Source: Blasia pusilla (Eukaryota). Taken from it: a DNA stretch of 64,000 nucleotides. Under the pieces are notes generated by a model. That model saw only the letters and a program-made list of their open reading frames with translations. It had not been told where the DNA came from and searched no databases. A program made the position numbers and the translations under genes. Positions 1-64,000 of the stretch are shown piece by piece. The DNA is taken from contig CM114271.1 in the NCBI GenBank assembly GCA_050084515.1, positions 34,906,001 through 34,970,000 on the forward strand, read 5' to 3'. Within the stretch, counting starts at the first letter, position 1. Each line of letters starts with the position of its first letter.

Positions 1-524
1 ATAACTTTAAGGCATGTGCGGGGACACTTGGATATCTATAGTGGGCTCCAAAAAGGACTAGAGATGGAGCCACTAGGACGAGGGATGTAAAACCACTTCT
101 ACATATAGTGGCTGTAAAGAGTAGTACTTATTATGGTATGACAAGTTACTTGAGGTAGAAGTATCCTTTCTTATTATAGAGCTTCTTTAGTGGATGTTAG
201 TTTGAGACATGCGTAAAAATTGTATGATTGCATGGAGAGGAAATGAACATAATGGAAGATAAATTCCTATAAATATTAATCTTAAAGAATTTTTTGAATG
301 TGGTAGGTGAAGTATTCAATGCCAAGTATAAGGAGGCCTTATGTTAGATAGGAAAATTGGCCATAAAAGTTGTTGGTGTGCAATTTTGATTTTTTTTGGC
401 CTTTTATGGGGAATTAAGTTTCTTTTATGTTGTGTTGTAGCATCCAAAACTTGGAGAATCCTTGATGCATTTGTGTAGTTCTATCTATACGGGTGACTTG
501 AGTTTTAGAGTGTGCAGATAAAGA

Positions 525-887
525 TGTCTCGACTTTTCTAGTAGATCGAAAAGGATCCATAGGTTACTTTGGAGGAGGTCGGAGGTCAGCCTTTGGAGGT
601 AGAGGATGGACTATTGAGAACAAGGGTAATCTTAGAGAGCAAGTTTTCCCTTTTTTTGGCCTATTCAGATCCATATTGAAATATCTATTTTTTGGTTAAA
701 TTCCACTTAGGAGCATAGTCAAATTTCTATTTCTGAAAGTGGCCCTTGACCCGGCCCCTATTGTTGATCAAATACCAAGGAGGTAACTTGCGAGCACATG
801 TTACAAAGGAGAGAGGGAAGGGCAGAGGGTAGTGGTATATCCAAGGAGAGTGAGTTCTAGAGCTCATTCATTCTTTGTTCAACCTCT
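525..887 (+). repeat. Degenerate partial copy of terminal repeat A of the DNMT/PHD Gypsy family
   Basis: Begins tgtctcgacttttctagtagatc (consensus tgtcacgtcttttaggatagatc) and follows A as far as gagctcattcattctttgttcaacctct. Abuts an inverted copy. Confidence 0.7.
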
Positions 888-1500
888 CCCAAGGCTCCCT
901 CCTTGACTCTCGGTCAATAGTAGAAGGTCAAGGGTCACTTTCAAAAATATGAATTCAAATATGCTTATAATAGGAATTTACTTAAAATAGTGAGCTCCTT
1001 GGTATGACTGTGAATGACCCTGAACAAGGGGAAACTTGCTCTCTCAGGTTATCCTCGACCACTTGAGGCTATCCTCCAACCTCCTCGAAGACAAATCAGG
1101 GATTCTTGTCACTTTGCTATAAAAGATATGACAACTATCATGTGCATACAAATCGGTATCATCAAACATAAACAGATAGACACAAAATACCATACTGACT
1201 CGTGACATCTAAATACAAAGACAATTGTATGTGTACCAAAATATCTCTTAACGTCCCTCTCGTGAGTGGTTATATATCTCTACCTCCAGATTGTCATCTA
1301 TCCCTACCTACCATGATGACACTAAGAGCAAAAAGGTTGGGTGCTCACGCGGCCCCATCATTGATTGTTTTCTTTTCATACATGTTACTAATATTAGTCT
1401 AGATCTATGACTACCTTGTATCTACTTTGTGTACATCTCGTGCACATCTATCGATCATCCCTGAGGAACCCTAGCTAGAGGTGGTATCAAACATGCTATG
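888..1500 (-). mobile_element. 3' end of an old DNMT/PHD Gypsy copy: PHD C-terminus, 3' UTR, B, spacer, partial A
   Basis: Minus strand gives HIACLIPPLARVPQG at ~1455-1500. The 3' UTR matches 13890-14060. B lies at ~1136-1250 and the B|A junction at 1131-1140. Confidence 0.75.
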
Positions 1501-2182
1501 TGCTACCCCCTCTTGGACATTCATTATAGATCAATTTTAGCAAACAGCTTGGACAAGCAAAAAATGGAAAACGCCCTTGCCCAATTTGGGAGGTGGGTCG
1601 AGTCTTTTCTCGTACACTATCAGCGGACTATTTTCAATAAATTCAATGGTTGGTTTAGAAAGCTGAGAAGAAATACACTACTAGGTTTCTAGTTAAATGT
1701 CATTTTAGGGAGTTTTAGCTCTAGTGGCCAACTGTGAATGACAAAACCAAGGGTTCACAAGGCGGGAAAATCAAACAATAGGCAAGAATTGGCGCCTTTA
1801 ATTGCCACAACCATTCCAATAACTTATAGAGAAATTACTCTTGAGGTTGGAAAAATACCACCAAATAGCAATAGTCGTTGAAAGATAGGGGACAATAATA
1901 GATAATGTGGCTACTATTGAGAAGATCTACAAAAGTCATTAGGTCAATCCAACTACAATTTTGCTTGGAACAAAATGCTTCATCTACCCTAAAGCTGATC
2001 CAGACAATAGGAGCTATATGATAAGGGAGATTGACCAACTTCACATAGAGAATGTCCATACATTTCTTCTTGAAAATCCTTATACCCTCAAAGAGACATT
2101 TTGTGTTATGGTTGATATAGTTTATTTGTGCTTCGAGGAAAAAAACAATGAGATCTCTCCGAAGCTCTCACATTCAAGTATC

Positions 2183-2701
2183 TATCACGTCTTTTAGGAT
2201 AGATCATTGAGATCTAGTAGAGGCCTTTGTGAGTAGTGGAGAACAGGCTCAATAGGTTGAAGATGACATGTTGAGGCCTCACGAAACCTGAGAGAGCAGT
2301 TTTCCCCTTCGTTTCGGCTCATTTGGAGCCATATTGAGGAGCTTACTATTTTAGGTAAGTACCATTTTGAGTATATGATCAACTTTATATTTTTGGTAAG
2401 TGGACCTTGACCTCCTACATCAGGTCAAGAACCAAAGAGGTGACTTGGGAGCATAGGTTACCATGGAGAGAGCTTGGGAGAGGGGAGGGGTATACCTCAA
2501 GGAGAGAGAGCTTGAGAGCTCATTCTGTCTTTGTTGAACCTCTTGGCATTAGGCGGCGGAGCTATGGTCTTGATTGCCTTGTGTGTGTAACCCAAGCCTC
2601 TCATTAGGAGAGTGGGTTTGGTTTGACATTGAGAGAGACATGTGAGAGTGCACACATGTGAGCACTATGGTGTTGTGAGAGAGATTGGATCTTATTTTAC
2701 A
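2183..2701 (+). repeat. Terminal repeat A alone (5' end of element), followed by a putative self-priming site and leader
   Basis: Runs tatcacgtcttttaggatag ... gatcttattttaca and aligns with the A part of 12451-12968 and of the solo copy at 41494-42129. It is not followed by B. Confidence 0.85.
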
Positions 2702-5700
2702 AAGAGAGAATGAGTGAGTGAGAGAGCTTCATGGGGAGCTCCCTGGTTGCTCGATGTTTGGTGCAGTTGGGGGACTGTCTTCCCCGCTTCATGGCTCATG
2801 GGAGTGCTCAACGGAGCAAGAGCCGTGCGAGTTTGCTGTTTTGCTTTGCTGATTTTTTGTACGGGAGAGTGGCACGCGGTAGCACTACCCAATTTTCGAT
2901 AGGAATTGAGTATGGGGGAGGATTGCTCCATGTCGGTGCTCTTGTTTCTACCAATCCATCAAATCTTTCTTTGTGAAAGTTGGGAAAAGTGGGTGTCTAG
3001 ATTAATCCACTACATTGGATGGTAGTGTTGTGAATAAAAACCCTTACTTAAAAATGCCAGAAGATTCAAAGCCATACACACCCGCCATCCACTTTGCTAG
3101 TTCTTGTCATTCAAGCAAGCTAGATCCTGTGGACGCCCACCTAACTTCAACAGTCACTCTTCATATTCACACAAGCTTCCACATTGTTTGTTCTAGATTT
3201 TATGAGATTGATATTGTTGGGTTGAATTTACCTTACATTTTGCGTTAGGGTGTCTTTGATAATCCAGAAGTGATATTTTTTTGGTGATCTTGTATTTTCC
3301 TCATCAAGCTTTCATGTTGATTTGTAGACTTTCTACATGCGCACCATTCTCAGCTTCTTGGTCTACTTATGACAACTCGATTAGGTTTTGTTTCTACCGT
3401 ACGTACTCTATTTCATGATATTCTCGATTACTTTTCTATTTTTTTTCAATATTGTGCACTTACATTTGCTTCCCCCATATCATGTATTTTGCATCTAAAA
3501 CTAGGTTAGTGACAAATAAAAGAACAACAAGTAATTTCCCATAACACCATTTATTGTTGTATGTTATAGAATTATGGATCTCTTTATAGAATGATTGAGT
3601 ATATCTACAAGCCTACCATCACCATGGTTATGTGGACTTCGCTCTTTGCATTTCTTTATCCACACTTCCATCTTCAAGTTACTCACCCTCACTATTGATA
3701 CTAATTAGCATGGAATTCGGTTAGTCTGCCCTTCCTTGCAAACCAAAATGATTTTTAATAACTTAAAAAAATATATTTTTCATTTAAAAATGTAAATATA
3801 ATTTCAACTTGAAATTCTTAAATTTTAAAAGAGTAATAAAATTTCATTTAAAAATAATTTCATTCCTCAATGAAAATTCAAATAATATCCAACTCCCCTG
3901 AATAATTTCATCATTGCATAAAATTTCAAACAATACATACTATTCCCCTTCCACTTCTCTCACCAAAATAACATCAACTAACTAAATCATTAGTTAATTT
4001 TAATTAATAAAGTGATTTCCATTTTCCATTCAAATTAAAATTTCTTTCCCAAAATATCAATTTTGACTTAAAAAAACTATATACATATATTTTAAATAGT
4101 AATCAGATTTTTACTGCAACATTTAAATTACTTTTTTTATTTTCTTAAATTATATTAAAAGAGTAATAACATGATTCCACTCTTTTAAAGAATTCCACAC
4201 CATAATTAGAATTTAAATAATACCCCACTCCCCTTAATAATTTCACAATTCCATAAATTTAAAAATAAAAATTCACTAATAAATTTTAGTCCATCAAATA
4301 TCTCGTTTTTTCCGTTAAATTTTATTTCTTTTATCGTCAATTTGATTCAGAATTAAAAAGTAAGAGATCATTATTTATCTTTATTATTTCATTACTCATG
4401 TGTTTCTTCCATTCATTATTTCTTCACATCAAATACGGATGTACAATTTCAAATACCCATTTTAAATGTCTGATGTCCTCCGATGGGTCTCTTCGTTTCC
4501 GCCCGGCATCTCATGAGCGGGTCCCATCGACCCGCGCACCCTGCCCAGTTGCAACCGTAGGCCCGGTCGAAGAATGGCGTCGTTATTTTCCTCTTTTTCT
4601 TTGCCGGTTTAGGATGATAACCGGGAACGGGTAGAACCAGTAGCGCCTTGCTTTCTAGCGGCACGAATCCAGAAGTGACCCGGAACCTGAGTCCTCGGTG
4701 GCTTGGGAGAGCGGGCCGTGGACTCCGTTACAGCGGTACTGGTACATACAGTGCATGGATGGAAAGGTTACGTGCGTGCTAGGACAACGTTGGTGTTCAT
4801 TCACTCGAAGATTGCCGAACCGAATCTTGGTCACGCGAAGACCGACCTTCTTCCCGAGCGCGATTGTTTGCGAAGCGCGCGCAGATGATGGCGGCGAATC
4901 GTGCAGGACCATTTCGGTGGAGTGGCGATCCGGGTCGATCGGTCGGTGTGTCGATCGCCCGGGTGGAGTGGAGTGGCCGGTGGAAGTATGGAGGTTGCGA
5001 GCAGAGCGTCAGAAAGGCTGGCTTTCTTGAGCGAGCGTCATGGGGGCCGGTCAGTCGATTCAGACAACATGCCGAACGGAGGCGCCGGAGAGTGGTCGTT
5101 GAATACGTGTGTCATGGATGTTTCCGACTTGCGAAGAAGCGTTCAGGGCATGACTGTTCCACCCCTGCTTCCGCAATCTCATCTGTGATTTCCGCGAGCG
5201 GATTTGGGAGTGGTTGATGCATTCTTAACCACACGGTTCGTTTCGTTTAGGTGCTAGCGAGTCTCGCCTTTTAAGCACGAGCGCGAGTTCGTCCCACACC
5301 GCGCTTTGTTCTATGGGATGAATCGAGGAATCATATTTATATCGTTAGCATTTAGTGTGGAGTGAATTCCACGAGTACCGAGTTGGTCATAATCGATTTA
5401 ACGTACTGTGTGAATGTTGTAGTACCATGTGACCGGCATTCGCCATGGAAAGAGTGTCGAGCTTGAGAACAAGGAGAGTTATGGGGAGGTGCGTGTTTAA
5501 AGAAACGTGCATGCGCACTCGAACTTTCATGGAGTTCTAAGCATGCCATTGGAAGACAGCACCGACTACTTGGCTGTCACATGGGAGGCTGTGCTCTTCT
5601 CCCTGTATTACAAGGTTTCTCCTTGGTATGACCGACAGGCGAGGAAGACATTACGTTCTCCGTAGCATGATGCCCGGGTTCTTGACAGTGAAGCCCTTCC

Positions 5701-8700
5701 TGGTCGCCCGGGGCACCGAGGAGAGATACCACGAAATCCAATAACGACGCACGAATGCCAGCCCGGCGTTTCTGCGAGAGGGCACCGATACGTAAACATA
5801 TGACGCGGAGATGAGAGGTTCTAATACACCGGACCGCGACATGAATGCATGAGCCCTCATGCTCATATTTGCCCCTTGATTCGAGCTTTAGGAGGCCTTG
5901 AATCTGACCCTAAACCTTCATGGTTGCGTCCGAACGTTAAGTTTTCTTTTTCCTCCTGCAGCTGACTTTCTAGTTGTGAATTGACTTTTCCTCTATGCCT
6001 ACGAAATGGCCGGTGATCTAGCTCATACTGTCGAACTTTTATCACACATCTACTACAATTTTCATATCGAATGACGTCGCAACCACCGCTCCATGGATGA
6101 TGCTTATTGAAATTACGCTATTGAAGCGTCCACAACGGTGACGTCACGTTCAAAGCACCCCGTAAGAGTAGAGCACAATTTGGGATGCGAGAGAGTTCTG
6201 TGTGCGAAAATGTACAGATCTCGATAGCTAGAAAGTTCATGTATGGGATCGAAACCGGAAGGCTGAAGTGTCGCCACCGTCAAAGGGTCGTCATGTTATG
6301 TGGCAGGGACTTTAGGAGGTAATCCCGTGTCATTCACGAACAGTCCGAGAGTCATTCCAGATCTGGACTCGCACGTGGACTCCGGATTTGGGTGACCAGT
6401 GATGTCGGAGGATAAGAGAAAGTGAGGATTTAGGTCAGAAGTTTTGACGAGGATCCCGAAAGGTCTTGAAGGTGGAAATTGGATTGAGAAATTGGGAAAT
6501 CATCACGATATCCGGGATCAGATTCTGAAGCTGGAACTGGATCTCGTAAACTGGAAAATTGTCACGACCGAACAAGGAACGAGTGCAGTCTCCCATCGAA
6601 GGGGTGAGCAATGAACCAGCATAAGTTTCCATCACGAGAGAAAATGATCCGTGCTACAATGTGAGAGGCAAGTCAAAGCAGGTAACAAGGAAATGGACAA
6701 GCCTTCTTGACGCTGTCCAACATTTTATATGGATTTTTTGAGTGTTCTAGTCTTTATGGTAAGTTTCGTAAGTAGATCACGAGAGCGTTCATGGGGATCA
6801 CCACATAGCAAGATAGGTAAAGTCAAAACTTTAGCAAGCTGTAAAGACGTAAGATGGGAGTCACGATTGGTAGATGAGACGATAGGCATGTTCTCAATTC
6901 CAGGGGTTGGGTTAGAAAATGTTGGGGAACAACTTAGGAGGCAATGAGTTAGTACCAAGACGAATGATTGTTAAGGATTGAGCATCATATGTCGGTATGG
7001 GGTGAAAGAAATTTTAGACATGACCCATCCGCCACTAGGCTTCTCTCATATACAATCAAAAATGATAATGATTATTATTATTGGAAAGTGTCTCTTCATT
7101 TTAACAAAGGTCTTTTATAGCAATAGAGTCGCCCGTTATGTGAGCCAATAAGATTGGTCAAATTCAATTATACACATAGGATGGGTAATTCAAAATCAGA
7201 CATAGTGGGATCAAGGATATCATGAATCTATGTTTACACTATGGTCCTTTTACAACCCCTATAATTATATGAGAATGTGGGGGAGAGGTAATGAATGTTT
7301 CACACCAAGGCTTGGATTAGAGCAAGGCCAAGTCTTCTATTTGGATTTTTTTAAGGACATCAATTTATGGACTAGTTATGGTAACCATGAAGAATTCAAA
7401 TAGATAATAGCTTACTTCAAAATGTTCTAATCTATAATAGAAATTTTGTTGGCCAATTTACCATTTCATCAATCCAATTCAAATATTATTTCTAACTATT
7501 GGCAAGTGAAATTGATTTGGCCCAAAAAATATGGTAAATTTTAGTATTGTATAAATTCGTTACAAACAAAACAAGAAAATTAAAACTTTGGATTTTATAG
7601 AATCCAAGTTGGAATAAGCTCCTATGAGGTTATAGTTGATGTTAATTATGGTGGGACTCTAGTAATTTATCTTATAACTTCTTGCACTTATCTTATTGCC
7701 TTCCCATAATAGAAAACTAGTATAAGTTGTACAATTCACAGGTTTATATTATCTCTCATAATTAATTTTCATAATTTTTGAGTGCCATTTAAATCAATTT
7801 TGAGGTATCCTATTGGTTTAGAAGGTGAGCGATCTCATTGGCTTAAAGTGCCAGGTGTCAAGAGGAGAAGAGTCTGTAAAATAAAGGGACATCTCCAATA
7901 ATATGATGATTTTAAAACATATTTCCTCTTTGGAAAGAACTCCACAGTGATATGAAAGCGATATATATATATATATATGTCAATCAAAGACTTCTAAGAG
8001 TAAGGAATAAAATTTAAACCTACAAGGTTGAAATCATAATCCTAGAATGAAATTCCAAGGGTAGGGTTGATAATCTAAGTTATGGCTAATTTTTTTCTCT
8101 CTCATAGTGTTGTGGCTCTGTCGCTATTGCAATGTGGCTTCCGAGACTCGAAGAATTGCTCTAAATGTAGTAGTGTTTGATAGAACTTATCCCTTAGGCA
8201 TGTTCCATTGTATCTGGCATTAAGAGACTTTGGCCCAACTTATGACTCGATCACTTCTATCAACTAGTATAACTATTTTGAAATATATTCATTTGTGATA
8301 TCTCCATCTATTCTCAACGAGGGATAGATAATTGGAATCCATCTATTCTTCTTTGTACATTTATTCTCTTTATTTTAGGTCTTTTTGCTAACCTGATATT
8401 ATCTCTGTTTGTTTTTTCATCCATCATATTCTTCATTCAAAGTCTCCCATCCATAAGGCTAGCTTCTATCCTTTCCTATTCCATCCCATTCCCTGGATCT
8501 GATACTTTATTCATGCTCCATCAACTATTCTACCTATCCATTTTGTGGATACATCGAGTGGCACTACCTTCTATTATTTTGATCTTGTACTAAATTTTCT
8601 TGCCATGAACGCAACTATGAATTTCAAGTTTATCCCAATTCTCCATCCCTATCTATCCATGAAATGGGGCATCATGGATAGATAGGGATATGATCATGAT

Positions 8701-9130
8701 GGGGATTTCATGGGTTTGATCTTAGGTCCATATCTCAATCCATTTCACATTCATAAGTTCCATTATGGCTTATCCATAGAGAATCCAGATCCCAAATCCT
8801 TCCCGAGAATTCTTTGAGCATGAATCATAGGGACACAAAATAATATCCCATTATTTAACAATGTTGGGCATAGAATCATTATCATGATACTAATACTTTT
8901 ACAATCATACAATGCATTGAGTGAGAGGGACCGACCCTCTCTAGAGTGCAATCCTTCAAAGAGGATCCGTTTGTCTTTTTTCTCTAGTTCTCGTTTGGAT
9001 GTCCCCTCCTTGAGAGTCCTCATCTACGCTAGCCTTCCCTTTTCAAAGAATGGATAGCATGGGAGGAAGGTTCATATATTCCTCTTCTCATATCCTATCT
9101 CCCAACCATATCAAAATTTCATTCCATATT

Positions 9131-10415
<1,285 letters not shown>

Positions 10416-10619
10416 GTTGGTGATAAGGTCCCTCTAACTCAAGATATCCATCCATCCTTACCTACCATAACTTACATCTCTAGGAAGCTAAGAGCAAAAA
10501 GTTCAGATACTTATATGGCTTGATCGTTAGTCGCCTTCTTATCATCCATGTCACAAACAAAAGTATGAATCAGATTCTATGTCTATCCATTCTTTACTAT
10601 ATGTACATCTGAGGCATAT

Positions 10620-12278
10620 TCATTGTTCTTGAGAAAACTTACTGAAAGGTGGCGTCAGACATGCCATGTGCCACCCTCTCGAACATCCATCATAGACTAG
10701 CATAGTGGATGCAGCACGGGAAAAATCACACAACATACAACGCAAGTATGTAGAGACTATTGTTGAGCTTAGATAAAAAAATACCATCAATGTTAGGAAG
10801 GTGACATGACGCACAATGACATACAGGGTCCTTCCAAACCATACCATCCTTTCCCTCTAATAAGAGAACATCAAATGACAACACATCACACACTCTCAAG
10901 AAAAAATCCCCTACATTCACATCCAATGTCATAGGTGCCATTTATTGCAAGTAGATATTTTCTCCCTGATAAAACCTTTAGATCTTCGGTCGAAAATCAC
11001 CTCTCCAAATAATTGCATACTTCAAAGTATCCCGATGCTATGCAATCACCAATTGCAAGTTCTCAAACGCCATGGGCATAACGCTCCTAAAAAACTCAAC
11101 CCTATGAGAATATGCTCACATCTATACATCAGGGTCATCAAGATTCAACACCTCGCTAGTATCGCAACAAATAGCTATAGGTAAATTAGACTCTCGACCA
11201 TAAAGCAAAAAATACGGTGAGAAAAAAGCTAAGGGTACGATGTATGCTTGCTAAATCTATATCCCATCGCTAATCACAAAAATTGTAGGTCCCAATCTCC
11301 TAGGTGATCTCTTTGCAAGTCATACTTGCACAAATCTCTCTTCACCGTCAAAACAACTCTCTCAACTAGACTATCCGCCTCAAGATGATCTCGCGAAGTA
11401 GTGGGATAGTTTATCGACGCCCAATCACACAAGATCTAAAAACTCCCCAAAAAATTCCATACCCTGGTCTATCAACACCTTAGTTGGTCTGCCATAATGA
11501 CTCAACACTCAATCCAGGAAGATATATACTACTCCCTCACTCGCTTTGTCTGGCAATGCAGCCAACTCTATCCACTTTGAGAGGTGCTCGACCATCACCA
11601 ACACATAGAGACTATGATGCTAAGTCAAAGGTAAAGGTCCTACAAAATCCAGAATCCATCTATAGCCTAAATCCATGATCGATAGTGGATGGAACTATGG
11701 AGTAAGAGCATTGAATGAATTCCAGACTCGATCATGCACTATGTATCCAACAATAAATTGTTGAAAGTCAGTCTGCATGCCTCGACACCCATACTATATC
11801 TAGAACAAGTTGTACGTCTACTTCATTCCAAAGTGACCAAACTCCACATAGGCATGCTTCACCAAACATGCTCTCTGCGAAGGATGAGGCACTATGCGTA
11901 CTCTACCATCCTCCTAAACTCACAACATATGCATCCTCTTCCCACTGAAACCGTTTGGCTCGATGTAGCATCCAATCCCCCTCTCTAGCACCTACTATGC
12001 TCGTGATGCTACAAGTACGTAAGAGCGAAAAGAGTACTCCATCCTCCTGAATATCTCAACCACTTGTCATCTTCTCATCGGCCTCTAGATCTGAGGACTC
12101 TTTGTCGGTCCTCGCCATTCAAGTCCCAACACTCTCGCTCTACGTAGCCAACCATCCCAAACAGGTCGATGCGTGCTATCCCACACCATATCCTTATCAC
12201 TCTCTCCATACCAACGAGCACTAGTCACATCTCGTTGACTTGAGCATGGGTTACAGATGAACCCATTTGTATCCAGGT
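10620..12278 (-). pseudogene. Decayed Gypsy DDE integrase plus C-terminal PHD finger
   Basis: Minus strand across frameshifts: (N)LDTNGFICNP RNase H/IN linker, GHFGMK (HHCC), WILDFVGPLPLT, VLIDQGMEF, DSLVERVV, then LRCMLCDFSRAASTMLVYDGCSRGWHMACLTPP. Confidence 0.85.
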
Positions 12279-12323
12279 TGTCACGTCTTTTAGGATAGAT
12301 CGATGAGCTCTAGTAGAGCGCCT
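12279..12323 (+). repeat. First 45 bp of repeat A (left end of a younger nested copy)
   Basis: tgtcacgtcttttaggatagatcgatgagctctagtagagcgcct; left flank aggt (ACCT on the minus strand). Confidence 0.85.
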
Positions 12324-13053
12324 TGTCGTGCACATACACATCGCTACACAACATACATTGCTGTCACCAAACACACACAAAAACACGCACAATCCCATGC
12401 TAACTCATGGCATCCAAACAACGAGACAAGAAGTACCAAAATATCTCCAATAAAATAAGTTCAAATCTCTCTCACAACACTATAATTCTCACATGTGTAC
12501 ACTCTCACATGTTTCTCTCAATATCAAACCAAACCCACTCTCGTGATGAGAGGTTTGGGTTACACACACAAGGCAAGCAAGACCATAGCTCCTCAGCCTC
12601 ATGCCAAGAGGTTCAACAAAGAGAGAATGAGCTCTCAAGCTCTCTCTCCTTGAGGTATACCTCTCCTCTCCCCCAAGTTCTCTCCATGGTAACCTATGCT
12701 GCCAAGTCACCTCCTTGGCTCTTGACCTGATGTAGGAGGTCAAGGGTCACTTACCAAAAATATAACATCGATCGCATACTCAAAAGGATACTTACCTAAA
12801 ATAGTAAGTTCCTCAATATAGCTCCAAATGAGCCGAAACGAAGGGAAAACCTGCTCTCTCAAGTTTCTCGGGGCCTCAGCAGGTCATCCTCGATCTACTT
12901 AGTATGTCCACTGCTACTCACGAAGGGGCTCTACTAGATCTCACCGATCTATCCTAAGAGATGTGACAGTTGTCGTGCACCACGGGCAGAACCACACAAC
13001 ATACACCGCAAGTCTGTAGGAACTATTGCTAAGCTCAGATCAACTATATTGTC
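12324..13053 (-). mobile_element. Nested 3' end of a third copy: PHD fragment / deleted B1 / spacer / A2 / B2
   Basis: B 12324-12450, A 12451-12968, junction gtgaca-gt-tgtcgtgca 12963-12979. This is fused through a tgca microhomology to PHD-region sequence at 12980-13053. Confidence 0.85.
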
Positions 13054-13888
13054 AGAGTTCCGCGGGGAGTTTCAGGCCTTGCGTGATCAGACACTGATTG
13101 ACCACTACACTACTTCACGAGATCATCCTAAGGCGGATCGACTAGCGGAGCGGGTTGTGCAGACGGTGAAGAGATGACTACGCAAGTATGGCTTGCAGAG
13201 AGGTCACCTAGGAGATTGGGACCTCTAGTTGCCGTGGTTGGCGATGGGATACAGATTCACCAGGCACGCATCCTTAGCGTCTTTCTCACCATACTTGATT
13301 TTGTATGGCCGAGAGCCAGATTTACTTGCGGCTATTCGTTGAGATGTTGAACCTTGATGACCTTGATGTATGGATGCGAGCATGTTCTCAAAGGGCTGAA
13401 TTATTCCGGAGAGTAATGCCCATGACGTTTGAGAACGTGGCGATTGCGCAACATCGGGATATATTGAGGTATGCGACTATTCGGGGATGTGGTCATCGAC
13501 CTACTATCCGGAGGTTCCATCAAGGACACTATGCTTACATATAGCAGACGGCATCCACGACGTTGGATATGACTACCGGGCGTTCCATCTTGAGAGTGCG
13601 TGAGGTTTTACCATCAGGTGTTCTCTTATTGGAGGGACACGATGGTATGGTTGGAAAGACCATGTGCGTAACTATGCGCGGTGTCACCTTCCGAACATCG
13701 ACAATACAGTTTATCCGAGCTTAACAGTAATTCCTGCAGGCTTGCGATGTATGTTGTGTGGTTCTGCCCATGGTGCAGCCACTATGCTAGTCTGTGATGG
13801 ATGTTCGAGAGGATGGCATATGGCATGCTAGATGCCACCTCTCACTAGGATTCCTCAGGGAGGACGGATGTGTCCCAAATGTACATAG
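13054..13888 (+). pseudogene. Decayed Gypsy integrase C-terminal half plus PHD finger
   Basis: EFRGEF...HPKADRLAERVVQTVKR...FSPYLILYGREP, then CMLCGSAHGAATMLVCDGCSRGWHMAC*MPPLTRIPQGGRMCPKCT* (Cys4-His-Cys3). Confidence 0.9.
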
Positions 13889-14055
13889 AGTAGGTAGTTC
13901 TATATTCCGACTTGTGTATGTTACATGGATGACAAGAAGGCGACTAACGATGGGGCCACATGAGCATCCAACCTTCTTGCTCTTAGTGTCTGAGAGATGT
14001 ATGTCATGGTAGGTAAGGATAGATGGCTATCTGGAGTTAGAGGGATCTAACCATC

Positions 14056-14069
14056 AGGTAGGGGGGCGA
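14056..14069 (+). promoter_or_regulatory. Polypurine tract immediately 5' of repeat B
   Basis: aggtaggggggcga directly precedes ttggagatatttt. Equivalent degenerate tracts occur at ~10405 and ~1250 on the minus strand. Confidence 0.75.
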
Positions 14070-14197
14070 TTGGAGATATTTTGGTACTTCTTGTTTCGTT
14101 GTTTGGATGGCATGAGTTAGCATGGGATCGTGCCTGTTTGTGTATGTGTTCGGTGACAGCGATGTATGTTGTGTAAGCGATGTGTATGCGCATGATA
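14070..14197 (+). repeat. Terminal repeat B (B1)
   Basis: ttggagatattttggtac...gcgatgtgtatgcgcatgata is the reverse complement of 12324-12450; followed by AACT. Confidence 0.9.
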
Positions 14198-14720
14198 AAC
14201 TGTAGAGTTGGATCTAAAGAAGGTGGAAGCTAGGATTCAAAACATACCACACTTCCTAGTTTTTTACTTTGTCCGAGGCGATAATGATCCCATCTCAGTA
14301 CATGGATGTTAGTTGTGCGCAGGCATGACGGGAAATGGAAGAATTGAGTAGTTGATCCGGTGTTGAGTGTGTTGTTGGCATGGGGCCGACTACTGCTATA
14401 TAAGATGCCCCATAGTTTGCAATAGTTGCATTGGGAGGTACGTCCGCCAAGTTTTTTTGGCTGGTCGCTACGCTATGTGAGTGTGGAAATGGTATCACTG
14501 CCTCATGTTCCAAGGTGGTTGTAGAGGAGGTGGTGGACTTGCCTTTCGAGCCTATGCTCGGGTTGTCCATCTCAGATTCACGGCAAGTTGCAACTTCTAA
14601 GATTGCGGTGATGCCCACTAGACTCGTGAGAGAGCATGTCATGGTGTCTCCACAAGTTGTTTTGTTGGATAATTGGGGAGAGATCTTCCAATTGGTAAGC
14701 CTAGGAGGTAGGGAGTGTTA

Positions 14721-15095
14721 ATCTTGTTGGATTCAAGAACGCAACCCTTGATGTTGGGGAAAGCTGGGTTTACAAGATTGGGCTTGACAAGGGCCAATGC
14801 GGAGTATTGCCCATTCATGATACCAAAATCCTTACGTGGAGCGGGCACGATACAGTTTATAACCTGACATGAGGTCATGGTGAGGATTTGACCAGACATC
14901 CTTCAGATGAGTCCGTGGTGAGAGCCAAGGCGATAATGATCGATGTCGAGTCTTATGATGTTTTGGTTGGAGGAGCAGTGTTGTACTTAGTAGGATTAGA
15001 TTTGGATTACAGGAAGGAGTCACCATCCTACGGACCAAGATGGAATTCGGGTGATGGGCAACTTAGCTCGTTACTCATTCGGTTTATGAGTGGAG
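14721..15095 (+). pseudogene. Retrotransposon aspartic protease relic
   Basis: ILLDSRTQPLMLGK (DSG mutated to DSR) ... SYDVLVGGAVLYLVGLDLDY. Confidence 0.75.
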
Positions 15096-15439
15096 TGATT
15101 GAGCAACGATAATGAGAGATGGCGACTCATGCAGCATTTAGCAGCGCGATTATGTGGCCTAAGGATTTGATTGAGAGTCGTGTCCACAGAGAGTAGACAC
15201 CCGTGACCAACACCCCTATGGAGAGGAGTGCTATCGTGGGAACATCATTCTATGAAGGAGAGGTGCCTTTGTAGGGCTTGAGTGGGACGCTTTGACGCTT
15301 GGTGGAAGAGCATGTGCAGATGGTGCATGTGGAGTGAGATGTTTGCCTTAGAGCGTGACGGGTTAGAGGAACCTGAGGTAGTTGGGAGTGCTACCATGTC
15401 TCCCTTGGACACCTTATCCATTGTATGGCGCATCCTAGA

Positions 15440-16030
15440 TGAGGGTATTCAAGTGTTGGATCTCTTTGAAGGGATCAACACTAGGTTGGCTAAAGTTTTG
15501 CAAGTAGGAATCCGTGTGCAATAGTACTTGTACATGAAGCTTGATGAGGTTGTAAGGCACTTCTTACTTCAACATGTGGTGAAGTTGGGCCTCCATTTTC
15601 GTGACTTTGTTATCTGCGTCGGACGTGTAGGGATACTAGAGTTCCTTACTAAGGGAAATTTCTTTGGTGGGGGCACATGAATCGAGTCGGGTGGGGATTC
15701 TTGATTTGGTCATTATAGGTTGGCCATATTAGGGCCAATCAAGTATTGGAAGAGCTAGTGGTTTAGTGCACAAATTGTCTGGGTTATTTTGGAAGAGGAT
15801 CTTGCGATACTCGTAGGCAGTTAAAAACATCATTCCTGATCTCTAGCTTACATTCTGGATGCGTACCAATCTTAGGTGATTTGCGGTCATGAGTGGTGAA
15901 GAGTGCACATTCCGTTCGTACATGAGTCGACCATGCAATATTTTAGGATGCGGCAAGCGTGGGTTCACAAGCACATCGCTGGCGTCTATAGTGGACCAAC
16001 TTGGTGCTACATGAGGTGTTGTGCAACGTT
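15440..16030 (+). pseudogene. DNMT3-like C5 cytosine DNA methyltransferase domain embedded in Gypsy pol
   Basis: Ordered motifs: I IQVLDLFEGI (~15447-15476); II YLYMKLD; IV DLVIIGWPY*GQS (15703-15741, from GWPCQG); GL...SGLFW; VI AYILD/..PILGD (~15845-15880, frameshifted ENV); VIII DAASVGSQAHRWRL*WTNL (15947-16003; compare DNMT3A DAKEVSAAHRARYFWGNL). Motif X is not recognisable. Confidence 0.85.
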
Positions 16031-16444
16031 GGATGAGGTTACAACATGTCGATCACGGTTGTTATACTTGTGAGCCCCATGCCTACCAATACGGCCCATA
16101 AAATGGTTGGGGGCGAGACCCGAGAAGATCGACATATCATGGATGAGCAGGAGAGACACCCTTGGACTTCTTGGAATGCTTTGCAGGTATGCTGGGAGAT
16201 AGTAGCCATAACATCGAGGATGGCATATGATCCTCCAGACCGAGGACATGAGAGTTCTAAGTTAGCTATAGGAGAGCAATGGAGTGTTATTGTTCGAGAT
16301 GGGGTTGCACCATCGCAAGCACGGATACTCATGCCAAAGAGTCCTACAATAGTCACGATGGAGACTTGGGAGCCAAATATAGACGTTGAGTTGTCTAGAG
16401 GAGATCAGCGTCGAATACCTTAGTTCCTTAGGAGTCATAGGAGT

Positions 16445-18028
16445 TTTTTTACATTCAATATGCATGATTTTGGTACATTGAAGGGTCGGAGGATTTGCAT
16501 TGAGTTGTCTAACAATACATTGATCTTCCGATGACCCAAAAAAAAGATTGAATACGGGCAAAGTCCGTGTCCGCAGACTTGACATGTCCATGTCCGTGGA
16601 CTTTTGTCCGTCCTTAAGATGAACATATCTATGTGGGTGCGGGTACCGACAGCCCGCACCTCAACCCGCCCCACCCACAATGTAGCCCCGGGTTTGAGCC
16701 GCCCACTAGGCCACATCTAGTCTAAGAAGCGTCACCAGCTTTGTAGTCGGCATTGGCCTGCGTAGGGCGGGCTATGGTTTGTGGTTTGCATAGGGTCAGT
16801 TCAGGCCAAGGCGGGCTTAGGGCGCGCCAATTTTTGCCCGCCTCCCTTAATTTGAGCGTACACCAGTTCCCATCCGGGCCATGGGGGTACCAAAAAGATC
16901 TAGGCGGGGGATCTATTTGGCATGTCTGTTTCTGTGCAACCATGCCTACAAGTACATTGATATGGAGAGGGTCCTCAAAGCAAGAGCCATGACTTTTTTG
17001 GAGCAACACTAGTGGAGATGTCGCATGAAGAATATGCATCTGCCACTATTATGCCCACAAAGAATGATGTTCATCGCAAGTGGACAGATACCATTAACTA
17101 TTTCAAATTGGAAGACAAGAAGAATACGATATTTTGGGGCATCAATCCTCACAAGAAGGACTATTTTGTTCAGGTGGCAATTCTTACCATTTTCGTTAAG
17201 GACCGCACGTGGAGAGATCGAGAGGGTAATGGATAAGATCTTGGCAGGTCTGGATTTTGCTAGGTGTTATATTGATGACATCGTAGTCTTCAGCGCAACA
17301 ATTGAGGAGATTTGGACATTTGGAGGAGATATTTCGACAATTACAATTACATGGGTTAAAGCTACATCCATGTAAGTGCAAATTCTTTTATGACCAGATT
17401 GAGTACTTGGCTCATAGGATATACCCATGTGGCCTTGGTGTTCAATAATGAAGGTAGAGGCTATCTCACGCATTCCACGCCTTATAGATATGAGTCAAGT
17501 TTGCGCATTTATGAGACTAGCGCGCGAACTTTTATAGACGGTATATAAAGGGTTTTAGTTTGATTGCGAAGCCACCAACCTTGTTGGCCAAGGTGGATCA
17601 CAAGTGGCACTGGGACAATGAGCAAGAGAAAACATTCCAACTGCTCAAGGATAGGTTGACGTCCATGCTGATGTTAAGGGGACCTATCGAGTGTGTCTCT
17701 TTGAGTCGCATACAGATTTGAGTATGTTGTAACAGTGCTCACCCAACATAATGTTGAGGGTAGAGAATTCATGATTACTTATACTAATCGCTCGAACAAT
17801 GCTGTAAAGGCGAAATATTGCTCGTTTGGGACGAGTGCTTGATTGTAGTATGGATCATCGCACATTTTAGGTATTATTTATTCACAAACCCTTTTACCAT
17901 TATTATTGATATCAACCACTTAAATGGTTGATGGAATTTGACTAGCTTAGAGGGAATCTTGCGTGGTTGGCTCTATCGTTGTAGGAGCATGATTTTCAAA
18001 TGGTGAATCGAATGGGGATGCTGAACCT
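16445..18028 (+). pseudogene. Gypsy reverse transcriptase and RNase H relic, interrupted at ~16538-16944
   Basis: FR*P|YKYIDMER, LVEMSHEEYASATIMPTK, MDKILAGLDFARCYIDDIVVFS (YIDD 17268-17279), HTD and YTNRSNN RNase H motifs; ends MLN at 18028. Confidence 0.9.
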
Positions 18029-18669
18029 TGTCGTGTGCATACACATCGTTACACAACATACATCGTTGTCACCGAACACACACAAACACGCATGGTCTCA
18101 TGCTAAGTCATGCCATCCAAACAACGAGACAAAAAATACCAAAATACTTCCAATGAAATAAGATCCAATCTCTCTCACAACACCATAGTTCTCACATGTG
18201 TGCACTCTCACATATCTTTCTCAATGACAAACCAAACTCATTCTCCTAATGAGGGGCTTGAGTTACATTCATAAGGCAAGGGACCATAGCTCCGCTATTC
18301 CGTGTTAAGAGGTTCAACTAAAAGAGAATGAGCACTTAAGCTCTCTCCTTGAGATATACCCCTCCCCTCCTCCCAGACTCTCTTCATGATAACTCATGCT
18401 CCCAAGTCACTTCCTTAGCTCTTAACATGACGTAGGAGGTCAAAGGATCACTTACTAAAAATAGAAAATTGACCATATACTCAAAATGGTATTCATATAA
18501 AATAATAAATTTCTCAATATGGCTACATATGAGCCGAAACGAAAGGGAAACCTGCTCTCTCAGGTTTCCCAGGGCCTCAATAGGTCATCTTCAACCTCCC
18601 GGATCTATCCTCCACTAATCACGAAGGCGAGCTCTACTAGAGCTCATTACTATCCTAAAAGACGTGACA
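18029..18669 (-). repeat. A+B terminal repeat unit (641 bp)
   Basis: tgtcgtgtgc...gacgtgaca; flanks acct (left) and agtt (right). Confidence 0.92.
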
Positions 18670-20270
18670 AGTTGCTTCACGAATAACATATAACTTGCTC
18701 CATCCAAACAGGATCCTTCACGTCCTTGAATGCTTCATATGATGTTGATGCTATTAATATGACATCGCGTATCCTCAATGCTATCGCGATAATCTATTGT
18801 TATAAAAACTCTATCTGAGCAACCATCCCAACCTCACACCCCAGATCTCCCTCAACTCCTTTACGTGGTAGATCTCTACTTCCACCACAGACATACCCAC
18901 GAGAAAATCCAACCCCACATCCCCTTGACACACAAGCTCTAGGCCAACCGGGACCTCTAGTGACCTCTCTAGCCCTCGATCTGGATGTAAACTCAGGGTG
19001 CAAGCTAAAACAACCAGTGCAAGTATAACCATACCGCTAGCAATTGTTACATTGAAATACCCCTAATGCATGCCCATCCACTCTTCCATGCTAGGACACG
19101 CGTCCACTTTCTTGACAATGGGCTCCATCACATGCCAAAAAAATTAACTATTGGCATCTTTTGCTGACCCGCCTATGATGACATGGGTTGTGGTGGCACA
19201 TGCTTGCGATAACCTCCCTGAGCTCGTGATACCATATTCCTTTTTTGCAATACACATTGTTACACTTGTGATGTAGGAAATTGTGATTACTTTCATGTGT
19301 AACTCATGTCTACTACTCTCTCCTCGACCACATTGCGTTCACTGCACTCTGCCATCTCAAAGATATTTCTCAACATAGGTGAGGTGTGCATTAATAATAC
19401 CATATCCCTCACCTACATGTATCATTCTAATATCCCAAACCATGATTGAACAATCTAGGCCTATTTCATCCCTTAAATGACTAATCAAACAACACATGTG
19501 AGTAAATTCCTCCCACAAACTCTCCCTTATGTGCCTATGGAAGTTATGTGCACCGTATCTTCTTTGTCCATAACCCCTAGTTATTCCTCTGCAACTCTAT
19601 GAAGAACTCAACCATAGGGTTGAACTTAGGACGAATCCGCCTGGATGACACAAGTGCCCTAATCCAACTTATCCCTCATTGACTCTCACTAGTCGCAAAG
19701 GAAATAACCTTCCCTAGCTGCTCTTCATCTTGAAATGGCTCAGTCCATGACACATATTATGTGTTATAGTAGAGTCTCCATGCATCAATCTTGATCGCGT
19801 ATCTACGGGAGAACTAATGATAATCGCCCATGAACTTCCCCTCTAGGTGTTGGAACATCCCGTAACATGTTGTAAAAGGATTGAACTTCGAAATCTCTAA
19901 TCCTTTACGAAAAAAACACCAACTCATAAACTATGAAGTCATACAACTCTATAGTATCCATTGCTCCCGAAAACCTACTCGATCCCCGACCCAATTTTCC
20001 ATCTAGTTCACCCAAATGGTGGGATTTCACCAACACCCTCACCCTTGTTTAAGAATGAAATAGAAGGACGTCAAGACGGTCCTTCACGTGGAAACTCTCG
20101 AAGCCTCGTACCATTTTACGTATAACCTCTAAGACTACTCTAAAGCACACCACCTCATCTCTCAAAGTCTCAAAAGAACATCGTGATGACCCTTATGCCC
20201 CCTCACATGATCATTCTCAATCTCACGATTAATTACTCAATCACTCAAACTAAACATATAACACTTACTC
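18670..20270 (-). mobile_element. Very decayed gag/protease relic of another LTR retrotransposon
   Basis: Minus-strand LEDTRCHI-like protease motif near 18770 and a Cys knuckle-like remnant near 19250. It appears to continue across the inversion into 14202-14270. Confidence 0.4.
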
Positions 20271-20863
20271 TCCATTACCTCCTTTACACTACTGCTGTAA
20301 TAGCTTATCCGATATAGTAAATTTTTTGATTTAATTCAACTTAATCGATGCAAAAAGAAAACCTACTTGTCATATTGCCCAAGGCCTTAATAAACATCAT
20401 CAACCTCTTGAAATTCTCCTCCAATATCTTCAAAAATATTCTCGCCTATATCTTAACAATAAAGATTATCAACTCGCAAAAGTTTAGTAACTTGGACTCC
20501 ACTAATAATGACTTTTAAAGAGTATTTTGGTTCACACCCATTATCTCAATTTTCAGATCAAACTAGGCCATTAACATAAAAATACCCTAAAACATGTGAC
20601 ACCTTGCATCCCACCTTCTAAGTACTAGTAGAAAGCGGTCTATAAATATCCGCTTATATAACATAAGTGGAGGAGGAAATCCCTGGAAGGCTCATTAAAT
20701 CATGTCATCCCCAATATCAATTCTTTTCTTGCACTATCCACAAAACATCAAGCTCACAAGACATGGGTACAACAACAATGTATATTTGGCGATACCATAA
20801 GAACAAAATCCAAAAGGTGAAAGCACCCTTCTCCAAAGTTCATTGTTTGCGTATTTAATATAA

Positions 20864-21052
20864 AACCCGAGGCTAACAGAAGGCCTCACCAAATGGTTGA
20901 AATTCTCATTGGTTCTACTCTAGTCCAACCCAAGGCTAACAAGAGGCCTCACCAAATGGTTGAAATTCTCATAGGTTCTACTCTAGTCCAACCCGAGGCT
21001 AACAGAAGGCTTAACCAAATGGTTGAAATTCTCATTGGTTCTACTCTAGTCC
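20864..21052. repeat. Tandem repeat, 63 bp x3
   Basis: aacccgaggctaacagaaggcctcaccaaatggttgaaattctcattggttctactctagtcc repeated three times with few substitutions. Confidence 0.95.
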
Positions 21053-22205
21053 ACTGATACTAAACATCCTTCAGCTTTACAACACAAACCCTGATTCTAC
21101 TCCTGGATAGGAAGACATAATGATGAAAGATTATCAATCTAATGGAGAGGTTTGGCATTTGTTTCCAAGGTTGCTGAAAATCTCTCCTGGCAGGACAACA
21201 GGTGAAGCTGCTGGGAGCAAATGCGAAACACATGAGGGCATTCTGTGTATAGAAGTAAGGAAAAACCTGGAGACATTAAAAATCAGAAGATGGAAGAAAC
21301 CCTTGACCACAGCTGGGATTATTGATTTTAGGGTTGATCTCAAGAAGAAAAGACTGAACTGAGAATGAGTTTTTGTCCAAACCAGAAAAAAGAGGTCCCT
21401 GAAAGTAGAGTACTAGAAAGTGTATGGACAGGAAGGTAAGAGGAGAAAAGTGGAGTAAAGATCTACAATACAACGAGACATTTGCGTAAAACCAGCAGCT
21501 CACTTCTGTAATTCTCTACTGACCAACAATTGATAAATCAATCCCATACTGGAAACCATCTGCAACAGGCATTTGCATGCAATCATGCACTTATTCCTAC
21601 ATACGTATACAAGAAGCACAGTGATTAGGAACTCACAGAGAACATCCTTCAGTTACATCTCGCCGACACAGGGAAAAACCTCCGAAGGAATAATTATAGT
21701 TATACCTGCTACAATGACACTCTGGGCTGCTTCAGCAGCTACAAATCATCTCAAATAATGATCAGCTAATATACATCATCGCTTTTGTACTGTTTAGTAG
21801 GCTTTGAACTACTGGAAAAAAAATTCACTGCACAACTTCAGCTCCATGATCACTGAGCTCAATCTACAAAGGGATTGGTGATCAGAAGATCAAGTAACCT
21901 TTATGCTGAGCAAAAAATCACTATTATACAATTGAGACAAGAAGCTCAAGAATGTCCATCTCTGCCAACGAAGCCATAGCATAGGTTACCAGGTTACCTC
22001 CATTCAGACAGAAAGATGACTTCCACATAAATTCTGCACACATCTTGTCACCCGTGACCAAAGCCTACACCTATCACCTGGAGCGTATTCCCATATGCCA
22101 TATCCTTTCATGTAAATGGCGTCCCTTTTCACATTCTTAACTTGTGGATGACTACCTTTAGAAAATGCACCTTTTGACGATTAACTTTTTTTCTGGATGA
22201 ATTAT

Positions 22206-25200
22206 CTATGAGCGCAGTACCACTCCACCAGTGATCCTCCAGCCGCCTTCTCCATGCTGTAGTTCATATCTGGTTGTGTATGTACTTCGATATGAATCTT
22301 TATGTTCTGGATTCTTGTTGTCAAATAGACGAGCTGCCTCTTGCAAAGTTGCTTCAACTATTGCTCTTCTTCCGTCATCACTCACAGTAACACTATCAAC
22401 ATTCAATCCTACAAGTCTATACTCCCAAAACCAGCCATTTCTTGCCACTTCATTCACGCGTTCAGTCCAGCTTTCCAGCATCTTCCCCTCCAGCACCTGA
22501 GCCCAATCCAAAGAAAGTGTCACCACTGAAGTCAGGCTTTGTGGGTAACAATAATGCATTGCAAGCCAAACAAGACTAACCTTGACCGTGAGGTGGACAA
22601 GGAAAGAGCAAGTAATCGATCACAATGAATTTACCTCGGACAGATGGCCAACAGAATGGGTGGCACCGAGAGCTTGTGCTTTAGCAGTCTGCCATTTCCG
22701 GACTATCTGCTCAGCCAGTCTTGCATCCATTTTGGCCAATTCCACTGCCTGCCGTCCCTCCAACAACCCTGAAAGTATCAATCACTGTCACTATTTTGGC
22801 TTGAAGTGGTACAAATCAAATTATGTCAGGCCAGCACAGTTCAGTATTGCTAGGGCATAATCTCCCAAACAAGCCACAATTACAACGTGAACGCTCAACG
22901 TATTGTTTTCTATCAGACCTGATGAGGCTGGTGCTGTAGTAGCAATGGGTGCGCTCTCAACAACATTGTTAGCACTAGGTCGTAAAGGCAGGAACCGCAA
23001 CCCAGTCATAACCAGGGCCCCAAAAACTATCCCAGAGCATGCAATCTGCAGAAGGGTCAAACCACCCTGACTAGCTGTTTGGACAGATAAATTACTGTGT
23101 CCACTTGCAAAATTTCCACTCTCCCCGATATCACCCCAAGCGTGCCCTGGAGGTCTAGTTGAGAGAATTGAAGCAGATGGGCCAAATCCCAAAGGAGATG
23201 ATGTCTCAGGATCCTGAAATTCAGTGTCTGCACTCTGGTGAGATCCATATTGCTCAAAATCCTTGTCCGGTGGATCTGTGGCATACTCCACCTGGTTGGC
23301 CATACCACTTGCTGTACTTTCTATGACACCAGCTCGTTTACCAAGTGGGAACACTTTCTGCAGTGTTGACATTGCAGATGCTTTGACATTGTCTATTGCT
23401 GCACCAATCCTGGAAAGAGCAGTAGAAGATCCCCCTGCTGTTGTTTCCCACTGTTCTAAAATACTTATCACCTGAGGATCATCATAGTAATCACCCAGCC
23501 TGACTTGCAAACTTTCTGTATTCCGGAAGGTGGGGAATACCACCTCTGCCAGCCACCTTTCCAAAAGCTTGCATAAACCAGGAAGCAAGTCTCCATCTTC
23601 ACTTCCCTCCGAATGTGAATACACAAATTCAATTACAGCAGGATCCCTGTACTCTTCAGTGCCATCTTGCAACCCTAAACACGCCATTGACTGGTCAACT
23701 TCGCCCATCAGAAGCCAACACATAGCTCTCTCAAGACTGTGGTCCAGTGGTGCACCAAGTTCACCATCTGACTCCTGTGAGGCTTGCAACTGCCAAAACA
23801 GCTCATCTGCCTTCACAACAAAAACTGGCTTGTTGGCAATGAAGCCTTCCGCTACATGAGCCAGAGCAACTCCATACACTTCAAAGCTTTCTGCTGGGAC
23901 ATTATCTGGTGTTGAGTCCCACAAAGCAACCTGAAAGATTTCAATATGAGTATTTCTTACCTTACTATAATGACCATCTTGATACCTCAGAAACTAGCAT
24001 ATGTATAATTATAGATAGCACATGTGGCAGGTATTGAACTAACTACTAGAACTCATGAGCTTGCAGTTTCTACCAATTGATCACCACTACACTTGACCCG
24101 CATATAGACCATCTGCACATTGAAGCCCAAGCACCGAGTAGTAATCTCCAAGTCAAACTTTAGTTTTCCCCTCATGTCTACCAAGGACATGCAAGGCCAC
24201 AGACCTATAAACGAAGTAAAACTGTACCTGCTCTGCTGCTGTCATGGAAGAAAATGCATCTTTGATGAACTGTTCCCGTGTGAAACCTAGAATAGGTGCG
24301 GCTGCACCTCCCTCACCTACAGCCCACAAGATGCTTCGCAGACCTTGCAGGCCTTCTTCTCTTTGTGAGGCATGTTCTTTGTCTAAAGGCAACGTGAGCA
24401 GTTCCAATACACACCGTGGTGTTAATTCCTCCAAGGTCTGCTCAATCTGTTCCTGCAACCCTAGGGCCAGACTGCTTCCTCCTTCTTCCTGGAAAAATAA
24501 AAATAAACACCTTTTATCATCCAGCAATCAAAACTACATATTCGGTTTCAGATCCTTACCAGCATGAGAAACATAAAGCAAACAGATCAATACAACTCTG
24601 GAAAAAACAGAACTTTCACGGAGTTCACGACACAAGACCTAGATCCAGGATTCTAGACTTGATACATTAAGTCAAGAGACTTAATGCAATTAAGACACTA
24701 AAAGTATATCCTATAGCCTCGTTATTTGTACTCTTAAAGCTTTCCTTGACTTCTTTTGTGCTGGCAGCATGAGATACATGGTTCAAAGGTTTCCAAGGGA
24801 TTGATAGTCCATTAATTGGAAAACCATGGATACAAAGAGACATCTGAAGATGTAGCTCGTTTTATTCTTTAAAAAATGCCTGCAGCAACTGCGATCGATG
24901 ATCAGGGCATCTTGCTGTTCCTGTTAAGACTTTCACAGGAAACTCAGAATGAGCGTGGAACGAGAGAGAACAGGGTTTGTGGAGTTCAGAATCAGGGGAG
25001 TTCAGCCATGGGGCAGAGAGGATTCTATCATAATCTGTTTCAAGGTCTGGTCAAATAGATATTTCTAGGATTGATTTTGGGCTAGGTAATAAATTATTTG
25101 ACGTAGTCTGCCACTTTCACAGATAACCTTCCTTACTCCAGAATTAGTGAGTCGACAAGATCAAATTTCAACCACGAATTGGGATACCTGGCTAAGCCCC

Positions 25201-27165
25201 ACAACTTCTTCTCTCGTCTGTATTCTTGTGCCTCGTGCACCTACAGTCATCCTCTCGGGAGTTCCGTTTTAGGGGGAGTTAGTTGCCTTTGCCGTCATTT
25301 CATCCTCCACGCAAATGTAGCTACGGCCACGATAAAGAATCCTTCTGCAGTGTAGCTAACTAGGAATAGGTACCATAGCAGTATACCCGTGGGTTCTCCA
25401 ACCCAGAGAAACCGTCTACGGGGAAGGTTGCGCATCGACACTTGGCGTCGCAACTTCTGAAAGGCAGAAATCGCTGAGAGACAACGAGCATGCATGGAGA
25501 ACGGGAATGCGCCGCCATGAGTAGATAGTAGAGAAACGTTTAGGTTCGTACAAGGCTCTACACGTCTTGAGAGACTACCTTACGAAGCCGGCTCCACTCA
25601 GTAAGAACCTATTCATAGAACTACTGCATGAGAGACGAAGAGAAAAGGATTGCGGACCTGAAGTAGCTTGAGCGCAGTCTCGAGAAGATCACAACTACGG
25701 ACGACAGTTGGCACGGCTTCGGCCATGGCTTCTCGGGAAAGCTCCACATAAGCCAAAGCCATCGCCAACACCACGTCCCTCCGCATTATCTTGGGCAGTC
25801 GCTCTTCTAACACTGCTAGGCCAGCCTGCAGAACCACCTCCATCTCCCCGACCTCTTGCAGCAAGCAGAGAGCCCCTGAGACCTGAAATCGTAGTGTTCA
25901 GCGCATGCTATCTGTAGCACTTGTTCAACGACGAATGTATCATCGTAAGATAATTCATAATCGCAAAATTCAGAAATCAAAATAAAATTCCGAACACATG
26001 GTGACAATTACTCATAAGATACCTTACTCCATGGAACGTCAACCACCAAGGTACCAGCTTCATCCTCTACAAGGCCCTGATTGTACTCTCCACGTAGCTC
26101 TGGATCAGCTAAAGTGTCGCGGGCTCCGCGTAGAATCTCTAAGCGTGCCAAGAGCGCTTCTTGACTGAATCCTTCCTTAGGCGCGTGTGAGATCCTCGCT
26201 TCGTACGATCGGACGATGGAGTCCGCCAAAAAGTGGGTTTCCGCTCCGAGAATCTGCGAAATACTCCATTAAAAAAAACATCTTGCGTTAGGTATTCGAA
26301 AGGCTACGTGAATCCGGAATAATTAAAATCACCACAGACGAAGATTTCAGTAGTTTCGAAGTCGAAGCAAGCTGGCAAAGCTTTCACTAACTAAGCGAAT
26401 CAACCACTCGCAATTTCATAATTTAGACAATTATCAAAATCCAAATATGCTTGAACGAATGCTGGTTCCTTATCCAGAAACTCATTCCAAGGGGCTGTTC
26501 TTCCACAACAACTACTGCAACTGTTGATTGAAATTATCATACTATTTCAGCCCTCAGGATGCGGCCGAAACATATGCTTCCCGCCTTGCCATCTAACCAA
26601 GGCTGCACTTCAAAGCATTCAGAGGAGATTTATCCGACACGGGGGCAGACAAAATCCAGGTATCCTGAATTTCTTCTTGCACAAAGTTACGAGCCGTTGC
26701 ACCCAAGCGAAGAGTAAACCGTTACTGCTGAATCCGCACCTGATAATAGTCAATGGGTAGGGCAAGAGTTCTCTCGGTCTTGGTTATTGAAGGAAATGGA
26801 GACGCTAACGCATTAAGCACGAAAACGCTCCTGATCGCTCTCCTTTTCGGCTCATAATCAGAATTTCCAACGCACAGAGAAGCTAATCCTGCACTCTCTC
26901 TCCGCCGAAGTGTTGGTGCGTCATGAAGAGAACTACTAATCCCAGGCCCGGAGTCACAGGTTGCTTGAGGTGCATAGTTCAGTCGTCGGTGAAATTTCGT
27001 GCTACCACGAGATCCCACTATTGTTACACCAAACCGAGTTCCCACATCTAAACTCCCACTGGATGACCGGTTGTAGAAAGATGAACCTCTATCAGCACGA
27101 GAGAGAAACGCAACCACTCTGTTTCGCGAGTCCAAAGCAGATCCCAGCAGCGCCCTCTCCATCAT
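22206..27165 (-). CDS. ARC6: Plastid division protein ARC6 (J-like domain, TM helix, C-terminal IMS/DUF4101 domain), ~859 aa, 7 exons
   Basis: Exons 27165-26740, 26253-26023, 25882-25658, 24488-24228, 23930-22919, 22768-22635, 22496-22206; all GT-AG, total 2580 nt in frame. Motifs LPIDYYQILGAETHFLADSI, LPGLCKLLERWL, LGDYYDDP, SYRSTYTTRYE. Confidence 0.95.
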
Positions 27166-28899
27166 ATAAATTCACAAACCAACACTTCCTGTCTTTTTAA
27201 CGCAGTTCGGAAACCTCAAATCGTCTGCTGACGAGCTACCATTTCTCAATCAAGTAGACATCATAATCTCCATTGCCAACCATCTCCCACGCCACACTCA
27301 GGGTCCCATCTTGCCGCCTCCAATTCCAACCAATCCTCGCCTCCCTCTACCTCAACCGATAGGTCAAGATTACAATCCTCCACCGCCTCGCAGCCCCTTC
27401 GACGCGCTCCCAATCCTCCCAGCAACCAAAATTACCTTCCACCGCTCTGCACAGTAAGACGCAATCAGACGCTCCCTTCGCCTTCGCCTTCGCCTTCCGC
27501 CCCTCCCTCCCAAGTTTGAAGCACGCACTTCTGTCACCGGGATGTGGACCCCACCTCGTCTCCCAAGGCGCGAGTGTGTGCGAAACCCGGCCGGGCTCCG
27601 GATCTCCGGCCGCGCATTGGACGGACTGTCGGACAGACGGACCCACATTGCGGGGCCTGGGACCCCGCGATCCGGTGCAGATAATAGCGCTGCGTGGCGG
27701 GGAACTGCGTAGGACGCAGCTAACAAGTCGGGCCGGGTGTCTGACGTGCCGCCGCGCATTAGACCCGAGTTTCTGCGTCTCCACATCGCGGGCGAGTGGA
27801 GCTTCGGATGTATTCGTGAACCACAATGCTTCGGGATCTCCGTCCATTCCAGGCCCTTGTGGCGTCACGTACTGCAACGACGGAAGTCCGATGTAGACGG
27901 CCGCCAGCGGATGCGTTGCCATCGGAGTACTTGACAGGGGTGTCAAAACCGACCCCATAAGGAGGAAGACGCTTCCCGTAGGAAATTCTCGGACCTTCGT
28001 GTTTTGTTTTTTTGTGTGAGGAGGTTTTCTTATTGAGGATTAGTGTATGACTCACTTTTCACTTTCAGGTATAACTTTTTATTTTTTTTAAATCCCCAAT
28101 TTGTCCCTTTTAAAAGTAGTGATTTTGTGTCAGCACAATGCACTAGGCTAAAGTGACCCTCTCTAGGTTATGAGAGAGTACCATGTGCTTTTGTTCACTA
28201 GTAGAGAGATCCAGTCTAGTTCCTTACTTCCCTTTCGACAAAAAAAAAAGAGGTGAGAGAAAAAAACAGTAAGACCTTCGCCATGTCCAAGAAAAGGAAG
28301 ATGGGAGACACCATTGGTAGAACTAGTGGGCAGCTTGTGCCATGCATGAGTAAAAGGATTAATCATGTTGGACACAAAATATTTTTCTTGTTGCATGTAG
28401 AGGAGGAAACATTTTTTTGTTGCCCGGTTGCCACATTTCAAACAAAAAGGTGTTTGCAAATATAGAAGGCATTCTCCAATAATAACATAGATTATGAAGT
28501 GCCCAAAGAGGGACACACGCACGGGATGTGAGGGGAAGTAGTGGCGTTTCAAGTTTACGAGTCCATTTATGATCCAAATGGAGTGTGAATTGTGAGTTTT
28601 GGCATTTATGGTACAAATGCCAAAAGTCGCCAATATCTAACACTTGAGACCCAAAATTTCTATTAGGGCATCTCCATCACTTTCTTGTATAGGTCAATCA
28701 CTTTCTTGTATAGGAGTGAACAAGATCATGTGTTGGTGCTATAACAATACTCTCTCTCTGACATTATGTATGATGGGTAAGTAATTGCAAGAACTAATAC
28801 AAGTGTTTTTTCTTAAGTATGAGGCATGACGAAGTCGTCAACTCTAGATAGTAATAACGAACTAATGAGAAAACAAAGAGATTTGTATGCTCAACCAAT

Positions 28900-31385
28900 T
28901 CTCATCTCTAAAAGGTGTTCATAAAAGCTTATGCTCGTAGAATTCACACACAACTTCAAGAATGATGCAAACTTGTGGGTAGAGTAAGAGGTTATGCACA
29001 AGGAAGCCCGACTTATGGTACGGATGCACAAGAAGGAAGTCAACCAATCAAGCTACGTATCCATCGATGAAAACTGCATTGAGAATTAGAAGAAAATTGG
29101 ACGAAAGTGCAAAAACTGGGCAAGTCAAGGGAAGAAATGACGTGAAGGCCCTTAAGGGAAAAGACAATTGGATGGTGACCACTACTAAACAAATTCGACA
29201 TGTGTTAAGAGGACAATTACATGGAATCAAGCACGAAACCCCATCGGAATATCTCTTGAAGAGAAAAAGTTTGAGGAAGGGATGGAGGATTTTATCGAGA
29301 TCCAACAAGACAAGATGGATGATGAGGTTGAGTCGGGCTACCCATACAGCGATTGGTACTTCTTGGCTGGGGTGGGAGCAGAAATTTGTGAACCACAAAT
29401 CAAATGGTTTGATTGGGCTTGTGAAAGAGATGTGAAGTATGGCGATGCTATTATGGCTCTTTCTCTAGACTCTTCAAGCCAGTTTGGCTGGCAAAGGTCA
29501 TTCCATAGAGATGGCCAATGGGAGTCATTGTGAATCTCTTCAAGAAGGGCAAACAAAAAGACTGTAGAAATGTAAAGGGGGATCACATTCCTGAGTGTAG
29601 TTAGGAAACACCTATGTTGTTTACTTAACAATGGGATCTCCATATACCTAGAGTAGAATTCGGTCATCAAGGAAGGCCAAAATTGGTTTTCCACAATTCA
29701 AAGGATGCAAGGATCATGTCTTCACACTCATTTACAATGTCCAAGGAAAAAGAGGGGAGGCCTGCCTACTTTTTCAAGATCCCGGCAAGCGACATCGTAT
29801 GCCTTAAAAACTTGCCTTCAAGCTTATGAAAGGTAGGGCTATTGAGGAAAATGAGGAGGATGGTTGAGAAAATGTATCATAACACAATGAGTAGTGTTAT
29901 GGTGAATGGCCAGCAAAGTGGACCATTTGACATGAGGCAGGGAGTGGTCCCAAGGATGCAGGCTCTCCCCACCCTCTTCAATATTTTTGTCAATTCCCTT
30001 AGGGAGGAAATGGATGATAGTGGACTAGGCATATGGGTGGACAAAATCTTTATTGCTGCCTTCATGTTTGCTGATTACTTAGGTAAACTAGAGGAAATGG
30101 GAGAGAAACTCCTAGAGATGATCTCCCTGACCAAAATCTGTTGTGACATGTGGGCATGGAGACAAGTGTTTAAAGTGTGGTGTGATGATATTCAATAGCA
30201 AGGAGGACGACCAACACGAGCACTGGTATTGGGTTGAACAGGAGATCCCCCGAGTGCCCACATACACCTATCTAGGCATTCAATTCTCGAAAGAGTCCAT
30301 GTGGGATGACCAGATTGAGAAGACTAGTGAGAAAGGTCACAAGAAGGTGAGCGCACTGTCAAATTTCCTACACTGCCCGGACATCACATCACAAGTCCGA
30401 CACTCTGTCACTCTACATACTGTTCATCCCTCAATGGAATATGGCACCACAGTCTGGGATGCAAACACCAAACAAAGGGTCGACTTAAAACTGTGCAGGC
30501 TGAAAGTGTTTCGGGGTGGGATGTTGGCTTCATCATGCACGTCCAGAGTTAGTGTGAGATCAGAACTTCGAGTGGAATCCCTGGGGGATAGACGTGACAT
30601 TGCCCAGTTGAAATGGCAGGGGAAGCTGGAGGCAATTGATTCCCATTGCTATCCTGAAGTGTTGAAGGGAAAAAATTGGATCCAAAGGAGGCCAGTAAAG
30701 TAGGAGATTGTGTAAGCAACCAAACTCCCTGCAGGGCCTGACCTGTAGGAGCAAGATGAGAAACCATTTGTGGAAACCATAACCAAAGCAGCACGGAGGA
30801 AGCCATGAAAATGTCTGAGCTCTCACTTGACTGTACATCCCGAACGAGGAGAACTGAAGAGTTATTTGCGGGGCACCCCTTCCTTGGGAACTCGGCTTAA
30901 GTTCAAGTTCAGAACAGGGGGTATCTCCTTGAACCACAAGAAAAGCCGGATGGCAACACTGTTAAACTCCTGCACCTTGTGTGAGGATGGGGATGAAACC
31001 TCAAGTCACTACTTGGTCTCCTGGACAAAATTCGTAGAACACAGAGCAACAGCACATGCTGATATTGCTAAACTGGTGACACCAGAACTGTTCAGCACAT
31101 TTGGCAGCCTATATTCACTGCCCAAACCTGCTGCACTGGTAATTAATTTGTTTTGGGTAAAGTAGATAGTGTTGTAAAGAGCTTCCTGGTTGACACTTGG
31201 AAGCTCCACACCAACTTTTTGTCTGGTCAGCACTCACTGTATGAGGGTGTCTCCCTCCTCTCATATGGTACCTTCTTCACTTCTTCCTCTCTACACCTAT
31301 CCCAGTCTCCAGCACCGTCCAACCTGTGCGCAGGGTCTATGGTCGGAAGGCTACCACAGGCACAATTTAATGAGTACAGTCCCTA
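28900..31385 (+). mobile_element. Decayed non-LTR retrotransposon (LINE) ORF2: RT plus C-terminal CCHC and 3' end
   Basis: GITFLSVVRK, RQGVVPRMQALPTLFNIF, FMFADYL, YTYLGIQF, CTLCEDGDETSSHYLVS, with frameshifts and stops. Confidence 0.85.
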
Positions 31386-32260
31386 AAGCGCTGTGTCATT
31401 CTGCGTCCCATTCGTCCATCACTGGAATGTGACCCTGTATTGTGGGATGCAAACACCAAACAAATAGACAGGCTTGAAGCTGTGCAGCTGAAAGCCTTTC
31501 AGGGTTTGATGTCGGCTTCATCTTGAGTGACCAAATTTGATGTGAGATCAGAACTTGGATAGCAACCCCTGCAGGATAGAGGTGACATGGCCAAGTTGAT
31601 GTGGTGGAGGCAGCTGAAGGCAACCAATTCCCATCGCTATCCTAATGTGTCGGTGGGGACCATTTTGACCTAGAGGAGCCCAATAGAGCAGACAGAATCT
31701 TGCATGAAAAAGGTTCAAGAGACCTTGCAAGCGACCAAGCTCCCTACAGGGCCTGTGGGAGCAAGAGGAGAAACCATTTGTGGATAGCATAAACCAAGCA
31801 GATGGAGGATACTCTAAAGCAAAACAACATTGAGGAAGCAATGAAATTGTCTAAACTCTGTATAGCCTGAACAAGCAGAGCTGAATATTACTTGTAGGGA
31901 ACCCCTTGCTTGGGAACCTGGTTGAAGTTCAAGTTCAGGCCGGGGGCGACTCCCTTGGACCACAAAAGAAAATAGGAGGGAAATACAACTGAAATCATGC
32001 GCCTCGTGTGATGATGGAGATGAGACTTCTAGTCACTACCTGGTCTCCTGTGCGAAATCCACAACACAGAGCAACAGCATATGCTGATATTGCTAAGCTG
32101 GTAATGCCAGAACTATTGAAAAAATTCAGCAGCCCAGAGTCACAGCCCAAAGCTGCTGCACTGGTGAGTAACATGTATTGGGGATCCAAAATCATAGGAT
32201 CCAAAGCTGCTGCACTGCTAACGAGTATTGGGATCCAAAATCATGTGATCATGGGAAAGT
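31386..32260 (+). mobile_element. Second, 5'-truncated copy of the same LINE
   Basis: Re-aligns to 30400-31160 (tgggatgcaaacaccaaacaaa, aagttcaagttcag, gctgatattgctaa). Confidence 0.8.
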
Positions 32261-32602
32261 AGCCACTTTCAAGACTCAAAATATGATATCCCATGTATCA
32301 CCGTGGGAGTGCCAGACTCGAATAGCCATCTGACTTATTCTCAACTAGAGTGTAAGGCAATGTCCGGCACTTACCAATGAGTGAATTCTACCTGTCCAAG
32401 TTAATGAAGGCAAATCTAAAAGGCAGGAGTGATGACAGTGAAGTCACTCCCAAGAACCAAATGCTTAAGAGAACTGCTACTATACATCTGAGTGAAATGT
32501 GGATGAAACTGCTACCATGATTCCATAGATTCCGTTCTGTTGATATTTATCGACACCAACTCTCCAGGTAGAACTTGATACGATTTCTGAGGGGTGGATT
32601 CT

Positions 32603-35156
32603 TCAGGTATCTTGTAGGGACCATAGTCCGTTCACTCCTGCTGGGAACTTGGCTACCATTTTGTCAACATGGATGCACACATCCTCAACATTGGGCCTCA
32701 GGGCAAGTTGAGGTTGCAACATCCATGTGACAAACTGGTGCAGCCACTCAGGGTAGGGTGGATTTGGTCCTGGTGGCCACTTAACTTGACCGCTCATGGC
32801 TGCCAATTGCAAGCTTCCTCCTGCCTCCCCCAGTGAGTACTCAAATGGCGATACACCATACCTGCCAGAAGAACCAACAGGGCCTCACATTAATCTGGAA
32901 TCCCATTTTAAAGGGAAAGAAAGGACCAGATCTGCTAGCAGCTGGGTTCCAATAATCTTCAGCCTTCCACTGAAATGACACAAGGTAGCTTGACAGAATA
33001 CTGAAGAACCAACAACCAGGCAATAACAACAGTCCCGAAACTTTGGAGAGAGAAAGTACATTATAGCAAAGAGCGTGCATCCAAGAGACCAGACATCAGT
33101 TCTCCCATCGATGTTGATCTGGCTCGGACAATCCCACAACTCCGGAGCTCTGTATGGGGCCGAACAATGAATGGCTGCCCATTCCTGCAGTCGCTCAACC
33201 ACAGGTAGAATTTGAGCGAGCAGCTTGACAAACTTTGTTATCCATAACATTATATATATTTACATCCCAGTATTGATGCAAGTATTATCAAAGGACAACT
33301 ATCATGTCAATTCAATTTTTGGACCGCAACATGAGGAGATTTCAACCAAGCCTCGTATATGAAAACTTCTTGTCTTATTTTCCACAAGGAATTGCTTCAT
33401 TTCCCGTTCTTGTGTTGTGGTCGTCTATCATAATGAAACAGTCCGTAGGACACCCATGAAAAGAACCGATACGCTTACCTGCAGTGCTAGGGCTTCAGAA
33501 CGTGACCGGATTTGCCTATTGGCAGGTGTTGTACTGCCAAAGTCCATAATTATTGCTAATGGAGGCTGGTCCTTCCTCTTTGACAGCAATATATTTCCAG
33601 GTTTCAAATCATTGTGGGAGTAAGGTGTGTCTCCTGTGTGCATGTGCTTTAAACCTGCGCAGATCTGCCCTACATATGAAAATTAGTAGAAATCCAATTG
33701 TGAAGCTCATCGTTTCAAGCTCAAACATAACACACTACCAACAAGAGAAGTTCTGAAAGAAAAAAAGATCAAGAAGAGAAGTTTTCTGATGAGAGCCTCG
33801 TTGCCTGGGGAGTACCTGTCTGAAAATATGAAGAACCGTGATGGTTGGATAGAACTCTCTTTGACCTTGCATAGCATTGAGATTGTCCAGCAATGTACCA
33901 TCCAGATAGACTGGAAACAACAAATAGGCTTCTTGATTCCACAACCCATCCTGTGCACTCTTCGCCCAGGTAAACGTAGATTTTATCAGGAAGAGGCGAC
34001 AGAAGAGACATAAAACCTCAATAATTTATGAGCCTTCAAAGCCGAGTCACCTCAACTAAACCCAGAGCCAGGTGAGTAAAGATAGCAAAGAAGTGAAAGG
34101 TAATGAGTTCTGCAAATGCAAAGCATGAACGGTAGATCCCCGAAACGAATACAGAATACGATTGCCAACGACATCGCTGCAGTGAAAAGTGTCACGCGTA
34201 TCTACCCACCTTCACAGCAATGATGGAGTGCTCCAGAAGCGGGAGTAAGTTCGGATGGTTGAATGAGGAGGAGATGGAGATCTCCTGTTTTATGAGCTGT
34301 AACTGCTCATCAGTCTGGACCAAGACCTTCTTCAGCGCGTACAATCCATCTACTGCACCCACCACGTCGAAGGAACCTAATGATAAACAATCCAACCAAC
34401 TATTGAGAAACATCGGCTGTGTCAACATCTTCCCATGATAAGGAAGTTGTGGGCACCCTATGAGACACGCAACCGCGCTGAGTTCCAGAAATACACATAG
34501 ACAGTTAGTCGCTTGCCACAATGGCACGCTGCGATAAAATTATGAGGGTAGTATCCAGCACGCAAGACGACATCCCACGGTAAGCATCTACTCTTCTTTG
34601 CGATGGTACAGTGCAGCTCCGAGGTATCTCCATGCTGCTAATCGAACAAGCTCTTCTGTGGAAGTCAATTGGTGTCATCCATCGCTATCGCCAGATTAAG
34701 CTTCAGAGAGTTGTGCGGAGCAAGGATTGAGGCGGGTAGCCGTTCGATCTAAGTGTTGCCCTTTGAATGGAGTTGGACTACAATCGTCAGTCTGATTCAA
34801 TGGGGTGTAAAGTGATAAATCCATTCTCTGTCAATTGGAATGGACAACCAGCTTCCGTTCATTTCCACGCTGCAAACATGATGTTTGAATCTCATATAGT
34901 TGCCGCGCCGAGGAAATGGGGAAGAGGACTTGTTAGAAAATCTTGAGATCTAGCCAGCTACGGAAGCTGTGTTTCCATGAAATTCTTATGCGCCATTCTT
35001 CAGCAACTCGTAACGGTTTCCCGCCGATCTAAATTGACGGTGCAGTTCTCACGTATGATGAAGAAGTCTTCTCGTCTTAAGATGCCTTACCCTGACTGGA
35101 CAGGCACCCCAAATCCAGACTGGCTATGTGTGTGTGTATGGGAACCCCGTGGACAA

Positions 35157-35202
<46 letters not shown>

Positions 35203-35545
35203 TGGATGCGACGTCAATATCACATATGTGGAAGGGGTCCCATAAGCCAGATAGGCTTCCCGTGGGCTAGAAATCTAATCAATCTCTTCATTCTTCTCTA
35301 GGAAGGATTGGTAATCGTAGGAGAAAAGAGTGAGCAATGCTCAGGAACTAACCGGAAACGTAAGGATCCTTTTTGGTGACTCGATTTGGATGTTCGATTG
35401 TGTGCTCTCGCACCAGGTAGACAAACGCAAATCCACCCTCTCCAAGCTGTCTCACTATTTTAAATCTTCGTTCGTTGACCCACACATCTGCTCCGCTGCT
35501 CACCACCTCATAGAGCGCGTTGAGCCCTGACCAAGTGCAACCCAT
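32603..35545 (-). CDS. STK16/NAK-family Ser/Thr protein kinase, ~349 aa, 6 exons
   Basis: Exons 35545-35353, 34352-34210, 33959-33816, 33664-33479, 33184-33060, 32861-32603 (1050 nt). MGC N-terminus, LGEGGFAFVYLV, YALKK, HNDLKPGN, MDFGS, SAPYRAPELW, DVWSLGC. Confidence 0.93.
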
Positions 35546-35844
35546 GGATGCTATCACCCCGAGTCTCCTCGCCCGTTATTTTACACAACGTCAAACAATT
35601 GTTTGACAATTGAAATTCTCCTCAGGCACTCGTTTGCGTGGACACACGGACATTGACCGAAAGTCCCCAAATTCCCCAGCTACTTCGATTCCATCGCGTT
35701 TCACTTGGAGGCTTCCCTCGATCCTCAGATCCGAACGTCTCCAGGGCCCACTGACATTCTCGATCATGCCTCCCGCATTCCCGAGCCCCGGATGAAATCA
35801 GGACAGACCACAAACCCTTCTCTCTTTTCGTTCTTTTCGTTAGG

Positions 35845-36055
35845 CTCCCCTTCGCTTCGTTTCTCCCAACCCTCGCTCTTCTACTGTTGACAGATCACTT
35901 CTCTCACTCTCTCTCTCTCTCTCTCTTTGCACTGCTAATTTCGTTCGGCTTCCCTTCGATTCGTTTCTCCCCACACTCGCGATTCTAGTGCCAACAAATC
36001 ACTTCTTTCTTCTCTCTCTCTCTCTCTCTCTCAATGTCTTCTTGCACTGCTAATT
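35845..36055. repeat. ~105-bp tandem duplication with (CT)n, upstream of the kinase
   Basis: cttcg.ttcgtttctccc...atcacttct...(ct)n...ttgcactgctaatt occurs twice. Confidence 0.75.
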
Positions 36056-37829
36056 CAACGAGACCACACCAAAGTCTTCCCCGTTAGATGCAGGGAAGAG
36101 AGGGGAGGGAGCTTTCCCCTGCAGCGCCCAACCAAGATTCACCAGCGCATCCCCGATCGAGCTCTGCCGTAGAGTACAGAGAGAAGACTTCGCTGCTCGT
36201 GCGGTCCCTCGCCTCGAAGAGCAGATCTGCCGGACGTAAAACCTTCGAACTCAGGCCATCCTAAAAAAGCTCTGCCTACAATAAGCGAATTGGGTTCTCA
36301 ACTCCCCGAGATCAGTCACCAAATAGGGGACTCCACAAAGAACAAGCGCAGAACAAGGGCTCCCGAGAAGTGCGACAGGTTGGCAGACAGCAAAAGCATA
36401 AGTGAGCGCCAAGAGAGCCGGTCAGTCAATAATGAAACCCATGCCCTCCCATCCCAATGCAGTGAAGGTTCTCATCCCGTGTGGGCAGGACCAGAGGGTT
36501 GACTTGACGGACTGTACAAGCCACTCTACAATCACCAGAGTAGAAACAGTCAGGAATCTGACAGTTTGGAGCACTGGAAGAAGAGATTTTAAAAAGGAGA
36601 AAGAGCTTCTTCTCTGTCCTCCCAGAGCATGCTGTTCATGTTGAACTCGCATGTGATGATTTCAGGGAATGCAGCAAGTTTTCTAACTCTGTTTGCTAGA
36701 GCTTGCAAACGTGATGGTTAATTAATTCGTTTTGGGGGGGATAATCGAGACTGGAGCATGAGAGAGATCGAGATATCCCTACTTCTCATGCTCACCAATC
36801 GCATCTCCACTCGAAACCCACTTCCTGAGTTGACGACGAGCCTGCAGTGATTGTCTAAAGCACACCCTTCAGTGCCCCCCAACTCTCGCACGAACTAGAA
36901 TCCCAATCACTGCTTAGCCTAGTGTTCGTTACGCATTGCCGAGCTGCTAATCCTCTCATCCTCCATTACACCGACGGATTTTCGCCTTCGCACTCCCACT
37001 CCCACCTCATGCTCAAAAGTGTTGGTTATCCAATCATCAGCCCACACAAGCAACGCATGAGATGTGTGAAATTGGGTTCCTTCCAGACGCTGAGCAGGCT
37101 CTTAAGTATCCTTAAGAACCACATGTGGCCTTAGGATACTTTTGAGCATTCTTTTGAGCATCCTTTTGTTTTCTATCATGCGTATTTATTGAGGTTCGTC
37201 ACTTTGTTTTTCTTAAGCCCTTTTTTTTTCCTCGAGCACCTAGGCAAGCAAGCGTCAATGGGGAGTCGGCTCACTTAGCAAGTGTAGCACAACAATCATT
37301 GCTCGTTCTCCTCTGTTTAGAGACAGACTGTCCTCTGTGATCAGTGCCTGTTTAGAGAGAGAGACAGGGAACGTGAGGCACGAGCCACCATGGAACGGAG
37401 AGAGAGAGGGAGACGGACGGACGGACGGACGGAAATACGATTGCTTCCTTTGCGATTCTGCATCACCTCATTTCCGTGCTCTTATCACTCTGTAAGGTTC
37501 CTCAGAAGGAAGGTTACTGTAACGTGCACCAGCACGATGGATGTGAACGGCACGAATCGATGCATCTTATGGATCACGTGAGATTAGCGCTGACTCCATC
37601 TTGTCTCCCACATTTCGCACGTAGTATGTACGTACTTCTACTCATATACTTTAGTACTAGTAAGGTGCACGGGCGGGCGCTGTACTTATGGGCTGTTTAA
37701 TTTGTATTTTTTCATGATGTAAATGATGGCGAAAGTATCAATCACTCTTTGTTTGAAGATTCCCAGCTGGGAAGCCTCATAGAGTTGTTCGTTTAACAAC
37801 TCTACCACAACCTTTCCACTGGGAAGTAA

Positions 37830-38120
37830 TGGGTATTGGGGATCCAATTATGAAGTAAGATAAATCGTGTAGTAAAGAGCGACTCTATGTATGTACCACT
37901 CACACCACATGAGAGAGACTCCCTCCTCTCATGTGGTGCCTTCTTCACTTCTTCCTCTCTTTACACCTAATCCAATTTACGTCGCCGTAAAACCATCTTT
38001 GGTTGCAAGGCTTTTATAATAAGCACTACAACTCAAGGAGATCATCTCTCTATCCCAATCTCTACCATCTTGCAGTTAAACTATGCGGTCTACCGTCACT
38101 AGGCACTACTTACCAAGTAC
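37830..38120 (+). mobile_element. LINE 3'-end fragment
   Basis: Matches 31150-31380 (ccttcttcacttcttcctctct...). Related fragments lie at 49440-49855, 50150-50350 and ~50500-50640. Confidence 0.6.
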
Positions 38121-39162
38121 AAGCTCTCTCTCTCTCTCGACCCTCATAACCAAACAAACATCAAATAGGCGCCAAGAGGAACATAAGAACTCAAGTGGAT
38201 TCAAACTGCGATGATCGCGCTTTGGAGAGGCTTTTGGAAGGTCTCTTGGAAAAGTCCAAGAGACGAAGCGCGGAACAGAGTTGTGCGTTTCATGCGTTAG
38301 TGGTCACGACCAAGAAACCTAAACCAAACGCAAACCAAGACTTGAGATGAGTTGAGTCTTGGAAGGTTGGTTGCCAAAGAGGTGAGAACCAGTTTTGGAA
38401 CACGACTAGCGTTTGGGGAATTTGACTGTGTTTCAGACCATAACGTTTAGCCCCAAGATGCATTTGGGACACATAAAGGCCCGTTGGAAAGCTTATCTTG
38501 AGACGCTTCCAACGCACCAAAGATATCAAAAAATGCATAAGTACAGGCTGAGATATTGGCCAAAAGAACTGTGAAAGAAATCAGATTGAGGGCCAATTTG
38601 AGGGGCCCGGCTGTCTTTCCCTAAAGTTAGCGGGACCCCGGAGATTCCCAGAAGTACTAGTAAGGGGGAGTCTCTCCTAGGATTCTTGGAACACAAACCC
38701 CACTTTGAGCACCAGACGATGTCTCAAGGGCACGGGATGGAACCGGAGTTTGGCGTTGGAATTCAAAACCCAAATTTGATCCAAGGGAGTGGACTTTGTA
38801 GGTCACACTTGGATTCCGACCCGTGATTCATTTTTTTGTGAGTCTCAATTAGGGACTCATTGGATGTCCATTGGACAGTTGGAACCACCAGGCGCGAAAC
38901 GCCATTTGAGGTTCTTGAACCGACCAGAAAGTGTGTCCCAAGTCTTTCAAGACTTGCATGTGTTATAAACCACGAAACTAGGAAGGTTGAGCTTGATGAG
39001 AGACCGAGATGAGAACTCAGAAAGTTAGACCGCTGATTGATCCAAACCCGACTAACCAGAGTGTGTGTTTGGATGCAGATCGATGTTGAGAGCGTGACCT
39101 ATTGAACGCACGCTTCCGCAACAACAAAGATTAACGTTCAAGGAGAGTAGGCGCACAACACG

Positions 39163-39174
39163 TGGTATCAGAGC
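39163..39174 (+). promoter_or_regulatory. tRNA-iMet primer-binding site
   Basis: TGGTATCAGAGC, 2 nt after the LTR-terminal CA. Confidence 0.9.
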
Positions 39175-41493
39175 AAATCCTTGCTGAACCTGAACTTGGG
39201 ATCGTAGAAGATCTGGACGTTTGAGAAGAACTCAAGCAAGGAGACCTTGATGCTTGAGGAGGAACGCAAGAGACGAGGAGGAGATATGAGAAAGCGAGGA
39301 CTCGCAAATGGTGACCAAGGGCGAAGAACCAAGGAAGCCGCAAGTCAAATAAAAAACGCCGAGAGATGAATTAATGACCGACCACAAGCCAGAGGAGGAG
39401 ATAGCGACTCCCAAAGTGTTGAGTCCCAGACATGAGGATGTCCCAAACGTGAATCCTTCTGCAGGGCCTTCGGATCCAAACTCAAACCACCCGGCCTTTT
39501 ATATCCAAATGATGGATTTGATGAAGGTGATGGCAGACTAGAAGGCCCAATAGAGCAAGGTGATCGTAGAACTCAAGTCGAATGGAGCCTCTAGTTCCGG
39601 CAAGAAGCTTTGTAAGACAAATTTTCCAATGCCATTCATAGGAATGGGGCGTTCTCAGAAAGTGAGCGAGTTTCTAACAGAACTCGAACTAAGCGCAAAG
39701 GGCAGAGGAGCAGGATATGGTGATTGTAGTGGTCACGTTTATGAAGGATCACGCTCTCCACTGGTGGACGGCTCACCGCAAAGAACATCTGGGACATGGA
39801 AGAACTTTGAGTTGGGAAGAGTTCAAGGGGTTGATTGGTAACTGATTCACTCTGGAATATCATGAGTATCGCGACGGCATGGAGTTTGTGAGGTTGCGCC
39901 AAAGCGGATCCCTTAGCGCTTATGAGCGAGAGTTTAGTGCCCAAATGAGCTCACTTTCCACGGATGAGTTTACAAAGAAGGTGATCTTCTTAAGTGGACT
40001 CAAGCCGAGTGCCAGAAAGGTCCTCTTTTGTATGCCTCACATTCCTGAGACGTGCGCACAGCTCTTGAGGCTAGCGAAGCGGATAGGGGACGATGAAGTC
40101 CAAAACCAAAAACCCTTTGAGCCGAAATTTTTTTCTAAGTTATCGAAAAACAAAGGGGCATCCAAGAGGGTTTGGAATGGGGGTGAGCGCAACCACGGAG
40201 GGTCTCTTGCCCCAACGGCGAAACGAGTGGAACTCAACGCGAAGCCAAGAGGGTCGTTGTTCCCAAAGTCAGCAAATGCCAAAGTGATTTGCTACAATTG
40301 TGGCAAACCCGCGCATATGGCTAAAGAATGTGTGAGGCCCAAGGTTAGTAAACCGAGTATGATTGCGTTTTCTGCTAAGCACTTATCAGCGGAACATCTG
40401 GATACATCTCTCCAAGTCACCAAGAGAACGCCCAATTTGGTTTACATAGGATGCAAGATCGCTGATCGCGATGTGATGTTGCTCGTTGATACAGGTGCTT
40501 TGCACTCATTCTTGAGCCCGAGAATCATGAAGGCATTGGAATTGCCAACCACTAAGGCGGATGAACCCATTAGGGTAGGATTCGCGGGAGGCAAGTCCCA
40601 CCAGACCTTAGAGTTGGTTTTAGGGCTATTTGTGGGATGCGGAGTATTCGAGTTGAAGGAGAATTTCACAGTTTGCGACATGGAGGGAATTGATGGAGTC
40701 TTGGGGAACACGTTCTTGGATGCATATGAGGTGGAACTTAGGCAAAGACCTTTGAGGTTGAGCGTCTTGGTTAACGGCAAATGGAAGGATGTCAAATTGG
40801 TTCGTGAGGTTCCTAGAAAGACGGAGTTGGTGAACACCATCACGAGGACGAGTTTGACCGAGTTAGAGGAAGGATTCCTTTGCTTGATGAGACAAGTAGA
40901 GGATGATGCAAGTGCGAGATGCAGAGATCAAAACTCAACTTCAAGGGGAATCCGTGAAACATTCAAGAGAGTTGTGAAAGAAGTTAGAGATGTGTTGACT
41001 AAGGAGCTTCCGATTGAGTTGCCACCACATAAGGCGGTTAATCATAAGATAGAGGTGATACCCGGATCTCAACCACCTTCAAAGGCGCCATATAGGTTGA
41101 ATCAAGAAGAACTTGCAGAGTTGAAGAAACGAACTCCTAGAGAGGGATTAAATCCAAACTAGCAAATCACCTTATGGAGCGCCCGTCCTCTTTGTGCAGA
41201 AGAAGGATGGAAAGTTGAGACTCTGTGTAGATTACCGGGCGCTGAATAAAGTGACGATAAGGAACAACTATCCTCTTCCGAGGATGGATGACCTCTTTGA
41301 TTGATCATCAGGTGCCAAGTATTTCAGCCGAATTGACCTGAAATCAGGATATTATCAGATTCGGATTACCGAAGCGGATGTAGAGAAGACAGAGTGTAGG
41401 ACGAGATACGATTTGTTTGAGTTTGTGGTAATGCCTTTCAGTCTTTGCCAACACAACATGGACCGAGGAAGTGGATAAGGCGTTAATCCGAGT

Positions 41494-42129
41494 TGTCGTG
41501 CGCATACACATCGCTATACAATATACATCGCTGTCACCGATACACACACACACAATCCCATGCTAACTCATGGCATCCATACACAGAGGCGAGAAGTACC
41601 AAAATATCTCCAATAAAGTAAGATCCAATCTCTCTCTACACCATCTCACACCATAGCTCTCAAAGGTGTGCACTCTCTCTCTCATGTCAAACCAAACTCA
41701 CTCTCCTAATGAGAGGTTTGGGTTACACTCACAAGGCAAGGGACCATAGCTCCGCCGCCTTATGCCAAGAGGTTTAACAAAGAGAGAATGAGCTCTCAAG
41801 CTCTCTCTCCTTGAGGTATACCCCTCCCCTCTCCCAAGCTCTCTCCATGGTAACCTATTCTCCCAAGTCACCTCCTTGGCTCTTGACCTGATGTAGGAGG
41901 TTAAGGGCCACTTAACAAAAATAGAAAGTCGATCATATACTCAAAATGGTACTTACCTAAAATAGTAAGTTTCTCAATATGGCTCCAAATGAGCCGAAAC
42001 GAAGGGGAAACCTACTCTCTCAGGTTTCTTGGGGCCTCAGTAGGTCATCCTTGACCTACTGAGCCTGTCCTCCACTACTCACAAAGGCGCTCTACTACAT
42101 CTCACCGATCTATCCTAAAAGACGTGATA
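41494..42129 (-). repeat. Solo A+B terminal repeat with 4-bp TSD GAGT, inserted in the chromovirus pol
   Basis: gagt|tgtcgtgcgc...gacgtgata|gagt. Removing the insert and one GAGT restores KALIRVKEILSQEPLLKL in frame. Confidence 0.95.
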
Positions 42130-44682
42130 GAGTTAAAGAGATCCTCTCACAGGAACCACTTCTGAAGTTGTTGGAGTTTGACGAACTGTTCGAGGTGCAC
42201 ACTGATGCTAGTGATTTCGTGATTACAGGAATATCGGTGCAAAAAGGGAGACCTGTACCATACAAAAGTAAGAAGCTTAGCGATACCGAAAGGAGATGGC
42301 CCACTCATGAGAAAGAGTTGTTTGCAGTGGTTCACTGTTTGAGGAAGTGGCGTCATTATCTCGGACTTCACAAGACTCGAGTGTTCACCCATAACATTTC
42401 ACTCAAGTATTTTGAGACCCTAGATCGCGTAACACCAAAGCAACTTCGATGGCATGATATCTTGGCGTTGACGAATGTGGAGCTAATCCACGAGCCGGGG
42501 AAAGACAATGTCATCCTAGATGCATTAAGTCGCAGGGATGAGCATATGCCATCGACGACACAAGTCTTGAGAGCAATGTTCCCTAATGAAACAGACCTGG
42601 AAAGAAGGATTTGTGAAGAATACATGAAGGATGCGCAAGCGAGTGAGTACCTTGGGAAGTTGAAGTGGGGCGAGAAGGTGGCCAATCTAATTTTGAGGCA
42701 CAGTTTGCTAAGGTTTAAGCAGATCAGGATCTATGTGGGCCAAGGCAAGCTACGGACCAAAGTGTTGGTGGAATATCATAACAAACCTTTGGCAGGACAC
42801 AAAGGGGAGAAATCCACTCTTGTTGTTTTGGCCAAGAGGTTCTTCTGGCCCAACATGAAGGAAGATGTTGCTCAATATGTGAAGATGTGCGTGACTTGTT
42901 AGGCGAACACAGTTTCTTATGTGAAGAAGCAAGGTTTACTTCTTCCTTTGCCGATCTTGGAGGGACCCTTGCAAAGCATTAGCATGGATTTCATTATGAG
43001 TCTTCCGAAATCTGAGGGATACAATGCTATACTTGTGATAGTTGATCGGTTTAGCAAGTTGGGGAGGTTTGTGCCGACGAGAGATTCTGCAACGGCTTAC
43101 ACGACTTCCCAACTGTTCTTGGATGGTTGGTGGCGAGCTCATGGATTGCCTAGAAGCATTGTGTCCGATCGAGATCCAAAGTTTACTAGTGCCTTTTGGA
43201 AACATCTATTCAGGAGGTTCAGGACCAAACTCAACTTTAGTACGGCCTTCCATCCTCAAACGGATGGGCAACGGAAAAATTAAACTCGGTTGTGAACTAG
43301 TACTTAAGGAATTACGTGAGTGCGGACCAAAGAGATTGGGCAAAGTGGCTAAGTGTGGCTGAGTATTGTTACAACTCGACCAAGCATTCTGCAACTCGAG
43401 AATCTCCGTTTCTTTTGGCGTATCAAAGAGAACCGGAAGGGCCTCTAGACTTGGCCCTTTCAAGGGGTGCTACATCCGCACACACTCGCCAACCAACGGA
43501 GAAATTTTTGTTAGTAGAAATGTAGGAACGACACGGGCGAGCAAGAAGAAGTCTTACCAAGGCTCAACTAAGGTACATGAAGCATGCTAACAAAAGTCGA
43601 CGCCAAGTGAGTTTCCAAGTTGGGGAACAAGTGTGGTTGAGTGTAAAGAATCTCACTCTTCCAAAGGAATTGTCTGCAAAATTTTCAGCAAAGTATGCTA
43701 GACTGTATGTGATCAGGGCAAAGCCGTTTGAGGATGTGTATACTTTGGAACTGCCAAACGAGTTCAAGATTCACCCGACTTTCTATGTGTCATTATTGAA
43801 GAAGTGTCTTCAAGATAATGTGCGTCCAGATCGAAGGATTGTATTGAGACTGCAACCGGTCATTAGAAATGAGGAATCGGAGTTCGAGGTGGAGACCATT
43901 CTGTGTTCCAGACGTAGAGCCACCAAGTACGAGTACTTGGTCAAGTGGAAAGGCTACCATGTGAAACACATACGTTAGTACATGGTGAAGCAAGGGACAT
44001 AACTTGTGACCAGGAAGCTTGGGCCGATAACCCATTGTAACTAAAAAAAATTAGTTGTTGCAATAAAGAAAGCATGGATTTGGAGATTCGATACTAATGA
44101 TTGTGATTTTGACTTGGGGGGGGGGGTCACTATTTGGAGGTCTATACATCACCTGTGACGTTTTAGGATTTGGAGCCCCTATCTTATAAGTGAAATTTTT
44201 TTTTAACCTCACCCTTTCTTACTTTAAAGCGACTGATTTTGCATTTTCATCACCCCTAAAATTCTTTAAGTAAAGAGTCATGTAGGATTAAACAAGGCCT
44301 TGAAAGATAAGACAAGTACCTCTTTTGATGAGCATTTATCTACCTTTTGGTCTTGCGCAACATATCATATCCCCTTCTCCAAGCCATAAACCAAACATCA
44401 CTTCAGGTACAAATTTGGGAGGGTGCCATAAGCTATAAATAGGAATCATACACCATGACAGAGGGGAATTGAACCCCTGATTGAGCATGAAACTCAATCA
44501 AACAATATGCCATCCCCCCAAGCCTACTCCCTCCCACTATCCTACTCAATGCTCAAATGATAACTCATTAAATCCCACATGACAAACCTAAGGACATTCG
44601 TCAAGTTATCGCAAGCAATAAATCACCGTAATCCATTCACATTCTGAATGTATCTAGATAGAGCTTTGTAAGTCAGCTAAAT

Positions 44683-47600
44683 CTAGGACATACACTCTGT
44701 CTTGTATACTAGATTCCATTGTCTGACCCAATGAGAACCATTCTTTTGTATCATAAACTCAATCCGACCCAACCAATATTCCTTTTTTGCCACTTCTGCC
44801 TCCATAACTAGTTGTTTTTCTTTCCCTTTCCTTTTCTTTGACTTTTTTGAACTGGTTGAGGGACTGTACTCTGGAGAAGACTCGAACAAAACAACTACAT
44901 CACTATCAATACCAACCAAACAAGTATGGCAATTAGCATCATATTCTTTTCCCTTACAAGTTGTGTAATAGGTCTTCTCGGATATCCGAGTTAGCATGTC
45001 CTTTGACATGAAAGGATTGCAAGATAATTGACTCACTAAAGTAAATTTGAAGATAGTTCTGCCATCATAAGTTACAGTAGGCAAAACTCTATGAGTTACC
45101 TGCACGTTAGTCAATTCTGCCTAAACCGCTCCTAAGACATGTCTTACTTCTCCTACGAGTGTCTCCATCTCTTCTAAGTTATCATTGTCCACCTCTACCT
45201 CTGCACCATCTACTGTCATTGGTTCAATGAAATCCCTAATATTTTTAGTGGCCCAACAATCAATCCGATTCAAATCTTCCTCAGGGTCTTCTAATTCAAA
45301 AAACTCCCCGAGTGGGGGCTCAATTGACCGAGGCCCAATAGTGCATGCATGCTCCTCGACGTCTTCTCCATCATCACACAACACAATCTCTTCCATGACA
45401 GTTGTTTCTTCCATGTCCCTGCCTCCACGTCCCAAGGATGCAACCACCACCTTCTCTTTGCAACTGATAAGGAACTTCAAGATGACATGTTCAACCTGCG
45501 ATATAACTCTGGCACATTCGAACCAACTCATTAGTCTTGAGTAAGGAATAATCAAATAGATTTGGAGCTTGTTCTCCCTTACCAAGAGGATAAAGCTTTC
45601 CCCATACATGCTCTTGCTTGTTGTGTGACCGACGTATCTTCAATCCCTCTGGTCCATACTTTAAGCTAGCTAAACGATTCACTCCTACTGCGTTGTCCAA
45701 CAGCGATTCAAAGTCATAATTTTGTTCATGGCCACTCATGCCGCCTACCTTACTGAAAAATATCTCACAACAATCGGATTCCAACAAGTGAAATGGATTT
45801 TGTAGGTAGGGAAACTTCTCTCGAAATGCACAAATTAATAAAACAATGAAATGACACGACATGTTGATATCATGGAAGGCCTGAACAGAAATCATGTTCT
45901 TCTCTGTGATAGATCATGCATTTCCTTTTACAGAATGGTCACCATATCTCAACCATAGCCTCCACAAGCGAAAAAACCAAGATACTTTGGATGCCAATAC
46001 AACACGAGTCCGCAAGTCATGCTTCCTAGAGAAGAAAATATCAATGTAGTCTACACAAACCTCCAAATGTATTAGAGTTCCAAAGCTTTGATTATGGCGA
46101 ATATCTTGCCGCTCAAACATGTGTAACAAGCAAGCCTACACTCTCCTGGAAGCTATTCGTTGTGGGCCAGCCCAATTATGTTTGTATGTCCTATTCACAT
46201 CATCCCAATTCAAGCCATGCTCTTGAATTGCATAATGGTTATAAATAGAAGTCACATACGACAATGATGCATGTTGATCTCCAAGAACTAACATAGCAAA
46301 ACATCGGTCCAATGGGTTGATTTCTTTCTTGCCATTGTGAGGTGGGTCTTGGTCTCCAAAGCCATACCAATCTCCATTTGGAAGAATGGACATAGAATAC
46401 TGCCATTATTCCCACCCTACCCTGTACCTAGGGTAAGAACTATTCATTCCTGTATAGTCTTCCATCATCAATTTTCTACGACGGGCATCCCCGTCACTAG
46501 CATGGCCCAGCAATGGACCAACTTTTGCTCTGCAATATTTATCCCACATGGATTTCAATTGTATCCAATGCTCCCTCACCCAATCAGCTTTGAACCTATT
46601 ACATATAGCAGTAGCACATAGTGCCAATTTTGGCATCTTCTCATGCAGAGGATTCACAATGATAACTCGTGCAAACATTCCTTTTGCATACTTCTCAAAA
46701 GTACTTAAAATTTGGTCGTACCCCTCATTACCTTCCCCAAAAAGTAACTCCAAGCCATAAGAGCAAGTGTGTTCTTCTGAAGGTCCACAAAAACCAATGA
46801 GGGTGTCATATTTTGCCTCCCATCTATCACCAACAGAGAACAATGTGAAAACTTTGGCCGTGTCACTATCATCTTCCTCACACAAATAGAAAATCTAACG
46901 TTTTAAGGAAAATTTACAAGCCTTGTATCACTATCATATTGTAAAATGCACAAACCTAGGTCATTCTTTAATCCTTGTTTCATCCTTTGCAAACATTACT
47001 GGTACACCTCCATCAATCCCAAGGGTTTGCTTTGATGCAGATAATACTCTGCACAACTCTTGGAATATCTCACTTTGTAGCCCAACTCTGAAGGGTGGTA
47101 ATTTAGCTCTATCACGTTTCAAGGTCTTCAGACTTGGCCCACCTAAGTTTTCCAGGAAACAATGTGCTACTTGACGACCCCCGAATTGGAACATGGCCTG
47201 AGAAAATGCCTTGGTTCTCTTACTAAAGCAATAACCCTTGGCTACCCTCTGAAAATTCTTAGCTATATCTTTTAAGAAGTCCCACAAACTCTCTTTACCA
47301 CCAAATGCATCTGACCTATGCCCATTTACTATGTTCCTAAGAAACAATCTCAAATCTTTTCTATCTGCTGCTACTCCTAACATCTCTTCTAGCTTCTTTC
47401 GCCTAGTACTTAGAGTGCAAATTCTAGATGCTTGCAATGCCAGAAGCCAACGTTGTCTCTTGAATATGATATTTAGACTGCCAATGTAATTCTTTAGCTT
47501 AGTCTTTGTGAAGTGCTTTAACTTCATGCCTTTCTAAGTGGTCCTTCCTCCTCTTTGCACTATAGCTTGCGCTTCCCTGTGCACCCGGCCACGGAAATCA

Positions 47601-48640
47601 TCTTCCCGCATTATAGAATCACAATAAATACAAGTAAGGTTATCAAAACCCCCCATTAGATGAAAATAGTAAGCAAAGCTTGTGCCTAAAACATCCTTGT
47701 GCCTAAAACATATTGTACATTGACCATGGACCCGCTAGTAGGATTCAGAACCTCGGCTCTTGTGGAAAGCTCACAATCCCTAAACTTTTCCTCCCTCTTG
47801 ATCATCTAGTATACCTTTCACTTGCATTGAATCTCTTGTCCACTTGACCTCTGGCCCCCACAACCCCCAACAAAGTAAACTCAACCCAAGATCAATGGGC
47901 TGATCAAACCCACCTTTGCCATAACTTCTCCTTGTGCCTTCCAGCCATCATCTTTAAAGAATTTCAATATGGAATTTTGAGATGGATAGAGATCTCTAGC
48001 ATCGGGCTTCCTTGATGTTCCCTTCTTCCCAGACCTCAATGCAAGCTGGGCAGTTGTCACTCTTGACTCAAGGATATCCATGTGATCCCTGCTAAGCAAG
48101 TGTTGTCGCAAATTATGCTCCAAATTGGCCTTCTTAGGGCACATGTCAATGTGCAACTTGCCACAAACTGTTCATCTCACCCTGAATAGGAATGACTTGT
48201 CTGCATATATTGGATCACCGGCACATGGTGTGATAGAGAACACCTCTAGCTCCCCCCCTATTGCTCTATTTACTCTCTCAACTATTTCCCGTCCTCTAGC
48301 AATCTCCACAACATGATCCCAATAGGGTTTTTGTACAAGGTCAATAGGTGATATTAATACACTCGGAAGACCTCGCCTCCTACAATAGTTTTCCTTGTGT
48401 TCGGGGTTCTACAAATGCTAAGTCTTGAAATTGCTAAAGCAATTTGAGATGGATTTTAGAACCTCAGAATTTCCTACATTGCCATAAATCTCCGTGCACT
48501 CTAGACATTCTAGATGCCCTCAAACGTCTTTCCCCTCAACCCAAGTTCTAACTCTCCACTTATGATCACCAAATCCCTTCACCTTTACCCAAGAACACAA
48601 CTTTAGCCACTCATCATTCCAGCTCTTTGTTGCAGCCTCT
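44683..48640 (-). pseudogene. Decayed P-element/THAP9-like DDE transposase
   Basis: VPVMFAKDETRIK...WEAKYDTLIGFCG, HASDGDARRR, DQDPPHNGKK (DxxH), ESDCCEIFFSKVGG, plus an N-terminal C2H2-like remnant. Multiple stops; no TIRs identified. Confidence 0.65.
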
Positions 48641-48736
48641 GACATTAGAGTGACTCAAATGAACCTGTGATGTCCCCATTTGAGACGATGAAGCTATGTC
48701 TGCTATGGTAGATATAGTGGCAGTTGATGAGTGAGA

Positions 48737-49181
48737 TGTCACGTCTTTTAGGATAGATCGGTAAGATCTAGTAGAGCGCCTTTGCGAGAAGTGGAGGACA
48801 GGCTCAAGAGGTCAAAGATGACCTATTGAAGCCCCGGGAAATATGAGAGAACAGGTTTCTCCTTCGTTTCGGCTCATTTGGAGCCATATTGAGGAACTTA
48901 CTATTTTAGGTAAGTACCATTTTGAGTATATGGTCAAATTTCTATTTTTGGAAGTGACCCTTGACCTCCTACATCAAGTCAAGAGCCAAGGAGATGACTT
49001 GGGAGCATAGGTTACCATGGAGAGAGCTTGGGAGAGGGGAGGGATATACCTCAAGGAGAGAGAGCTTGAGCTTTATTGTCTCGTTGTTTGGATGCCATGA
49101 GTTAGCATGGGATCATGCGTGTTTGTGTGTGTGCTCGGTGATAACGATGTATGTTGTGTAGCGATGTGTATGCGCACGACA
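48737..49181 (+). repeat. A+B terminal repeat unit with internal deletion
   Basis: tgtcacgtctttt...tgcgcacgaca; ~200 bp spanning the A/B join is missing at ~49071; flanks gaga/cata do not match. Confidence 0.9.
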
Positions 49182-49439
49182 CATACTAGTTCCCTAACAA
49201 ATACACATGTGGTCCCCTCATAAGACCAACTAACCCTATAGGTCTTAGTGGAACCATACATGGCTGGAAAGGTCAACCTCTCCAAGGTTGCCACTCCTCA
49301 TAAAGGGAAGGGTGACGTACACTCTTAGGTCACCTCCTAAGAGCAAGTCACATATGACCTCTCAAAATAGGGAAGTACAAGACTCCTCTAAGGCCTCGAT
49401 ACTATCTCGCCCTACGCCTCATCCACCATGACAACAACT

Positions 49440-49855
49440 AGACTCTTGCGCCTTGTGTGACAATGGGGATGAAACCTCTAATCACTACTTGGTCTCTTGC
49501 ACAAAATTCACAACACACACAACAAGAATATATGACGATATTGCTAAGGTGGTAACATCAAAAAATTTCAACACATTTAGTAGCCTCGATTCATTGCTCA
49601 AAGTCGTTGCACTCGTAAATAATGTCTAATAGGGATCCCAATTACGTGAAGAGTTTCTTGGTTGACACTTGGAAGCTCCGCACCAACATGTTGTCTAGTC
49701 AACACTCACACTATATGAGAGTGTCTCACCCCTGTCAGATGGTACCTTCTTCACTTCTTCCTCTCTCAACACCCATCCCAGTCTCAAGCACCGTCCAACC
49801 AAGGTACAGAGTCTATCGTCCCAAGGCTACGACACACACTACTTAATGATTACAA
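49440..49855 (+). mobile_element. LINE 3' fragment (CCHC and 3' UTR)
   Basis: CALCDNGDETSNHYLVSC; matches 30965-31380. Confidence 0.8.
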
Positions 49856-51262
49856 TCTTTGTGTAGAGAATTTTGTAATTATGGAAGGAAAGCCTAGCCA
49901 CCAAGTAGGTTTGTGACAGTCTAGATGGTGCATAGATCATATCTTCTAATCAATCAAATGAGAAGATAAGATCACCTAGTACCTCTTCTTGGATCTCAAG
50001 AAGTTATATGACATGTATAGCATGATGACACGTCTTATAGCTTGTGGGAGGCTAGATCGAGAGAAAAAATTGAGGTTGGTGGAGAATTCATATTAGAAAA
50101 CAATTGGTAATAACTTTGTTTCGGCCTTAATCTTTGTTGTTAAGACCTTCTTGGTTGACACTTGAAGCTTCAAACCAATACTTTGTGTGGTTAGATCTCA
50201 AACTATATGAGAGAGGTTCCCTAGTCTTAGCCGACACCCTCTTCATTTCTCCCTCACTATGCACTTGTCCCAATTTTAGGCATGATTTAGGTTTGGAAGC
50301 TTTAGCTTTAGGACTAGGGCAATCACCTACTCTACTTAATGCACACAATCTTTGTATTGTGTTATTAAGAAGTTCCACATTCATATTTGGAAGATAAGCA
50401 ACAACAATACTATGTGATGGTAGTTCTCAAATATGATGGTTTCCCTCATCTAGTGGTAGTTTCTCATATGTCTTCCCTCTGGGACCTCTTCCCAATTTAG
50501 AATCCCTGCACTATGTGAGAGTTCCAATTATCTCATGGTAGTTTCTCCACCTTTCCACCCCACAAGCACGTATCTAATTAGTGAAGCACTATCCAACCCT
50601 GGCAAGGTGGACATACATAACCTAATGAGTACAATCTCTCAAGTTTTGGAAATTGGGTTTTGTATGACTCATCCGAAAGCCAAAAGAGCCTAGAAAGTCT
50701 TTGCAGGCCTTGGTCCCTCACTCTCAAAAATTTTAAAATTGGTCTCTTCCAACACAACCTTAAACTCTTCCATCTATTTTCATGCTAAGAAGCAAATTTT
50801 GCGTGTATAAATTATAAATGTTCGGGTTTCTTAAAATTAGGTGCAAGATGACATCTTCACAAGTTCTATTTTTTGTTGTAAGTTAAGTAGGATTTTGCAG
50901 TTTTTGTGGTTTTTCCAAGTAACTCTTCTCCACGTTTTCAGAAAAGAGAAATAAAACCTTTCTTGATTGTTATTTCTCTCTTTTTCACCAATGGTGAATT
51001 GCCCCCTTTCTCAAGCTTTGAGAATCACAGATTCCCACCATATCACCAATTTTCTTTCCTCACATCTCATCTTATATCCATATGCATGGGCACCTTGCTA
51101 GTGCTTCTAAGCAGCAACCTCCCCTCAGTCCTAAACCTAGGAGTGATGTAAGCTGAAGAAGGCTGCTAATTGAAAAGACTGAACACACAATTCAGAAATC
51201 ATTAGCCATAGTTGACTGTCAAATATACAATGATACTGAATTTCGAATTTCATAAGTTTTAA

Positions 51263-54200
51263 TCAGCTCTTGCTCTCTATTTGTCGAAAAGTGAAATTTA
51301 GCCGACCAGGCACCATATGTAAGCCAGGTGGGCGAGTCCCAGCTTGCACATTGCGAGTCCCATGATACACCAGTCGGGATTCTCCACCGAACACTATGAC
51401 GTCTCCACTGTTCAAAATGATTTCATGTTCCCTGCCAAACCCAAAGACCAGTGCAGGATTACAAAACCTTCCCTTTCAAATGCACTTAGTCAAGCAAAGA
51501 AAAATAACCGACAGCTTCAAAGAAAAATAGACTATTCAAAGTCCAAGTTGGTGAAATTCTACAATTTCCATCGACATGATACGTTTCATCCATAACTGAA
51601 GTGCATGACTAGATAATTTAATGCTTTCTTGAAAACAGTATGGGTCAACACCATTGGCAGGGAGCATGAACTGATTTCAAGGATGATAATCAGTAGAGGT
51701 CTTATTTTAAAGTGACTGAGCAATATCCTCACATCTACAAGGTATGTCATGTTGCTACTCACCGATTGTGTGCAACATCGCCATCCACACAGTTTTTAGT
51801 TAACTCATTGTCCACAGCAACAAAGACTCCTGATTTTCGCCTACTTAGTGGTGGAAACCGCCTGTAGAAGAAAGTCATGCTATCCCCTACACTCAAACTT
51901 ACCTGCCAAGACATGAAACATTCTGAAATGAGTAGGCATATTCTCCAAGAGACAGTATAAAGGCAGAATACACAGATTATCACACGAGGCTCTAGTTTTT
52001 TGGAAGTGAGATTCTTACATCAAAACATATCCTTCACTTTGAAAACTATGCAGATATGATGTGATTGCAACCATTCTGAACACTGATTACTAAACAAGTC
52101 TATGGCTCAAAAAAAACCTCTAGTATCTATCCCAATGTGTGCTTACCACAGGCATAGAGCAAGAATCATCAAGATCTTGATGACCACCCAACCCTACGAC
52201 TCCAAGCTCATCTGCTTTCACCTGGATCCCAGAAACGCAAGGCTTATTAGTACTTTCAAGTACTTGAACGAGTTGCCGATTGAGCAACAAGCTAAAACAC
52301 TAGTGATTACAGGTTCTTCCATACCGGATAAAAGTTGACCAAGCCGACTTCAGGAGCAAATATGGAATCTAAAGGGTACACAGATGTGTGTTGTTGCGCA
52401 TCCTGTGCAATTTTCTGTGACAACTCAAACATCCACAATGGCAGAGGCCATTCTGAACCCTCTGAAACATAACGATGAGCCCTTGTGTCCCACTTCGGGC
52501 CCCAACACATCTGCAAAGATGACACGGTTTCAATGAATTAGACACATGACTAAAGAGAGTTTCATCAGAAATTTTGCGCCTCATGACTCAACTTAGCCCT
52601 TGTCATTATAGTGCTGCTCTCACTGTCTATCAAAGCAAGAGCCTGAGGTGCTAATAAAGAATTGGAGTTGGATGACATTAGCACTATATCGGTCTCAAGA
52701 GAACCTTCAACTACAATATCCACTACAGAAGCTGCTTGCATATTCTATTGACTTCTGAATCCATGTAACACCAAAAGGGGAACACAGAAGGTCATACGGA
52801 GTAAATATGGTACTTGCCCCCGCCAGATGTAATCGGTCTGTGAAACAAGTGAGCTACACGCTGGCTCTCCTGCACCAACAGTTGTTGCTGCTCCAAGTCC
52901 AGCCAACTCCTGAAGAGAACCATACTGCAGATGGCAATGACACTTTTTAGACCTAGATCCTTCAAAACAATCCTTTCATATCCGTTGGAACGTGATCAGA
53001 GAATACACGCTGCTCGATTGGATTGATTTGAATTCAAGCTGTCACGACTACCAACTGGGACGAGCATCTACGATGCAGTTCAGTTCTCATTTGAAGAAGC
53101 GAAGTAGTGATGAAAGAAGACAGATGGTGAAGTATGTCTCTGAAGCTATTGGGCTCAAGGACTTCCTTCAAAGGTGAACGACAACAATTGTCCCAGAGCT
53201 TTATGAGTGGATCTACGCTATAAGTGAGCTACAAGATGAGATTTTGTCTATGCACTCGGAGAATTCCTTCCGTGGTGACCGTGAATTCACCACGGGAATC
53301 AACTGAATCTCTTTTTGAGTGGATCTATGAATCAACTGAGCTGCATGATGAGCTTCTATGCGATGGAAGATTTGCTTCAATTTTAGGCAGAGAGAAAGAT
53401 GATCTGCGCGATGACATACCCCGGCTGTAGTACAGTGACGGTCGGCTTCTGTCTCACCGGTGCCGAAGAAGGCACCCTCCAAAACATGGAAATCCTTGCT
53501 TGGCTCTGCTTTTGTCGCTGGAACAATTTGAACCCTGCAGGTGGGCGATCTACGTCTCGTCCGCTTCTGTCCCTCAAATTCTCTGCCGCTCCTGGCTGTC
53601 CCCGAGCTTCATCGTCCATGAGTCCAGTGCTAAGAGTTTTCCCTGTGCGGAAGCTATGGATATCTGGTGGTGAGGGAGCCAATACCTCTCGGTATGCCCC
53701 ACGTTTGCTGACATCTTGGAGGCACTTCGGTTGAGCGTTCTTCAATTCGCCACTGTAGAGGATGGCACCATTCACCGAGGGACAATGAGACATTTCACAT
53801 GGAATTTCATCTGTTGAACCCTCTGAAGTTGGTCCCAAGCTGTGCATACCCGCGGACACGGACGTGCTCGCTGAAAGTATTGCATCTTGGCCTCGCATAA
53901 AGAACCTCTCTTCAAGTGCTGAACTGCTACCGCCTTTCTCCTCGAAAATATGAGAATCCGAAATCGATGGAATTGTACCGAATTTGCTTGGAATTGTAAG
54001 CTCCTCCGCTCCCCTAATGTCATAAACGGGTGTAGAAGAAACCAGACAGGGGGATCCAATTTTTCTTGGAAGGGGAGCAACACTATTGTCTGTGCGTGGC
54101 GGAGAAGGAACTCTGCCCTTCACCTGTGATATGAGAGATGCCATATTCTTCTCCCAAAAACCAGGTCCATCACAGGAAGTTGACCCGGAAGGGCAGTCAT

Positions 54201-54411
54201 TAGGAGAATTTATGCTTGGCAAGACATGGGATTGAGAAGTACCTGAAGAAGAGGAATCCAGGCACTGATTGACATGATCTTCAAGGGTGAAGTAAGTAAA
54301 GGAACGGTTACAAACGGGGCAGGGCCAGAATCGCTGCTTCTTACCACTTCCATAGCTCGGCTGCTTGGGAGGGCGCTTATATCCAGTTTGAAGGCTCCGT
54401 TGCAAAGGCAT
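51263..54411 (-). CDS. AlkB/ALKBH1-like 2OG-Fe(II) dioxygenase with N-terminal UBZ4-like zinc finger, ~562 aa, 6 exons
   Basis: Exons 54411-53420, 52924-52798, 52510-52325, 52221-52147, 51902-51763, 51431-51263 (1689 nt). PEVGLVNFY, GHQD, VVSLSVGD, SGDVIVFGGESRLVYHG, GRLNFTFR; N-terminal CPVC-x11-H-x3-C. Confidence 0.9.
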
Positions 54412-55332
54412 GGTGTTTCTTTGCGTCAAATTTCAAAATTCTACCTACAGATTCGAAGAACTCTTCTTCCTACTTCCATGATTGCAATGATCAGCTACCC
54501 GCTTTCACTCACTTCACTCAAGCCTCAAAGTGCCCTGCCTTAAGTTTCAAACTCCTCCTTCCATGCTTTTGTCGAACTCCAGCTGACACACGCGAGTGCA
54601 TTCAGGGCATTCAGTGACGTTTCTTGACCTCCAAGATAGTAAATCACCTCAACCAAAGCCGATCACGCGATTGAACTCTGCGGCTGACGTTCTTCTCCTC
54701 ACGTCTGCTATCGATAGCCTTCCTCTTCTTCACTCTTCCTTCCATGTCGAGGCACAATTGGACTCGTCCATGTCACTCTTCACTCTCCTCTCCTCTCTAC
54801 GTCCGGTCTGCAATTTCGACGTCATTTTGATGGTCATATCTCTGTCATGACTAAAATCTCTGGCGTAAACCACATGCGGTCGATACCTTCAGATGTTCGA
54901 CCTCATCAGTTCCTGCAGCCGCTTCCGAATCGATCTCAATTGTGACACGGGAATAACCCGCGAACAAACCTCTGCATTCAAATGAGGTGGGCCATTGACC
55001 GGAATATGCAGATATCGCATTCCCCTTACCGGTCCGTAAGAAGCCAGAAGCCTACCGGATTTGACGTTTGATCCCGGTGTGAATGGACGACCACAAAAAC
55101 CGTCAACGTTCTCATTGCAACTGCAATGATTCGTTCCTCTTGTCATCTAATTGATGATGGGAGCGCGAGGGTTTGTTTTCACAGAGATTTGTCGCTTTGA
55201 TTCTCCGCGGACTCGTTCGCTGTCGGAAAGTAATTTCATGCCTCTCGTGCTTCTCTATTTGTTTGCTTTGCTCCTTTTCTGTGTTTACCTCATTATTCTC
55301 CTGTGTGTGTTTGTTCCTCGCATGATAAACCA

Positions 55333-55465
55333 GAGAAATCGAGGATTTAGGATGAGGTTCGCACACGTAGGGATGGAGTAAATTTGAACGATAAACTGGA
55401 GAAATCGAGGGATTTGGATGAGGTTCGCACACGTAGCGGTGGACTTAATCTGAACGAGCAATGAG
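55333..55465. repeat. ~66-bp tandem repeat x2
   Basis: gagaaatcgagg...ggatgaggttcgcacacgtag...tgaacga occurs twice. Confidence 0.85.
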
Positions 55466-57277
55466 AATCTCAAATCCTCTTCTTCCGTCATGTGAATGTC
55501 GTCGATAATATATTGGAGTGGCTTTCCAAAAAGTCACGGTAGATGATGCCAATGCAACTCCTATCCTTCAGACGTATCCTTCAACCAATAGTTCTTCATC
55601 TATTCTACGCTTAGACTTAGATTTCATTCACCTCTCAATCGAAGCGCTTGGACTAAATCCTCCAACAATTATAAATGAGTTGGTGAGAACTGTCACGTTT
55701 GTCATCATTTATTTTTGTTTGCATTGCGTTCCCAGATGGCGCTATTCCTATCAATATACTTCCTTTCTAATATAGCTATACGCTGACCATCATGATCGCT
55801 ACGATTCGCAAAGCTCGATTGCAAAGTTAATGTCAAAGAAGTAGGTCTGCCGAAGACCAAGGAAGTACATTCGAGACAAGCTCACTCGCAAAGTTCGTGA
55901 CAAACAATTAGGTCTGCAGAAGACAGTGAGGACGATTCGAGACGGGTGAATGCACGACGTGACGCCGAAAAAGAACGACGCTCTTACTACACGAGCTCAT
56001 GCTTGCATTGCTCAACTAGAGTTGCGGATCATGGCACTGATGATCTTAGCGTTCAAAAAAATCCATGAGGCGTCCGCACAACCGACATTTCCACCGCAGT
56101 CTATACTGTCAGGTACCGAGAGTGCGCAGTCCTGCTTCGATGTGAACTTTGTGGTCAAGCGTCAACGTTAAGCGCAAGATTTAGTCATCGGGAGCTTCTT
56201 CATTTCCTCGCGCAAATATCTCATAGGTTGGATAACAAGCACTCACCCTATCATCTGCATCATAGCCAATTTCCTCCAAAGTTTTGTTCATGCTTCAGTT
56301 GGATAATCATCAAGTTGCTAGTCAGTACTCTGGTGCTGTCCATGAACGTGAGCTTTTCTCCATCATAGTGCCACAAATCGTCATTGAACTCACTACTAAG
56401 TCGAACGACGTTGCTGATTTGGATAGTTTAGGCTCTAAGAGTCTTTACTGCACCAAGCCCTTTGATAAGAAGTGATGTAGATGGCCCTTGGCTAAAGCGA
56501 TACAGCAATCATAGATACTTATTTACAGACTGCTCTGTCGTGTCATCATTACTCTAGGAAAACAATTCAGTGCCCCGAAAGCTAAGAAAGTCTGATTTAG
56601 AATGCGCATTACTAGTTTTGGTCAAAGTTTCGTTGGAATCTCCTCGTCACTACACTTCCTCTTCATTGACACTGAGTAAGACTACAAAACCAACGTGAAT
56701 CGGAAGAGTTGGGATATGAACAATTCAGCAGAATTCAAGCAAGCAATCTGACAAGCGAGACCTGTCTCACCAAAACACCATCACCAACATGCTCATTGCA
56801 CCAGTTAATCTTGCAGGAACACTGTGGCTAGCATTTGTGGAGACTGAAAAGTTTCATGTGGAGTCTGATGGACGGACCTGTGTAGACTGATCGAAGGATT
56901 GCAGAAGAGTGACAAGGGATTGATCGATGAGGCACCTGGGCTCCTTGAGTGAGAGGTGACAGAATGACCAGAGCTGGTTGGTACATAAGGGGCTTTGGTG
57001 GTGGAGTTTAGGGTTTAGGGTTGGGATTGCACAACTCTCTTTTGGGCTTCATTCTAGCTTTTGAACTTACGAGTTTATAGGGTTCGGACATCTCATGGTG
57101 TAGATGTGGAGCAATATTATAGTCTCTTATCAAATAAATAGTGGTTTCCGTGGATGTAGCTTCTAGAAGAATGAACCATGTATAAGCTGGTGTCTTTGGT
57201 GCTTGTCTCCCTGTATATCTCCCTGTTTGTCTATCATATGTGTGATCAGGATCTCTATGTGTGGACATAATCTAAAC

Positions 57278-60200
57278 CTACTTGAGATTGTCTGGCAAAA
57301 GATTAGACATGGCCAAGATGACATCTCCCGGAGACGAAGACTTATTGTTGTAAATTTCAAAAGTAACCTTGGGCGGACTTGCTCCATCAATGCAAGCCAA
57401 ACAAACAGTTGCTACATCCCGACGGCTTATGCTTCCCATTCCTATGTCACCTGTCAGATAACCACTTTCTATCAGCACAATATTTCATCAGACTCATTAC
57501 ACACTCAAATTGCTAAAAGACAACGCCCCAGAAGGTCACAGAGACGGATTTTTCATTTTATCTAAAACATTAATCAGTCCCTTTCCTGCCTACTAAGAGA
57601 TTCGATCAGCTTTCCAGCATACACTCGATAGTTGTTATTAAGATATCCTCGAACTATCTTCAAAGAGGTAGATGCTACACGGATGGTTTCTTATTCTAAA
57701 GCATTGAGAGTCTGTCCCATCTGCTCTTCGACTCCTAAGCACCTCACTGTAATCTATACTTGAGTGAATGAATAAATAGATTTATTGTCCACAGGGGCTC
57801 CACAGGGCCATGGGACTTGGTTTTGAGACTTAACAACAATTTTGAAGAAAGAACAAGCACCAGCAAGGGCCTAAGAGGTCCTCTGAGCCAGGTGATTTTC
57901 CCTAGTCTTCACACAACTATGCAAAAATTTAGCGCTCCAAATCTGATTCTGCCTAGCCATGAATTCGGAGACCTTGAGAGCCAAGCTCATTCATTTTCAA
58001 ATCTCTTTACCTTAAATTGGTAGGGGGAGACTCGCCGATTCTCGAATCACCTACACGGAAGTTGTGGTAGAGATTCTTGCTATTGGAAGTAAATAACAGT
58101 CTAGTTGAAAATCCCGGAAAGCAAGATGAACTGGTGATGTTTGAGCACATTACCTTGTTCAAAGACAATTTCATGCTGACCACCGTTGTCGTTGTTCAGG
58201 CCACCAGGTCTTACAATGTAGTAAGCCAAATCATCTCGTTGCTTATATGCCTCTCGCAAAGCCATCTCTGCCTGCACTTTCACCAAATTACAAAGTATTA
58301 TCACTCATAGCTTAAATAAGAGACTATGCAAGGCAAGACCAACGACCATGTAACTAGAGTTTAGAATGACACCAAAGGATCTTCTGAGGATGTGCATTGC
58401 AAGTTCAATCTCTCTAGGCTAGTCACTGCCTTCACCTGTACACTTTTTGGTTGAAATGGGAACTAGAACTGGAGGTGTAGGAAGGCGATCATTAACATGG
58501 AACTAAAGTAGAACCTCAGGCACTAAAGAATTACCTTATTTTTCCAGTACAACACACGCCCAAACATTGTGTTCAGCAGTAAAGCAACAAATGACCATGG
58601 ACGTGTGACAGCCATCGAAGATACCAAAACAAAATCTGGAACCTGCAGTTCAAAAGGCCAGACATTTTAGTAAGAGGTGAGTATAACCATGAGATATACC
58701 AACAACAAGATTGAGGCTTGAGTTGGTCTCGAACTTGCGATTGTGAGAAGAGTCAAAGATTATTGTAAGTGTAAAGAACAGCAATCTTCAAAGTGACCAC
58801 GAACTATGATGATAGACGAATCACCGCCATGTGCTTGAAAAGAGATGGGAAAACTTGATCACAGAGTTGACAGGCACAAAATTCCCTTCTCTCCCAGGAG
58901 AATTCAGAATTCCTAGATAATTCCAAGGATGATTCTTACAGACAAGTCTGAAAAAAAACCTTTACAACAGATGACGTATCAGGGTAGAAACGTACTCCTG
59001 CGTCAATAGCTGCTTCAACCAGATACTGTGTACCCAAGTAGTCGACATACTTTGGAGTGTATTTATTCCACCCTGGTAGTCTCCAACCTGCTTGGGCCCC
59101 AACCGCACAGACGACAACATCGACACCCTGGCAAGCTGAAACCAAAGATTCCTTCTTGGTGATGTCTCCATTGATAAACTTCACCTTTGAAGACTGAGTT
59201 CCTGCTCATCACACAAACCAATCTTCCATAACCAACTTCTCTTAGGCTGCATAACTAACATCCATCTCCAAATCAGACAGTCCCCTCTCTCATGACAGTG
59301 TCAAACACTTAACCAAAACCCATACCCAATCTTAACTGAGACATTCACAGCAGCACGAATCACCACATGGTAGGAGCAACAGGCTACTCCTCTGAAAACA
59401 AAATGTTGTGAAGAGATCTGATTTTAACCCACAGAAAGCTTCTAACGCAAAATTTGATGATCCCACTCCACCATAGCTTGATTCGAGCAAGAAACTGTAG
59501 GTGTTGGAAAGGAGTTGAAGAAAACTACTCTCACAGGTGCAGCCTGAAGTGTTACAGGGCTGGGCTTCCATGAACTGTAGGCCCAGCCATTAGACAAAAT
59601 ACATGATGATGGAACCAAATAACTTGGAGATGAGGCTGTACCAATGGCTTTGCTGGCCCGCTCTTGATTACGCACGAGAGCAAGCACTTCATATTGATTC
59701 CCCTTCTCTAGGAGAGCTTTGGTTACCTGCAAGACGTTCCAAAATTGTTCACCACTCTCTCTCTATGAAGGGCCTTGCATTCAACTTCCCAAGATGTCCT
59801 CAAAAGCAACCAATCTAAATTCTAACACATACAACAATTCAACCTTGTGTGGCATACAGTTATACACAATTTCATAAGAGAATTTATGGTATTATTATCT
59901 TTGAACACATGGCTTCCATGACACATAAAGAAACTCTTATGACTTTCAGACTAACATGAAAAGTTTGTCGTGAGCAGTTCTGTGACAAAGGTTTGTTGTC
60001 CTCTAAGACACCATTTCACATAGATTTTAAGTTTGGTGTTAGTTCTACCTTTCTGATTAGTTTTCCTTTTTAATACTTAAATAAAAGAATAACAATGAAA
60101 TGTCTACGACCTTCCCAAGTAAGCAAGGCAACGTCTCGGGCTCTCTAGTGTTTACCCATGGTAATTCCTTACCATCGAAAAATATCAAACACTACCAATA

Positions 60201-62197
60201 ACAAGGAATCAAGACAGAGATGTATTCAGGAGATCTCCAAACCAATTGGATAAAAGGAAAATCAAGAATCTTCATTGTGGATCAGATGGACATAGTATCA
60301 TGTCTCAAATCCAGTTCTGCCCGTATTTTGAGTCATGCACAAGTAAGCATTTGGATGATCCTAGAATCCAAATACAACGATTATAAGATCACTCTATGGA
60401 TAGTTTTTCATGAAGCCAACAAATCCCACACAATTTAAGAACGAATTCGAGCCCCGACCATATATGTTCTTAGAATTTGGATCGAATACTCTTTGCCTTG
60501 TCCACTAACACTCATATCGGACGTACTCTACTGGTTAAAATGATCGGAGGAATGGACGAATCTTCCATTCCCATGTGACCTTCCTAACACCAATATGACA
60601 CACACAAATGGAAGGATCACAATAACACAAATCTTCATTATTTTACAACATGCTCAAGCCATGGGAGATGCCAATACTAAAGGCCACATAACTAGTATTC
60701 AATTTTCATTAGTAGTTATTAAATTTAGTTATGTTGTTAGCGAAATTAAGTTCCCCTTTCCCTTCTCCCTCTAACATGTTGTGACCTTGGAATTCATTGG
60801 CTCTTTGATTCCCCCTATTGTACCCATCCCCTTTTGATCCATCATTATATTCCTTGCAATATCCTTACACAAACCATATATTTTACAAAATTGAAAAAAA
60901 AAAGAACATTAAATTTTAAAGATACTCAACCCAATTCACATGCACAAGCATCTATATTATTATTGGAGAGTTCCCCTTCATTTTGCAAACTCATCCCATC
61001 CTAACATTTGGCATTTTAGTCAATAGGATCATTTACCTTTTGAGGTAATACGATCGTTAGACATTAATTTAAAATGGTACATGAGAGTTAATTATGGGAG
61101 GTAATGTGAACCCGTGTGCTTACATTAAAAATATTTACTAGACACTCGTATTCCGGACATTTGGTATCTACTTCCCAATTTGTGTGCGGACTTCATTTTT
61201 GGGACCTTCACATGGACACAACTGCCCATGGAATTCAAAGCAAAGGTTCCACTCTCATTGGTTAAATGTCCCAAGGCTAGACTTTCCTCCCACTAAAAGC
61301 AAGCTACGGATTTCTCACCTATCCACAAATAATTCATATTTGATTCTTGCTAGCTATTTCTATATTGTGATGAGAGACAACCCTTTCAACACCCAACACC
61401 TCTTGTGAGACACAAATCCTCTACGATCCTTCGAGTTAGAATAAACTTATAAAACTTGGGAGCACTTGAATGCGGATTGACGTAATGGAAGTTTCAATGA
61501 TGGATAATTTAAAATTATCCTTTGTCTTAGAGCTCAATCCCATGGGCAAGCTAACAAATCTCGACGACCATCATCTCTACGTCCAAGACAGGTTACCGAT
61601 CTATGTTATTATTGGAGAGTGACATTACAAAGGTGCCACACCTCTTGATGACGCATGTCTTTTCGGGCCAATAGCCTTTTTGGGTCGAATTTTCCCTTCC
61701 GAGTTCACCCGTGCGTGGCACGAGCACCAGCTAGTGGACAAAGTGACCGATCCCTCATAACTACTTCTAGTCAAGGAAAACCTGGTGTACCATGATTAGC
61801 CCCTTCACTCCCATGCATAACACTAGTGTCAGGGTCCTTGTGTGAGATCCGCTTGTCGCTTCGAGGGGACTGGCGGTCTCCTTTCGCATTTAGGACCCTG
61901 TCCCGTAGAAAGGAGGGCTCCTCCGAAATCCTAATCGTACTGAATTGGACGGCTTACAAGCGACGACACGGCCAACCTCAATCTGGACTCTAGATGCACG
62001 GGAGTTCAGAAAAGGCGAAATTCCGGATGATTTCAGGACTTTCTTTCTTGAAGACAGTCTTTAGGGTTCAGTCATACCGTTTGGCACCTGAAGTCCTACT
62101 CCTCTCAAACTCGTGCACTCATGAGAAATTCAAGTGTTAGATTGACTACCTGAAGTCCTACTCCACTGCTGGCTCCGACGATCAAAACCTTCACCAT
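57278..62197 (-). CDS. NAD(P)-binding Rossmann-fold protein (atypical SDR, NAD_binding_10 type), ~245 aa, 6 exons
   Basis: Exons 62197-62150, 59726-59642, 59201-58996, 58642-58535, 58271-58154, 57450-57278 (738 nt). VLIVGASSGVGLQV, VDYLGT, FVLVSS, YYIVRPGGL, GSISRRDVA. Confidence 0.88.
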
Positions 62198-62316
62198 CTC
62201 GCTCGGCCCCTCTTCGTCTCTGCCACTCAAACCGGGAGCAGCAATGTGAGGAACGTTCGGAATTGTGAAATGTACAACTTGTTCATCACGTCTAGTTGAG
62301 CTTTTCCGGTCTCACA

Positions 62317-62413
62317 TTAAAGAAACTGCGAGTCACTGGTCATGTAGATCAGGAAAGTGTGATCCTATTAAAGAAACTGCGAGCCACTGGTAATGTAGAT
62401 CAGGAAAGTGTGA
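62317..62413. repeat. 51-bp tandem repeat x2 upstream of the Rossmann-fold gene
   Basis: ttaaagaaactgcgag.cactggt.atgtagatcaggaaagtgtga occurs twice. Confidence 0.9.
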
Positions 62414-64000
62414 GAACAGGAGCAGTACTTCGGCCGGACAATTGTAGGACTAGGAAGAATGCACAAAGAGAGACGAGAGGAAATCCACTACGAAATTTCT
62501 GCACCAAGCCTTGATAATGGATTTCTGCGTTACAATTGGTAGAGTTGACGATCGGGAAGAGGATGCAGTACCAATTGTAATGCAGAACCGACCGTTTGGG
62601 ATACAGGTTCACTCCGTCCGCAACATTCCTGTTTAGCGAGAGAGCTATGGCCGGATCGCGCGGAGCTGGCAGGTAGTAAGTGACAAATGTGCTCTGCTGA
62701 CGGTGTTTACTCCTGGCCGCAGCAGAGGTGAGAGATGTCAGGCAAGGGCTGTCCTCGGTTCGAGGAATAGACAGCGTCGTGCGAAGGGGTGACCGTCGTG
62801 AATGTGATGCAACTATACCTTGCCACTTTCACAGAATGTGAGCGAGAAATCTTCTCAATTTTTTCAAGGACACTGAAAGTGACCGAGAATCGAACGGGGA
62901 TGCATGCTCGTGCCAACAGAAAGCAAAATTACTGTACCGCAGCTTATCTGTTGGATTTCCTCCACCCGATCGAAACGCTTCTCCCTCGAGCTCCTCGAGC
63001 TGCGACAAGCCACACAAGCAGAGAAAGTGAGGGCAATTAGGCTGGAGTACGTCTGGCAAGCAATCCTGCGGATGTCCGATTGACCAGACACGGGAAATCG
63101 AAGGCCGTTGCAGGACATTCACATCTAGCGAAAAGAAAAAAAAAATTCAGGGAAACAAGCGGATTTTCGGGTCTGTTCAACGCACTTCTGCTCCGTCACA
63201 GTGGCCACGTTACAGTCGTGTTGAGGAAACCTCTTCACGTAGGCGTTCTTCAACGCCTCACGTCCAACCAACCCTAGAGATTTCAATTTGGGTAGCGTAA
63301 AGCATTATGAGCTTTCTCCTTTGGGATGGAGTCCACCGAACGTATCTATCGTATGGTCGCCCTGTGAGCAAGCACATGATTTCCGGGCTTGACTCCTTCC
63401 CTCGGAATGCTTTGGATGATGTACGGATGGACTATATCCAGACCTGATGTAAGGCTGTTATTGAGACGTCGATAATGAGGAATCTCATCATGGATTACCG
63501 CAGCGTTAATCTTGGAGCCAAGACTGATGTGAAGAAGTAGCCGCCGATCTTTACTACGTCGAGAGAACCGTATGAGCCAACGACCTGAATGGTTTCAGTC
63601 ACAACCAAAGAAGGTGGGCAGCGACGAGCTAGCACTTGGATGCTGAAGATGTTGAGGGGCTCGTCTGCAGAACCTCCAATCGCGGGTTGTGCAATTGTGA
63701 GCGTTACCCTCCACTTCCAGCATCTGTTTCCTTACTCTTCTTCATCATATTCTTCTTCTTCAAATTTGTATTGCTGTAGTATTGCAGTTGTATCGCTTGT
63801 ATTTCCTGTATTGCTATTGTCTTGCAGTATATTATTCTGAATCTTCGATTCGAGCTTTTCCTGCTTGAGCTACGAGTTCTGTAAGTTTTCAAATAATCGG
63901 GACATGTTTGGCGTCAGCATGCGACGTCATCGGATTTGTAGTTTCGCTTGGGTCCTGAGGAAGATGCAGGCTTTGGATTTGAGATTCGGCTCGGCTCCGC

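What the first reader, a model, noticed from the sequence alone, without database searches (positions are those of the whole stretch)
2183..18669. Ty3/Gypsy with a DDE integrase but split direct repeats (A...B-A-B): integration ends lie inside the LTR
Seen: the 5' end is A alone (2183-2701). The 3' end is PPT-B-AC-A-B (complete at 10415 to 9131; partial at 888-1260 and 12324-12979). Solo units are A+B. The PPT abuts the start of B and the primer site abuts the end of A, so reverse transcription should make B+A LTRs. The A-B join (CTTATTTTA|TTGGAG) is what blunt ligation of those two cDNA ends would give. The host-joined ends are TGTCACG... and ...GCACGACA, which meet inside the LTR as the near-palindrome GACA-AC-TGTC. 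Established: A-coding-B-A-B termini are typical of tyrosine-recombinase elements (PAT, TOC1, kangaroo, Ngaro) that integrate circles without TSDs, whereas here there is an HHCC/D,D,E integrase and 4-bp TSDs. Inference: a 2-LTR circle is opened at the internal palindrome and integrated by the DDE integrase. I know of no described Gypsy lineage doing this but could not search. The 5' and 3' ends come from different copies.
Basis: partly seen in the sequence, partly recalled or inferred. Interest (0 to 1): 0.93.

Follow-up and report, generated by a model that had tools for sequence, protein, structure and literature searches.

The report
Gypsy retrotransposon with split terminal repeats
The window holds decayed, nested copies of a plant Ty3/gypsy retrotransposon whose repeats are arranged A...B-A-B instead of as two equal LTRs; better-preserved relatives elsewhere show the same layout, which was noted once in print in 2018, but how it works is still unexplained.

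Summary
In the window, A (about 518 nt) and B (about 127 nt) occur as solo A+B units, as PPT-B-2nt-A-B at three decayed 3' ends, and once as A alone followed by internal sequence.

Eighty related loci from metagenome contigs settle the anatomy. In 21 of 21 independent 5' ends, A runs straight into the internal region. About half of the 3' ends are PPT-B-2nt-A-B. Six of 8 complete copies of that form have perfect 4-bp TSDs at the TGTC...GACA ends.

The polyprotein is PR-DNMT-RT-RNaseH-IN(H2C2, rve)-PHD. No tyrosine recombinase was found.

New here: the 10-16 nt at the A/internal border are complementary to a site inside A that lies about 30 nt after a TATA box. This looks like Tf1-type self-priming. 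PPT and PBS therefore bracket B-2nt-A, while integration uses the junction inside it.

The A|B join varies between insertions (+1, +6, -2, +134 nt), as expected for a join made anew each time.

The circle-opening model is plausible but unproven. The absence of mirror forms argues against random opening of a symmetric circle.

The layout is already in print for KnitGypsy-Dnmt3 (de Mendoza 2018, legend of Fig. 4c), so this is a new member of a known kind.

The parts
2183..2701 (+). A1: 5' repeat of a 5'-end copy, with no B behind it
   Evidence: BLAST of A against the window. Sequence read. Very high copy number in the source organism's runs.
2491..2495 (+). TATA-like motif 28 nt upstream of the predicted RNA start
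   Evidence: The same spacing (29-34 nt) is seen in 11 of 12 related loci.
2519..2534 (+). Site S inside A, complementary to the primer site. Predicted 5' end of the RNA.
   Evidence: 14 of 15 nt are complementary to 2702-2716. The mismatch at 2527 reads C in over 90% of laid contig depth. It also reads C in the A copy near 41792-41778.
2701..2716 (+). Self-priming-type primer binding site directly after A1
   Evidence: Homologous in position to the sites in L010, L057 and other loci.
2702..2950 (+). Remnant of the internal 5' leader. The copy is cut off near 2950-3000.
   Evidence: Summed contig depth is 519-812 in bin 2836-3002 and 0-2.3 in bin 3003-3169. It is 0-1.3 in the flank 1500-2167. 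Paralogous contigs cover 2696-2922.
888..1530 (-). Partial 3' end: internal 1530-1267, PPT remnant, B 1247-1145, 2 nt at 1135-1134, partial A 1050-898
9131..9265 (-). B2 of old element E
9266..10275 (-). A2 of E, expanded by a (CA)n microsatellite at about 9300-9860
10276..10277 (-). 2-nt spacer (AC on the element strand) between the B1 end GACA and the A2 start TGTC
10278..10405 (-). B1 of E, preceded by a decayed PPT at about 10406-10420
10406..12278 (-). 3' half of E's interior: integrase (rve) and PHD finger. It starts at residue about 487 of relative P0010.
   Evidence: Pfam rve E 9.3e-8 and PHD E 2.1e-4. tblastn.
12279..12324 (+). First 46 nt of A of element I, which inserted into E. The TSD AGGT at 12275-12278 is ACCT on E's strand.
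12324..13060 (-). Copy Z: B2 12450-12324, A2 12968-12451, 2 nt, the last ~10 nt of B1, then 85 nt of the PHD region. The rest of B1 was lost by a microhomology deletion.
13061..14068 (+). Copy W: integrase core end, PHD finger, and PPT at 14055-14068
   Evidence: Pfam PHD E 8.5e-8. tblastn at 65-69% identity to P0010.
14069..14197 (+). B of copy W. The element stops at the end of B (unit-length A-internal-B form).
14198..18028 (+). 5' half of E: protease 14721-15109, DNMT remnants 15396-16006, RT-RNaseH 16352-18028 (to residue about 487 of P0010), with a foreign insertion at about 16544-16975. TSD ACCT at 18025-18028.
18029..18669 (-). A+B unit: 3' end of element I, abutting E's break
41494..42129 (-). 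Solo A+B with 4-bp TSD ACTC, inserted into an unrelated gypsy element
48737..49181 (+). A+B unit with an internal deletion and no TSD

Best explanation
The region is a graveyard of nested, old copies of one Ty3/gypsy lineage. Its polyprotein is PR - C5 DNA methyltransferase - RT - RNase H - DDE integrase - PHD finger. This is the 'Gypsy-DNMT3' kind.

The replication-competent integrated form is A - PBS - interior - PPT - B - 2 nt - A - B, flanked by 4-bp TSDs.

Proposed cycle:
1. Transcription starts inside A, about 30 nt after a TATA box.
2. The first 10-16 nt of the RNA are complementary to the site directly after A1, so minus-strand synthesis is self-primed, as in Tf1.
3. The plus strand starts at the PPT directly before B1.
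4. Reverse transcription therefore makes a cDNA whose terminal repeats are B-2nt-A.
5. The integrase ends (TGTC... and ...GACA) face each other across 2 nt inside each repeat, like an IS circle junction.
6. To give A...B-2nt-A-B, the two cDNA ends (A end and B start) must be joined, and the integrase must open the junction in the left repeat. Two 3'-processing nicks 2 nt apart would do this.
7. The freed ends then insert with a 4-bp stagger.

Shown: the anatomy, the TSDs, the domain content, the PPT and PBS positions, and the variability of the A|B join.

Inferred: the RNA ends, the joining step (free 2-LTR circle or plus-strand end-to-end jump), and cleavage of the junction by the integrase.
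For: 5' ends (de-duplication):
- 23 loci, about 21 independent, have A followed directly by internal sequence.
- None has B between A and the interior.

3' ends:
- 24 loci (20 independent) have PPT-B-2nt-A.
- The spacer is exactly 2 nt in 18 of the 18 joins examined (15 independent).

TSDs:
- 6 of 8 complete A...B-A-B copies have a perfect 4-bp TSD. The other 2 match at 3 of 4 positions.
- Window TSDs are ACTC and ACCT.

Domain content:
- Pfam on L010 finds DNA_methylase, RVT_1, RT_RNaseH, Integrase_H2C2, rve and PHD in one frame.
- The window has rve, PHD, and DNMT and PR remnants.
- No other Pfam family, and so no YR, appears in the 5' 1.75 kb in six frames.
- None appears in the three minus frames or one further plus frame of the coding part.

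Self-priming site:
- There is an exact complement of 9-16 nt between the A/internal border and A position about 162-186 in 12 of 21 independent 5' ends.
- Only 0-4 of 200 shuffles reach the observed length.
- TATA lies 29-34 nt upstream of the site in 11 of those 12.
- Three families have different sequences but keep the pairing.
- In the window, 14 of 15 nt pair. This becomes 15 of 15 with the majority letter at 2527.

The A|B join differs between insertions:
- Of 15 independent joins, 10 are exact and one (L014) has only a 5-nt deletion a few bases inside B2.
- The variants are +1, +6, -2 and, in one insertion (L029 = L030), +134 nt.
- The +134 nt repeat the sequence just upstream of and including the PPT.

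Genome-wide support in the source organism:
- Loose ends in front of A carry the end of B plus 2 nt.
- The stretch after A is itself repeated.

Precedent from titles and abstract openings only: retroviral integrases cleave palindromic LTR-LTR junctions (PMC1180852, PMC1905944).
Against: - No circle, cDNA or transcript was seen. The RNA start and the polyadenylation site are predicted only.
- The mirror form A-B-2nt-A-internal-B is absent: 0 of about 21 independent 5' ends, against 11 copies of the observed form with a known 5' end. A symmetric circle cut at either junction should give both forms equally.
- About half of the 3' ends (21 loci, 20 independent) stop at B with no A-B behind. These could be direct unit-length insertions or B1 x B2 deletions, and the data cannot tell which. 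Only 3 of 8 such complete copies have a perfect TSD.
- 9 of 21 5' ends lack a clear exact complement. They are decayed copies, and the test required exact matches.
- The loci come from a few metagenome assemblies and two or three families, so they are not a broad sample.
Confidence: 0.6

Rival explanations
1. The anatomy and reverse transcription are the same, but there is no free 2-LTR circle opened at random. There are two variants.
(a) The completed plus strand jumps end-to-end from the A end onto the B start of the same molecule. The integrase then cuts only the left junction.
(b) The integrase nicks both internal junctions of the linear or relaxed-circle cDNA and inserts the unit A-internal-B. 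The A...B-A-B form then needs an extra joining step.
For: - Mirror forms are absent: 0 of about 21 independent 5' ends.
- Unit-length A-internal-B copies are as common as A...B-A-B copies, with 20 against 20 independent 3' ends. Some have perfect TSDs: L005, L009 and L071.
- Small extra or missing bases at the A|B join fit template switching as well as ligation.
Against: - Nothing seen here distinguishes an RT jump from ligation.
- Unit-length copies can also arise by B1 x B2 recombination. They carry fewer perfect TSDs, 3 of 8.
Confidence: 0.28
2. This is an ordinary LTR element with A+B LTRs at both ends. On this reading, the B in front of the 3' LTR and the missing B at the 5' end are local rearrangements, nesting or deletions in a decayed region.
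For: - The window region is heavily nested and rearranged.
- The single 5' end in the window is truncated.
- Solo units are A+B with TG...CA ends.
Against: - 0 of about 21 independent 5' ends in related loci have B after A.
- 20 independent 3' ends have PPT-B-2nt-A.
- This holds in at least two families only 45-70% identical in protein.
- There is no polypurine tract before the 3' A.
- The primer site sits directly after A.
Confidence: 0.02
3. This is a DIRS/PAT/Ngaro-type element that integrates a circle with a tyrosine recombinase. On this reading, the integrase-like domain is a relic.
For: The A-coding-B-A-B repeat order is the one described for such elements (PMC5890265, passages read).
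Against: - No Phage_integrase or any other extra Pfam family was found in the elements.
- Integrase_H2C2 and rve domains are conserved.
- 4-bp TSDs flank the ends.
- The domain order PR-RT-RH-IN is that of Ty3/gypsy.
Confidence: 0.02
4. The A...B-A-B form arises in the host genome. A unit-length element and a solo A+B, or two elements, would end up head to tail by targeted insertion or unequal recombination.
For: - Elements of this family do insert into each other in the window.
- L029/L030 look like A followed by a remnant of interior and then B.
Against: - The spacer between B and A is always exactly 2 nt, with no TSD-like 4 nt.
- The outer TSDs match across the whole A...B-A-B unit in 6 of 8 copies.
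- A1/A2 identity (85-94%) and B1/B2 identity (88-96%) are similar within a copy.
Confidence: 0.05

Closest known systems
KnitGypsy-Dnmt3 of Klebsormidium nitens (de Mendoza et al. 2018, Nat Commun 9:1341, PMC5890265; section 9 and passages read)
   Same: - It is a Gypsy-type Pol with a DNMT domain inside the polyprotein.
- Its repeats are 'the same as that of a DIRS retrotransposon', that is A-coding-B-A-B.
   Different: - No sequence comparison was possible, because no K. nitens sequence was at hand.
- The paper's main text gives no TSD, PBS, PPT or mechanism for this element, and treats it as an acquisition in the K. nitens lineage.
- Here, relatives carry source names from a liverwort, a moss, Closterium and chlorophytes.
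- The window's organism holds the A repeat in very high copy number.
- I do not know whether KnitGypsy has the PHD finger. The figure and supplements were not visible.
DIRS-order tyrosine-recombinase retrotransposons with split direct repeats (PAT, Ngaro, TOC1-like; SymbioDIRS-Dnmt3)
   Same: - The repeat order is A1-interior-B1-A2-B2.
- An internal B-A junction stores the sequence of both ends.
   Different: - Those elements encode a tyrosine recombinase. From recall, they make no TSDs.
- Here there is a DDE integrase, 4-bp TSDs and no YR ORF.
Tf1/Sushi group and plant Tcn1 clade of Ty3/gypsy (self-priming; Neumann et al. 2019, PMC6317226, passages read)
   Same: - There is no tRNA-type PBS.
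- The site after the 5' repeat is complementary to a site inside the repeat that is placed like a transcript start.
   Different: - Those elements have ordinary identical LTRs and a chromodomain.
- Here the repeats are split and a PHD finger sits in the chromodomain's place.
- Phylogenetic relationship was not tested.
Cleavage of the palindromic LTR-LTR junction of 2-LTR circles by retroviral integrase (PFV, HIV-1; PMC1180852, PMC1905944; titles and abstract openings only)
   Same: A DDE integrase opens abutted CA...TG ends inside a circle junction and frees integration-competent ends.
   Different: - In retroviruses the junction forms only by ligating the cDNA ends, and it is a side route.
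- Here the junction is carried inside every repeat and would be the obligatory route.
IS3/IS911-type 'copy-out-paste-in' circle junctions (recalled, no call)
   Same: Two transposon ends abut across a few base pairs and act as the reactive substrate for a DDE enzyme.
   Different: Those are bacterial DNA transposons with no reverse transcription. This is a resemblance in logic only.

Membership tests
Ty3/gypsy (Metaviridae) LTR retrotransposons | Pol domain order PR-RT-RNaseH-IN with a DDE (rve) integrase and an HHCC zinc finger | tested here: met
   L010 has DNA_methylase, RVT_1, RT_RNaseH, Integrase_H2C2 and rve in that order in one frame. The window has rve, and the order is given by tblastn.
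Ty3/gypsy (Metaviridae) LTR retrotransposons | Two equal LTRs bounded by a PBS and a PPT, with the LTR ends serving as the integration ends | tested here: not met
   The 5' end is A only in about 21 of 21 independent loci. PPT and PBS bracket B-2nt-A, while the TSDs flank A...B.
Ty3/gypsy (Metaviridae) LTR retrotransposons | Short target site duplication | tested here: met
   Perfect 4-bp TSDs in 6 of 8 A...B-A-B copies and 3 of 8 unit-length copies. Two of 3 testable cases in the window have one.
DIRS-order YR retrotransposons (PAT/Ngaro type) | Tyrosine recombinase ORF | tested here: not met
   No Phage_integrase hit in L010: polyprotein frame, six frames of the 5' 1.75 kb, three minus frames and one further plus frame of the coding part. 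One plus frame was only partly scanned. The window itself was scanned only in the frames.
DIRS-order YR retrotransposons (PAT/Ngaro type) | Split direct repeats A1...B1-A2-B2 | tested here: met
   Window.
DIRS-order YR retrotransposons (PAT/Ngaro type) | Integration without TSD (recalled feature) | tested here: not met
   TSDs are present.
Gypsy-DNMT3 (KnitGypsy-Dnmt3 kind) | C5 DNA methyltransferase domain inside the Gypsy Pol ORF | tested here: met
   PF00145 E 6.9e-9 between PR and RT in L010, and weak in L045. Remnants at window 15396-16006 match DNMT-bearing relatives at E 4e-10 to 1e-12.
Gypsy-DNMT3 (KnitGypsy-Dnmt3 kind) | DIRS-like A-coding-B-A-B repeats | tested here: met
Gypsy-DNMT3 (KnitGypsy-Dnmt3 kind) | Sequence relationship to the K. 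nitens elements | not testable with these tools
   No K. nitens sequence was returned under that name. The paper's supplements are closed.
Tf1/Sushi-Tcn1 self-priming elements | The 5' end of the transcript is complementary to the PBS | tested here: inconclusive
   The complementarity and TATA spacing were found. The transcript start was not observed.
Tf1/Sushi-Tcn1 self-priming elements | RT/IN phylogenetic placement in that clade, and a chromodomain | not tested
   No reference set (REXdb/GyDB) was at hand. The C-terminal domain is a PHD finger, not a chromodomain.

The most novel reading that the evidence does not exclude
A whole lineage of green-plant Ty3/gypsy elements has moved its integration ends into the middle of the LTR that reverse transcription makes. 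The linear cDNA would then be a precursor that must first have its ends joined, by ligation or by a plus-strand end-to-end jump. The DDE integrase would open a built-in, IS-like circle junction (GACA-NN-TGTC).

On this reading, the unit-length A-internal-B copies and some solo A+B units would be direct by-products of cutting both junctions. The element's own DNMT might mark which junction is used.
Probability: 0.4. Interest if true: 0.9.

Novelty: new member of a known kind. Interest (0 to 1): 0.68.

Why it matters
LTR retrotransposons and retroviruses are taught as integrating the ends of a linear cDNA. Circles are taught as dead ends.

In this lineage, PPT and PBS define one repeat unit and the TSDs define another. 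The standard pathway therefore cannot produce the integrated form.

If the joining-and-opening route is right, it links three things in one system:
- retroviral junction cleavage;
- bacterial IS circle junctions;
- the split repeats of tyrosine-recombinase retroelements.

That would make the function of split direct repeats testable with an ordinary DDE integrase.

There are also practical consequences:
- LTR-finding software that expects two equal LTRs will mis-annotate or miss these elements. The A repeat is extremely abundant in the window's organism.
- The DNMT-carrying Gypsy kind is much wider than the one charophyte in which it was described. Source names include a liverwort, a moss, Closterium and chlorophytes.

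Tried and rejected
- The genome search 'own': no genome is held for this window, so no genome-wide census was possible.
- Pfam by plain reference failed on stop codons. It was repeated with stops read as X.
- ORF listing found nothing of 150 aa or more except inside the microsatellite.
- BLAST of 2702-4500 against the window found no second copy. On window evidence alone, the 5' end could have been a truncated solo unit.
- tRNA search found none in the window or in 20 loci. No tRNA-type PBS (TGG...) follows A.
- I considered 14198 onward as a B-to-internal junction of a tandem form. I rejected this because 14198-18028 starts in the protease region and is the 5' half of a different, older element.
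- I first tried an ordinary A+B LTR with a local duplication. The related loci rule it out.
- Read laying showed no contig bridging 2701|2702 among the pieces listed. Contigs tend to break at repeat borders, so this says nothing either way.
- Literature searches found no paper describing a DDE-integrase Gypsy with these repeats other than PMC5890265. The searches were:
  - 'split direct repeats' + integrase + gypsy: 8 papers;
  - 'knitgypsy': 1 paper;
  - 'gypsy-dnmt3': 2 papers;
  - PHD/DNMT/bryophyte terms: 9 papers;
  - Gypsy/Klebsormidium/DNMT/DIRS: 23 papers, 20 of them listed.
- Subscription journals, Repbase reports and supplements were not searchable.

Full report
**What is in the window**

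Repeat finding and BLAST of the two units against the whole window give nine A copies or fragments and eight B copies. A is about 518 nt and runs T(G/A)TCACG...CTTATTTTA. B is about 127 nt and runs TTGGAG...GCACGACA.

No ORF of 150 aa or more survives outside a microsatellite, so all copies are old. Reading the sequence shows four arrangements:
- **Solo A+B units.** One lies at 42129-41494 with TSD ACTC. One lies at 48737-49181 with an internal deletion and no TSD.
- **Interior-PPT-B-2nt-A-B.** The full form is at 12278-9131. A form in which a microhomology deletion joins the PHD region to the last bases of B1 is at 13060-12324. A partial form is at 1530-888.
- **Interior-PPT-B, then unrelated sequence.** This is at 13061-14197.
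- **A alone followed by other sequence.** This is at 2183-2701.

**The region is nested**

tblastn with an intact relative, P0010, shows that 14198-18028 (+) ends at residue about 487 of that protein. It also shows that 12278-10406 (-) begins at the same residue.
- The first piece abuts the B end of an inverted A+B unit at 18029.
- The second piece abuts the A start of a 46-nt A fragment at 12279.
- The four bases on either side are ACCT on the element's strand.

These are therefore the two halves of one element, split by another copy with a 4-bp TSD and later rearranged.

**Proteins**

With stops read as X, Pfam finds rve and PHD in the window copies and a weak RT_RNaseH hit.

A search with the integrase-PHD stretch found nine longer proteins with RT, RNase H, Integrase_H2C2, rve and PHD. 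Many cluster members come from metagenomes.

In the better-preserved locus L010, one frame carries, in order, DNA_methylase (PF00145, E 6.9e-9), RVT_1, RT_RNaseH, Integrase_H2C2, rve and PHD. A CCHC-type gag frame lies upstream, and a protease-like stretch lies between gag and DNMT.

The window's older element has protease-like matches at 14721-15109 and DNMT remnants at 15396-16006. Together with a foreign insertion at about 16544-16975, this explains the long gap between protease and RT.

No other Pfam family, and so no tyrosine recombinase, appears in these L010 scans:
- six frames of the 1.75 kb between A1 and gag;
- the three minus frames and one further plus frame of the coding part.

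**Related loci settle the anatomy**

No genome is held for the window. I therefore scanned metagenome contigs with an alignment of seven relatives. This gave 80 loci at 39-97% protein identity to P0010.

Repeats flanking pol were first found in 12 loci and then read at base level. Two families stand out. One is about 70% identical to P0010 and the other about 45-49%. Both show:

flank - 4 bp - A (TGTCATG...) - interior - PPT (a G run) - B (...CACGACA) - 2 nt - A - B - the same 4 bp - flank.

BLAST of family-specific A, B and leader references on all 80 loci gives the following:
- **5' ends.** A is followed directly by the leader in 23 loci. This is about 21 independent loci after removing duplicate insertions. 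L018 and L019 share coordinates. No B lies behind or in front of that A.
- **3' ends with A behind B.** PPT-B-2nt-A is seen in 24 loci, 20 independent.
- **3' ends that stop at B.** PPT-B followed by unrelated sequence is seen in 21 loci, 20 independent.

TSDs:
- Among 8 independent complete A...B-A-B copies, 6 are perfect: GGTC, TGAC, CCAT, CATA, AATC and AATG. The other 2 match at 3 of 4 positions.
- Among 8 complete A...B copies, 3 are perfect, 2 match at 3 of 4, and 3 have none.

It was not found in any locus.

**Where reverse transcription starts and stops**

The PPT abuts the first base of B1 in all 18 class-I 3' ends listed.

No tRNA-type site follows A, and no tRNA gene was available for comparison. 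Instead, the bases at the A/interior border are the exact complement of a site S inside A.
- The complement is 15-16 nt in L010, L022, L023, L030 and L066.
- It is 9-13 nt in seven more loci.
- In all, 12 of 21 independent 5' ends have it, with 0-4 of 200 shuffles reaching the observed length.
- The other nine are decayed copies with only 6-9 nt exact matches.
- S lies at A position about 162-186, and TATA lies 29-34 nt upstream in 11 of the 12.

The three families, the window's included, have different sequences at S and at the border but keep the pairing.

In the window, 2702-2716 pairs with 2519-2533 at 14 of 15 positions, and a TATA lies at 2491. The one mismatch, at 2527, reads C in over 90% of the contig depth laid from the organism's own runs. 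It also reads C in the A copy near 41792-41778.

This is the pattern of Tf1-type self-priming. Neumann et al. 2019 predict self-priming for the Tf1/Sushi group and the plant Tcn1 clade (PMC6317226, passages read). The RNA start itself was not observed.

With the primer site after A and the PPT before B, the repeat that reverse transcription makes is B-2nt-A. The repeat seen by the integrase, judged from the TSDs, is A...B.

**The two kinds of junction behave differently**

The B-2nt-A junction has exactly 2 nt in 18 of 18 copies (AC, GC, AT or GT). It places ...GACA and TGTC... face to face.

The A|B join varies between insertions. Of 15 independent joins:
- 10 are exact;
- L014 has a 5-nt deletion a few bases inside B2;
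- L055 has one extra T, which equals the first base after A1;
- L020 has 6 extra nt;
- L052 lacks 2 nt;
- L029/L030 (one insertion) has 134 extra nt that repeat the 134 nt upstream of and including the PPT. This is what a plus strand started too far upstream would give.

**Evidence from the window's own organism**

Five low-coverage runs hold parts of the stretch. Four were laid on 1500-6500 at 80% likeness.
- Summed contig depth is 0-1.3 in the left flank.
- It is 10^4 to 6x10^5 over A.
- It is 3.8x10^3 to 9.8x10^4 in the bin that spans the A end.
- It is 519-812 in 2836-3002, and zero or nearly zero (at most 2.3) in 3003-3169.

Contigs from paralogues cover 2696-2922. The stretch after A is therefore part of the repeated element, and this copy is cut off near 2950-3000.

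Loose ends in front of 2185 have a consensus that is the end of B plus 2 nt plus TG (41, 19 and 15 records in three runs). The B-2nt-A junction is therefore common genome-wide in that organism.

**Mechanism**

The standard linear pathway cannot give A...B-2nt-A-B, because a B behind the right-hand A exists only if the A end of the cDNA is joined to its B start.

The ends are joined and the integrase nicks after CA on both strands of a GACA-NN-TGTC junction. The nicks are 2 nt apart, which makes a break with recessed CA-3'OH ends. Insertion follows with a 4-bp stagger.

Retroviral integrases can cleave palindromic LTR-LTR junctions (PMC1180852, PMC1905944; titles and abstract openings only).

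Two observations do not fit a simple symmetric circle.
- The mirror product A-B-2nt-A-interior-B is absent. It is seen in 0 of about 21 independent 5' ends, against 11 copies of the observed form with a known 5' end.
- Unit-length A-interior-B copies are as frequent as the full form.

The second observation may reflect cutting at both junctions, or at the single junction of a one-repeat circle. It may equally reflect later B1 x B2 deletion. The first observation suggests an asymmetric step, for example an end-to-end jump of the finished plus strand. These parts are inference.

**What is known**

de Mendoza et al. 2018 (PMC5890265; section 9 and passages read) describe KnitGypsy-Dnmt3 of Klebsormidium nitens. 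It is a Gypsy Pol with a Dnmt3-type domain. The legend of Fig. 4c says its repeat structure is that of a DIRS retrotransposon while its domains are those of Gypsy.

The main text holds no occurrence of 'circular' or 'target site'. It gives no PBS, PPT or mechanism for this element. The figure and the supplements could not be seen.

A 2026 preprint (10.64898/2026.05.21.726589, passages read) mentions 'streptophytes (Gypsy-DNMT3)' in passing.

My other searches found no further description.

A search with the DNMT region of L010 returned relatives that sources name from Calypogeia fissa, Sphagnum magellanicum, Closterium species, Chromochloris and Monoraphidium. The kind is therefore much wider than one charophyte.

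**Verdict**

The circle step is plausible but unshown and needs an asymmetry. The claim that no such Gypsy lineage had been described is wrong.

The window holds a decayed new member of a known but barely characterised kind. As far as my searches reach, the following are not in print:
- the self-priming site;
- the PPT/PBS-versus-TSD mismatch;
- the 4-bp TSDs;
- the variable A|B join;
- the unit-length form.

Noticed in passing
window 9300-9860: A (CA)n microsatellite of about 560 nt, with interspersed AGAC variants, has expanded inside the A2 repeat of the old element.
   Followed up: no
window 41104-43444 (+): A second, unrelated gypsy element (25-40% protein identity to the relatives) is interrupted by the solo A+B unit at 41494-42129. 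About 150 residues of its RT-RNase H are missing across the insertion.
   Followed up: partly
window 16544-16975: A G+C-rich insertion of about 430 nt with short inverted repeats sits between residues 72 and 82 of the RT alignment. It may be a small non-autonomous transposon.
   Followed up: no
window 4450-6700: A G+C-rich, apparently single-copy stretch is covered by contigs with no or almost no differences in the runs. It has no long ORF and its nature was not examined.
   Followed up: no
window 3815-4264: An A+T-rich sequence of moderate copy number has an internal direct repeat (3815-3930 and 4142-4264). Summed depth reaches about 2000 in run X1.
   Followed up: no
window 20864-21053: There are three tandem copies of a 63-nt unit, 94-100% alike.
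   Followed up: no
L029 10908-11041 and L030 13518-13651: 134 nt copied from just upstream of the PPT lie between A2 and B2. This is one insertion seen in two contigs, and it looks like a plus strand primed too far upstream.
   Followed up: yes
L045, L057, L074: A positions about 150-190: In the 70% family, site S is part of a short hairpin that contains both the primer-site sequence and its complement. This is reminiscent of the extra stems of Tf1 self-priming (recalled).
   Followed up: partly
L010 4647-6392; L045 4960-6182: There is a long leader of 1.2-1.75 kb with T-rich runs between A1 and gag. It has no Pfam hit in any frame tested.
   Followed up: partly
window 12279-12324 and L054 3677-3749: Short A-start fragments (46 and 73 nt) lie next to another copy. 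Elements of this family appear to insert into each other's A repeat.
   Followed up: no

Follow-up and report, generated by a model that had tools for sequence, protein, structure and literature searches.

Nested Gypsy-DNMT3 elements in Blasia pusilla carry two split target-site duplications and suggest an integrase site inside the LTR

The window analysed here is a stretch of 64,000 nucleotides from Blasia pusilla (assembly GCA_050084515.1, contig CM114271.1, positions 34,906,001 to 34,970,000 of the forward strand), which contains the broken remains of a Gypsy-type element on the minus strand, interrupted by other copies of its own family. The 5' part of this outer copy (20601-18674, minus) comprises a decayed A1 remnant (20258-20601), which starts with TGTCAC at 20601, carries an insertion of ~120 bp and has lost the remaining A1 and the 5' UTR, and a broken gag region (18674-20257) that matches the gag found in natural copies at 64-66%; in a tblastn search, Marchantia P0040 matches this gag at 20006-19212. 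In relatives, this part leads into 14198 on the plus strand, that is, into a segment that is inverted in the window (14202-18024, plus) and contains the protease region, a DNMT3-like domain, reverse transcriptase (RT) and RNase H (RH), all broken. The DNMT3-like domain lies at about 15430-16250 (plus) and has damaged motifs I and IV, and an unrelated insert of 407 bp occupies 16538-16944. The outer copy resumes on the minus strand with the RNase H tail, integrase (IN), PHD finger (10769-10602) and 3' UTR (10406-12274, broken), and terminates at 9131-10405 with B1 (10405-10278), the spacer AC, A2 (from 10275, enlarged by a ~590-bp (TG)n expansion) and B2 (9265-9131). Similarity of the outer copy to the main family is 64-78%, and no target-site duplication (TSD) is recognisable in the flanks of the copy (AAGG versus AATA).

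A second, nested copy lies in the opposite orientation and is distributed over both sides of the inverted segment. On the plus strand it consists of the first 45 bp of A1 (12279-12323), the C-terminal half of the integrase with the PHD finger and 3' UTR (13054-14068; Pfam rve and PHD are recognised in natural copy L036), and B1 (14069-14197), preceded directly by a polypurine tract (PPT) at about 14059-14068. Its A2 (18155-18669) and B2 (18029-18154) repeats are on the minus strand; A2 has a precise start and no spacer, and the A2-B2 seam falls at 18155/18154. Nested A1 and B1 are physically discontinuous, as a third family copy (12324-13053, minus) and a deletion lie between them. The third copy, which sits within nested A1, consists of a PHD fragment, the last 10 nt of B, the spacer AC (12970-12969), A (12968-12452) and B (12451-12324).

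Rare shared variants trace all four nested ends back to a single inserted copy. Across the genome, the A>C variant common to 12279-12323 and A2 is seen at 3 of the 703 A starts that matched exactly (the two window ends account for 2 of 154 sampled A starts). B1 and B2 have in common a C>G variant; of 2913 B repeats, 22 carry it, the window pair included, and no further pair of carriers is separated by the B1-B2 distance. A caveat applies: single rare variants are often common to unrelated copies, and of the 15 B doubletons, 11 linked separate loci. The rare variants of the nested copy are all absent from the third copy, which rules out 12324-13053 as part of the nested copy. A nearby copy that carries the B variant (L272) was also rejected as a local source of the shared variants: it is no closer than other copies (88.7%) and is without the A variant.

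The outer copy is interrupted at the tetranucleotide ACCT. On the plus strand, ACCT (18025-18028) is followed immediately by the reversed B end (TGTCGTG from 18029), and the reversed A start (12279) stands immediately before ACCT at 12278-12275 on the minus strand; the coordinates given in the original prediction are correct. Among 40 listed matches of an RNase H search, 20 were retrieved, one being the window itself, and all 19 non-self loci cross from window 18027/18004 (plus) to 12280/12273 (minus) at a single point, with zero bases missing at the printed relative junctions. Both pol halves retain the reading register of uninterrupted relatives, and a Marchantia polymorpha protein spans the break (residues 1072-1111 correspond to 17910-18029, plus, and residues 1110-1139 to 12279-12190, minus). 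The usual relative sequence at the site is ACCA; ACCT occurs in 0 of 19 relatives and in 0 of 17 scoreable members of a second, overlapping set of 20. Thus, an A-to-T change private to the window copy is carried by both halves, and ACCT is confirmed as a split 4-bp TSD. A 5-bp TSD is ruled out by a mismatched fifth base, both here and in full copies. The earlier view of a single pol that received a same-family insertion and was later partly inverted is supported, and the continuity of all 19 relatives rules out an origin of the RT/RH and IN halves from different families. The break falls within a C-terminal N-x-x-A-D-x-L-S-R motif, which we take to be the end of RNase H, and not in a linker as previously proposed.

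That account of insertion and inversion omitted, besides the third copy, a second split duplication. AACT stands at 14198-14201 (plus) and 18673-18670 (minus), at both breakpoints of the inversion. Relatives usually have AGCC at this site (AACT in 1 of 13 scoreable), which differs from AACT by deamination-type changes only. At each of the two TSDs, 4 bp are duplicated without mismatch and abut a precise element end, and relatives are continuous through both sites. Both breakpoints lie exactly at element termini, with exactly the spacer lost and exactly 4 bp duplicated, the TSD length of the family; the AACT duplication suggests that the inversion was made by integrase. Reads from 4 runs mostly matched other family copies, and the breakpoints rest on the assembly, as no listed read or contig bridges them.

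Judged by predicted domains, the family is of the Gypsy type, with the order gag-PR-DNMT3-RT-RH-IN-PHD and A-coding-B-A-B repeats. Thousands of its decayed repeats are found in the B. pusilla genome, and relatives occur in liverworts and Sphagnum. The order gag-PR-DNMT-RT-RH-IN-B is present in 13 of 20 retrieved copies and the B-A-B 3' end likewise in 13 of 20; thus, the proposed link between the methyltransferase, the PHD integrase and the B-A-B termini is real, but its basis is independent of the single ACCT junction from which it had been drawn. Natural copies have Pfam RVT_1, RT_RNaseH, Integrase_H2C2 and rve in order, and DNA_methylase in all 3 ORFs taken from the DNMT region; the best solved-structure matches of homolog P0001 are DNMT3A/B. 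DNMT motifs I, IV, VI and VIII are all intact in one of 20 copies (L048). A PHD finger (PF00628, E 1e-9) occupies the integrase C-terminus, where the chromodomain of a chromovirus would be; it most likely reads chromatin, its predicted role in these elements. Neither 13 ORFs of natural copies nor 6 homologous proteins showed a tyrosine recombinase; the family has a DDE integrase instead. None of the 23 matches in a DNMT homolog search was named Klebsormidium, Closterium homologs had 27-35% identity, and only 3 weak methylase matches were found in phage records and 7 weak matches in viral contigs.

The repeats are laid out as A-coding-B-NN-A-B rather than as two complete direct LTRs with a PPT beside the 3' terminal repeat. 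UTR-B-NN-A-B is present at 48 of 60 junctions, and the internal junction gives 461 exact matches (control, 0). The PPT precedes B1, 130 bp upstream of A2; of 94 B starts, 44 follow a PPT directly, 35 follow A and 15 were unsorted. Elements end in TGT...ACA, and 12 of 13 scoreable A1...B2 copies have 4-bp TSDs (8 exact, 4 with one mismatch). B-NN-A contains a near-palindromic site, GACA-NN-TGTC, with a purine-pyrimidine spacer in 53 of 60 junctions. After A1, a Tf1-type self-priming duplex can be drawn, a potential read from sequence only. It measures 8-16 bp (median 14) in the 27 scoreable of 29 copies, with the self-primer at about A position 337; it is 15 bp long in L116, and in two other-host copies it reaches 17 bp (in L234, where its sequence differs) and 11 bp; shuffling gave 0 of 2000 for both L116 and L234. 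The same anatomy is seen in metagenome contigs L234, L217, L242 and L254. Among 84 A2-B2 seams, 49 are exact, 22 have one additional base (mostly the first PBS base), one has two PBS bases, one has filler plus PPT, 2 are shorter and 9 were not parsed. The seam thus retains primer or PPT bases at times, as joined cDNA ends do, so that the reverse-transcribed LTR would be B-NN-A, with the integrase site inside it. A is absent at 3 of 29 B1 ends, and the TSDs of four A-coding-B copies match or nearly match. The mirror form A-B-NN-A-coding-B was found at 0 of 60 junctions and 0 of 29 A1 starts. Odd ends with no matching duplication were seen at L037 and L070/L099.

The mechanism that we infer from these decayed genomic copies, whose sequence anatomy comprises the self-priming duplex, PPT, 4-bp TSDs, TGT...ACA ends and variable seam, would begin with reverse transcription as a self-priming LTR element, giving a cDNA of the form [B-NN-A]-coding-[B-NN-A]. 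The DDE integrase would ignore the cDNA ends and act at GACA-NN-TGTC inside the LTR, discarding the two spacer bases and producing a 4-bp TSD, while the true cDNA ends would be joined by host end-joining or an RT jump to form the seam. Opening of the upstream site would yield A-coding-B-NN-A-B with its A2-B2 seam, and one-LTR or doubly cut forms would yield A-coding-B. Cleavage of palindromic LTR-LTR junctions by retroviral integrases has been described (PMC1180852, PMC1905944), and IS30 IR-IR junctions are reported to give inversions (PMC9333248). The DNMT3-like domain would most likely methylate new cDNA, a role suggested by the work on related elements (PMC5890265).

In the window, the region is probably a dead Gypsy-type element, A1-gag-PR-DNMT3-RT-RH-IN-PHD-B1-NN-A2-B2 on the minus strand, into which a younger copy of the family inserted in opposite orientation at ACCT, both integrase sites of that one copy having been used. 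The upstream site would have entered ACCT and the downstream site AACT, 3.8 kb away; double use, either simultaneous or later in trans, would invert 14198-18669 (4.5 kb) and split both TSDs. Among 40 sampled A starts, no other clean instance of double use came to light: of the six scoreable solo A-B forms, five carry a TSD of their own and one is a fold-back. More generally, we lean towards the view that Gypsy-DNMT3 elements of algae and bryophytes alike are LTR elements that integrate end-joined cDNA through an IS-like junction encoded in the LTR; their split repeats would then be circularly permuted LTRs, and every full genomic copy would keep an integrase-reactive junction able to invert or delete nearby DNA, as in the window. 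Against the reading of the window and the mechanism, a symmetric two-LTR circle should open at the downstream site too, yet the mirror product is missing from the 60 junctions, an absence for which the reading does not account; moreover, ordinary direct-repeat recombination can also yield A-coding-B and solo A-B. The lack of another double-use case, the small step from AGCC to AACT, the rare variants common to unrelated copies and the gap between nested A1 and B1 likewise count against it.

The absence of the mirror form follows naturally from the classical split-direct-repeat route of PAT/Ngaro-type elements, in which both ends of a linear cDNA would be rebuilt for ordinary 3' processing, by strand transfers or by an RT jump across the internal B/A junction, with neither an end-joined circle nor an internal cut, and the window inversion would be a rare accident. 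The repeat order agrees with that of split-direct-repeat elements as described (PMC6681497), and the 2-bp spacer could be a trimmed dinucleotide. However, the PPT and self-priming PBS place the RT ends away from the TSD-flanked termini, at the start of B and the end of A, the seam differs among otherwise similar copies and may retain PBS or PPT bases, and the precise spacer loss with 4-bp duplication at 14198/18673 is left unaccounted for; we regard this route as unlikely. Somewhat less likely still are two independent opposite-orientation insertions of the family, one (solo A-B) at ACCT and the other (A-coding-B) at AACT, followed by ectopic recombination via A repeats that inverted the segment and swapped the TSDs with no integrase step at a chromosomal junction. 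This history predicts an identical map, both forms exist in the genome (as the B1 ends without A and the four A-coding-B copies show), and nested insertion is common in the family, a third copy having inserted at this very locus; yet two insertions and three recombinations are required, both insertions must carry variants present at about 0.4% and 0.8% although there is no carrier subfamily, and the nearby carrier of the B variant offers no closer source. Chance double-strand breaks with end-joining, or an assembly artefact, would fit the lack of a bridging read or contig and are highly improbable given breakpoints at exact termini with exact spacer loss and an exact 4-bp duplication.

A split TSD by itself is ordinary transposon archaeology, and the combination of Gypsy, DNMT3 and split repeats is already known from Klebsormidium. 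KnitGypsy-Dnmt3 of Klebsormidium nitens is described as having Gypsy domains, a DNMT3-like domain and a DIRS-like repeat arrangement, and A-coding-B-A-B is given for SymbioDIRS-Dnmt3 (PMC5890265). By description, KnitGypsy-Dnmt3 resembles the Blasia family in its Gypsy domain set, in a DNMT3-like C5 methyltransferase inside the element and in DIRS-like split repeats, whereas Blasia is a land plant with thousands of repeats; the text consulted is silent on its TSD, PPT, primer site, junction and mechanism (PMC5890265). The A1-coding-B1-A2-B2 order is reported for PAT, Ngaro, VIPER, TATE and SymbioDIRS-Dnmt3, along with solo A2-B2 derivatives (SIRE) (PMC6681497); unlike these tyrosine-recombinase elements, the Blasia family combines a DDE integrase (Pfam rve, H2C2) with a PPT and 4-bp TSDs. 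Tf1/sushi and plant Tcn1 chromoviruses, as described, similarly have no tRNA primer site, an LTR-internal complement to the site just after the 5' LTR, and a PPT (bioRxiv 2022.12.06.519325, PMC6317226), but the Blasia family carries a DNMT3-like domain, has a PHD finger where they have a chromodomain, and differs in that its integration ends lie within the RT-defined LTR. Foamy-virus and HIV-1 integrases on 2-LTR palindromes (PMC1180852, PMC1905944) and IS30 (PMC9333248) are reported as comparable in that a DDE enzyme acts on abutted ends with a short spacer and junction reuse can invert DNA. In those accounts the junction is made by end joining, whereas the Blasia junction would be encoded in the LTR and the joined cDNA ends would form a separate, non-reactive seam. 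The literature covered, namely the readable text of open-access papers and preprints, held no bryophyte description of these elements, no internal integration site and no account of the combined PPT, self-primer, seam and internal-site anatomy; the term 'streptophytes' was already used for Gypsy-DNMT3 in two later papers.

If the LTR-encoded junction is true, it would explain how an element that uses an integrase can come to have split direct repeats, supply a system from nature for the debate on whether retroviral-type integrases productively use junctions in joined or circular cDNA, and mean that each full copy carries a latent rearrangement site. Bryophyte genomes contain many transposon-borne DNMT3-like genes, several of which are annotated merely as hypothetical proteins in Marchantia; such genes may add to methylation and could mislead efforts to inventory DNMTs.

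On the plus strand, the decayed reverse transcriptase (RT)-RNase H region of the outer copy, a dead Gypsy-type retrotransposon, is followed by ACCT (18025-18028) and directly by the reversed end of B, a 128-bp family repeat. On the minus strand, the reversed start of A, a 517-bp family repeat, precedes ACCT (12278-12275), an RNase H tail, integrase, and a PHD finger. The original prediction that a split target-site duplication (TSD) ties these halves to one element is correct, and the sequence at both ACCT sites is as it described. A genome search with 17600-18028 (390 Mb, 26 contigs) gave 3054 first-look candidates, and 20 loci, one of them the window itself, were fetched among the 40 matches listed; in all 19 of the others, the plus-strand half gives way to the minus-strand half at a single position. 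No bases are missing at the printed relative junctions across the ACCT site, and a Marchantia protein also spans the break. Because the relatives and this protein run across it, an origin of the halves from different families can be dismissed. Most fetched relatives carry ACCA at this site and none carries ACCT, which is therefore a private change common to both halves.

A second duplication bounds an inversion. The gag of the outer copy occupies 20257-18674 on the minus strand, and in relatives it runs on into sequence found in the window from 14198 onward. AACT is present at both breakpoints, directly before the A start (18673-18670, minus strand) and directly after the B end (14198-14201, plus strand); the inverted segment, 14198-18669, thus has a 4-bp duplication at its borders, placed exactly at element ends, and the 2-bp spacer (NN) that usually links B1 to A2 is absent there. 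Relatives usually carry AGCC, and AACT occurs in 1 of 13 scoreable ones; the shared allele is therefore weaker evidence than ACCT.

Both breaks could reflect one nested insertion of the same family or two. An A>C change is common to the A ends at 12279 and 18669; among 154 sampled A starts it occurs in 2 (21 were unparsed by the pattern, none with the change by eye), and among 703 exact matches genome-wide in 3. A C>G change (22 of 2913 matches) is present in both B repeats, 14069-14197 and 18154-18029, and no second pair at B1-B2 spacing occurs among the 22 carriers. Neither change is decisive alone because single rare variants are often common to unrelated copies; in particular, 11 of 15 B doubletons join such copies. 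Together, the two sequence changes favour a single nested copy. The A-B at 12324-12968, which has neither change, is a third insertion. As for a close sibling that might explain the B variant, a copy 24 kb away has that variant only and is no closer to the nested copy than others are.

In the full layout, A1-coding-B1-NN-A2-B2, a G-rich purine tract lies directly before B1; of 94 B starts, 44 have it, 35 come after an A end, and 15 are unsorted. No tRNA-type primer site was found after A1; the bases there can pair with a segment of A itself, approx. 30 nt past a TATA-like box, which matches Tf1-type self-priming (bioRxiv 2022.12.06.519325). The duplex has a median of 14 bp (27 scoreable of 29 copies); in one locus, L116, it reaches 15 bp, equalled in 0 of 2000 shuffles, and both predicted folds contain it (z -2.4). 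The polypurine tract (PPT) before B1 and the self-priming primer site (PBS) after A1 therefore define the LTR as B-NN-A. The TSD-flanked ends lie inside this LTR, at GACA-NN-TGTC, and so do not coincide with the signals for reverse transcription. This junction has 461 exact genome matches, and its spacer (n=60) is AC in 22, GT in 14, GC in 9, AT in 8, and another in 7; GC and AT give perfect palindromes. At the A2|B2 seam, the ends that meet are exactly those predicted for the cDNA; the seam varies among otherwise alike copies: 49 of 84 are exact, 22 have one additional base (mostly the first PBS base), one has two PBS bases, one has filler plus a PPT tract, two are shorter, and nine are unparsed. 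Primer and PPT bases kept at a junction are a signature of retroviral 2-LTR junctions.

The same plan, with another A sequence, recurs in metagenome contigs of other hosts (61 loci, of which five have paired 3' repeats). One of them, L234, reads A-coding-B-GC-A-B, its TSD being AAGG; its PPT is the same, and its duplex has 17 bp of other letters. The duplex of L230 is weaker (11 bp, 5 of 2000 shuffles). At L234:1679-2016, A closes with its start repeated in inverted orientation and then five bases; this resembles the vestige of a canonical TG...CA LTR end and may hint at the origin of the internal site. Locus L189 holds a tandem 3'UTR-B-AT-A-5'UTR, with one B-NN-A unit common to two elements. 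Stranded RNA reads (run X14) on 11500-20800 come from other family copies, along the element sense strand; 11 span the B/A junction, at low depth and mostly 90-95% identity.

From this observed repeat and signal anatomy, we infer the integration steps. The joined cDNA would be cut open by integrase at its upstream internal site, which would yield A-coding-B-NN-A|B. Four A-coding-B copies that carry a TSD of their own were found, and these fit one-LTR forms or recombination between B1 and B2. At AACT in the window, the nested copy would have used its downstream site too, inverting the DNA between both targets. Palindromic LTR junctions are cleavable by retroviral integrases (PMC1180852, PMC1905944), and IS30 junctions give rise to inversions (PMC9333248). 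Two results count against the mechanism: the mirror form A|B-NN-A-coding-B, expected from a symmetric circle, occurs at 0 of 60 junctions and 0 of 29 A1 starts, and the small sample holds no second clean case in which both sites of one copy were used. Speculatively, the mirror form might be absent because integrase loads at the point where RT ends, or because the methyltransferase masks one site. What is new is the proposed permuted LTR with its internal integration site and the putative inversion by double use, both well supported by the sequence anatomy.

The family itself is a land-plant member of an already known kind, Gypsy-DNMT3. RNase H matches were fetched with their surroundings as 20 stretches of ten kb; 13 have gag-PR-DNMT-RT-RH-IN-B in order and 13 a B-A-B 3' end; their ORFs contain the Pfam domains DNA_methylase, RVT_1, RT_RNaseH, Integrase_H2C2, rve, and PHD. 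The methyltransferase has 23 longer homologs, including named Calypogeia, Marchantia, Sphagnum, and Closterium proteins, and, among solved structures, DNMT3A/B match the top homolog best. Every family copy examined is broken, and the window methyltransferase is damaged in motifs I and IV. The TSD of scoreable full copies (13 of 34 attempted) is 4 bp, exact in eight, with one mismatch in four, and non-matching in one. Two homologous proteins, P0020 and P0019, have a related DNMT in another order, RT-RH-DNMT-IN-PHD; P0020 is 40% identical to the homolog P0001 and bears an unannotated C-terminal extension. PMC5890265 describes KnitGypsy-Dnmt3 as having Gypsy domains, DNMT3, and DIRS-like repeats, and it is cited as a streptophyte element in PMC12344493 and bioRxiv 2026.05.21.726589. 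Chlamydomonas provides known cases of a PHD finger in Gypsy pol (bioRxiv 2022.06.16.496473); the main text of the REXdb paper gave no match for PHD or methyltransferase. In the openly readable article texts searched, no description was found of members from bryophytes, of their TSD or priming, or of an internal integration site.

The window also holds a solo A-B repeat (41494-42129, minus strand) with an exact 4-bp TSD, ACTC, sitting in a chromodomain-bearing Gypsy element (39846-43978, plus strand; zinc knuckle, protease, RNase H, integrase, SH3, chromo). An A1 with the self-priming site and 5' UTR start lies at 2183-2960 (plus strand), the remainder of the copy missing; an A-B derivative at 48737-49181 (plus strand) has an internal deletion and lacks a matching TSD; and an older, diverged remnant (522-1530; 3' UTR, B, A) has an inverted duplication of A. 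The outer A2 contains a (TG)n microsatellite of ~590 bp (9270-9858), and the RT region an unrelated 407-bp insertion (16538-16944) with no second copy within the window. Exons of the plastid-division gene ARC6 (22206-24527, minus strand) lie ~1.6 kb from the outer element 5' end, with a 63-bp triple tandem repeat between them (20864-21053); this neighbouring gene is in keeping with a land-plant host. Another dispersed repeat family has several diverged copies (30403-32182, 37897-37995, 49434-50293). Among fetched family copies, internal inversions are frequent (L038, L049, L099, L102), and locus L123, taken with L328, has reverse-complementary flanks (5' AAGG, 3' CCTT), B1 and the junction being deleted in the copy.

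Follow-up and report, generated by a model that had tools for sequence, protein, structure and literature searches.

The prevailing view is that retroviral-type integrases act on both ends of a linear cDNA, and circle junctions are regarded as dead ends or side substrates. The integrase of PFV reportedly cleaves the junction of 2-LTR circles. Ngaro/PAT-like elements encode a tyrosine recombinase and insert without target duplication. Intramolecular transposition of IS10/Tn10 is a process comparable to the alternative (reversed-ends) transposition of maize Ac/Ds. In the parts of the Ac/Ds reports drawn on here, facing ends are cut and inserted nearby on the same chromosome to give an inversion flanked by target duplications, and the DNA between the facing ends is lost (PMC3744419; PMC9910405; 10.1101/2021.03.08.434479). 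HIV-1 integrase tetramers cleave the palindrome at the 2-LTR junction, which is described as similar to the consensus of integration sites; the portion of the 2-LTR-circle literature compared here presents such cleavage as a side reaction on extrachromosomal circles and mentions no chromosomal rearrangement arising from an integrated junction (PMC1905944). KnitGypsy-Dnmt3 of Klebsormidium nitens combines Gypsy domains with DIRS-like repeats in the order A-coding-B-A-B (de Mendoza et al. 2018; PMC5890265).

The locus described here lies in a 64,000-nucleotide stretch of Blasia pusilla DNA, the whole of which is called the window. Its elements resemble KnitGypsy-Dnmt3 in having a C5 cytosine methyltransferase within a Gypsy-type Pol and the same repeat order, and their layout, A1-internal-PPT-B1-AC-A2-B2, is thus already in print. 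Beyond the portion of that account compared here, the present family has a PHD finger, target duplications, a relation of PPT and PBS to the repeats, a form without A2-B2, and the rearrangement (PMC5890265). Split direct repeats (A1-B1A2B2) are shared with Ngaro/PAT-like DIRS elements as sketched in the same source (PMC5890265), as is the logic by which a B|A joint would mark the opening point of a circular intermediate. Unlike those elements, the family has a DDE integrase (PF00665, PF17921) and a 4-bp duplication; Pfam found no Phage_integrase (tyrosine recombinase) domain in the protein P0004 or in the gag-PR and DNMT ORFs of the related locus L001. As in reversed-ends transposition of Ac/Ds, exact element ends were found, each beside one inverted copy of a duplication, on either side of an inversion, and the DNA between the facing ends, here the spacer AC, is lost. 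Ac/Ds, in the parts of the reports drawn on, involves DNA transposases and separate elements or ends, whereas here a retroelement integrase would have acted on the internal junction of one element. As in retroviral 2-LTR circles, the joint is a ..CA-NN-TG.. palindrome proposed to be cut internally by integrase, and the target site (X) resembles it much as the HIV-1 junction is said to resemble its consensus; unlike the side reaction outlined there, the outcome proposed here is a chromosomal rearrangement (PMC1905944).

Results

The family is of the Gypsy-Dnmt type, with RT-RNaseH-integrase-PHD plus a C5-methyltransferase. By Pfam the domain order of P0004 is RVT_1, RT_RNaseH, Integrase_H2C2, rve, and PHD, and the window pieces are collinear with it; positions 3195-4508 of L001 encode the C5-methyltransferase (PF00145, E 7.6e-13). 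The decayed L075 ORF gave no Pfam hit for a methyltransferase domain, and in the stop-free ORFs of the window Pfam detected only PHD, RVT_1, and RT_RNaseH fragments and no methylase domain. The nearest named relative found is a Coleochaete scutata transcript (P0003), and the copies described here stem from metagenome contigs and from a plant-lineage genome other than that of K. nitens.

The full layout was present in five copies of the related loci (L009, L022, L058, L075, and L077), and the 3' ends of two copies in the window, el2 and E3, display the A-coding-B-A-B arrangement. Four-bp duplications were found in 8 of 10 testable copies: they were exact in all four testable full copies (L075 CATA, L009 AAGG, L077 AATC, and L022 TCTC) and in four of the six testable copies without A2-B2 (L011, L052, L066, and L047), the others matching at 3/4 (L070) and 2/4 (L064) positions. 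The solo LTR in the window has the duplication ACTC. A 2-nt spacer separates ..ACA from TGTCA.. at 25 of 25 junctions. B begins directly 3' of the PPT, A stops directly before a PBS-like site, and A2|B2 is a direct joint of the PBS-side end to the PPT-side start (..TTTTCA|GTTGTGG..). Among 44 A hits in the loci surveyed, none was both preceded by flanking DNA and followed by B, the 5' end being A only, and 20 were preceded by a junction and followed by B. Reads of the window's genome (122, with a loose end at 18156) run from A into non-B sequence. In the related loci, 45 B ends are preceded by a PPT: 24 lack A, several of which have matching duplications, 20 continue into a junction, and 1 lies where its locus stops. 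Because of the junction, the A/B order, and the A2|B2 joint, the integrated form reads as the expected reverse-transcription product in circularly permuted form, just as opening a circular cDNA at B|AC|A would leave it. Random opening of a two-junction circle should also produce the form A-B-AC-A-internal-PPT-B, which was not seen among the loci surveyed.

Coordinates of the copies discussed, designated el2, E, and E3, are given in Table 1. The protein map of el2 is collinear across two sites, site 1 and X, with gag on the minus strand at 19988-19314 (tblastn, L001 gag residues 108-339), PR-DNMT-RT-RNaseH on the plus strand at 14374-18026 (tblastn with L001 gag-PR, L001 DNMT, and P0004), and RNaseH end-IN-PHD on the minus strand at 12278-10602 (tblastn, P0004 residues ~481-1054). 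It includes a C5-methyltransferase relic at ~15399-16021 that matches L001 DNMT by tblastn and a PHD hit (PF00628) at 10623-10856. Because this map changes strand at both borders, 14198-18673 is inverted relative to both flanks. The target duplication of el2 itself is too decayed to read.

Table 1 Features of el2, E, and E3 in the window
Feature	Position	Strand	Basis
el2 3' part: RNaseH end, integrase, PHD finger, PPT, B1, AC, A2+B2	9135..12278	-	tblastn, Pfam, LTR blast
el2 A2 and B2	10275 down to 9135	-	
el2 spacer AC	10276-10277	-	
el2 B1	10278-10395	-	
AGGT, first copy of E's target duplication (site 1)	12275..12278	+	precedes A start 12279
First 46 nt of E's A1 (5' end), interrupted by nested E3	12279..12324	+	blast to LTR positions 1-46, alignment
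E3 (nested third copy) 3' end	12324..13060	-	LTR blast, junction context
E3 A+B LTR	12968 down to 12324	-	
E3 spacer AC	12969-12970	-	
E3 B1, last 11 nt	12971-12981	-	
E3 PHD-region fragment	12982-13060	-	
E internal 3' part: integrase core (middle onward), PHD finger, PPT (AGGTAGGGGGGCG)	13061..14068	+	
E's B1, ending GCGCATGATA	14069..14197	+	reading, LTR blast, alignment
AACT, left copy of duplication at X	14198..14201	+	single-copy in 14/14 related loci among matches listed
Inverted el2 piece: gag end, protease, C5-methyltransferase relic, RT, RNaseH	14202..18028	+	tblastn; RVT_1 and RT_RNaseH hits
ACCT, second copy (reverse complement) of E's site-1 duplication	18025..18028	+	direct reading
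E's A2+B2, 641 bp, TGTCAC...CGACA; now inverted relative to remaining E	18029..18669	-	
AGTT, right copy (reverse complement) of duplication at X	18670..18673	+	direct reading, related loci
el2 gag part and weak A1 remnant near 20490	18674..20490	-	tblastn; weak alignment of el2 A2 to ~20482

The AGGT/ACCT duplication pairs the LTR at 18029-18669 with the 5' end of E at 12279 and so identifies this LTR as E's 3' end, flipped: read along the strand of the LTR, AGGT follows the B end at 18029. Site 1 (caattgAACCAAGATGCG) is single-copy in the relatives L001 and L002. The internal 3' part of E is matched by P0004 residues 762-1053 (tblastn), contains a PHD hit at 13604-13828, and has 73% DNA identity to el2 11448-10418. 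The terminal CA of E's B1 is mutated to TA.

Direct reading gave the left border of the inversion as GCGCATGATA(14197), AACT (14198-14201), and GTAGAGTTGG, and the right border as GACGTGACA(18669), AGTT (18670-18673), and GCTTCACG. The two AACT copies are mutually inverted, one adjoining the exact B end and the other the exact A start on the minus strand, and the initial annotation had placed both correctly. Its claim that the AC spacer was lost was also borne out: the ordinary B-AC-A junction in the window reads ..GACA AC TGTCA.. (10275-10278 and 12968-12971), and the spacer is missing from both new joints. The rejoined flanks do continue the protease relic as it had suggested, reading KLYVIREATVELDLKKVEARIQ, for which every relative listed has the homologous V(I/T)RASEPRGATVELDPQRGE.

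Because blast of the X flanks found no copies (none further in the window by self-blast, and no match to the gag flank in the related loci by blastn), the single-copy test of X was run on the protein level and on a conserved DNA patch. X (GGGGCAACTGTGGAG) carries AACT once in 14 related elements among the matches listed, and the DNA-level pattern GGGGCAACT(G/A)TGGA(G/A)TTGGAT has a single occurrence in 14 of 14 related loci among the matches listed. Since the relatives carry the target once, we conclude that AACT is a real duplication and not a 1-in-256 chance match. X and the B-A junction also have the 7-mer CAACTGT in common (chance ~4^-7 per register). No common pattern indicating a junction-like target preference was found among 11 known target sites. 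Restriction-like cutting of X as a pseudo-junction was considered and rejected; the joints it predicts differ from those observed.

The initial annotation had proposed comparing substitutions among the pieces of E for a common origin. In the A alignment, only the 1-46 piece of A at 12279 and the A that starts at 18669 have ATGAGCTC; GAGCTC in E's A1 (12279..12324) is otherwise found only in the LTR at 18669, and the C at 12308 was kept by 2/58 (X9) and 10/167 (X12) family reads. In B, a C-to-G change is exclusive to B1 at 14069 and B at 18029. These two rare transversions lend modest support to a common origin; against it, B at 18029 has three exclusive transitions in common with another copy, B at 49181, and one change in common with B1 of E. 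B-region distances were tried as an age test and set aside as uninformative, being star-like (from B at 18029, the distance is 15/126 for B1 of E and 9/108 for B at 49181).

Discussion

In the history that best explains the locus as a whole, and which we regard as probable though far from certain, E inserted at site 1 inside the older copy el2. At its internal junction the 3' end of B1 (..CA) and the 5' end of A2 (TG..) face each other, and the family's DDE integrase would have joined both to staggered cuts of AACT, 4.5 kb off in el2. Since these two ends face each other, the DNA from the junction to the target (A2-B2 plus el2 RNaseH-RT-DNMT-PR) would become inverted, with the 2-bp spacer AC lost and the 4-bp target left as inverted copies at both borders. 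The inverted segment, the two duplications, the exactness of the ends, and the layout of the family are all observed; an integrase-made event fits them without any extra change, and from the sequence we judge a role of the integrase somewhat probable. The spare joint would be either one kept inside the integrated copy or the second joint of a circle. In the timing favored by the initial annotation, the junction of an already integrated E would have been cut later; alternatively, a circular cDNA with two junctions could have integrated in a single step, with a separate nearby site for each junction. Both versions yield the same product and cannot be told apart here. The geometry on which that annotation relied (exact ends, no spacer, 4-bp inverted duplication) does match integrase-type transfer, but the cutting of an integrated copy is inseparable from use of a circular-cDNA junction at E's integration. 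Its view of the junction as the source of the element ends is pointed to independently by the family layout. Against it, a PPT-B end without A is not special: 24 of the 45 PPT-preceded B ends in related loci look so. A second case was sought with a motif consisting of an inverted A start plus a reverse-complement duplication. The five hits in the loci (two in L011, and one each in L048, L064/L065, and L072) were all non-elements, and neither they nor a hit at window position 137 continue A-like; no second PPT-B end with an inverted A start as duplication partner was found in 770 kb of related loci. Counted against the integrase reading are its single case, the existence of a conventional route, the CAACTGT match, the B transitions and star-like B distances, the unseen form A-B-AC-A-internal-PPT-B, and an assembly that the reads did not confirm.

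The conventional route consists of two ordinary insertions and homologous recombination. With E at site 1 and an opposed second copy, ending in PPT-B, at X (AACT), a crossover between the inverted A repeats (E's A2 and the second copy's A1) would flip the stretch, leaving A-B at 18029-18669 and PPT-B|AACT at 14197, and the surplus left tandem part would be removed with the large deletion at 13060|13061. The initial annotation held that this needs an extra collapse step; it does not, because PPT-B ends lacking A are common, several with matching duplications, so that a second opposed insertion and one recombination suffice. The route is therefore stronger than first thought. The region is also a dense nest, and the star-like B distances give no sign of a sister relation between B1 of E and B at 18029. 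The A beside X, however, would belong to an independent copy, yet it has the rare ATGAGCTC of E's A1, with a C that so few family reads keep, and the C-to-G change in B is common to both as well. An extra, rightly oriented insertion within 4.5 kb and a fixed inversion through a repeat of ~0.5 kb would also be needed, and on balance we consider this history rather unlikely.

Another history would use the inverted CAACTGT, a 7-mer truly common to the junction GACAACTGTCA and to X GGGGCAACTGTGGAG, of which X is conserved in 14 loci: a break repaired through this identity, or a template switch, with a later 1-bp insertion at each joint mimicking a 4-bp duplication. It predicts GACAACTGTAGAG and GAAGCAACTGTCACG, whereas the observed joints are each one base longer, the extra bases at different positions of the 7-mer; two specific later insertions would be required versus none for the integrase, and the break exactly at the element ends would be left unexplained. 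We regard it as very improbable. An assembly artefact or a multi-step rearrangement, in which the order and orientation in the window did not come from one event, is improbable, but less so. Read matches come mostly from other family copies, repeats dominate, and reads and contigs cover unique parts at only ~1-3x. The matches listed include no read bridging a junction, and in them none of the four key junctions has a joint or a loose end, which speaks neither for nor against the assembly. Further rearrangements lie nearby at 12323|12324 (E3) and 13060|13061 (palindromic). Against this, the flanking inverted repeats (128 bp, 88% alike) are too weak to flip an assembly, and a misjoin would not make exact 4-bp duplications at both joints, validated by relatives. 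A contig from an independent study is also identical to the window over 14207-14362.

The layout of the whole family only makes sense if ends arise at the internal joint, and the one locus looks like that joint in use on or beside the chromosome. We tentatively propose that this Gypsy-Dnmt lineage with a DDE integrase integrates from circular cDNA opened at the internal palindromic joint ..CA-AC-TG.. rather than by way of linear-cDNA ends, that the joint may be reusable for alternative transposition that inverts or deletes chromosomal DNA, and that the locus may be its first footprint. The locus hints that the family can rearrange chromosomes as cut-and-paste transposons do. If so, each full copy would contain its own site for breakage, these elements would give rise to inversions and deletions in plant-lineage genomes much as Ac/Ds do, and the old model of circle-junction integration could be put to the test with a single integrase and a single 12-bp site. 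If recombination between two insertions was responsible instead, the locus would be an ordinary nest rearrangement and the family layout would still be worth study.

The 4.5-kb flipped stretch sits within a cluster of decayed plant retrotransposons: E is nested in el2 and E3 in turn in E, and the 64 kb hold 7 LTR pieces. An unrelated insert of ~360 bp lies near 16541-16900, within the inverted el2 piece. Other rearrangements nearby are the E3 joint 12323|12324 and the palindromic joint 13060|13061, where a large deletion is required by any model.

An inversion with two target duplications

The window is plant-lineage DNA, placed there because of an ARC6-type plastid division gene, and holds a nest of old retrotransposons. 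The terminal unit of the family studied here is a 641-bp block (TGTCAC...CGACA), which the initial annotation divided into parts A (~510 bp) and B (~130 bp). From the protein map of an older host copy, el2, we conclude that a second element, E, was inserted in el2 at a target designated site 1, and that the segment 14198-18673 was inverted.

The inversion had been described initially as carrying its own AACT duplication, and this was confirmed by the joints, the single-copy sites of relatives, and the el2 map. The B1 copy of E stops at 14197, with AACT and then GTAGAG after it, and AACT precedes the minus-strand A start at 18669; each of the two internal junctions left intact in the window has the sequence ..GACA AC TGTCA... 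The rejoined flanks continue the protease relic as predicted, with a peptide, ..VIREATVELDLKK.., that matches V(I/T)RASEPRGATVELDPQRGE of relatives. When re-inverted, the sequence reads PPT-B1-AACT-A2-B2, with AACT replacing the junction AC and one AACT at the second target, X.

At site 1, AGGT is present before the A start at 12279 and also after the B end at 18029 on B's own strand. Site 1 is single in the related loci L001 and L002 (..caattgAACCAAGATGCG..) and appears in the window as ..CTGAACCT | ACCTGGAT... Site X is single in 14 of 14 printed loci, GGGGCAACT(G/A)TGGA(G/A)TTGGAT, and its two sides in the window read ..GAAGCAACT and AACTGTAGAGTTGGAT; 15 nt located 8 nt upstream of X are absent from the window. 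Two 4-mer matches would arise by chance at a frequency of ~(1/256)^2, and the remaining doubt about the two duplications was removed because the sites are single-copy in relatives.

Features of the window
Feature	Position	Strand	Remarks
Terminal unit, A only	2183-2697	+	
Terminal unit	10275-9135	-	
el2, rest of Pol	12278-10602	-	protein map
A start, 46 nt	12279-12324	+	
Terminal unit	12968-12324	-	
Lone B	14069-14197	+	
el2 gag end, PR, DNMT, RT, RNaseH	14374-18026	+	protein map, up to residue 480 of related Pol protein P0004
Insert of ~360 bp, unrelated to Pol	16541-16900		inside el2's RT; G+C-rich, internal inverted repeats
Terminal unit	18669-18029	-	
el2 gag	19988-19314	-	protein map
63-bp unit, three tandem copies	20864-21053		94-97% alike; between el2's 5' remnant and ARC6 gene
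ARC6-type plastid division gene	22209-23993	-	PF23468 (E 1e-62); ARC6-like IMS domain (E 4.7e-26)
More distant Gypsy Pol	41113-43444	+	~30% identity to P0004; split by the solo unit at 41494-42129
Solo terminal unit (A-B)	42129-41494	-	duplication ACTC
A-B unit with internal deletion	48737-49181	+	flanks GAGA and CATA, mismatching

Family identity and repeat layout

When the host copy's decayed integrase was used as a query, with its 19 stops written as X residues, it matched a Coleochaete scutata transcript of 1083 aa and a cluster of metagenome-contig proteins. P0004 has RVT_1, RT_RNaseH, Integrase_H2C2, and rve domains and a C-terminal PHD finger; scanning metagenome contigs with it yielded 80 related loci, 770 kb in total. 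Because the nearly intact L001 (321-6809) contains a gag-protease (957 aa), a C5 cytosine methyltransferase (438 aa; PF00145, E 7.6e-13; motifs DLFGG, PCQ, and ENV), and RT-RNaseH-integrase in one frame, the family is a Gypsy-Dnmt type element. Judged from the reading frames, the single stops between these parts may represent programmed read-through; the DNMT/RT stop codon has the identical place in L001 and L002. A DNMT relic in the window, at 15399-16021, matches the L001 DNMT by tblastn. The family is outside the DIRS order, because it has no tyrosine recombinase and makes 4-bp duplications. Its repeat layout is not new, being already in print in the Figure 4c legend of de Mendoza et al. 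(PMC5890265), which gives a Klebsormidium nitens element a DIRS-like order of repeats (A-coding-B-A-B) alongside Gypsy domains; no further paper was found under the name used in that legend, KnitGypsy-Dnmt3.

Full copies have the order A1 - internal - PPT - B1 - 2 nt - A2 - B2. Both ends were present in five (L009, L022, L058, L075, and L077), and 4-bp duplications at the A1 start and B2 end were found in all four testable copies (CATA, AAGG, AATC, and TCTC), L058 being set aside for its truncated A1 start. The junction spacer was 2 nt in 25 of 25 junctions seen (AC 11, GC 10, AT 3, GT 1). The 5' end is A alone: 20 of the 44 A hits in the loci were junction-preceded and B-followed, 12 were flank-preceded and continued into a common non-B sequence, CTCAAAGAAC, and in 3 more this continuation had a variant form; one further hit, L075 4621, had been given the wrong flag by the pattern used. 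None of the flank-preceded A copies among these 44 hits was followed by B. In run X9, 122 reads from the genome of the window pass from A into TACAAAGAGAG, the sequence after A at 2697.

In L009, the sequence after A1 (2018-2045) is complementary to A positions 158-179 (20/21; score 37, the highest shuffled score being 26); in the window, the corresponding sequence (2698-2730) is complementary to A positions ~336-352 (15/16; score 27 vs. 23 for shuffled sequence). The complementary letters differ between these two subfamilies. Because of this complementarity to a stretch inside A, the sequence after A1 looks like a self-priming, Tf1-like PBS rather than a tRNA PBS. A conserved PPT (..CTAGGGGGGCGA) directly precedes the B start, and the A2|B2 joint (..TTTTCA|GTTGTGG..) links the base preceding the PBS-like site with the one that follows the PPT. 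The expected reverse-transcription product would be [B-AC-A]-internal-[B-AC-A]. Circular permutation of this product, with the opening at B|AC|A, would give the integrated copy, and the junction would then be the natural origin of its ends. The alternative predicted permutation, A-B-AC-A-internal-PPT-B, was not seen among the A hits of the loci.

A rearranged copy was present in L080 (3361-3878): in place of B2, full-length A2 continues into a partial, inverted A (positions 178 to 1), and the start of this partial A adjoins flank ..CATT. The rearrangement falls at the part of A with complementarity to the PBS-like site.

Origin of the inversion

One finding alters the argument first made for an integrase cut at E's internal junction: 24 of 45 PPT-preceded B ends in the loci run directly into flank, against 20 that run into the junction and 1 situated at the end of a locus. 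Some loci are sampled twice in these 45 rows, and distinct free ends number ~21. Where the 5' end was also in the locus, free PPT-B ends had an exact duplication in 4 of 6 cases (L011 TACA, L052 ATTA, L066 TACA, and L047 TGTG) and an inexact one in L070 (3/4) and L064 (2/4). Free PPT-B ends are thus common; they either stem from B1/B2 deletion or are themselves a primary product, and they do not identify a cut junction.

If an integrase-type reaction had transferred the end of B1 and the start of A2 into X by cuts staggered by 4 bp, the observed letters would follow without further change, the only difference being a C-to-T in the CA of B1. The junction of an already integrated E could have been cut later, as first proposed, or the cDNA could have been a two-junction circle that integrated at two nearby sites simultaneously. 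In the second case, two complexes would act, one at site 1, joining the long fragment by its A start and the short A-B fragment by its B end, and another at X, joining the remaining two ends. Either route gives the identical product, and the original proposal is partly supported: an integrase-type transfer fits, and the cutting of an integrated copy is one of two routes to it. The integrase interpretation is plausible and the most economical; it concerns one locus and has a live conventional rival.

In that rival, a second copy would have inserted at X in the opposite orientation, followed by a single crossover between A repeats in inverted orientation. This costs only one insertion and one recombination extra, since PPT-B ends are normal and every model requires the large deletion at 13060|13061. 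The comparison of base changes suggested for establishing common origin gave evidence in both directions. Against recombination, ATGAGCTC is common to the A start beside X and E's A1 alone, with the C at 12308 kept in 2/58 X9 reads, 10/167 reads of run X12, and 0 aligned contigs, and a C-to-G change is common to B1 of E and the B at 18029 alone. In favour of recombination, the B copies at 18029 and 49181 share three exclusive transitions, at CpG/CHG-like sites, and the B distances are star-like (from the B at 18029, 15/126 to B1 of E vs. 9/108 to the B at 49181).

Microhomology would draw on the 7-mer CAACTGT, shared by X (GCAACTGT; 14198-14204 / 18667-18676) and the element junction (ACAACTGT; 10272-10281, 12965-12974), but each joint exceeds this prediction by one base, at differing positions. 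Misassembly would fit the finding of no read bridging the joints among the matches listed. Against it, the inverted repeats on either side measure 128 bp at 88% similarity, and relatives validate the duplications at the joints.

The 4-bp duplication has its exact centre at the junction-like CA-AC-TG of X; the X sequence is conserved in the gag-PR region of 14 printed relatives. A junction-like target sequence stays a lead, because the 11 known target sites have no common pattern. The event proposed here would work in the same way as Ac/Ds reversed-ends (alternative) transposition and intramolecular IS10/Tn10 transposition. It would also resemble integrase cleavage of retroviral 2-LTR junctions, as reported for HIV-1 by Delelis et al. 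(PMC1905944), according to whom the HIV-1 2-LTR junction palindrome resembles the integration-site consensus. A narrow literature search, a thin basis for absence, found nothing relevant among the matches listed on a chromosomal inversion made by integrase from an internal junction.

Other rearrangements and decay

A third copy, E3, is nested in E. Its exact B end joins position 46 of E's A1 in the opposite orientation (12279-13060), and its PHD fragment (12976-13060) forms an inverted repeat (85-87%) with the PHD region of E (13693-13777), 632 nt apart. The joint near 13060 is either a large deletion or a fold-back. The A-B unit ending at 49181 is either a recombinant of two insertions or another rearranged end. 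About 80 residues are missing from el2's RT around the G+C-rich insert. The integrase at 10597-11706 (-) retains 370 codons in one frame with 19 stops, and the two B copies differ at 15 positions, 13 of them by transitions; from these patterns, the decay appears to come from methylation-driven C-to-T change and not from indels.

Follow-up and report, generated by a model that had tools for sequence, protein, structure and literature searches.

A probable dead copy of a Ty3/Gypsy retrotransposon family with a DNMT3-type methyltransferase domain between protease and reverse transcriptase

The window, meaning the whole 64,000-nucleotide stretch of DNA that was analysed, contains at 14449-18035 a fragment of a retroelement, whose parts are listed in Table 1 together with neighbouring pieces of related copies. 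The whole fragment is collinear with positions 5450-9140 of L168, a metagenome locus of the same family (tblastn with the L168 read-through frames), and this chain moves the limits given in the preliminary description, 14721-18028, outwards on both sides. The protease frame of L168 reads VLLDSGAQPLMLGK, with the active site DSG, which in the window copy has decayed to DSR (LLDSR at 14724-14738). At the other end, the reverse transcriptase (RT) remnant is only weakly recognized by Pfam RVT_1 (E 0.036 and 0.21), and the RNase H remnant matches RT_RNaseH_2 at E 7.3e-4 and RT_RNaseH at E 2.2e-3. This copy is of Ty3/Gypsy type and is dead, rearranged, truncated at its 5' and 3' sides and internally deleted: a fossil without function. 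The host gene in the window is ARC6.

Table 1. Parts of the element fragment and of neighbouring copies of the family (window positions; MT, methyltransferase; A and B, terminal repeat parts)
Feature	Position	Strand	Basis or remark
3' half of another copy: RNase H end, integrase, PHD finger, B, A, B	9135-12315	-	matches L168 9093-10797
Second terminal-repeat unit copy	12321-12972	-	similarity to 18026-18674
Integrase core C-terminal part, PHD finger, 3' repeat B (14069-14198)	13052-14198	+	matches L168 9959-10994
gag-end remnant	14449-14712	+	matches L168 5450-5728, 31% identity, in collinear chain (tblastn)
Aspartic protease remnant	14697-15292	+	matches L168 5735-6328, 40-46% identity
Decayed DNMT3-type C5 cytosine MT domain, only motifs I to VIII	15327-16021	+	tblastn of P0014
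Deletion junction, about 136 codons gone (target-recognition region, motifs IX and X)	16021-16052	+	P0014 residue 241 at 16021, residue 378 at 16052
Conserved linker, MT domain to RT	16052-16543	+	matches L168 7466-7909
About 430 bp without L168 counterpart, insertion or divergent sequence	16544-16975	+	L168 passes directly from 7909 to 7937 in collinear map
RT remnant	16976-17513	+	matches L168 7937-8614; YIDDI at 17268-17282
RNase H remnant, C-terminal side cut off	17525-18035	+	matches L168 8621-9140
Terminal-repeat unit (B + A) of about 650 bp, TG...CA ends	18026-18674	-	truncates fragment; 80.5% identical to 12321-12972

C5 cytosine methyltransferases share a series of motifs, of which motif I has the form FxGxG, motif IV contains PC, motif VI ENV and motif VIII RxR, followed by motifs IX and X. 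The open reading frame P0014, a 449-amino-acid frame directly upstream of the RT in L168 (6335-7681), served as the reference for reading these motifs in the decayed copy. Motif I is DLFEGIN at 15459-15479 in the window and DLFGGIN in P0014. Motif IV, GWPCQGY in P0014, has become GWPY*GQ at 15718-15738, with the catalytic PCQ lost through a change of Cys to Tyr and of Gln to a stop (CCATATTAG at 15724-15732). In motif VI, which is ILENVP in the relative, the Asn codon is short of one base, leaving ILD at 15852-15860 and, after 2 nt, VP at 15863-15868; motif VIII reads QAHRWRL*W at 15968-15994 where P0014 has RAHRPRLWW. Motifs I, IV, VI (broken) and VIII thus follow one another in order on the + strand, with motifs IX and X deleted. 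The preliminary description had placed motifs I, IV, VI and VIII correctly and in this order, with the protease upstream of them and RT/RNase H downstream, and its reading of PCQ as decayed to PY* is borne out by the codons.

When P0014 was compared with the whole window by tblastn, it gave three collinear high-scoring pairs (HSPs) in frames 3, 1 and 2, the first covering residues 9-113 (E 1.1e-15) and the other two, residues 101-173 and 189-241, having a linked E of 1.2e-19; the 64 kb held no comparable match elsewhere. Eight stops lie within these three HSPs, and the frame shifts between each pair of them. Residues 242-377 had no HSP in the region of the fragment at E<=10, and at the junction, which corresponds to L168 7057 to 7466, only 30 nt remain.

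The significance of the MT remnant comes only through this relative. Pfam searches with three read-through frames of 14401-18302 (X at stops) returned weak RT and RNase H matches and no PF00145 match at E<=1; short pieces of the window gave none to PF00145 at E<=10. A phmmer search of the PDB with 15402-15800 and 15658-16170 found no DNMT match at E<=10, and 15658-16170 searched against 1.84 billion protein representatives matched a single spurious repeat protein, with no Klebsormidium sequence among the representatives matched. Searches for homologous proteins were also fruitless with the RT piece 17302-17721 (19 candidates) and with the ORF at 16037-16423 (75 candidates); in a protein atlas the latter was placed with an unnamed cluster at a score of 0.76, an uninformative result. 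Finally, a bacterial C5-MTase profile, built from 75 enzymes from loci fetched by a motif-IV pattern and run without filters, did not raise the MT region above background (best in-region score -2.4 bits, motif I stretch -5). Such results would be expected if the motifs were noise in a long spacer between protease and RT, and a 'motif X' picked out by eye near 16250-16340 (IGEQWSVIV) did prove false, the stretch aligning with the linker that follows the MT domain when P0014 is used in tblastn. Set against E values of 1e-15 to 1e-19 to a DNMT3-like member of PF00145, however, chance resemblance is extremely improbable.

The relatives, 80 metagenome loci belonging to the family, were found through the PHD-finger ORF that neighbours the fragment in the window. 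Since megablast of the window against these 80 loci gave no match, they come from another organism. P0014 matches PF00145 with E 7.1e-9 and 36 bits against a gathering cutoff of 22, a match that the window copy itself lacks. Seven of eight further loci matched the same family at E<=3e-4, six of the eight scoring above 22 bits, one 20.8, and one giving no match. Among the PDB chains found by phmmer with P0014, the best 29 of 35 matches are DNMT3A, DNMT3B or DNMT3C; the top one, 6brr_A (DNMT3A, E 5.4e-11), aligns residues 51-355 with residues 7-267 of the chain, that is, over the whole catalytic domain, while M.HhaI and a tRNA C5-MTase reached merely 1e-3. With a profile made from 26 natural open pieces the outcome was similar, 29 of the 31 matches being DNMT3A, DNMT3B or DNMT3C.

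The motifs of P0014 are DLFGGIN (55), GWPCQGY (141), ILENVP (185), RAHRPRLWW (224), ERERAMGFP (324) and VLGQAMD (349); their order is not circularly permuted, as residues 51-355 run collinear with the DNMT3A chain. PCQ and ENV, for which the preliminary description had suggested looking in intact copies, are both preserved in the open L168 frame. In these respects the domain resembles animal DNMT3A, 3B and 3C (6brr, 5yx2, 6kda, 8tci), with a match over the whole domain, motifs I to X collinear, PC, ENV and a motif VIII of RxR type. It differs from them in being embedded in a retrotransposon polyprotein without PWWP or ADD, in having PCQ in motif IV where the aligned DNMT3A chain has PCN, and in the motif X region, which here contains GQAMD. 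Plant DRM (4onj), a DNMT3-related de novo methyltransferase, is a weaker match to the profile (E 9.5e-4): chain 4onj_A aligns only with residues 49-175, at its residues 229-349 (the part with motifs I-IV), whereas the family here is collinear with DNMT3A. An AlphaFold2 prediction for P0014, run together with 25 natural pieces, reached a pLDDT of 30.9, too low for use. At the level of sequence, these comparisons show the predicted MT domain of the window fragment to be homologous to an open natural DNMT3-like frame with all catalytic motifs, and the natural relatives, through PF00145 and the DNMT3A/B/C chains of the PDB, support the earlier view of a retrotransposon-borne DNMT3-like domain between protease and RT.

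In L168 the order of domains is CCHC knuckle, DSG, MT, RVT_1, RT_RNaseH, Integrase_H2C2 and rve, the ORF after the MT matching RVT_1 at E 2.8e-31. The gag-protease, MT and RT parts lie in one frame, with one stop between each and no introns. The gag-pol of the family is very probably a single frame, in which the order of domains is gag (CCHC), protease, DNMT3, RT, RNase H, integrase (H2C2 and DDE core) and PHD finger. The MT was located upstream in 28 of the 37 loci having at least 3.7 kb of upstream DNA. As for the other nine, in L167 the MT abuts the integrase, one (L178) has undergone rearrangement, and the remaining seven are part of a group that is only about 55% identical. No locus has an ORF of at least 900 amino acids, the longest being the 449-amino-acid MT frame, and among the loci there is neither a full-length open pol nor a demonstrably active copy.

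Only one copy of the protease-MT-RT stretch lies within the window, as might be expected if part of a host DNMT3 gene, or of a DNMT3 pseudogene, had by chance come to lie inside a single decayed element. Against such a one-off capture, the domain is found in 29 of the 30 close-family loci whose upstream DNA is long enough, at one and the same position and in frame with pol; absence of the domain from other family members, which the preliminary description would have taken as evidence against its reading, is not what these loci show. The family-wide presence extends to the window's own species, in which many contigs of four runs from two studies cover 30 of 30 bins, including the MT region. We therefore regard a one-off capture as very improbable. 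Among the bins within the MT-to-linker stretch 15296-16579, summed contig depth peaks in 16152-16365, and depth is low over 16544-16975, these figures being sums over contigs and not copy numbers. In run X1 the contigs differ from the window by 127 A>G and 99 T>C changes versus 30 G>A and 48 C>T, and the other three runs are alike. The corresponding excess of C-to-T and G-to-A changes in the window copy fits deamination of methylated cytosines after host silencing.

Direct repeats of 307-344 nt, about 8.7 kb apart and 91-94% identical, are present in L168, L172 and L147. A further repeat of 113-115 nt, B, lies on both sides of the 3' copy and is lacking at the 5' copy, giving the arrangement A1...B1-A2-B2 in place of a plain LTR pair. 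Over five loci, the split direct repeats are seen in L147 and L172, L154 has B...B only, L168 is cut by the locus end, and L149 has none. Split direct repeats of the form A1...B1-A2-B2 probably bound the elements of the family.

The same repeats occur in the window. In the minus-strand copy at 9135-12315, in which Pfam recognizes rve (E 1.3e-3) and PHD (E 6.3e-4), B (10277-10395), A (9270-10285, with a CA microsatellite) and B (9135-9270) form B-A-B. The plus-strand piece at 13052-14198 contains a PHD finger (Pfam PHD, E 3.4e-7), and 14130-14195 within it matches L168 11017-11085, just ahead of the L168 3' repeat. In the unit at 18026-18674, the first 130 nt correspond to B at 14069-14198 in reverse complement, and additional copies of the unit lie at 41493-42130, 2182-2699 and 48737-49181. 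Contigs of all four runs link the end of 12321-12972 to its start with a 647-nt step, as expected for B-A-B. The possibility that the 650-bp repeat is an unrelated element was rejected, as the repeat proved to be a reversed terminal unit of the family itself. Taking domains and repeats together, we consider it very probable that 14449-18035 is a dead copy of a Ty3/Gypsy family with a DNMT3-type MT between protease and RT in gag-pol and with split direct repeats.

Rates of nonsynonymous and synonymous change were compared with those in shifted frames. Among 28 metagenome loci the MT has a median dN/dS of 0.64 in its own frame versus 0.50 in the shifted-frame control; as it is no lower than the control, there is no sign of recent purifying selection. 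For the RT among metagenome copies, the values are 0.40 in frame and 0.63 in the shifted control. When the window is compared with the loci, the pN/pS of the MT is 0.56 in frame versus 0.79 and 1.08 in the shifted frames, protein-guided alignments favouring in-frame matches. The in-frame signal appears only in this deep comparison, where it shows what is probably long-term constraint on the MT. The copies seen here are all decayed, in contrast to those of KnitGypsy-Dnmt3, for which Ka/Ks among copies is given as below 0.2 (PMC5890265).

It is conceivable that the MT module has lost catalysis and acted as a DNA- or chromatin-binding tether, steering integration together with the PHD finger. The missing signal of recent selection would agree with this, as would the inactivity of the KnitGypsy DNMT in yeast (PMC5890265) and the use of reader domains for targeting by retrotransposons described in PMC6673714. 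However, despite general decay the catalytic Cys is retained in 28/28 loci, FGG in 26/28 and ENV in 22/28 (PCQ being found in 19/28 and RE in 24/29), and every motif is present in the open L168 frame. A purely tethering module consequently appears improbable.

The preliminary description had pointed to DNMT3-carrying Gypsy elements of charophyte algae such as Klebsormidium, and rightly so: KnitGypsy-Dnmt3 of Klebsormidium nitens is described by de Mendoza et al. 2018 (PMC5890265). It was the only Gypsy-DNMT3 family found in our literature search, and for streptophytes the available text of a 2025 MBE paper and of a 2026 preprint cites the Klebsormidium case alone. As described by de Mendoza et al., KnitGypsy-Dnmt3 shares with the family here a Ty3/Gypsy pol, a non-rearranged DNMT3 inside the polyprotein frame, the lack of introns and a streptophyte host. 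In neither do the repeats appear to be plain LTRs, those of KnitGypsy-Dnmt3 being DIRS-like (Fig. 4c legend, PMC5890265) and those here having the split arrangement. Unlike the charophyte element, relatives here carry the source names Marchantia polymorpha and Sphagnum fallax, and these names, attached to relatives of the integrase-PHD part, give indirect support to the proposed extension to land plants, as do a Marchantia gene model with MT remnants and the presence of ARC6 as host gene in the window. There is also a PHD finger after the integrase here, while the main text of PMC5890265 does not use the term 'PHD'. The family probably represents a land-plant addition to the elements of the KnitGypsy-Dnmt3 kind, the likeness being one of described architecture.

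Two more distant systems share single traits. SymbioDIRS-Dnmt3 of Symbiodinium also has a DNMT3-type domain inside a retrotransposon Pol (PMC5890265), but it belongs to dinoflagellate DIRS elements, whereas the family here has an integrase (H2C2 and rve). As in chromoviruses and those other Gypsy elements whose integrase bears a reader domain, a chromatin-reader module stands at the C-terminus of the integrase; unlike in chromoviruses, a PHD finger replaces the chromodomain and a methyltransferase is added.

The bryophyte-type family may have captured a host DNMT3 independently of KnitGypsy-Dnmt3, as a case of recurrent acquisition and not of a lineage persisting from charophytes. Repeated independent captures are documented by de Mendoza et al. 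(PMC5890265), land plants retain DNMT3 genes of their own (PMC6453930), and the term 'PHD' is missing from the main text of PMC5890265. On the other hand, both families combine Gypsy domains with a DNMT3 inside pol, and the DIRS-type repeats of KnitGypsy-Dnmt3 (Fig. 4c legend, PMC5890265) may have a counterpart in the split direct repeats here. We put independent capture at somewhat under an even chance. It is rather unlikely, if still worth considering, that the Gypsy elements which combine a DNMT3, split direct repeats and a PHD-finger integrase belong to a single ancient lineage of streptophytes, passed from Klebsormidium-like algae to bryophytes and amplified there to high copy number. Were this single old lineage real, land-plant genomes would long have had, in mobile form, a second source of de novo methyltransferase, which could have shaped host methylation or swapped domains with host DNMT3.

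In active ancestors of the window copy, the MT module would have been made as part of Pol. A possible role for it, which we favour only tentatively, could be to methylate the element's own new cDNA at or around integration, a role that de Mendoza et al. put forward for retrotransposons with a DNMT. This idea draws on the SymbioDIRS-Dnmt3 domain, which methylates CG de novo in yeast (PMC5890265). The domain of KnitGypsy-Dnmt3 gave no methylation in yeast, a result its authors called inconclusive (PMC5890265), and catalysis by a Gypsy DNMT3 of the KnitGypsy kind is therefore hypothetical. Methylation of the element's cDNA, of a circular intermediate or of the target locus, as suggested in the preliminary description, is likewise speculative. 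The remaining probability would be shared by methylation of the neighbourhood of the integration site, a self-limited copy number and the tethering role with the PHD finger.

Now that this design, together with a PHD finger, is seen as an abundant repeat of a green-plant genome, with relatives in records named Marchantia and Sphagnum, methyltransferase-bearing retrotransposons can no longer be taken for a peculiarity of algae. Bryophytes, with their genomes, methylomes and transformation systems, can be used to test how a transposon profits from a silencing enzyme of its own. It also follows that DNMT3-like matches in plant genomes and gene models, for example MARPO_0060s0038, may be transposon remnants and not host genes. 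One Marchantia polymorpha gene model holds MT remnants that include WPCQ.

The fragment at 14449-18035 (+) is a fossil copy of a land-plant element of the Gypsy-DNMT3 type, whose family has split direct repeats and an integrase with a PHD finger. The stretch from 14.4 to 18.0 kb is without a long open reading frame (72 stop-to-stop frames of at least 60 amino acids overlap 10-24 kb), and protease-like, methyltransferase-like, reverse transcriptase (RT) and RNase H strings are visible by eye in three plus-strand frames. When the frames were read through with stops set to X, Pfam gave weak matches only, to RVT_1 (E 0.036 and 0.21) and RT_RNaseH (E 7e-4 and 2e-3), and none to PF00145; short pieces likewise gave none at E<=10. 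A phmmer search of the PDB with the two main methyltransferase (MT)-like pieces found no methyltransferase, an MT piece compared with 1.84 billion protein representatives had a single match, to a repeat protein, and word-based protein searches with two pieces had none. A profile of our own, made from 75 bacterial C5-MTases and run unfiltered on all six frames of the whole window, did not place the MT region above background. Because none of these searches recovered it, the methyltransferase claimed in the preliminary description is not demonstrable from the window copy alone.

An open PHD ORF of 75 aa at 13604-13831 has 12 protein matches (65-80% identity), which by their source names include Mp_2g13720, Mp_2g19240 and MARPO_0060s0038 from Marchantia polymorpha and BDL97_02G004000, with rve and PHD, from Sphagnum fallax; S. 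fallax KAH8943901.1 is a further member of one 90% cluster among these relatives, and every relative of the element that carries a species name is a bryophyte. The alignment of these matches, used as a query, yielded metagenome loci, of which the best 80 of 199 relatives (295 matched stretches) were used. None of the 80 loci is nearly identical to the window by megablast, and they therefore come from another organism; they share 64-72% nucleotide identity with its RT-RNase H and also align to 15397-15548, a stretch that precedes RT by about 1.8 kb.

One of these loci, L168, has an open frame of 449 aa (P0014, 6335-7681) as the counterpart of 15.3-16.0 kb; P0014 matches PF00145 with E 7.1e-9 (36 bits; gathering score 22), and the next ORF matches RVT_1 (E 2.8e-31). 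Assignment to PF00145 thus holds for this natural relative and not for the window copy itself (none at E<=10). Of eight other loci, translated with stops set to X, seven match it at E<=3e-4. DNMT3A, 3B or 3C are the 29 best of 35 PDB matches of P0014, led by 6brr_A (E 5.4e-11; query 51-355 on chain residues 7-267, motifs I to X aligned), while M.HhaI and a tRNA C5-MTase reach only 1e-3, all of which supports the DNMT3-like identity first proposed from the sequence. A family profile that combined P0014 with 25 open natural pieces of other loci had DNMT3A/B/C as 29 of its 31 PDB matches, and below them 4onj_A (E 9.5e-4; query 49-175 on residues 229-349 of the chain) and a chain of a tRNA C5-MTase (E 2.8e-3). 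4onj is a plant DRM, an enzyme with permuted motifs; those of the element family stand in DNMT3 order. P0014 reads DLFGGIN, GWPCQGY, ILENVP, RAHRPRLWW, ERERAMGFP and VLGQAMD, and so has PCQ and ENV intact in one open frame. An AlphaFold2 model of P0014 was unusable.

With P0014 as the tblastn query and the whole window as the target, the MT remnant was recovered in three frames (see table), with no other match of similar strength in the 64 kb. Motifs I, IV, VI and VIII are confirmed in the order originally described, as is the decay of the catalytic PCQ, which P0014 retains. Residues 242-377 of P0014 have no window counterpart and the residues flanking them lie 30 nt apart, so the target-recognition region and motifs IX-X have been deleted from this copy; a 'motif X' picked by eye was wrong. 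The fragment is collinear with L168 5450-9140 (end of gag, protease, MT, RT and a shortened RNase H), which bears out the placement of the MT between protease and RT/RNase H; its protease active site reads DSR for DSG.

Features of the fragment and its flanks (window positions; HSP, tblastn match to P0014)
Feature	Position	Strand or frame	Remarks
End of minus-strand copy: B, A, B	10277-10395, 9270-10285, 9135-9270	-	Same layout as loci
Second integrase/PHD copy, inverted	10.3-12.3 kb	-	
650-bp repeat bounding fragment	12321-12972 and 18026-18674	reverse	TG...CA ends; equals B + A
Integrase core remnant and PHD finger	13052-14198	+	Pfam PHD E 3.4e-7; just upstream of fragment
MT HSP	15327-15644	frame 3	P0014 9-113, 42% identity, E 1.1e-15
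Motif I	15459-15479	+	
MT HSP	15598-15810	frame 1	P0014 101-173, 38% identity, linked E 1.2e-19
Motif IV	15718-15738	+	PY* at 15724-15732
Motif VI	15852-15868	+	Broken, one base lost
MT HSP	15863-16021	frame 2	P0014 189-241, 53% identity, linked E 1.2e-19
Motif VIII	15968-15994	+	
HSP	16052-16207	frame 2	P0014 378-421, 33% identity, E 0.009

Among the 37 loci with at least 3.7 kb available upstream of the integrase (IN)-PHD match, the MT precedes that match on the same strand in 28; in the remaining nine, the MT of L167 adjoins the integrase with RT lost, L178 is rearranged, and seven belong to a group about 55% identical. In the close family the MT is present in 29 of 30 loci and is not the one-off capture that had been considered as an alternative. 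FGG is retained in 26 of 28 loci, PCQ in 19 of 28 (the catalytic Cys in all 28), ENV in 22 of 28 and RE in 24 of 29. At the first Arg of motif VIII (RPR), 19 of 29 loci now read His, Cys or Tyr, while seven keep RPR and three have RP*, and such changes are the expected pattern of CpG decay in a CGN codon. MARPO_0060s0038, from M. polymorpha by its source, contains two pieces of the MT module, one with WPCQ (BLASTP E 8e-13, 2e-13), and together with the relatives named M. polymorpha and S. fallax it lends indirect support to the suggested extension to land plants. The annotated protein (P0010, 410 aa) is chimeric and made up of transposon remnants, with an IN-PHD part before two DNMT3-like pieces, and gene models like it could be miscounted as host genes. 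The subfamily L185, L187 and L188, whose IN-PHD is only about 55% identical, appears to be one locus assembled three times; in L187, RT-RNase H-IN-PHD at 8058-10804 (+) faces gag and MT-like pieces at 12210-16394 (-) across a gap of about 1.4 kb, an arrangement that may be an inversion or two tail-to-tail elements.

In L168, gag (CCHC knuckle), protease (DSG), MT and RT lie in a common frame with single stops between them, and RNase H, Integrase_H2C2, rve and a PHD finger lie downstream of RT. L168, L172 and L147 have direct repeats of 307-344 nt at a distance of about 8.7 kb, and in L147 and L172 a repeat B of 113-115 nt stands on both sides of the 3' copy, giving the order A1...B1-A2-B2, in which the direct repeats are split as in some retrotransposons with a tyrosine recombinase. 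The window also shows this layout, and the end of the 650-bp repeat is joined to its start in contigs of all four sequencing runs. The repeat layout and the orientation of the pieces show the fragment to belong to a plus and minus jumble of one family and not to be an intact element. Repeat A of the minus-strand copy contains a long CA/TG microsatellite at 9300-9900, and a 78-nt inverted duplication (12976-13053 and 13700-13777, 87% identity) marks a palindromic junction of minus- and plus-oriented element pieces.

Every bin of 12300-18700, including the MT region, is covered at 80% likeness or more by contigs from four runs and two studies of the window's own species. These contigs differ from the window mainly by A>G and T>C (127 and 99 in run X1, against 30 G>A and 48 C>T), and the window copy therefore has an excess of G-to-A and C-to-T change. 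No ORF of at least 900 aa occurs in the 80 loci, where the MT frame is the longest. Among loci, the median MT dN/dS is 0.64 versus 0.50 in the shifted-frame control, so recent MT divergence looks neutral; RT gives 0.40 versus 0.63. Comparison of the window copy with the loci gives an in-frame pN/pS of 0.56 for MT (shifted frames 0.79, 1.08) and 0.38 for RT (0.94, 1.33); these values fit long-term constraint but come from protein-guided alignments.

PMC5890265 describes KnitGypsy-Dnmt3 of Klebsormidium nitens as an intronless DNMT3 inside Gypsy Pol, with Gypsy domains, a DIRS-element repeat structure (Fig. 4c legend) and Ka/Ks < 0.2. Methylation by its isolated domain in yeast was undetectable, a result that the authors regard as inconclusive, whereas SymbioDIRS-Dnmt3 domains gave CG methylation; methylation of the cDNA is proposed there to follow reverse transcription. 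KnitGypsy-Dnmt3 is still the only streptophyte case cited in passages of later papers (PMC12344493; 10.64898/2026.05.21.726589), and our literature search, with subscription journals and supplements outside its scope, found no report of a bryophyte Gypsy-DNMT3.

The window also contains, at 22206-23993 (-), an ARC6 gene for plastid division (PF23468 E 1e-62; IMS domain E 4.7e-26), which places the organism among green plants or algae. Two large exons of this gene have a CpG observed/expected ratio of 0.30, versus a window average of 0.60, and this would fit gene-body CG methylation. A better preserved second Gypsy element at 39846-42902 (+) has a 438-aa ORF with a CCHC knuckle and aspartic protease, followed by part of an RT at 41131-41466 and then by a 279-aa ORF with RNase H and Integrase_H2C2. 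Its protease-RT gap of only about 400 nt leaves no space for a methyltransferase, and at 41493-42130 a further 650-bp repeat copy breaks its RT.
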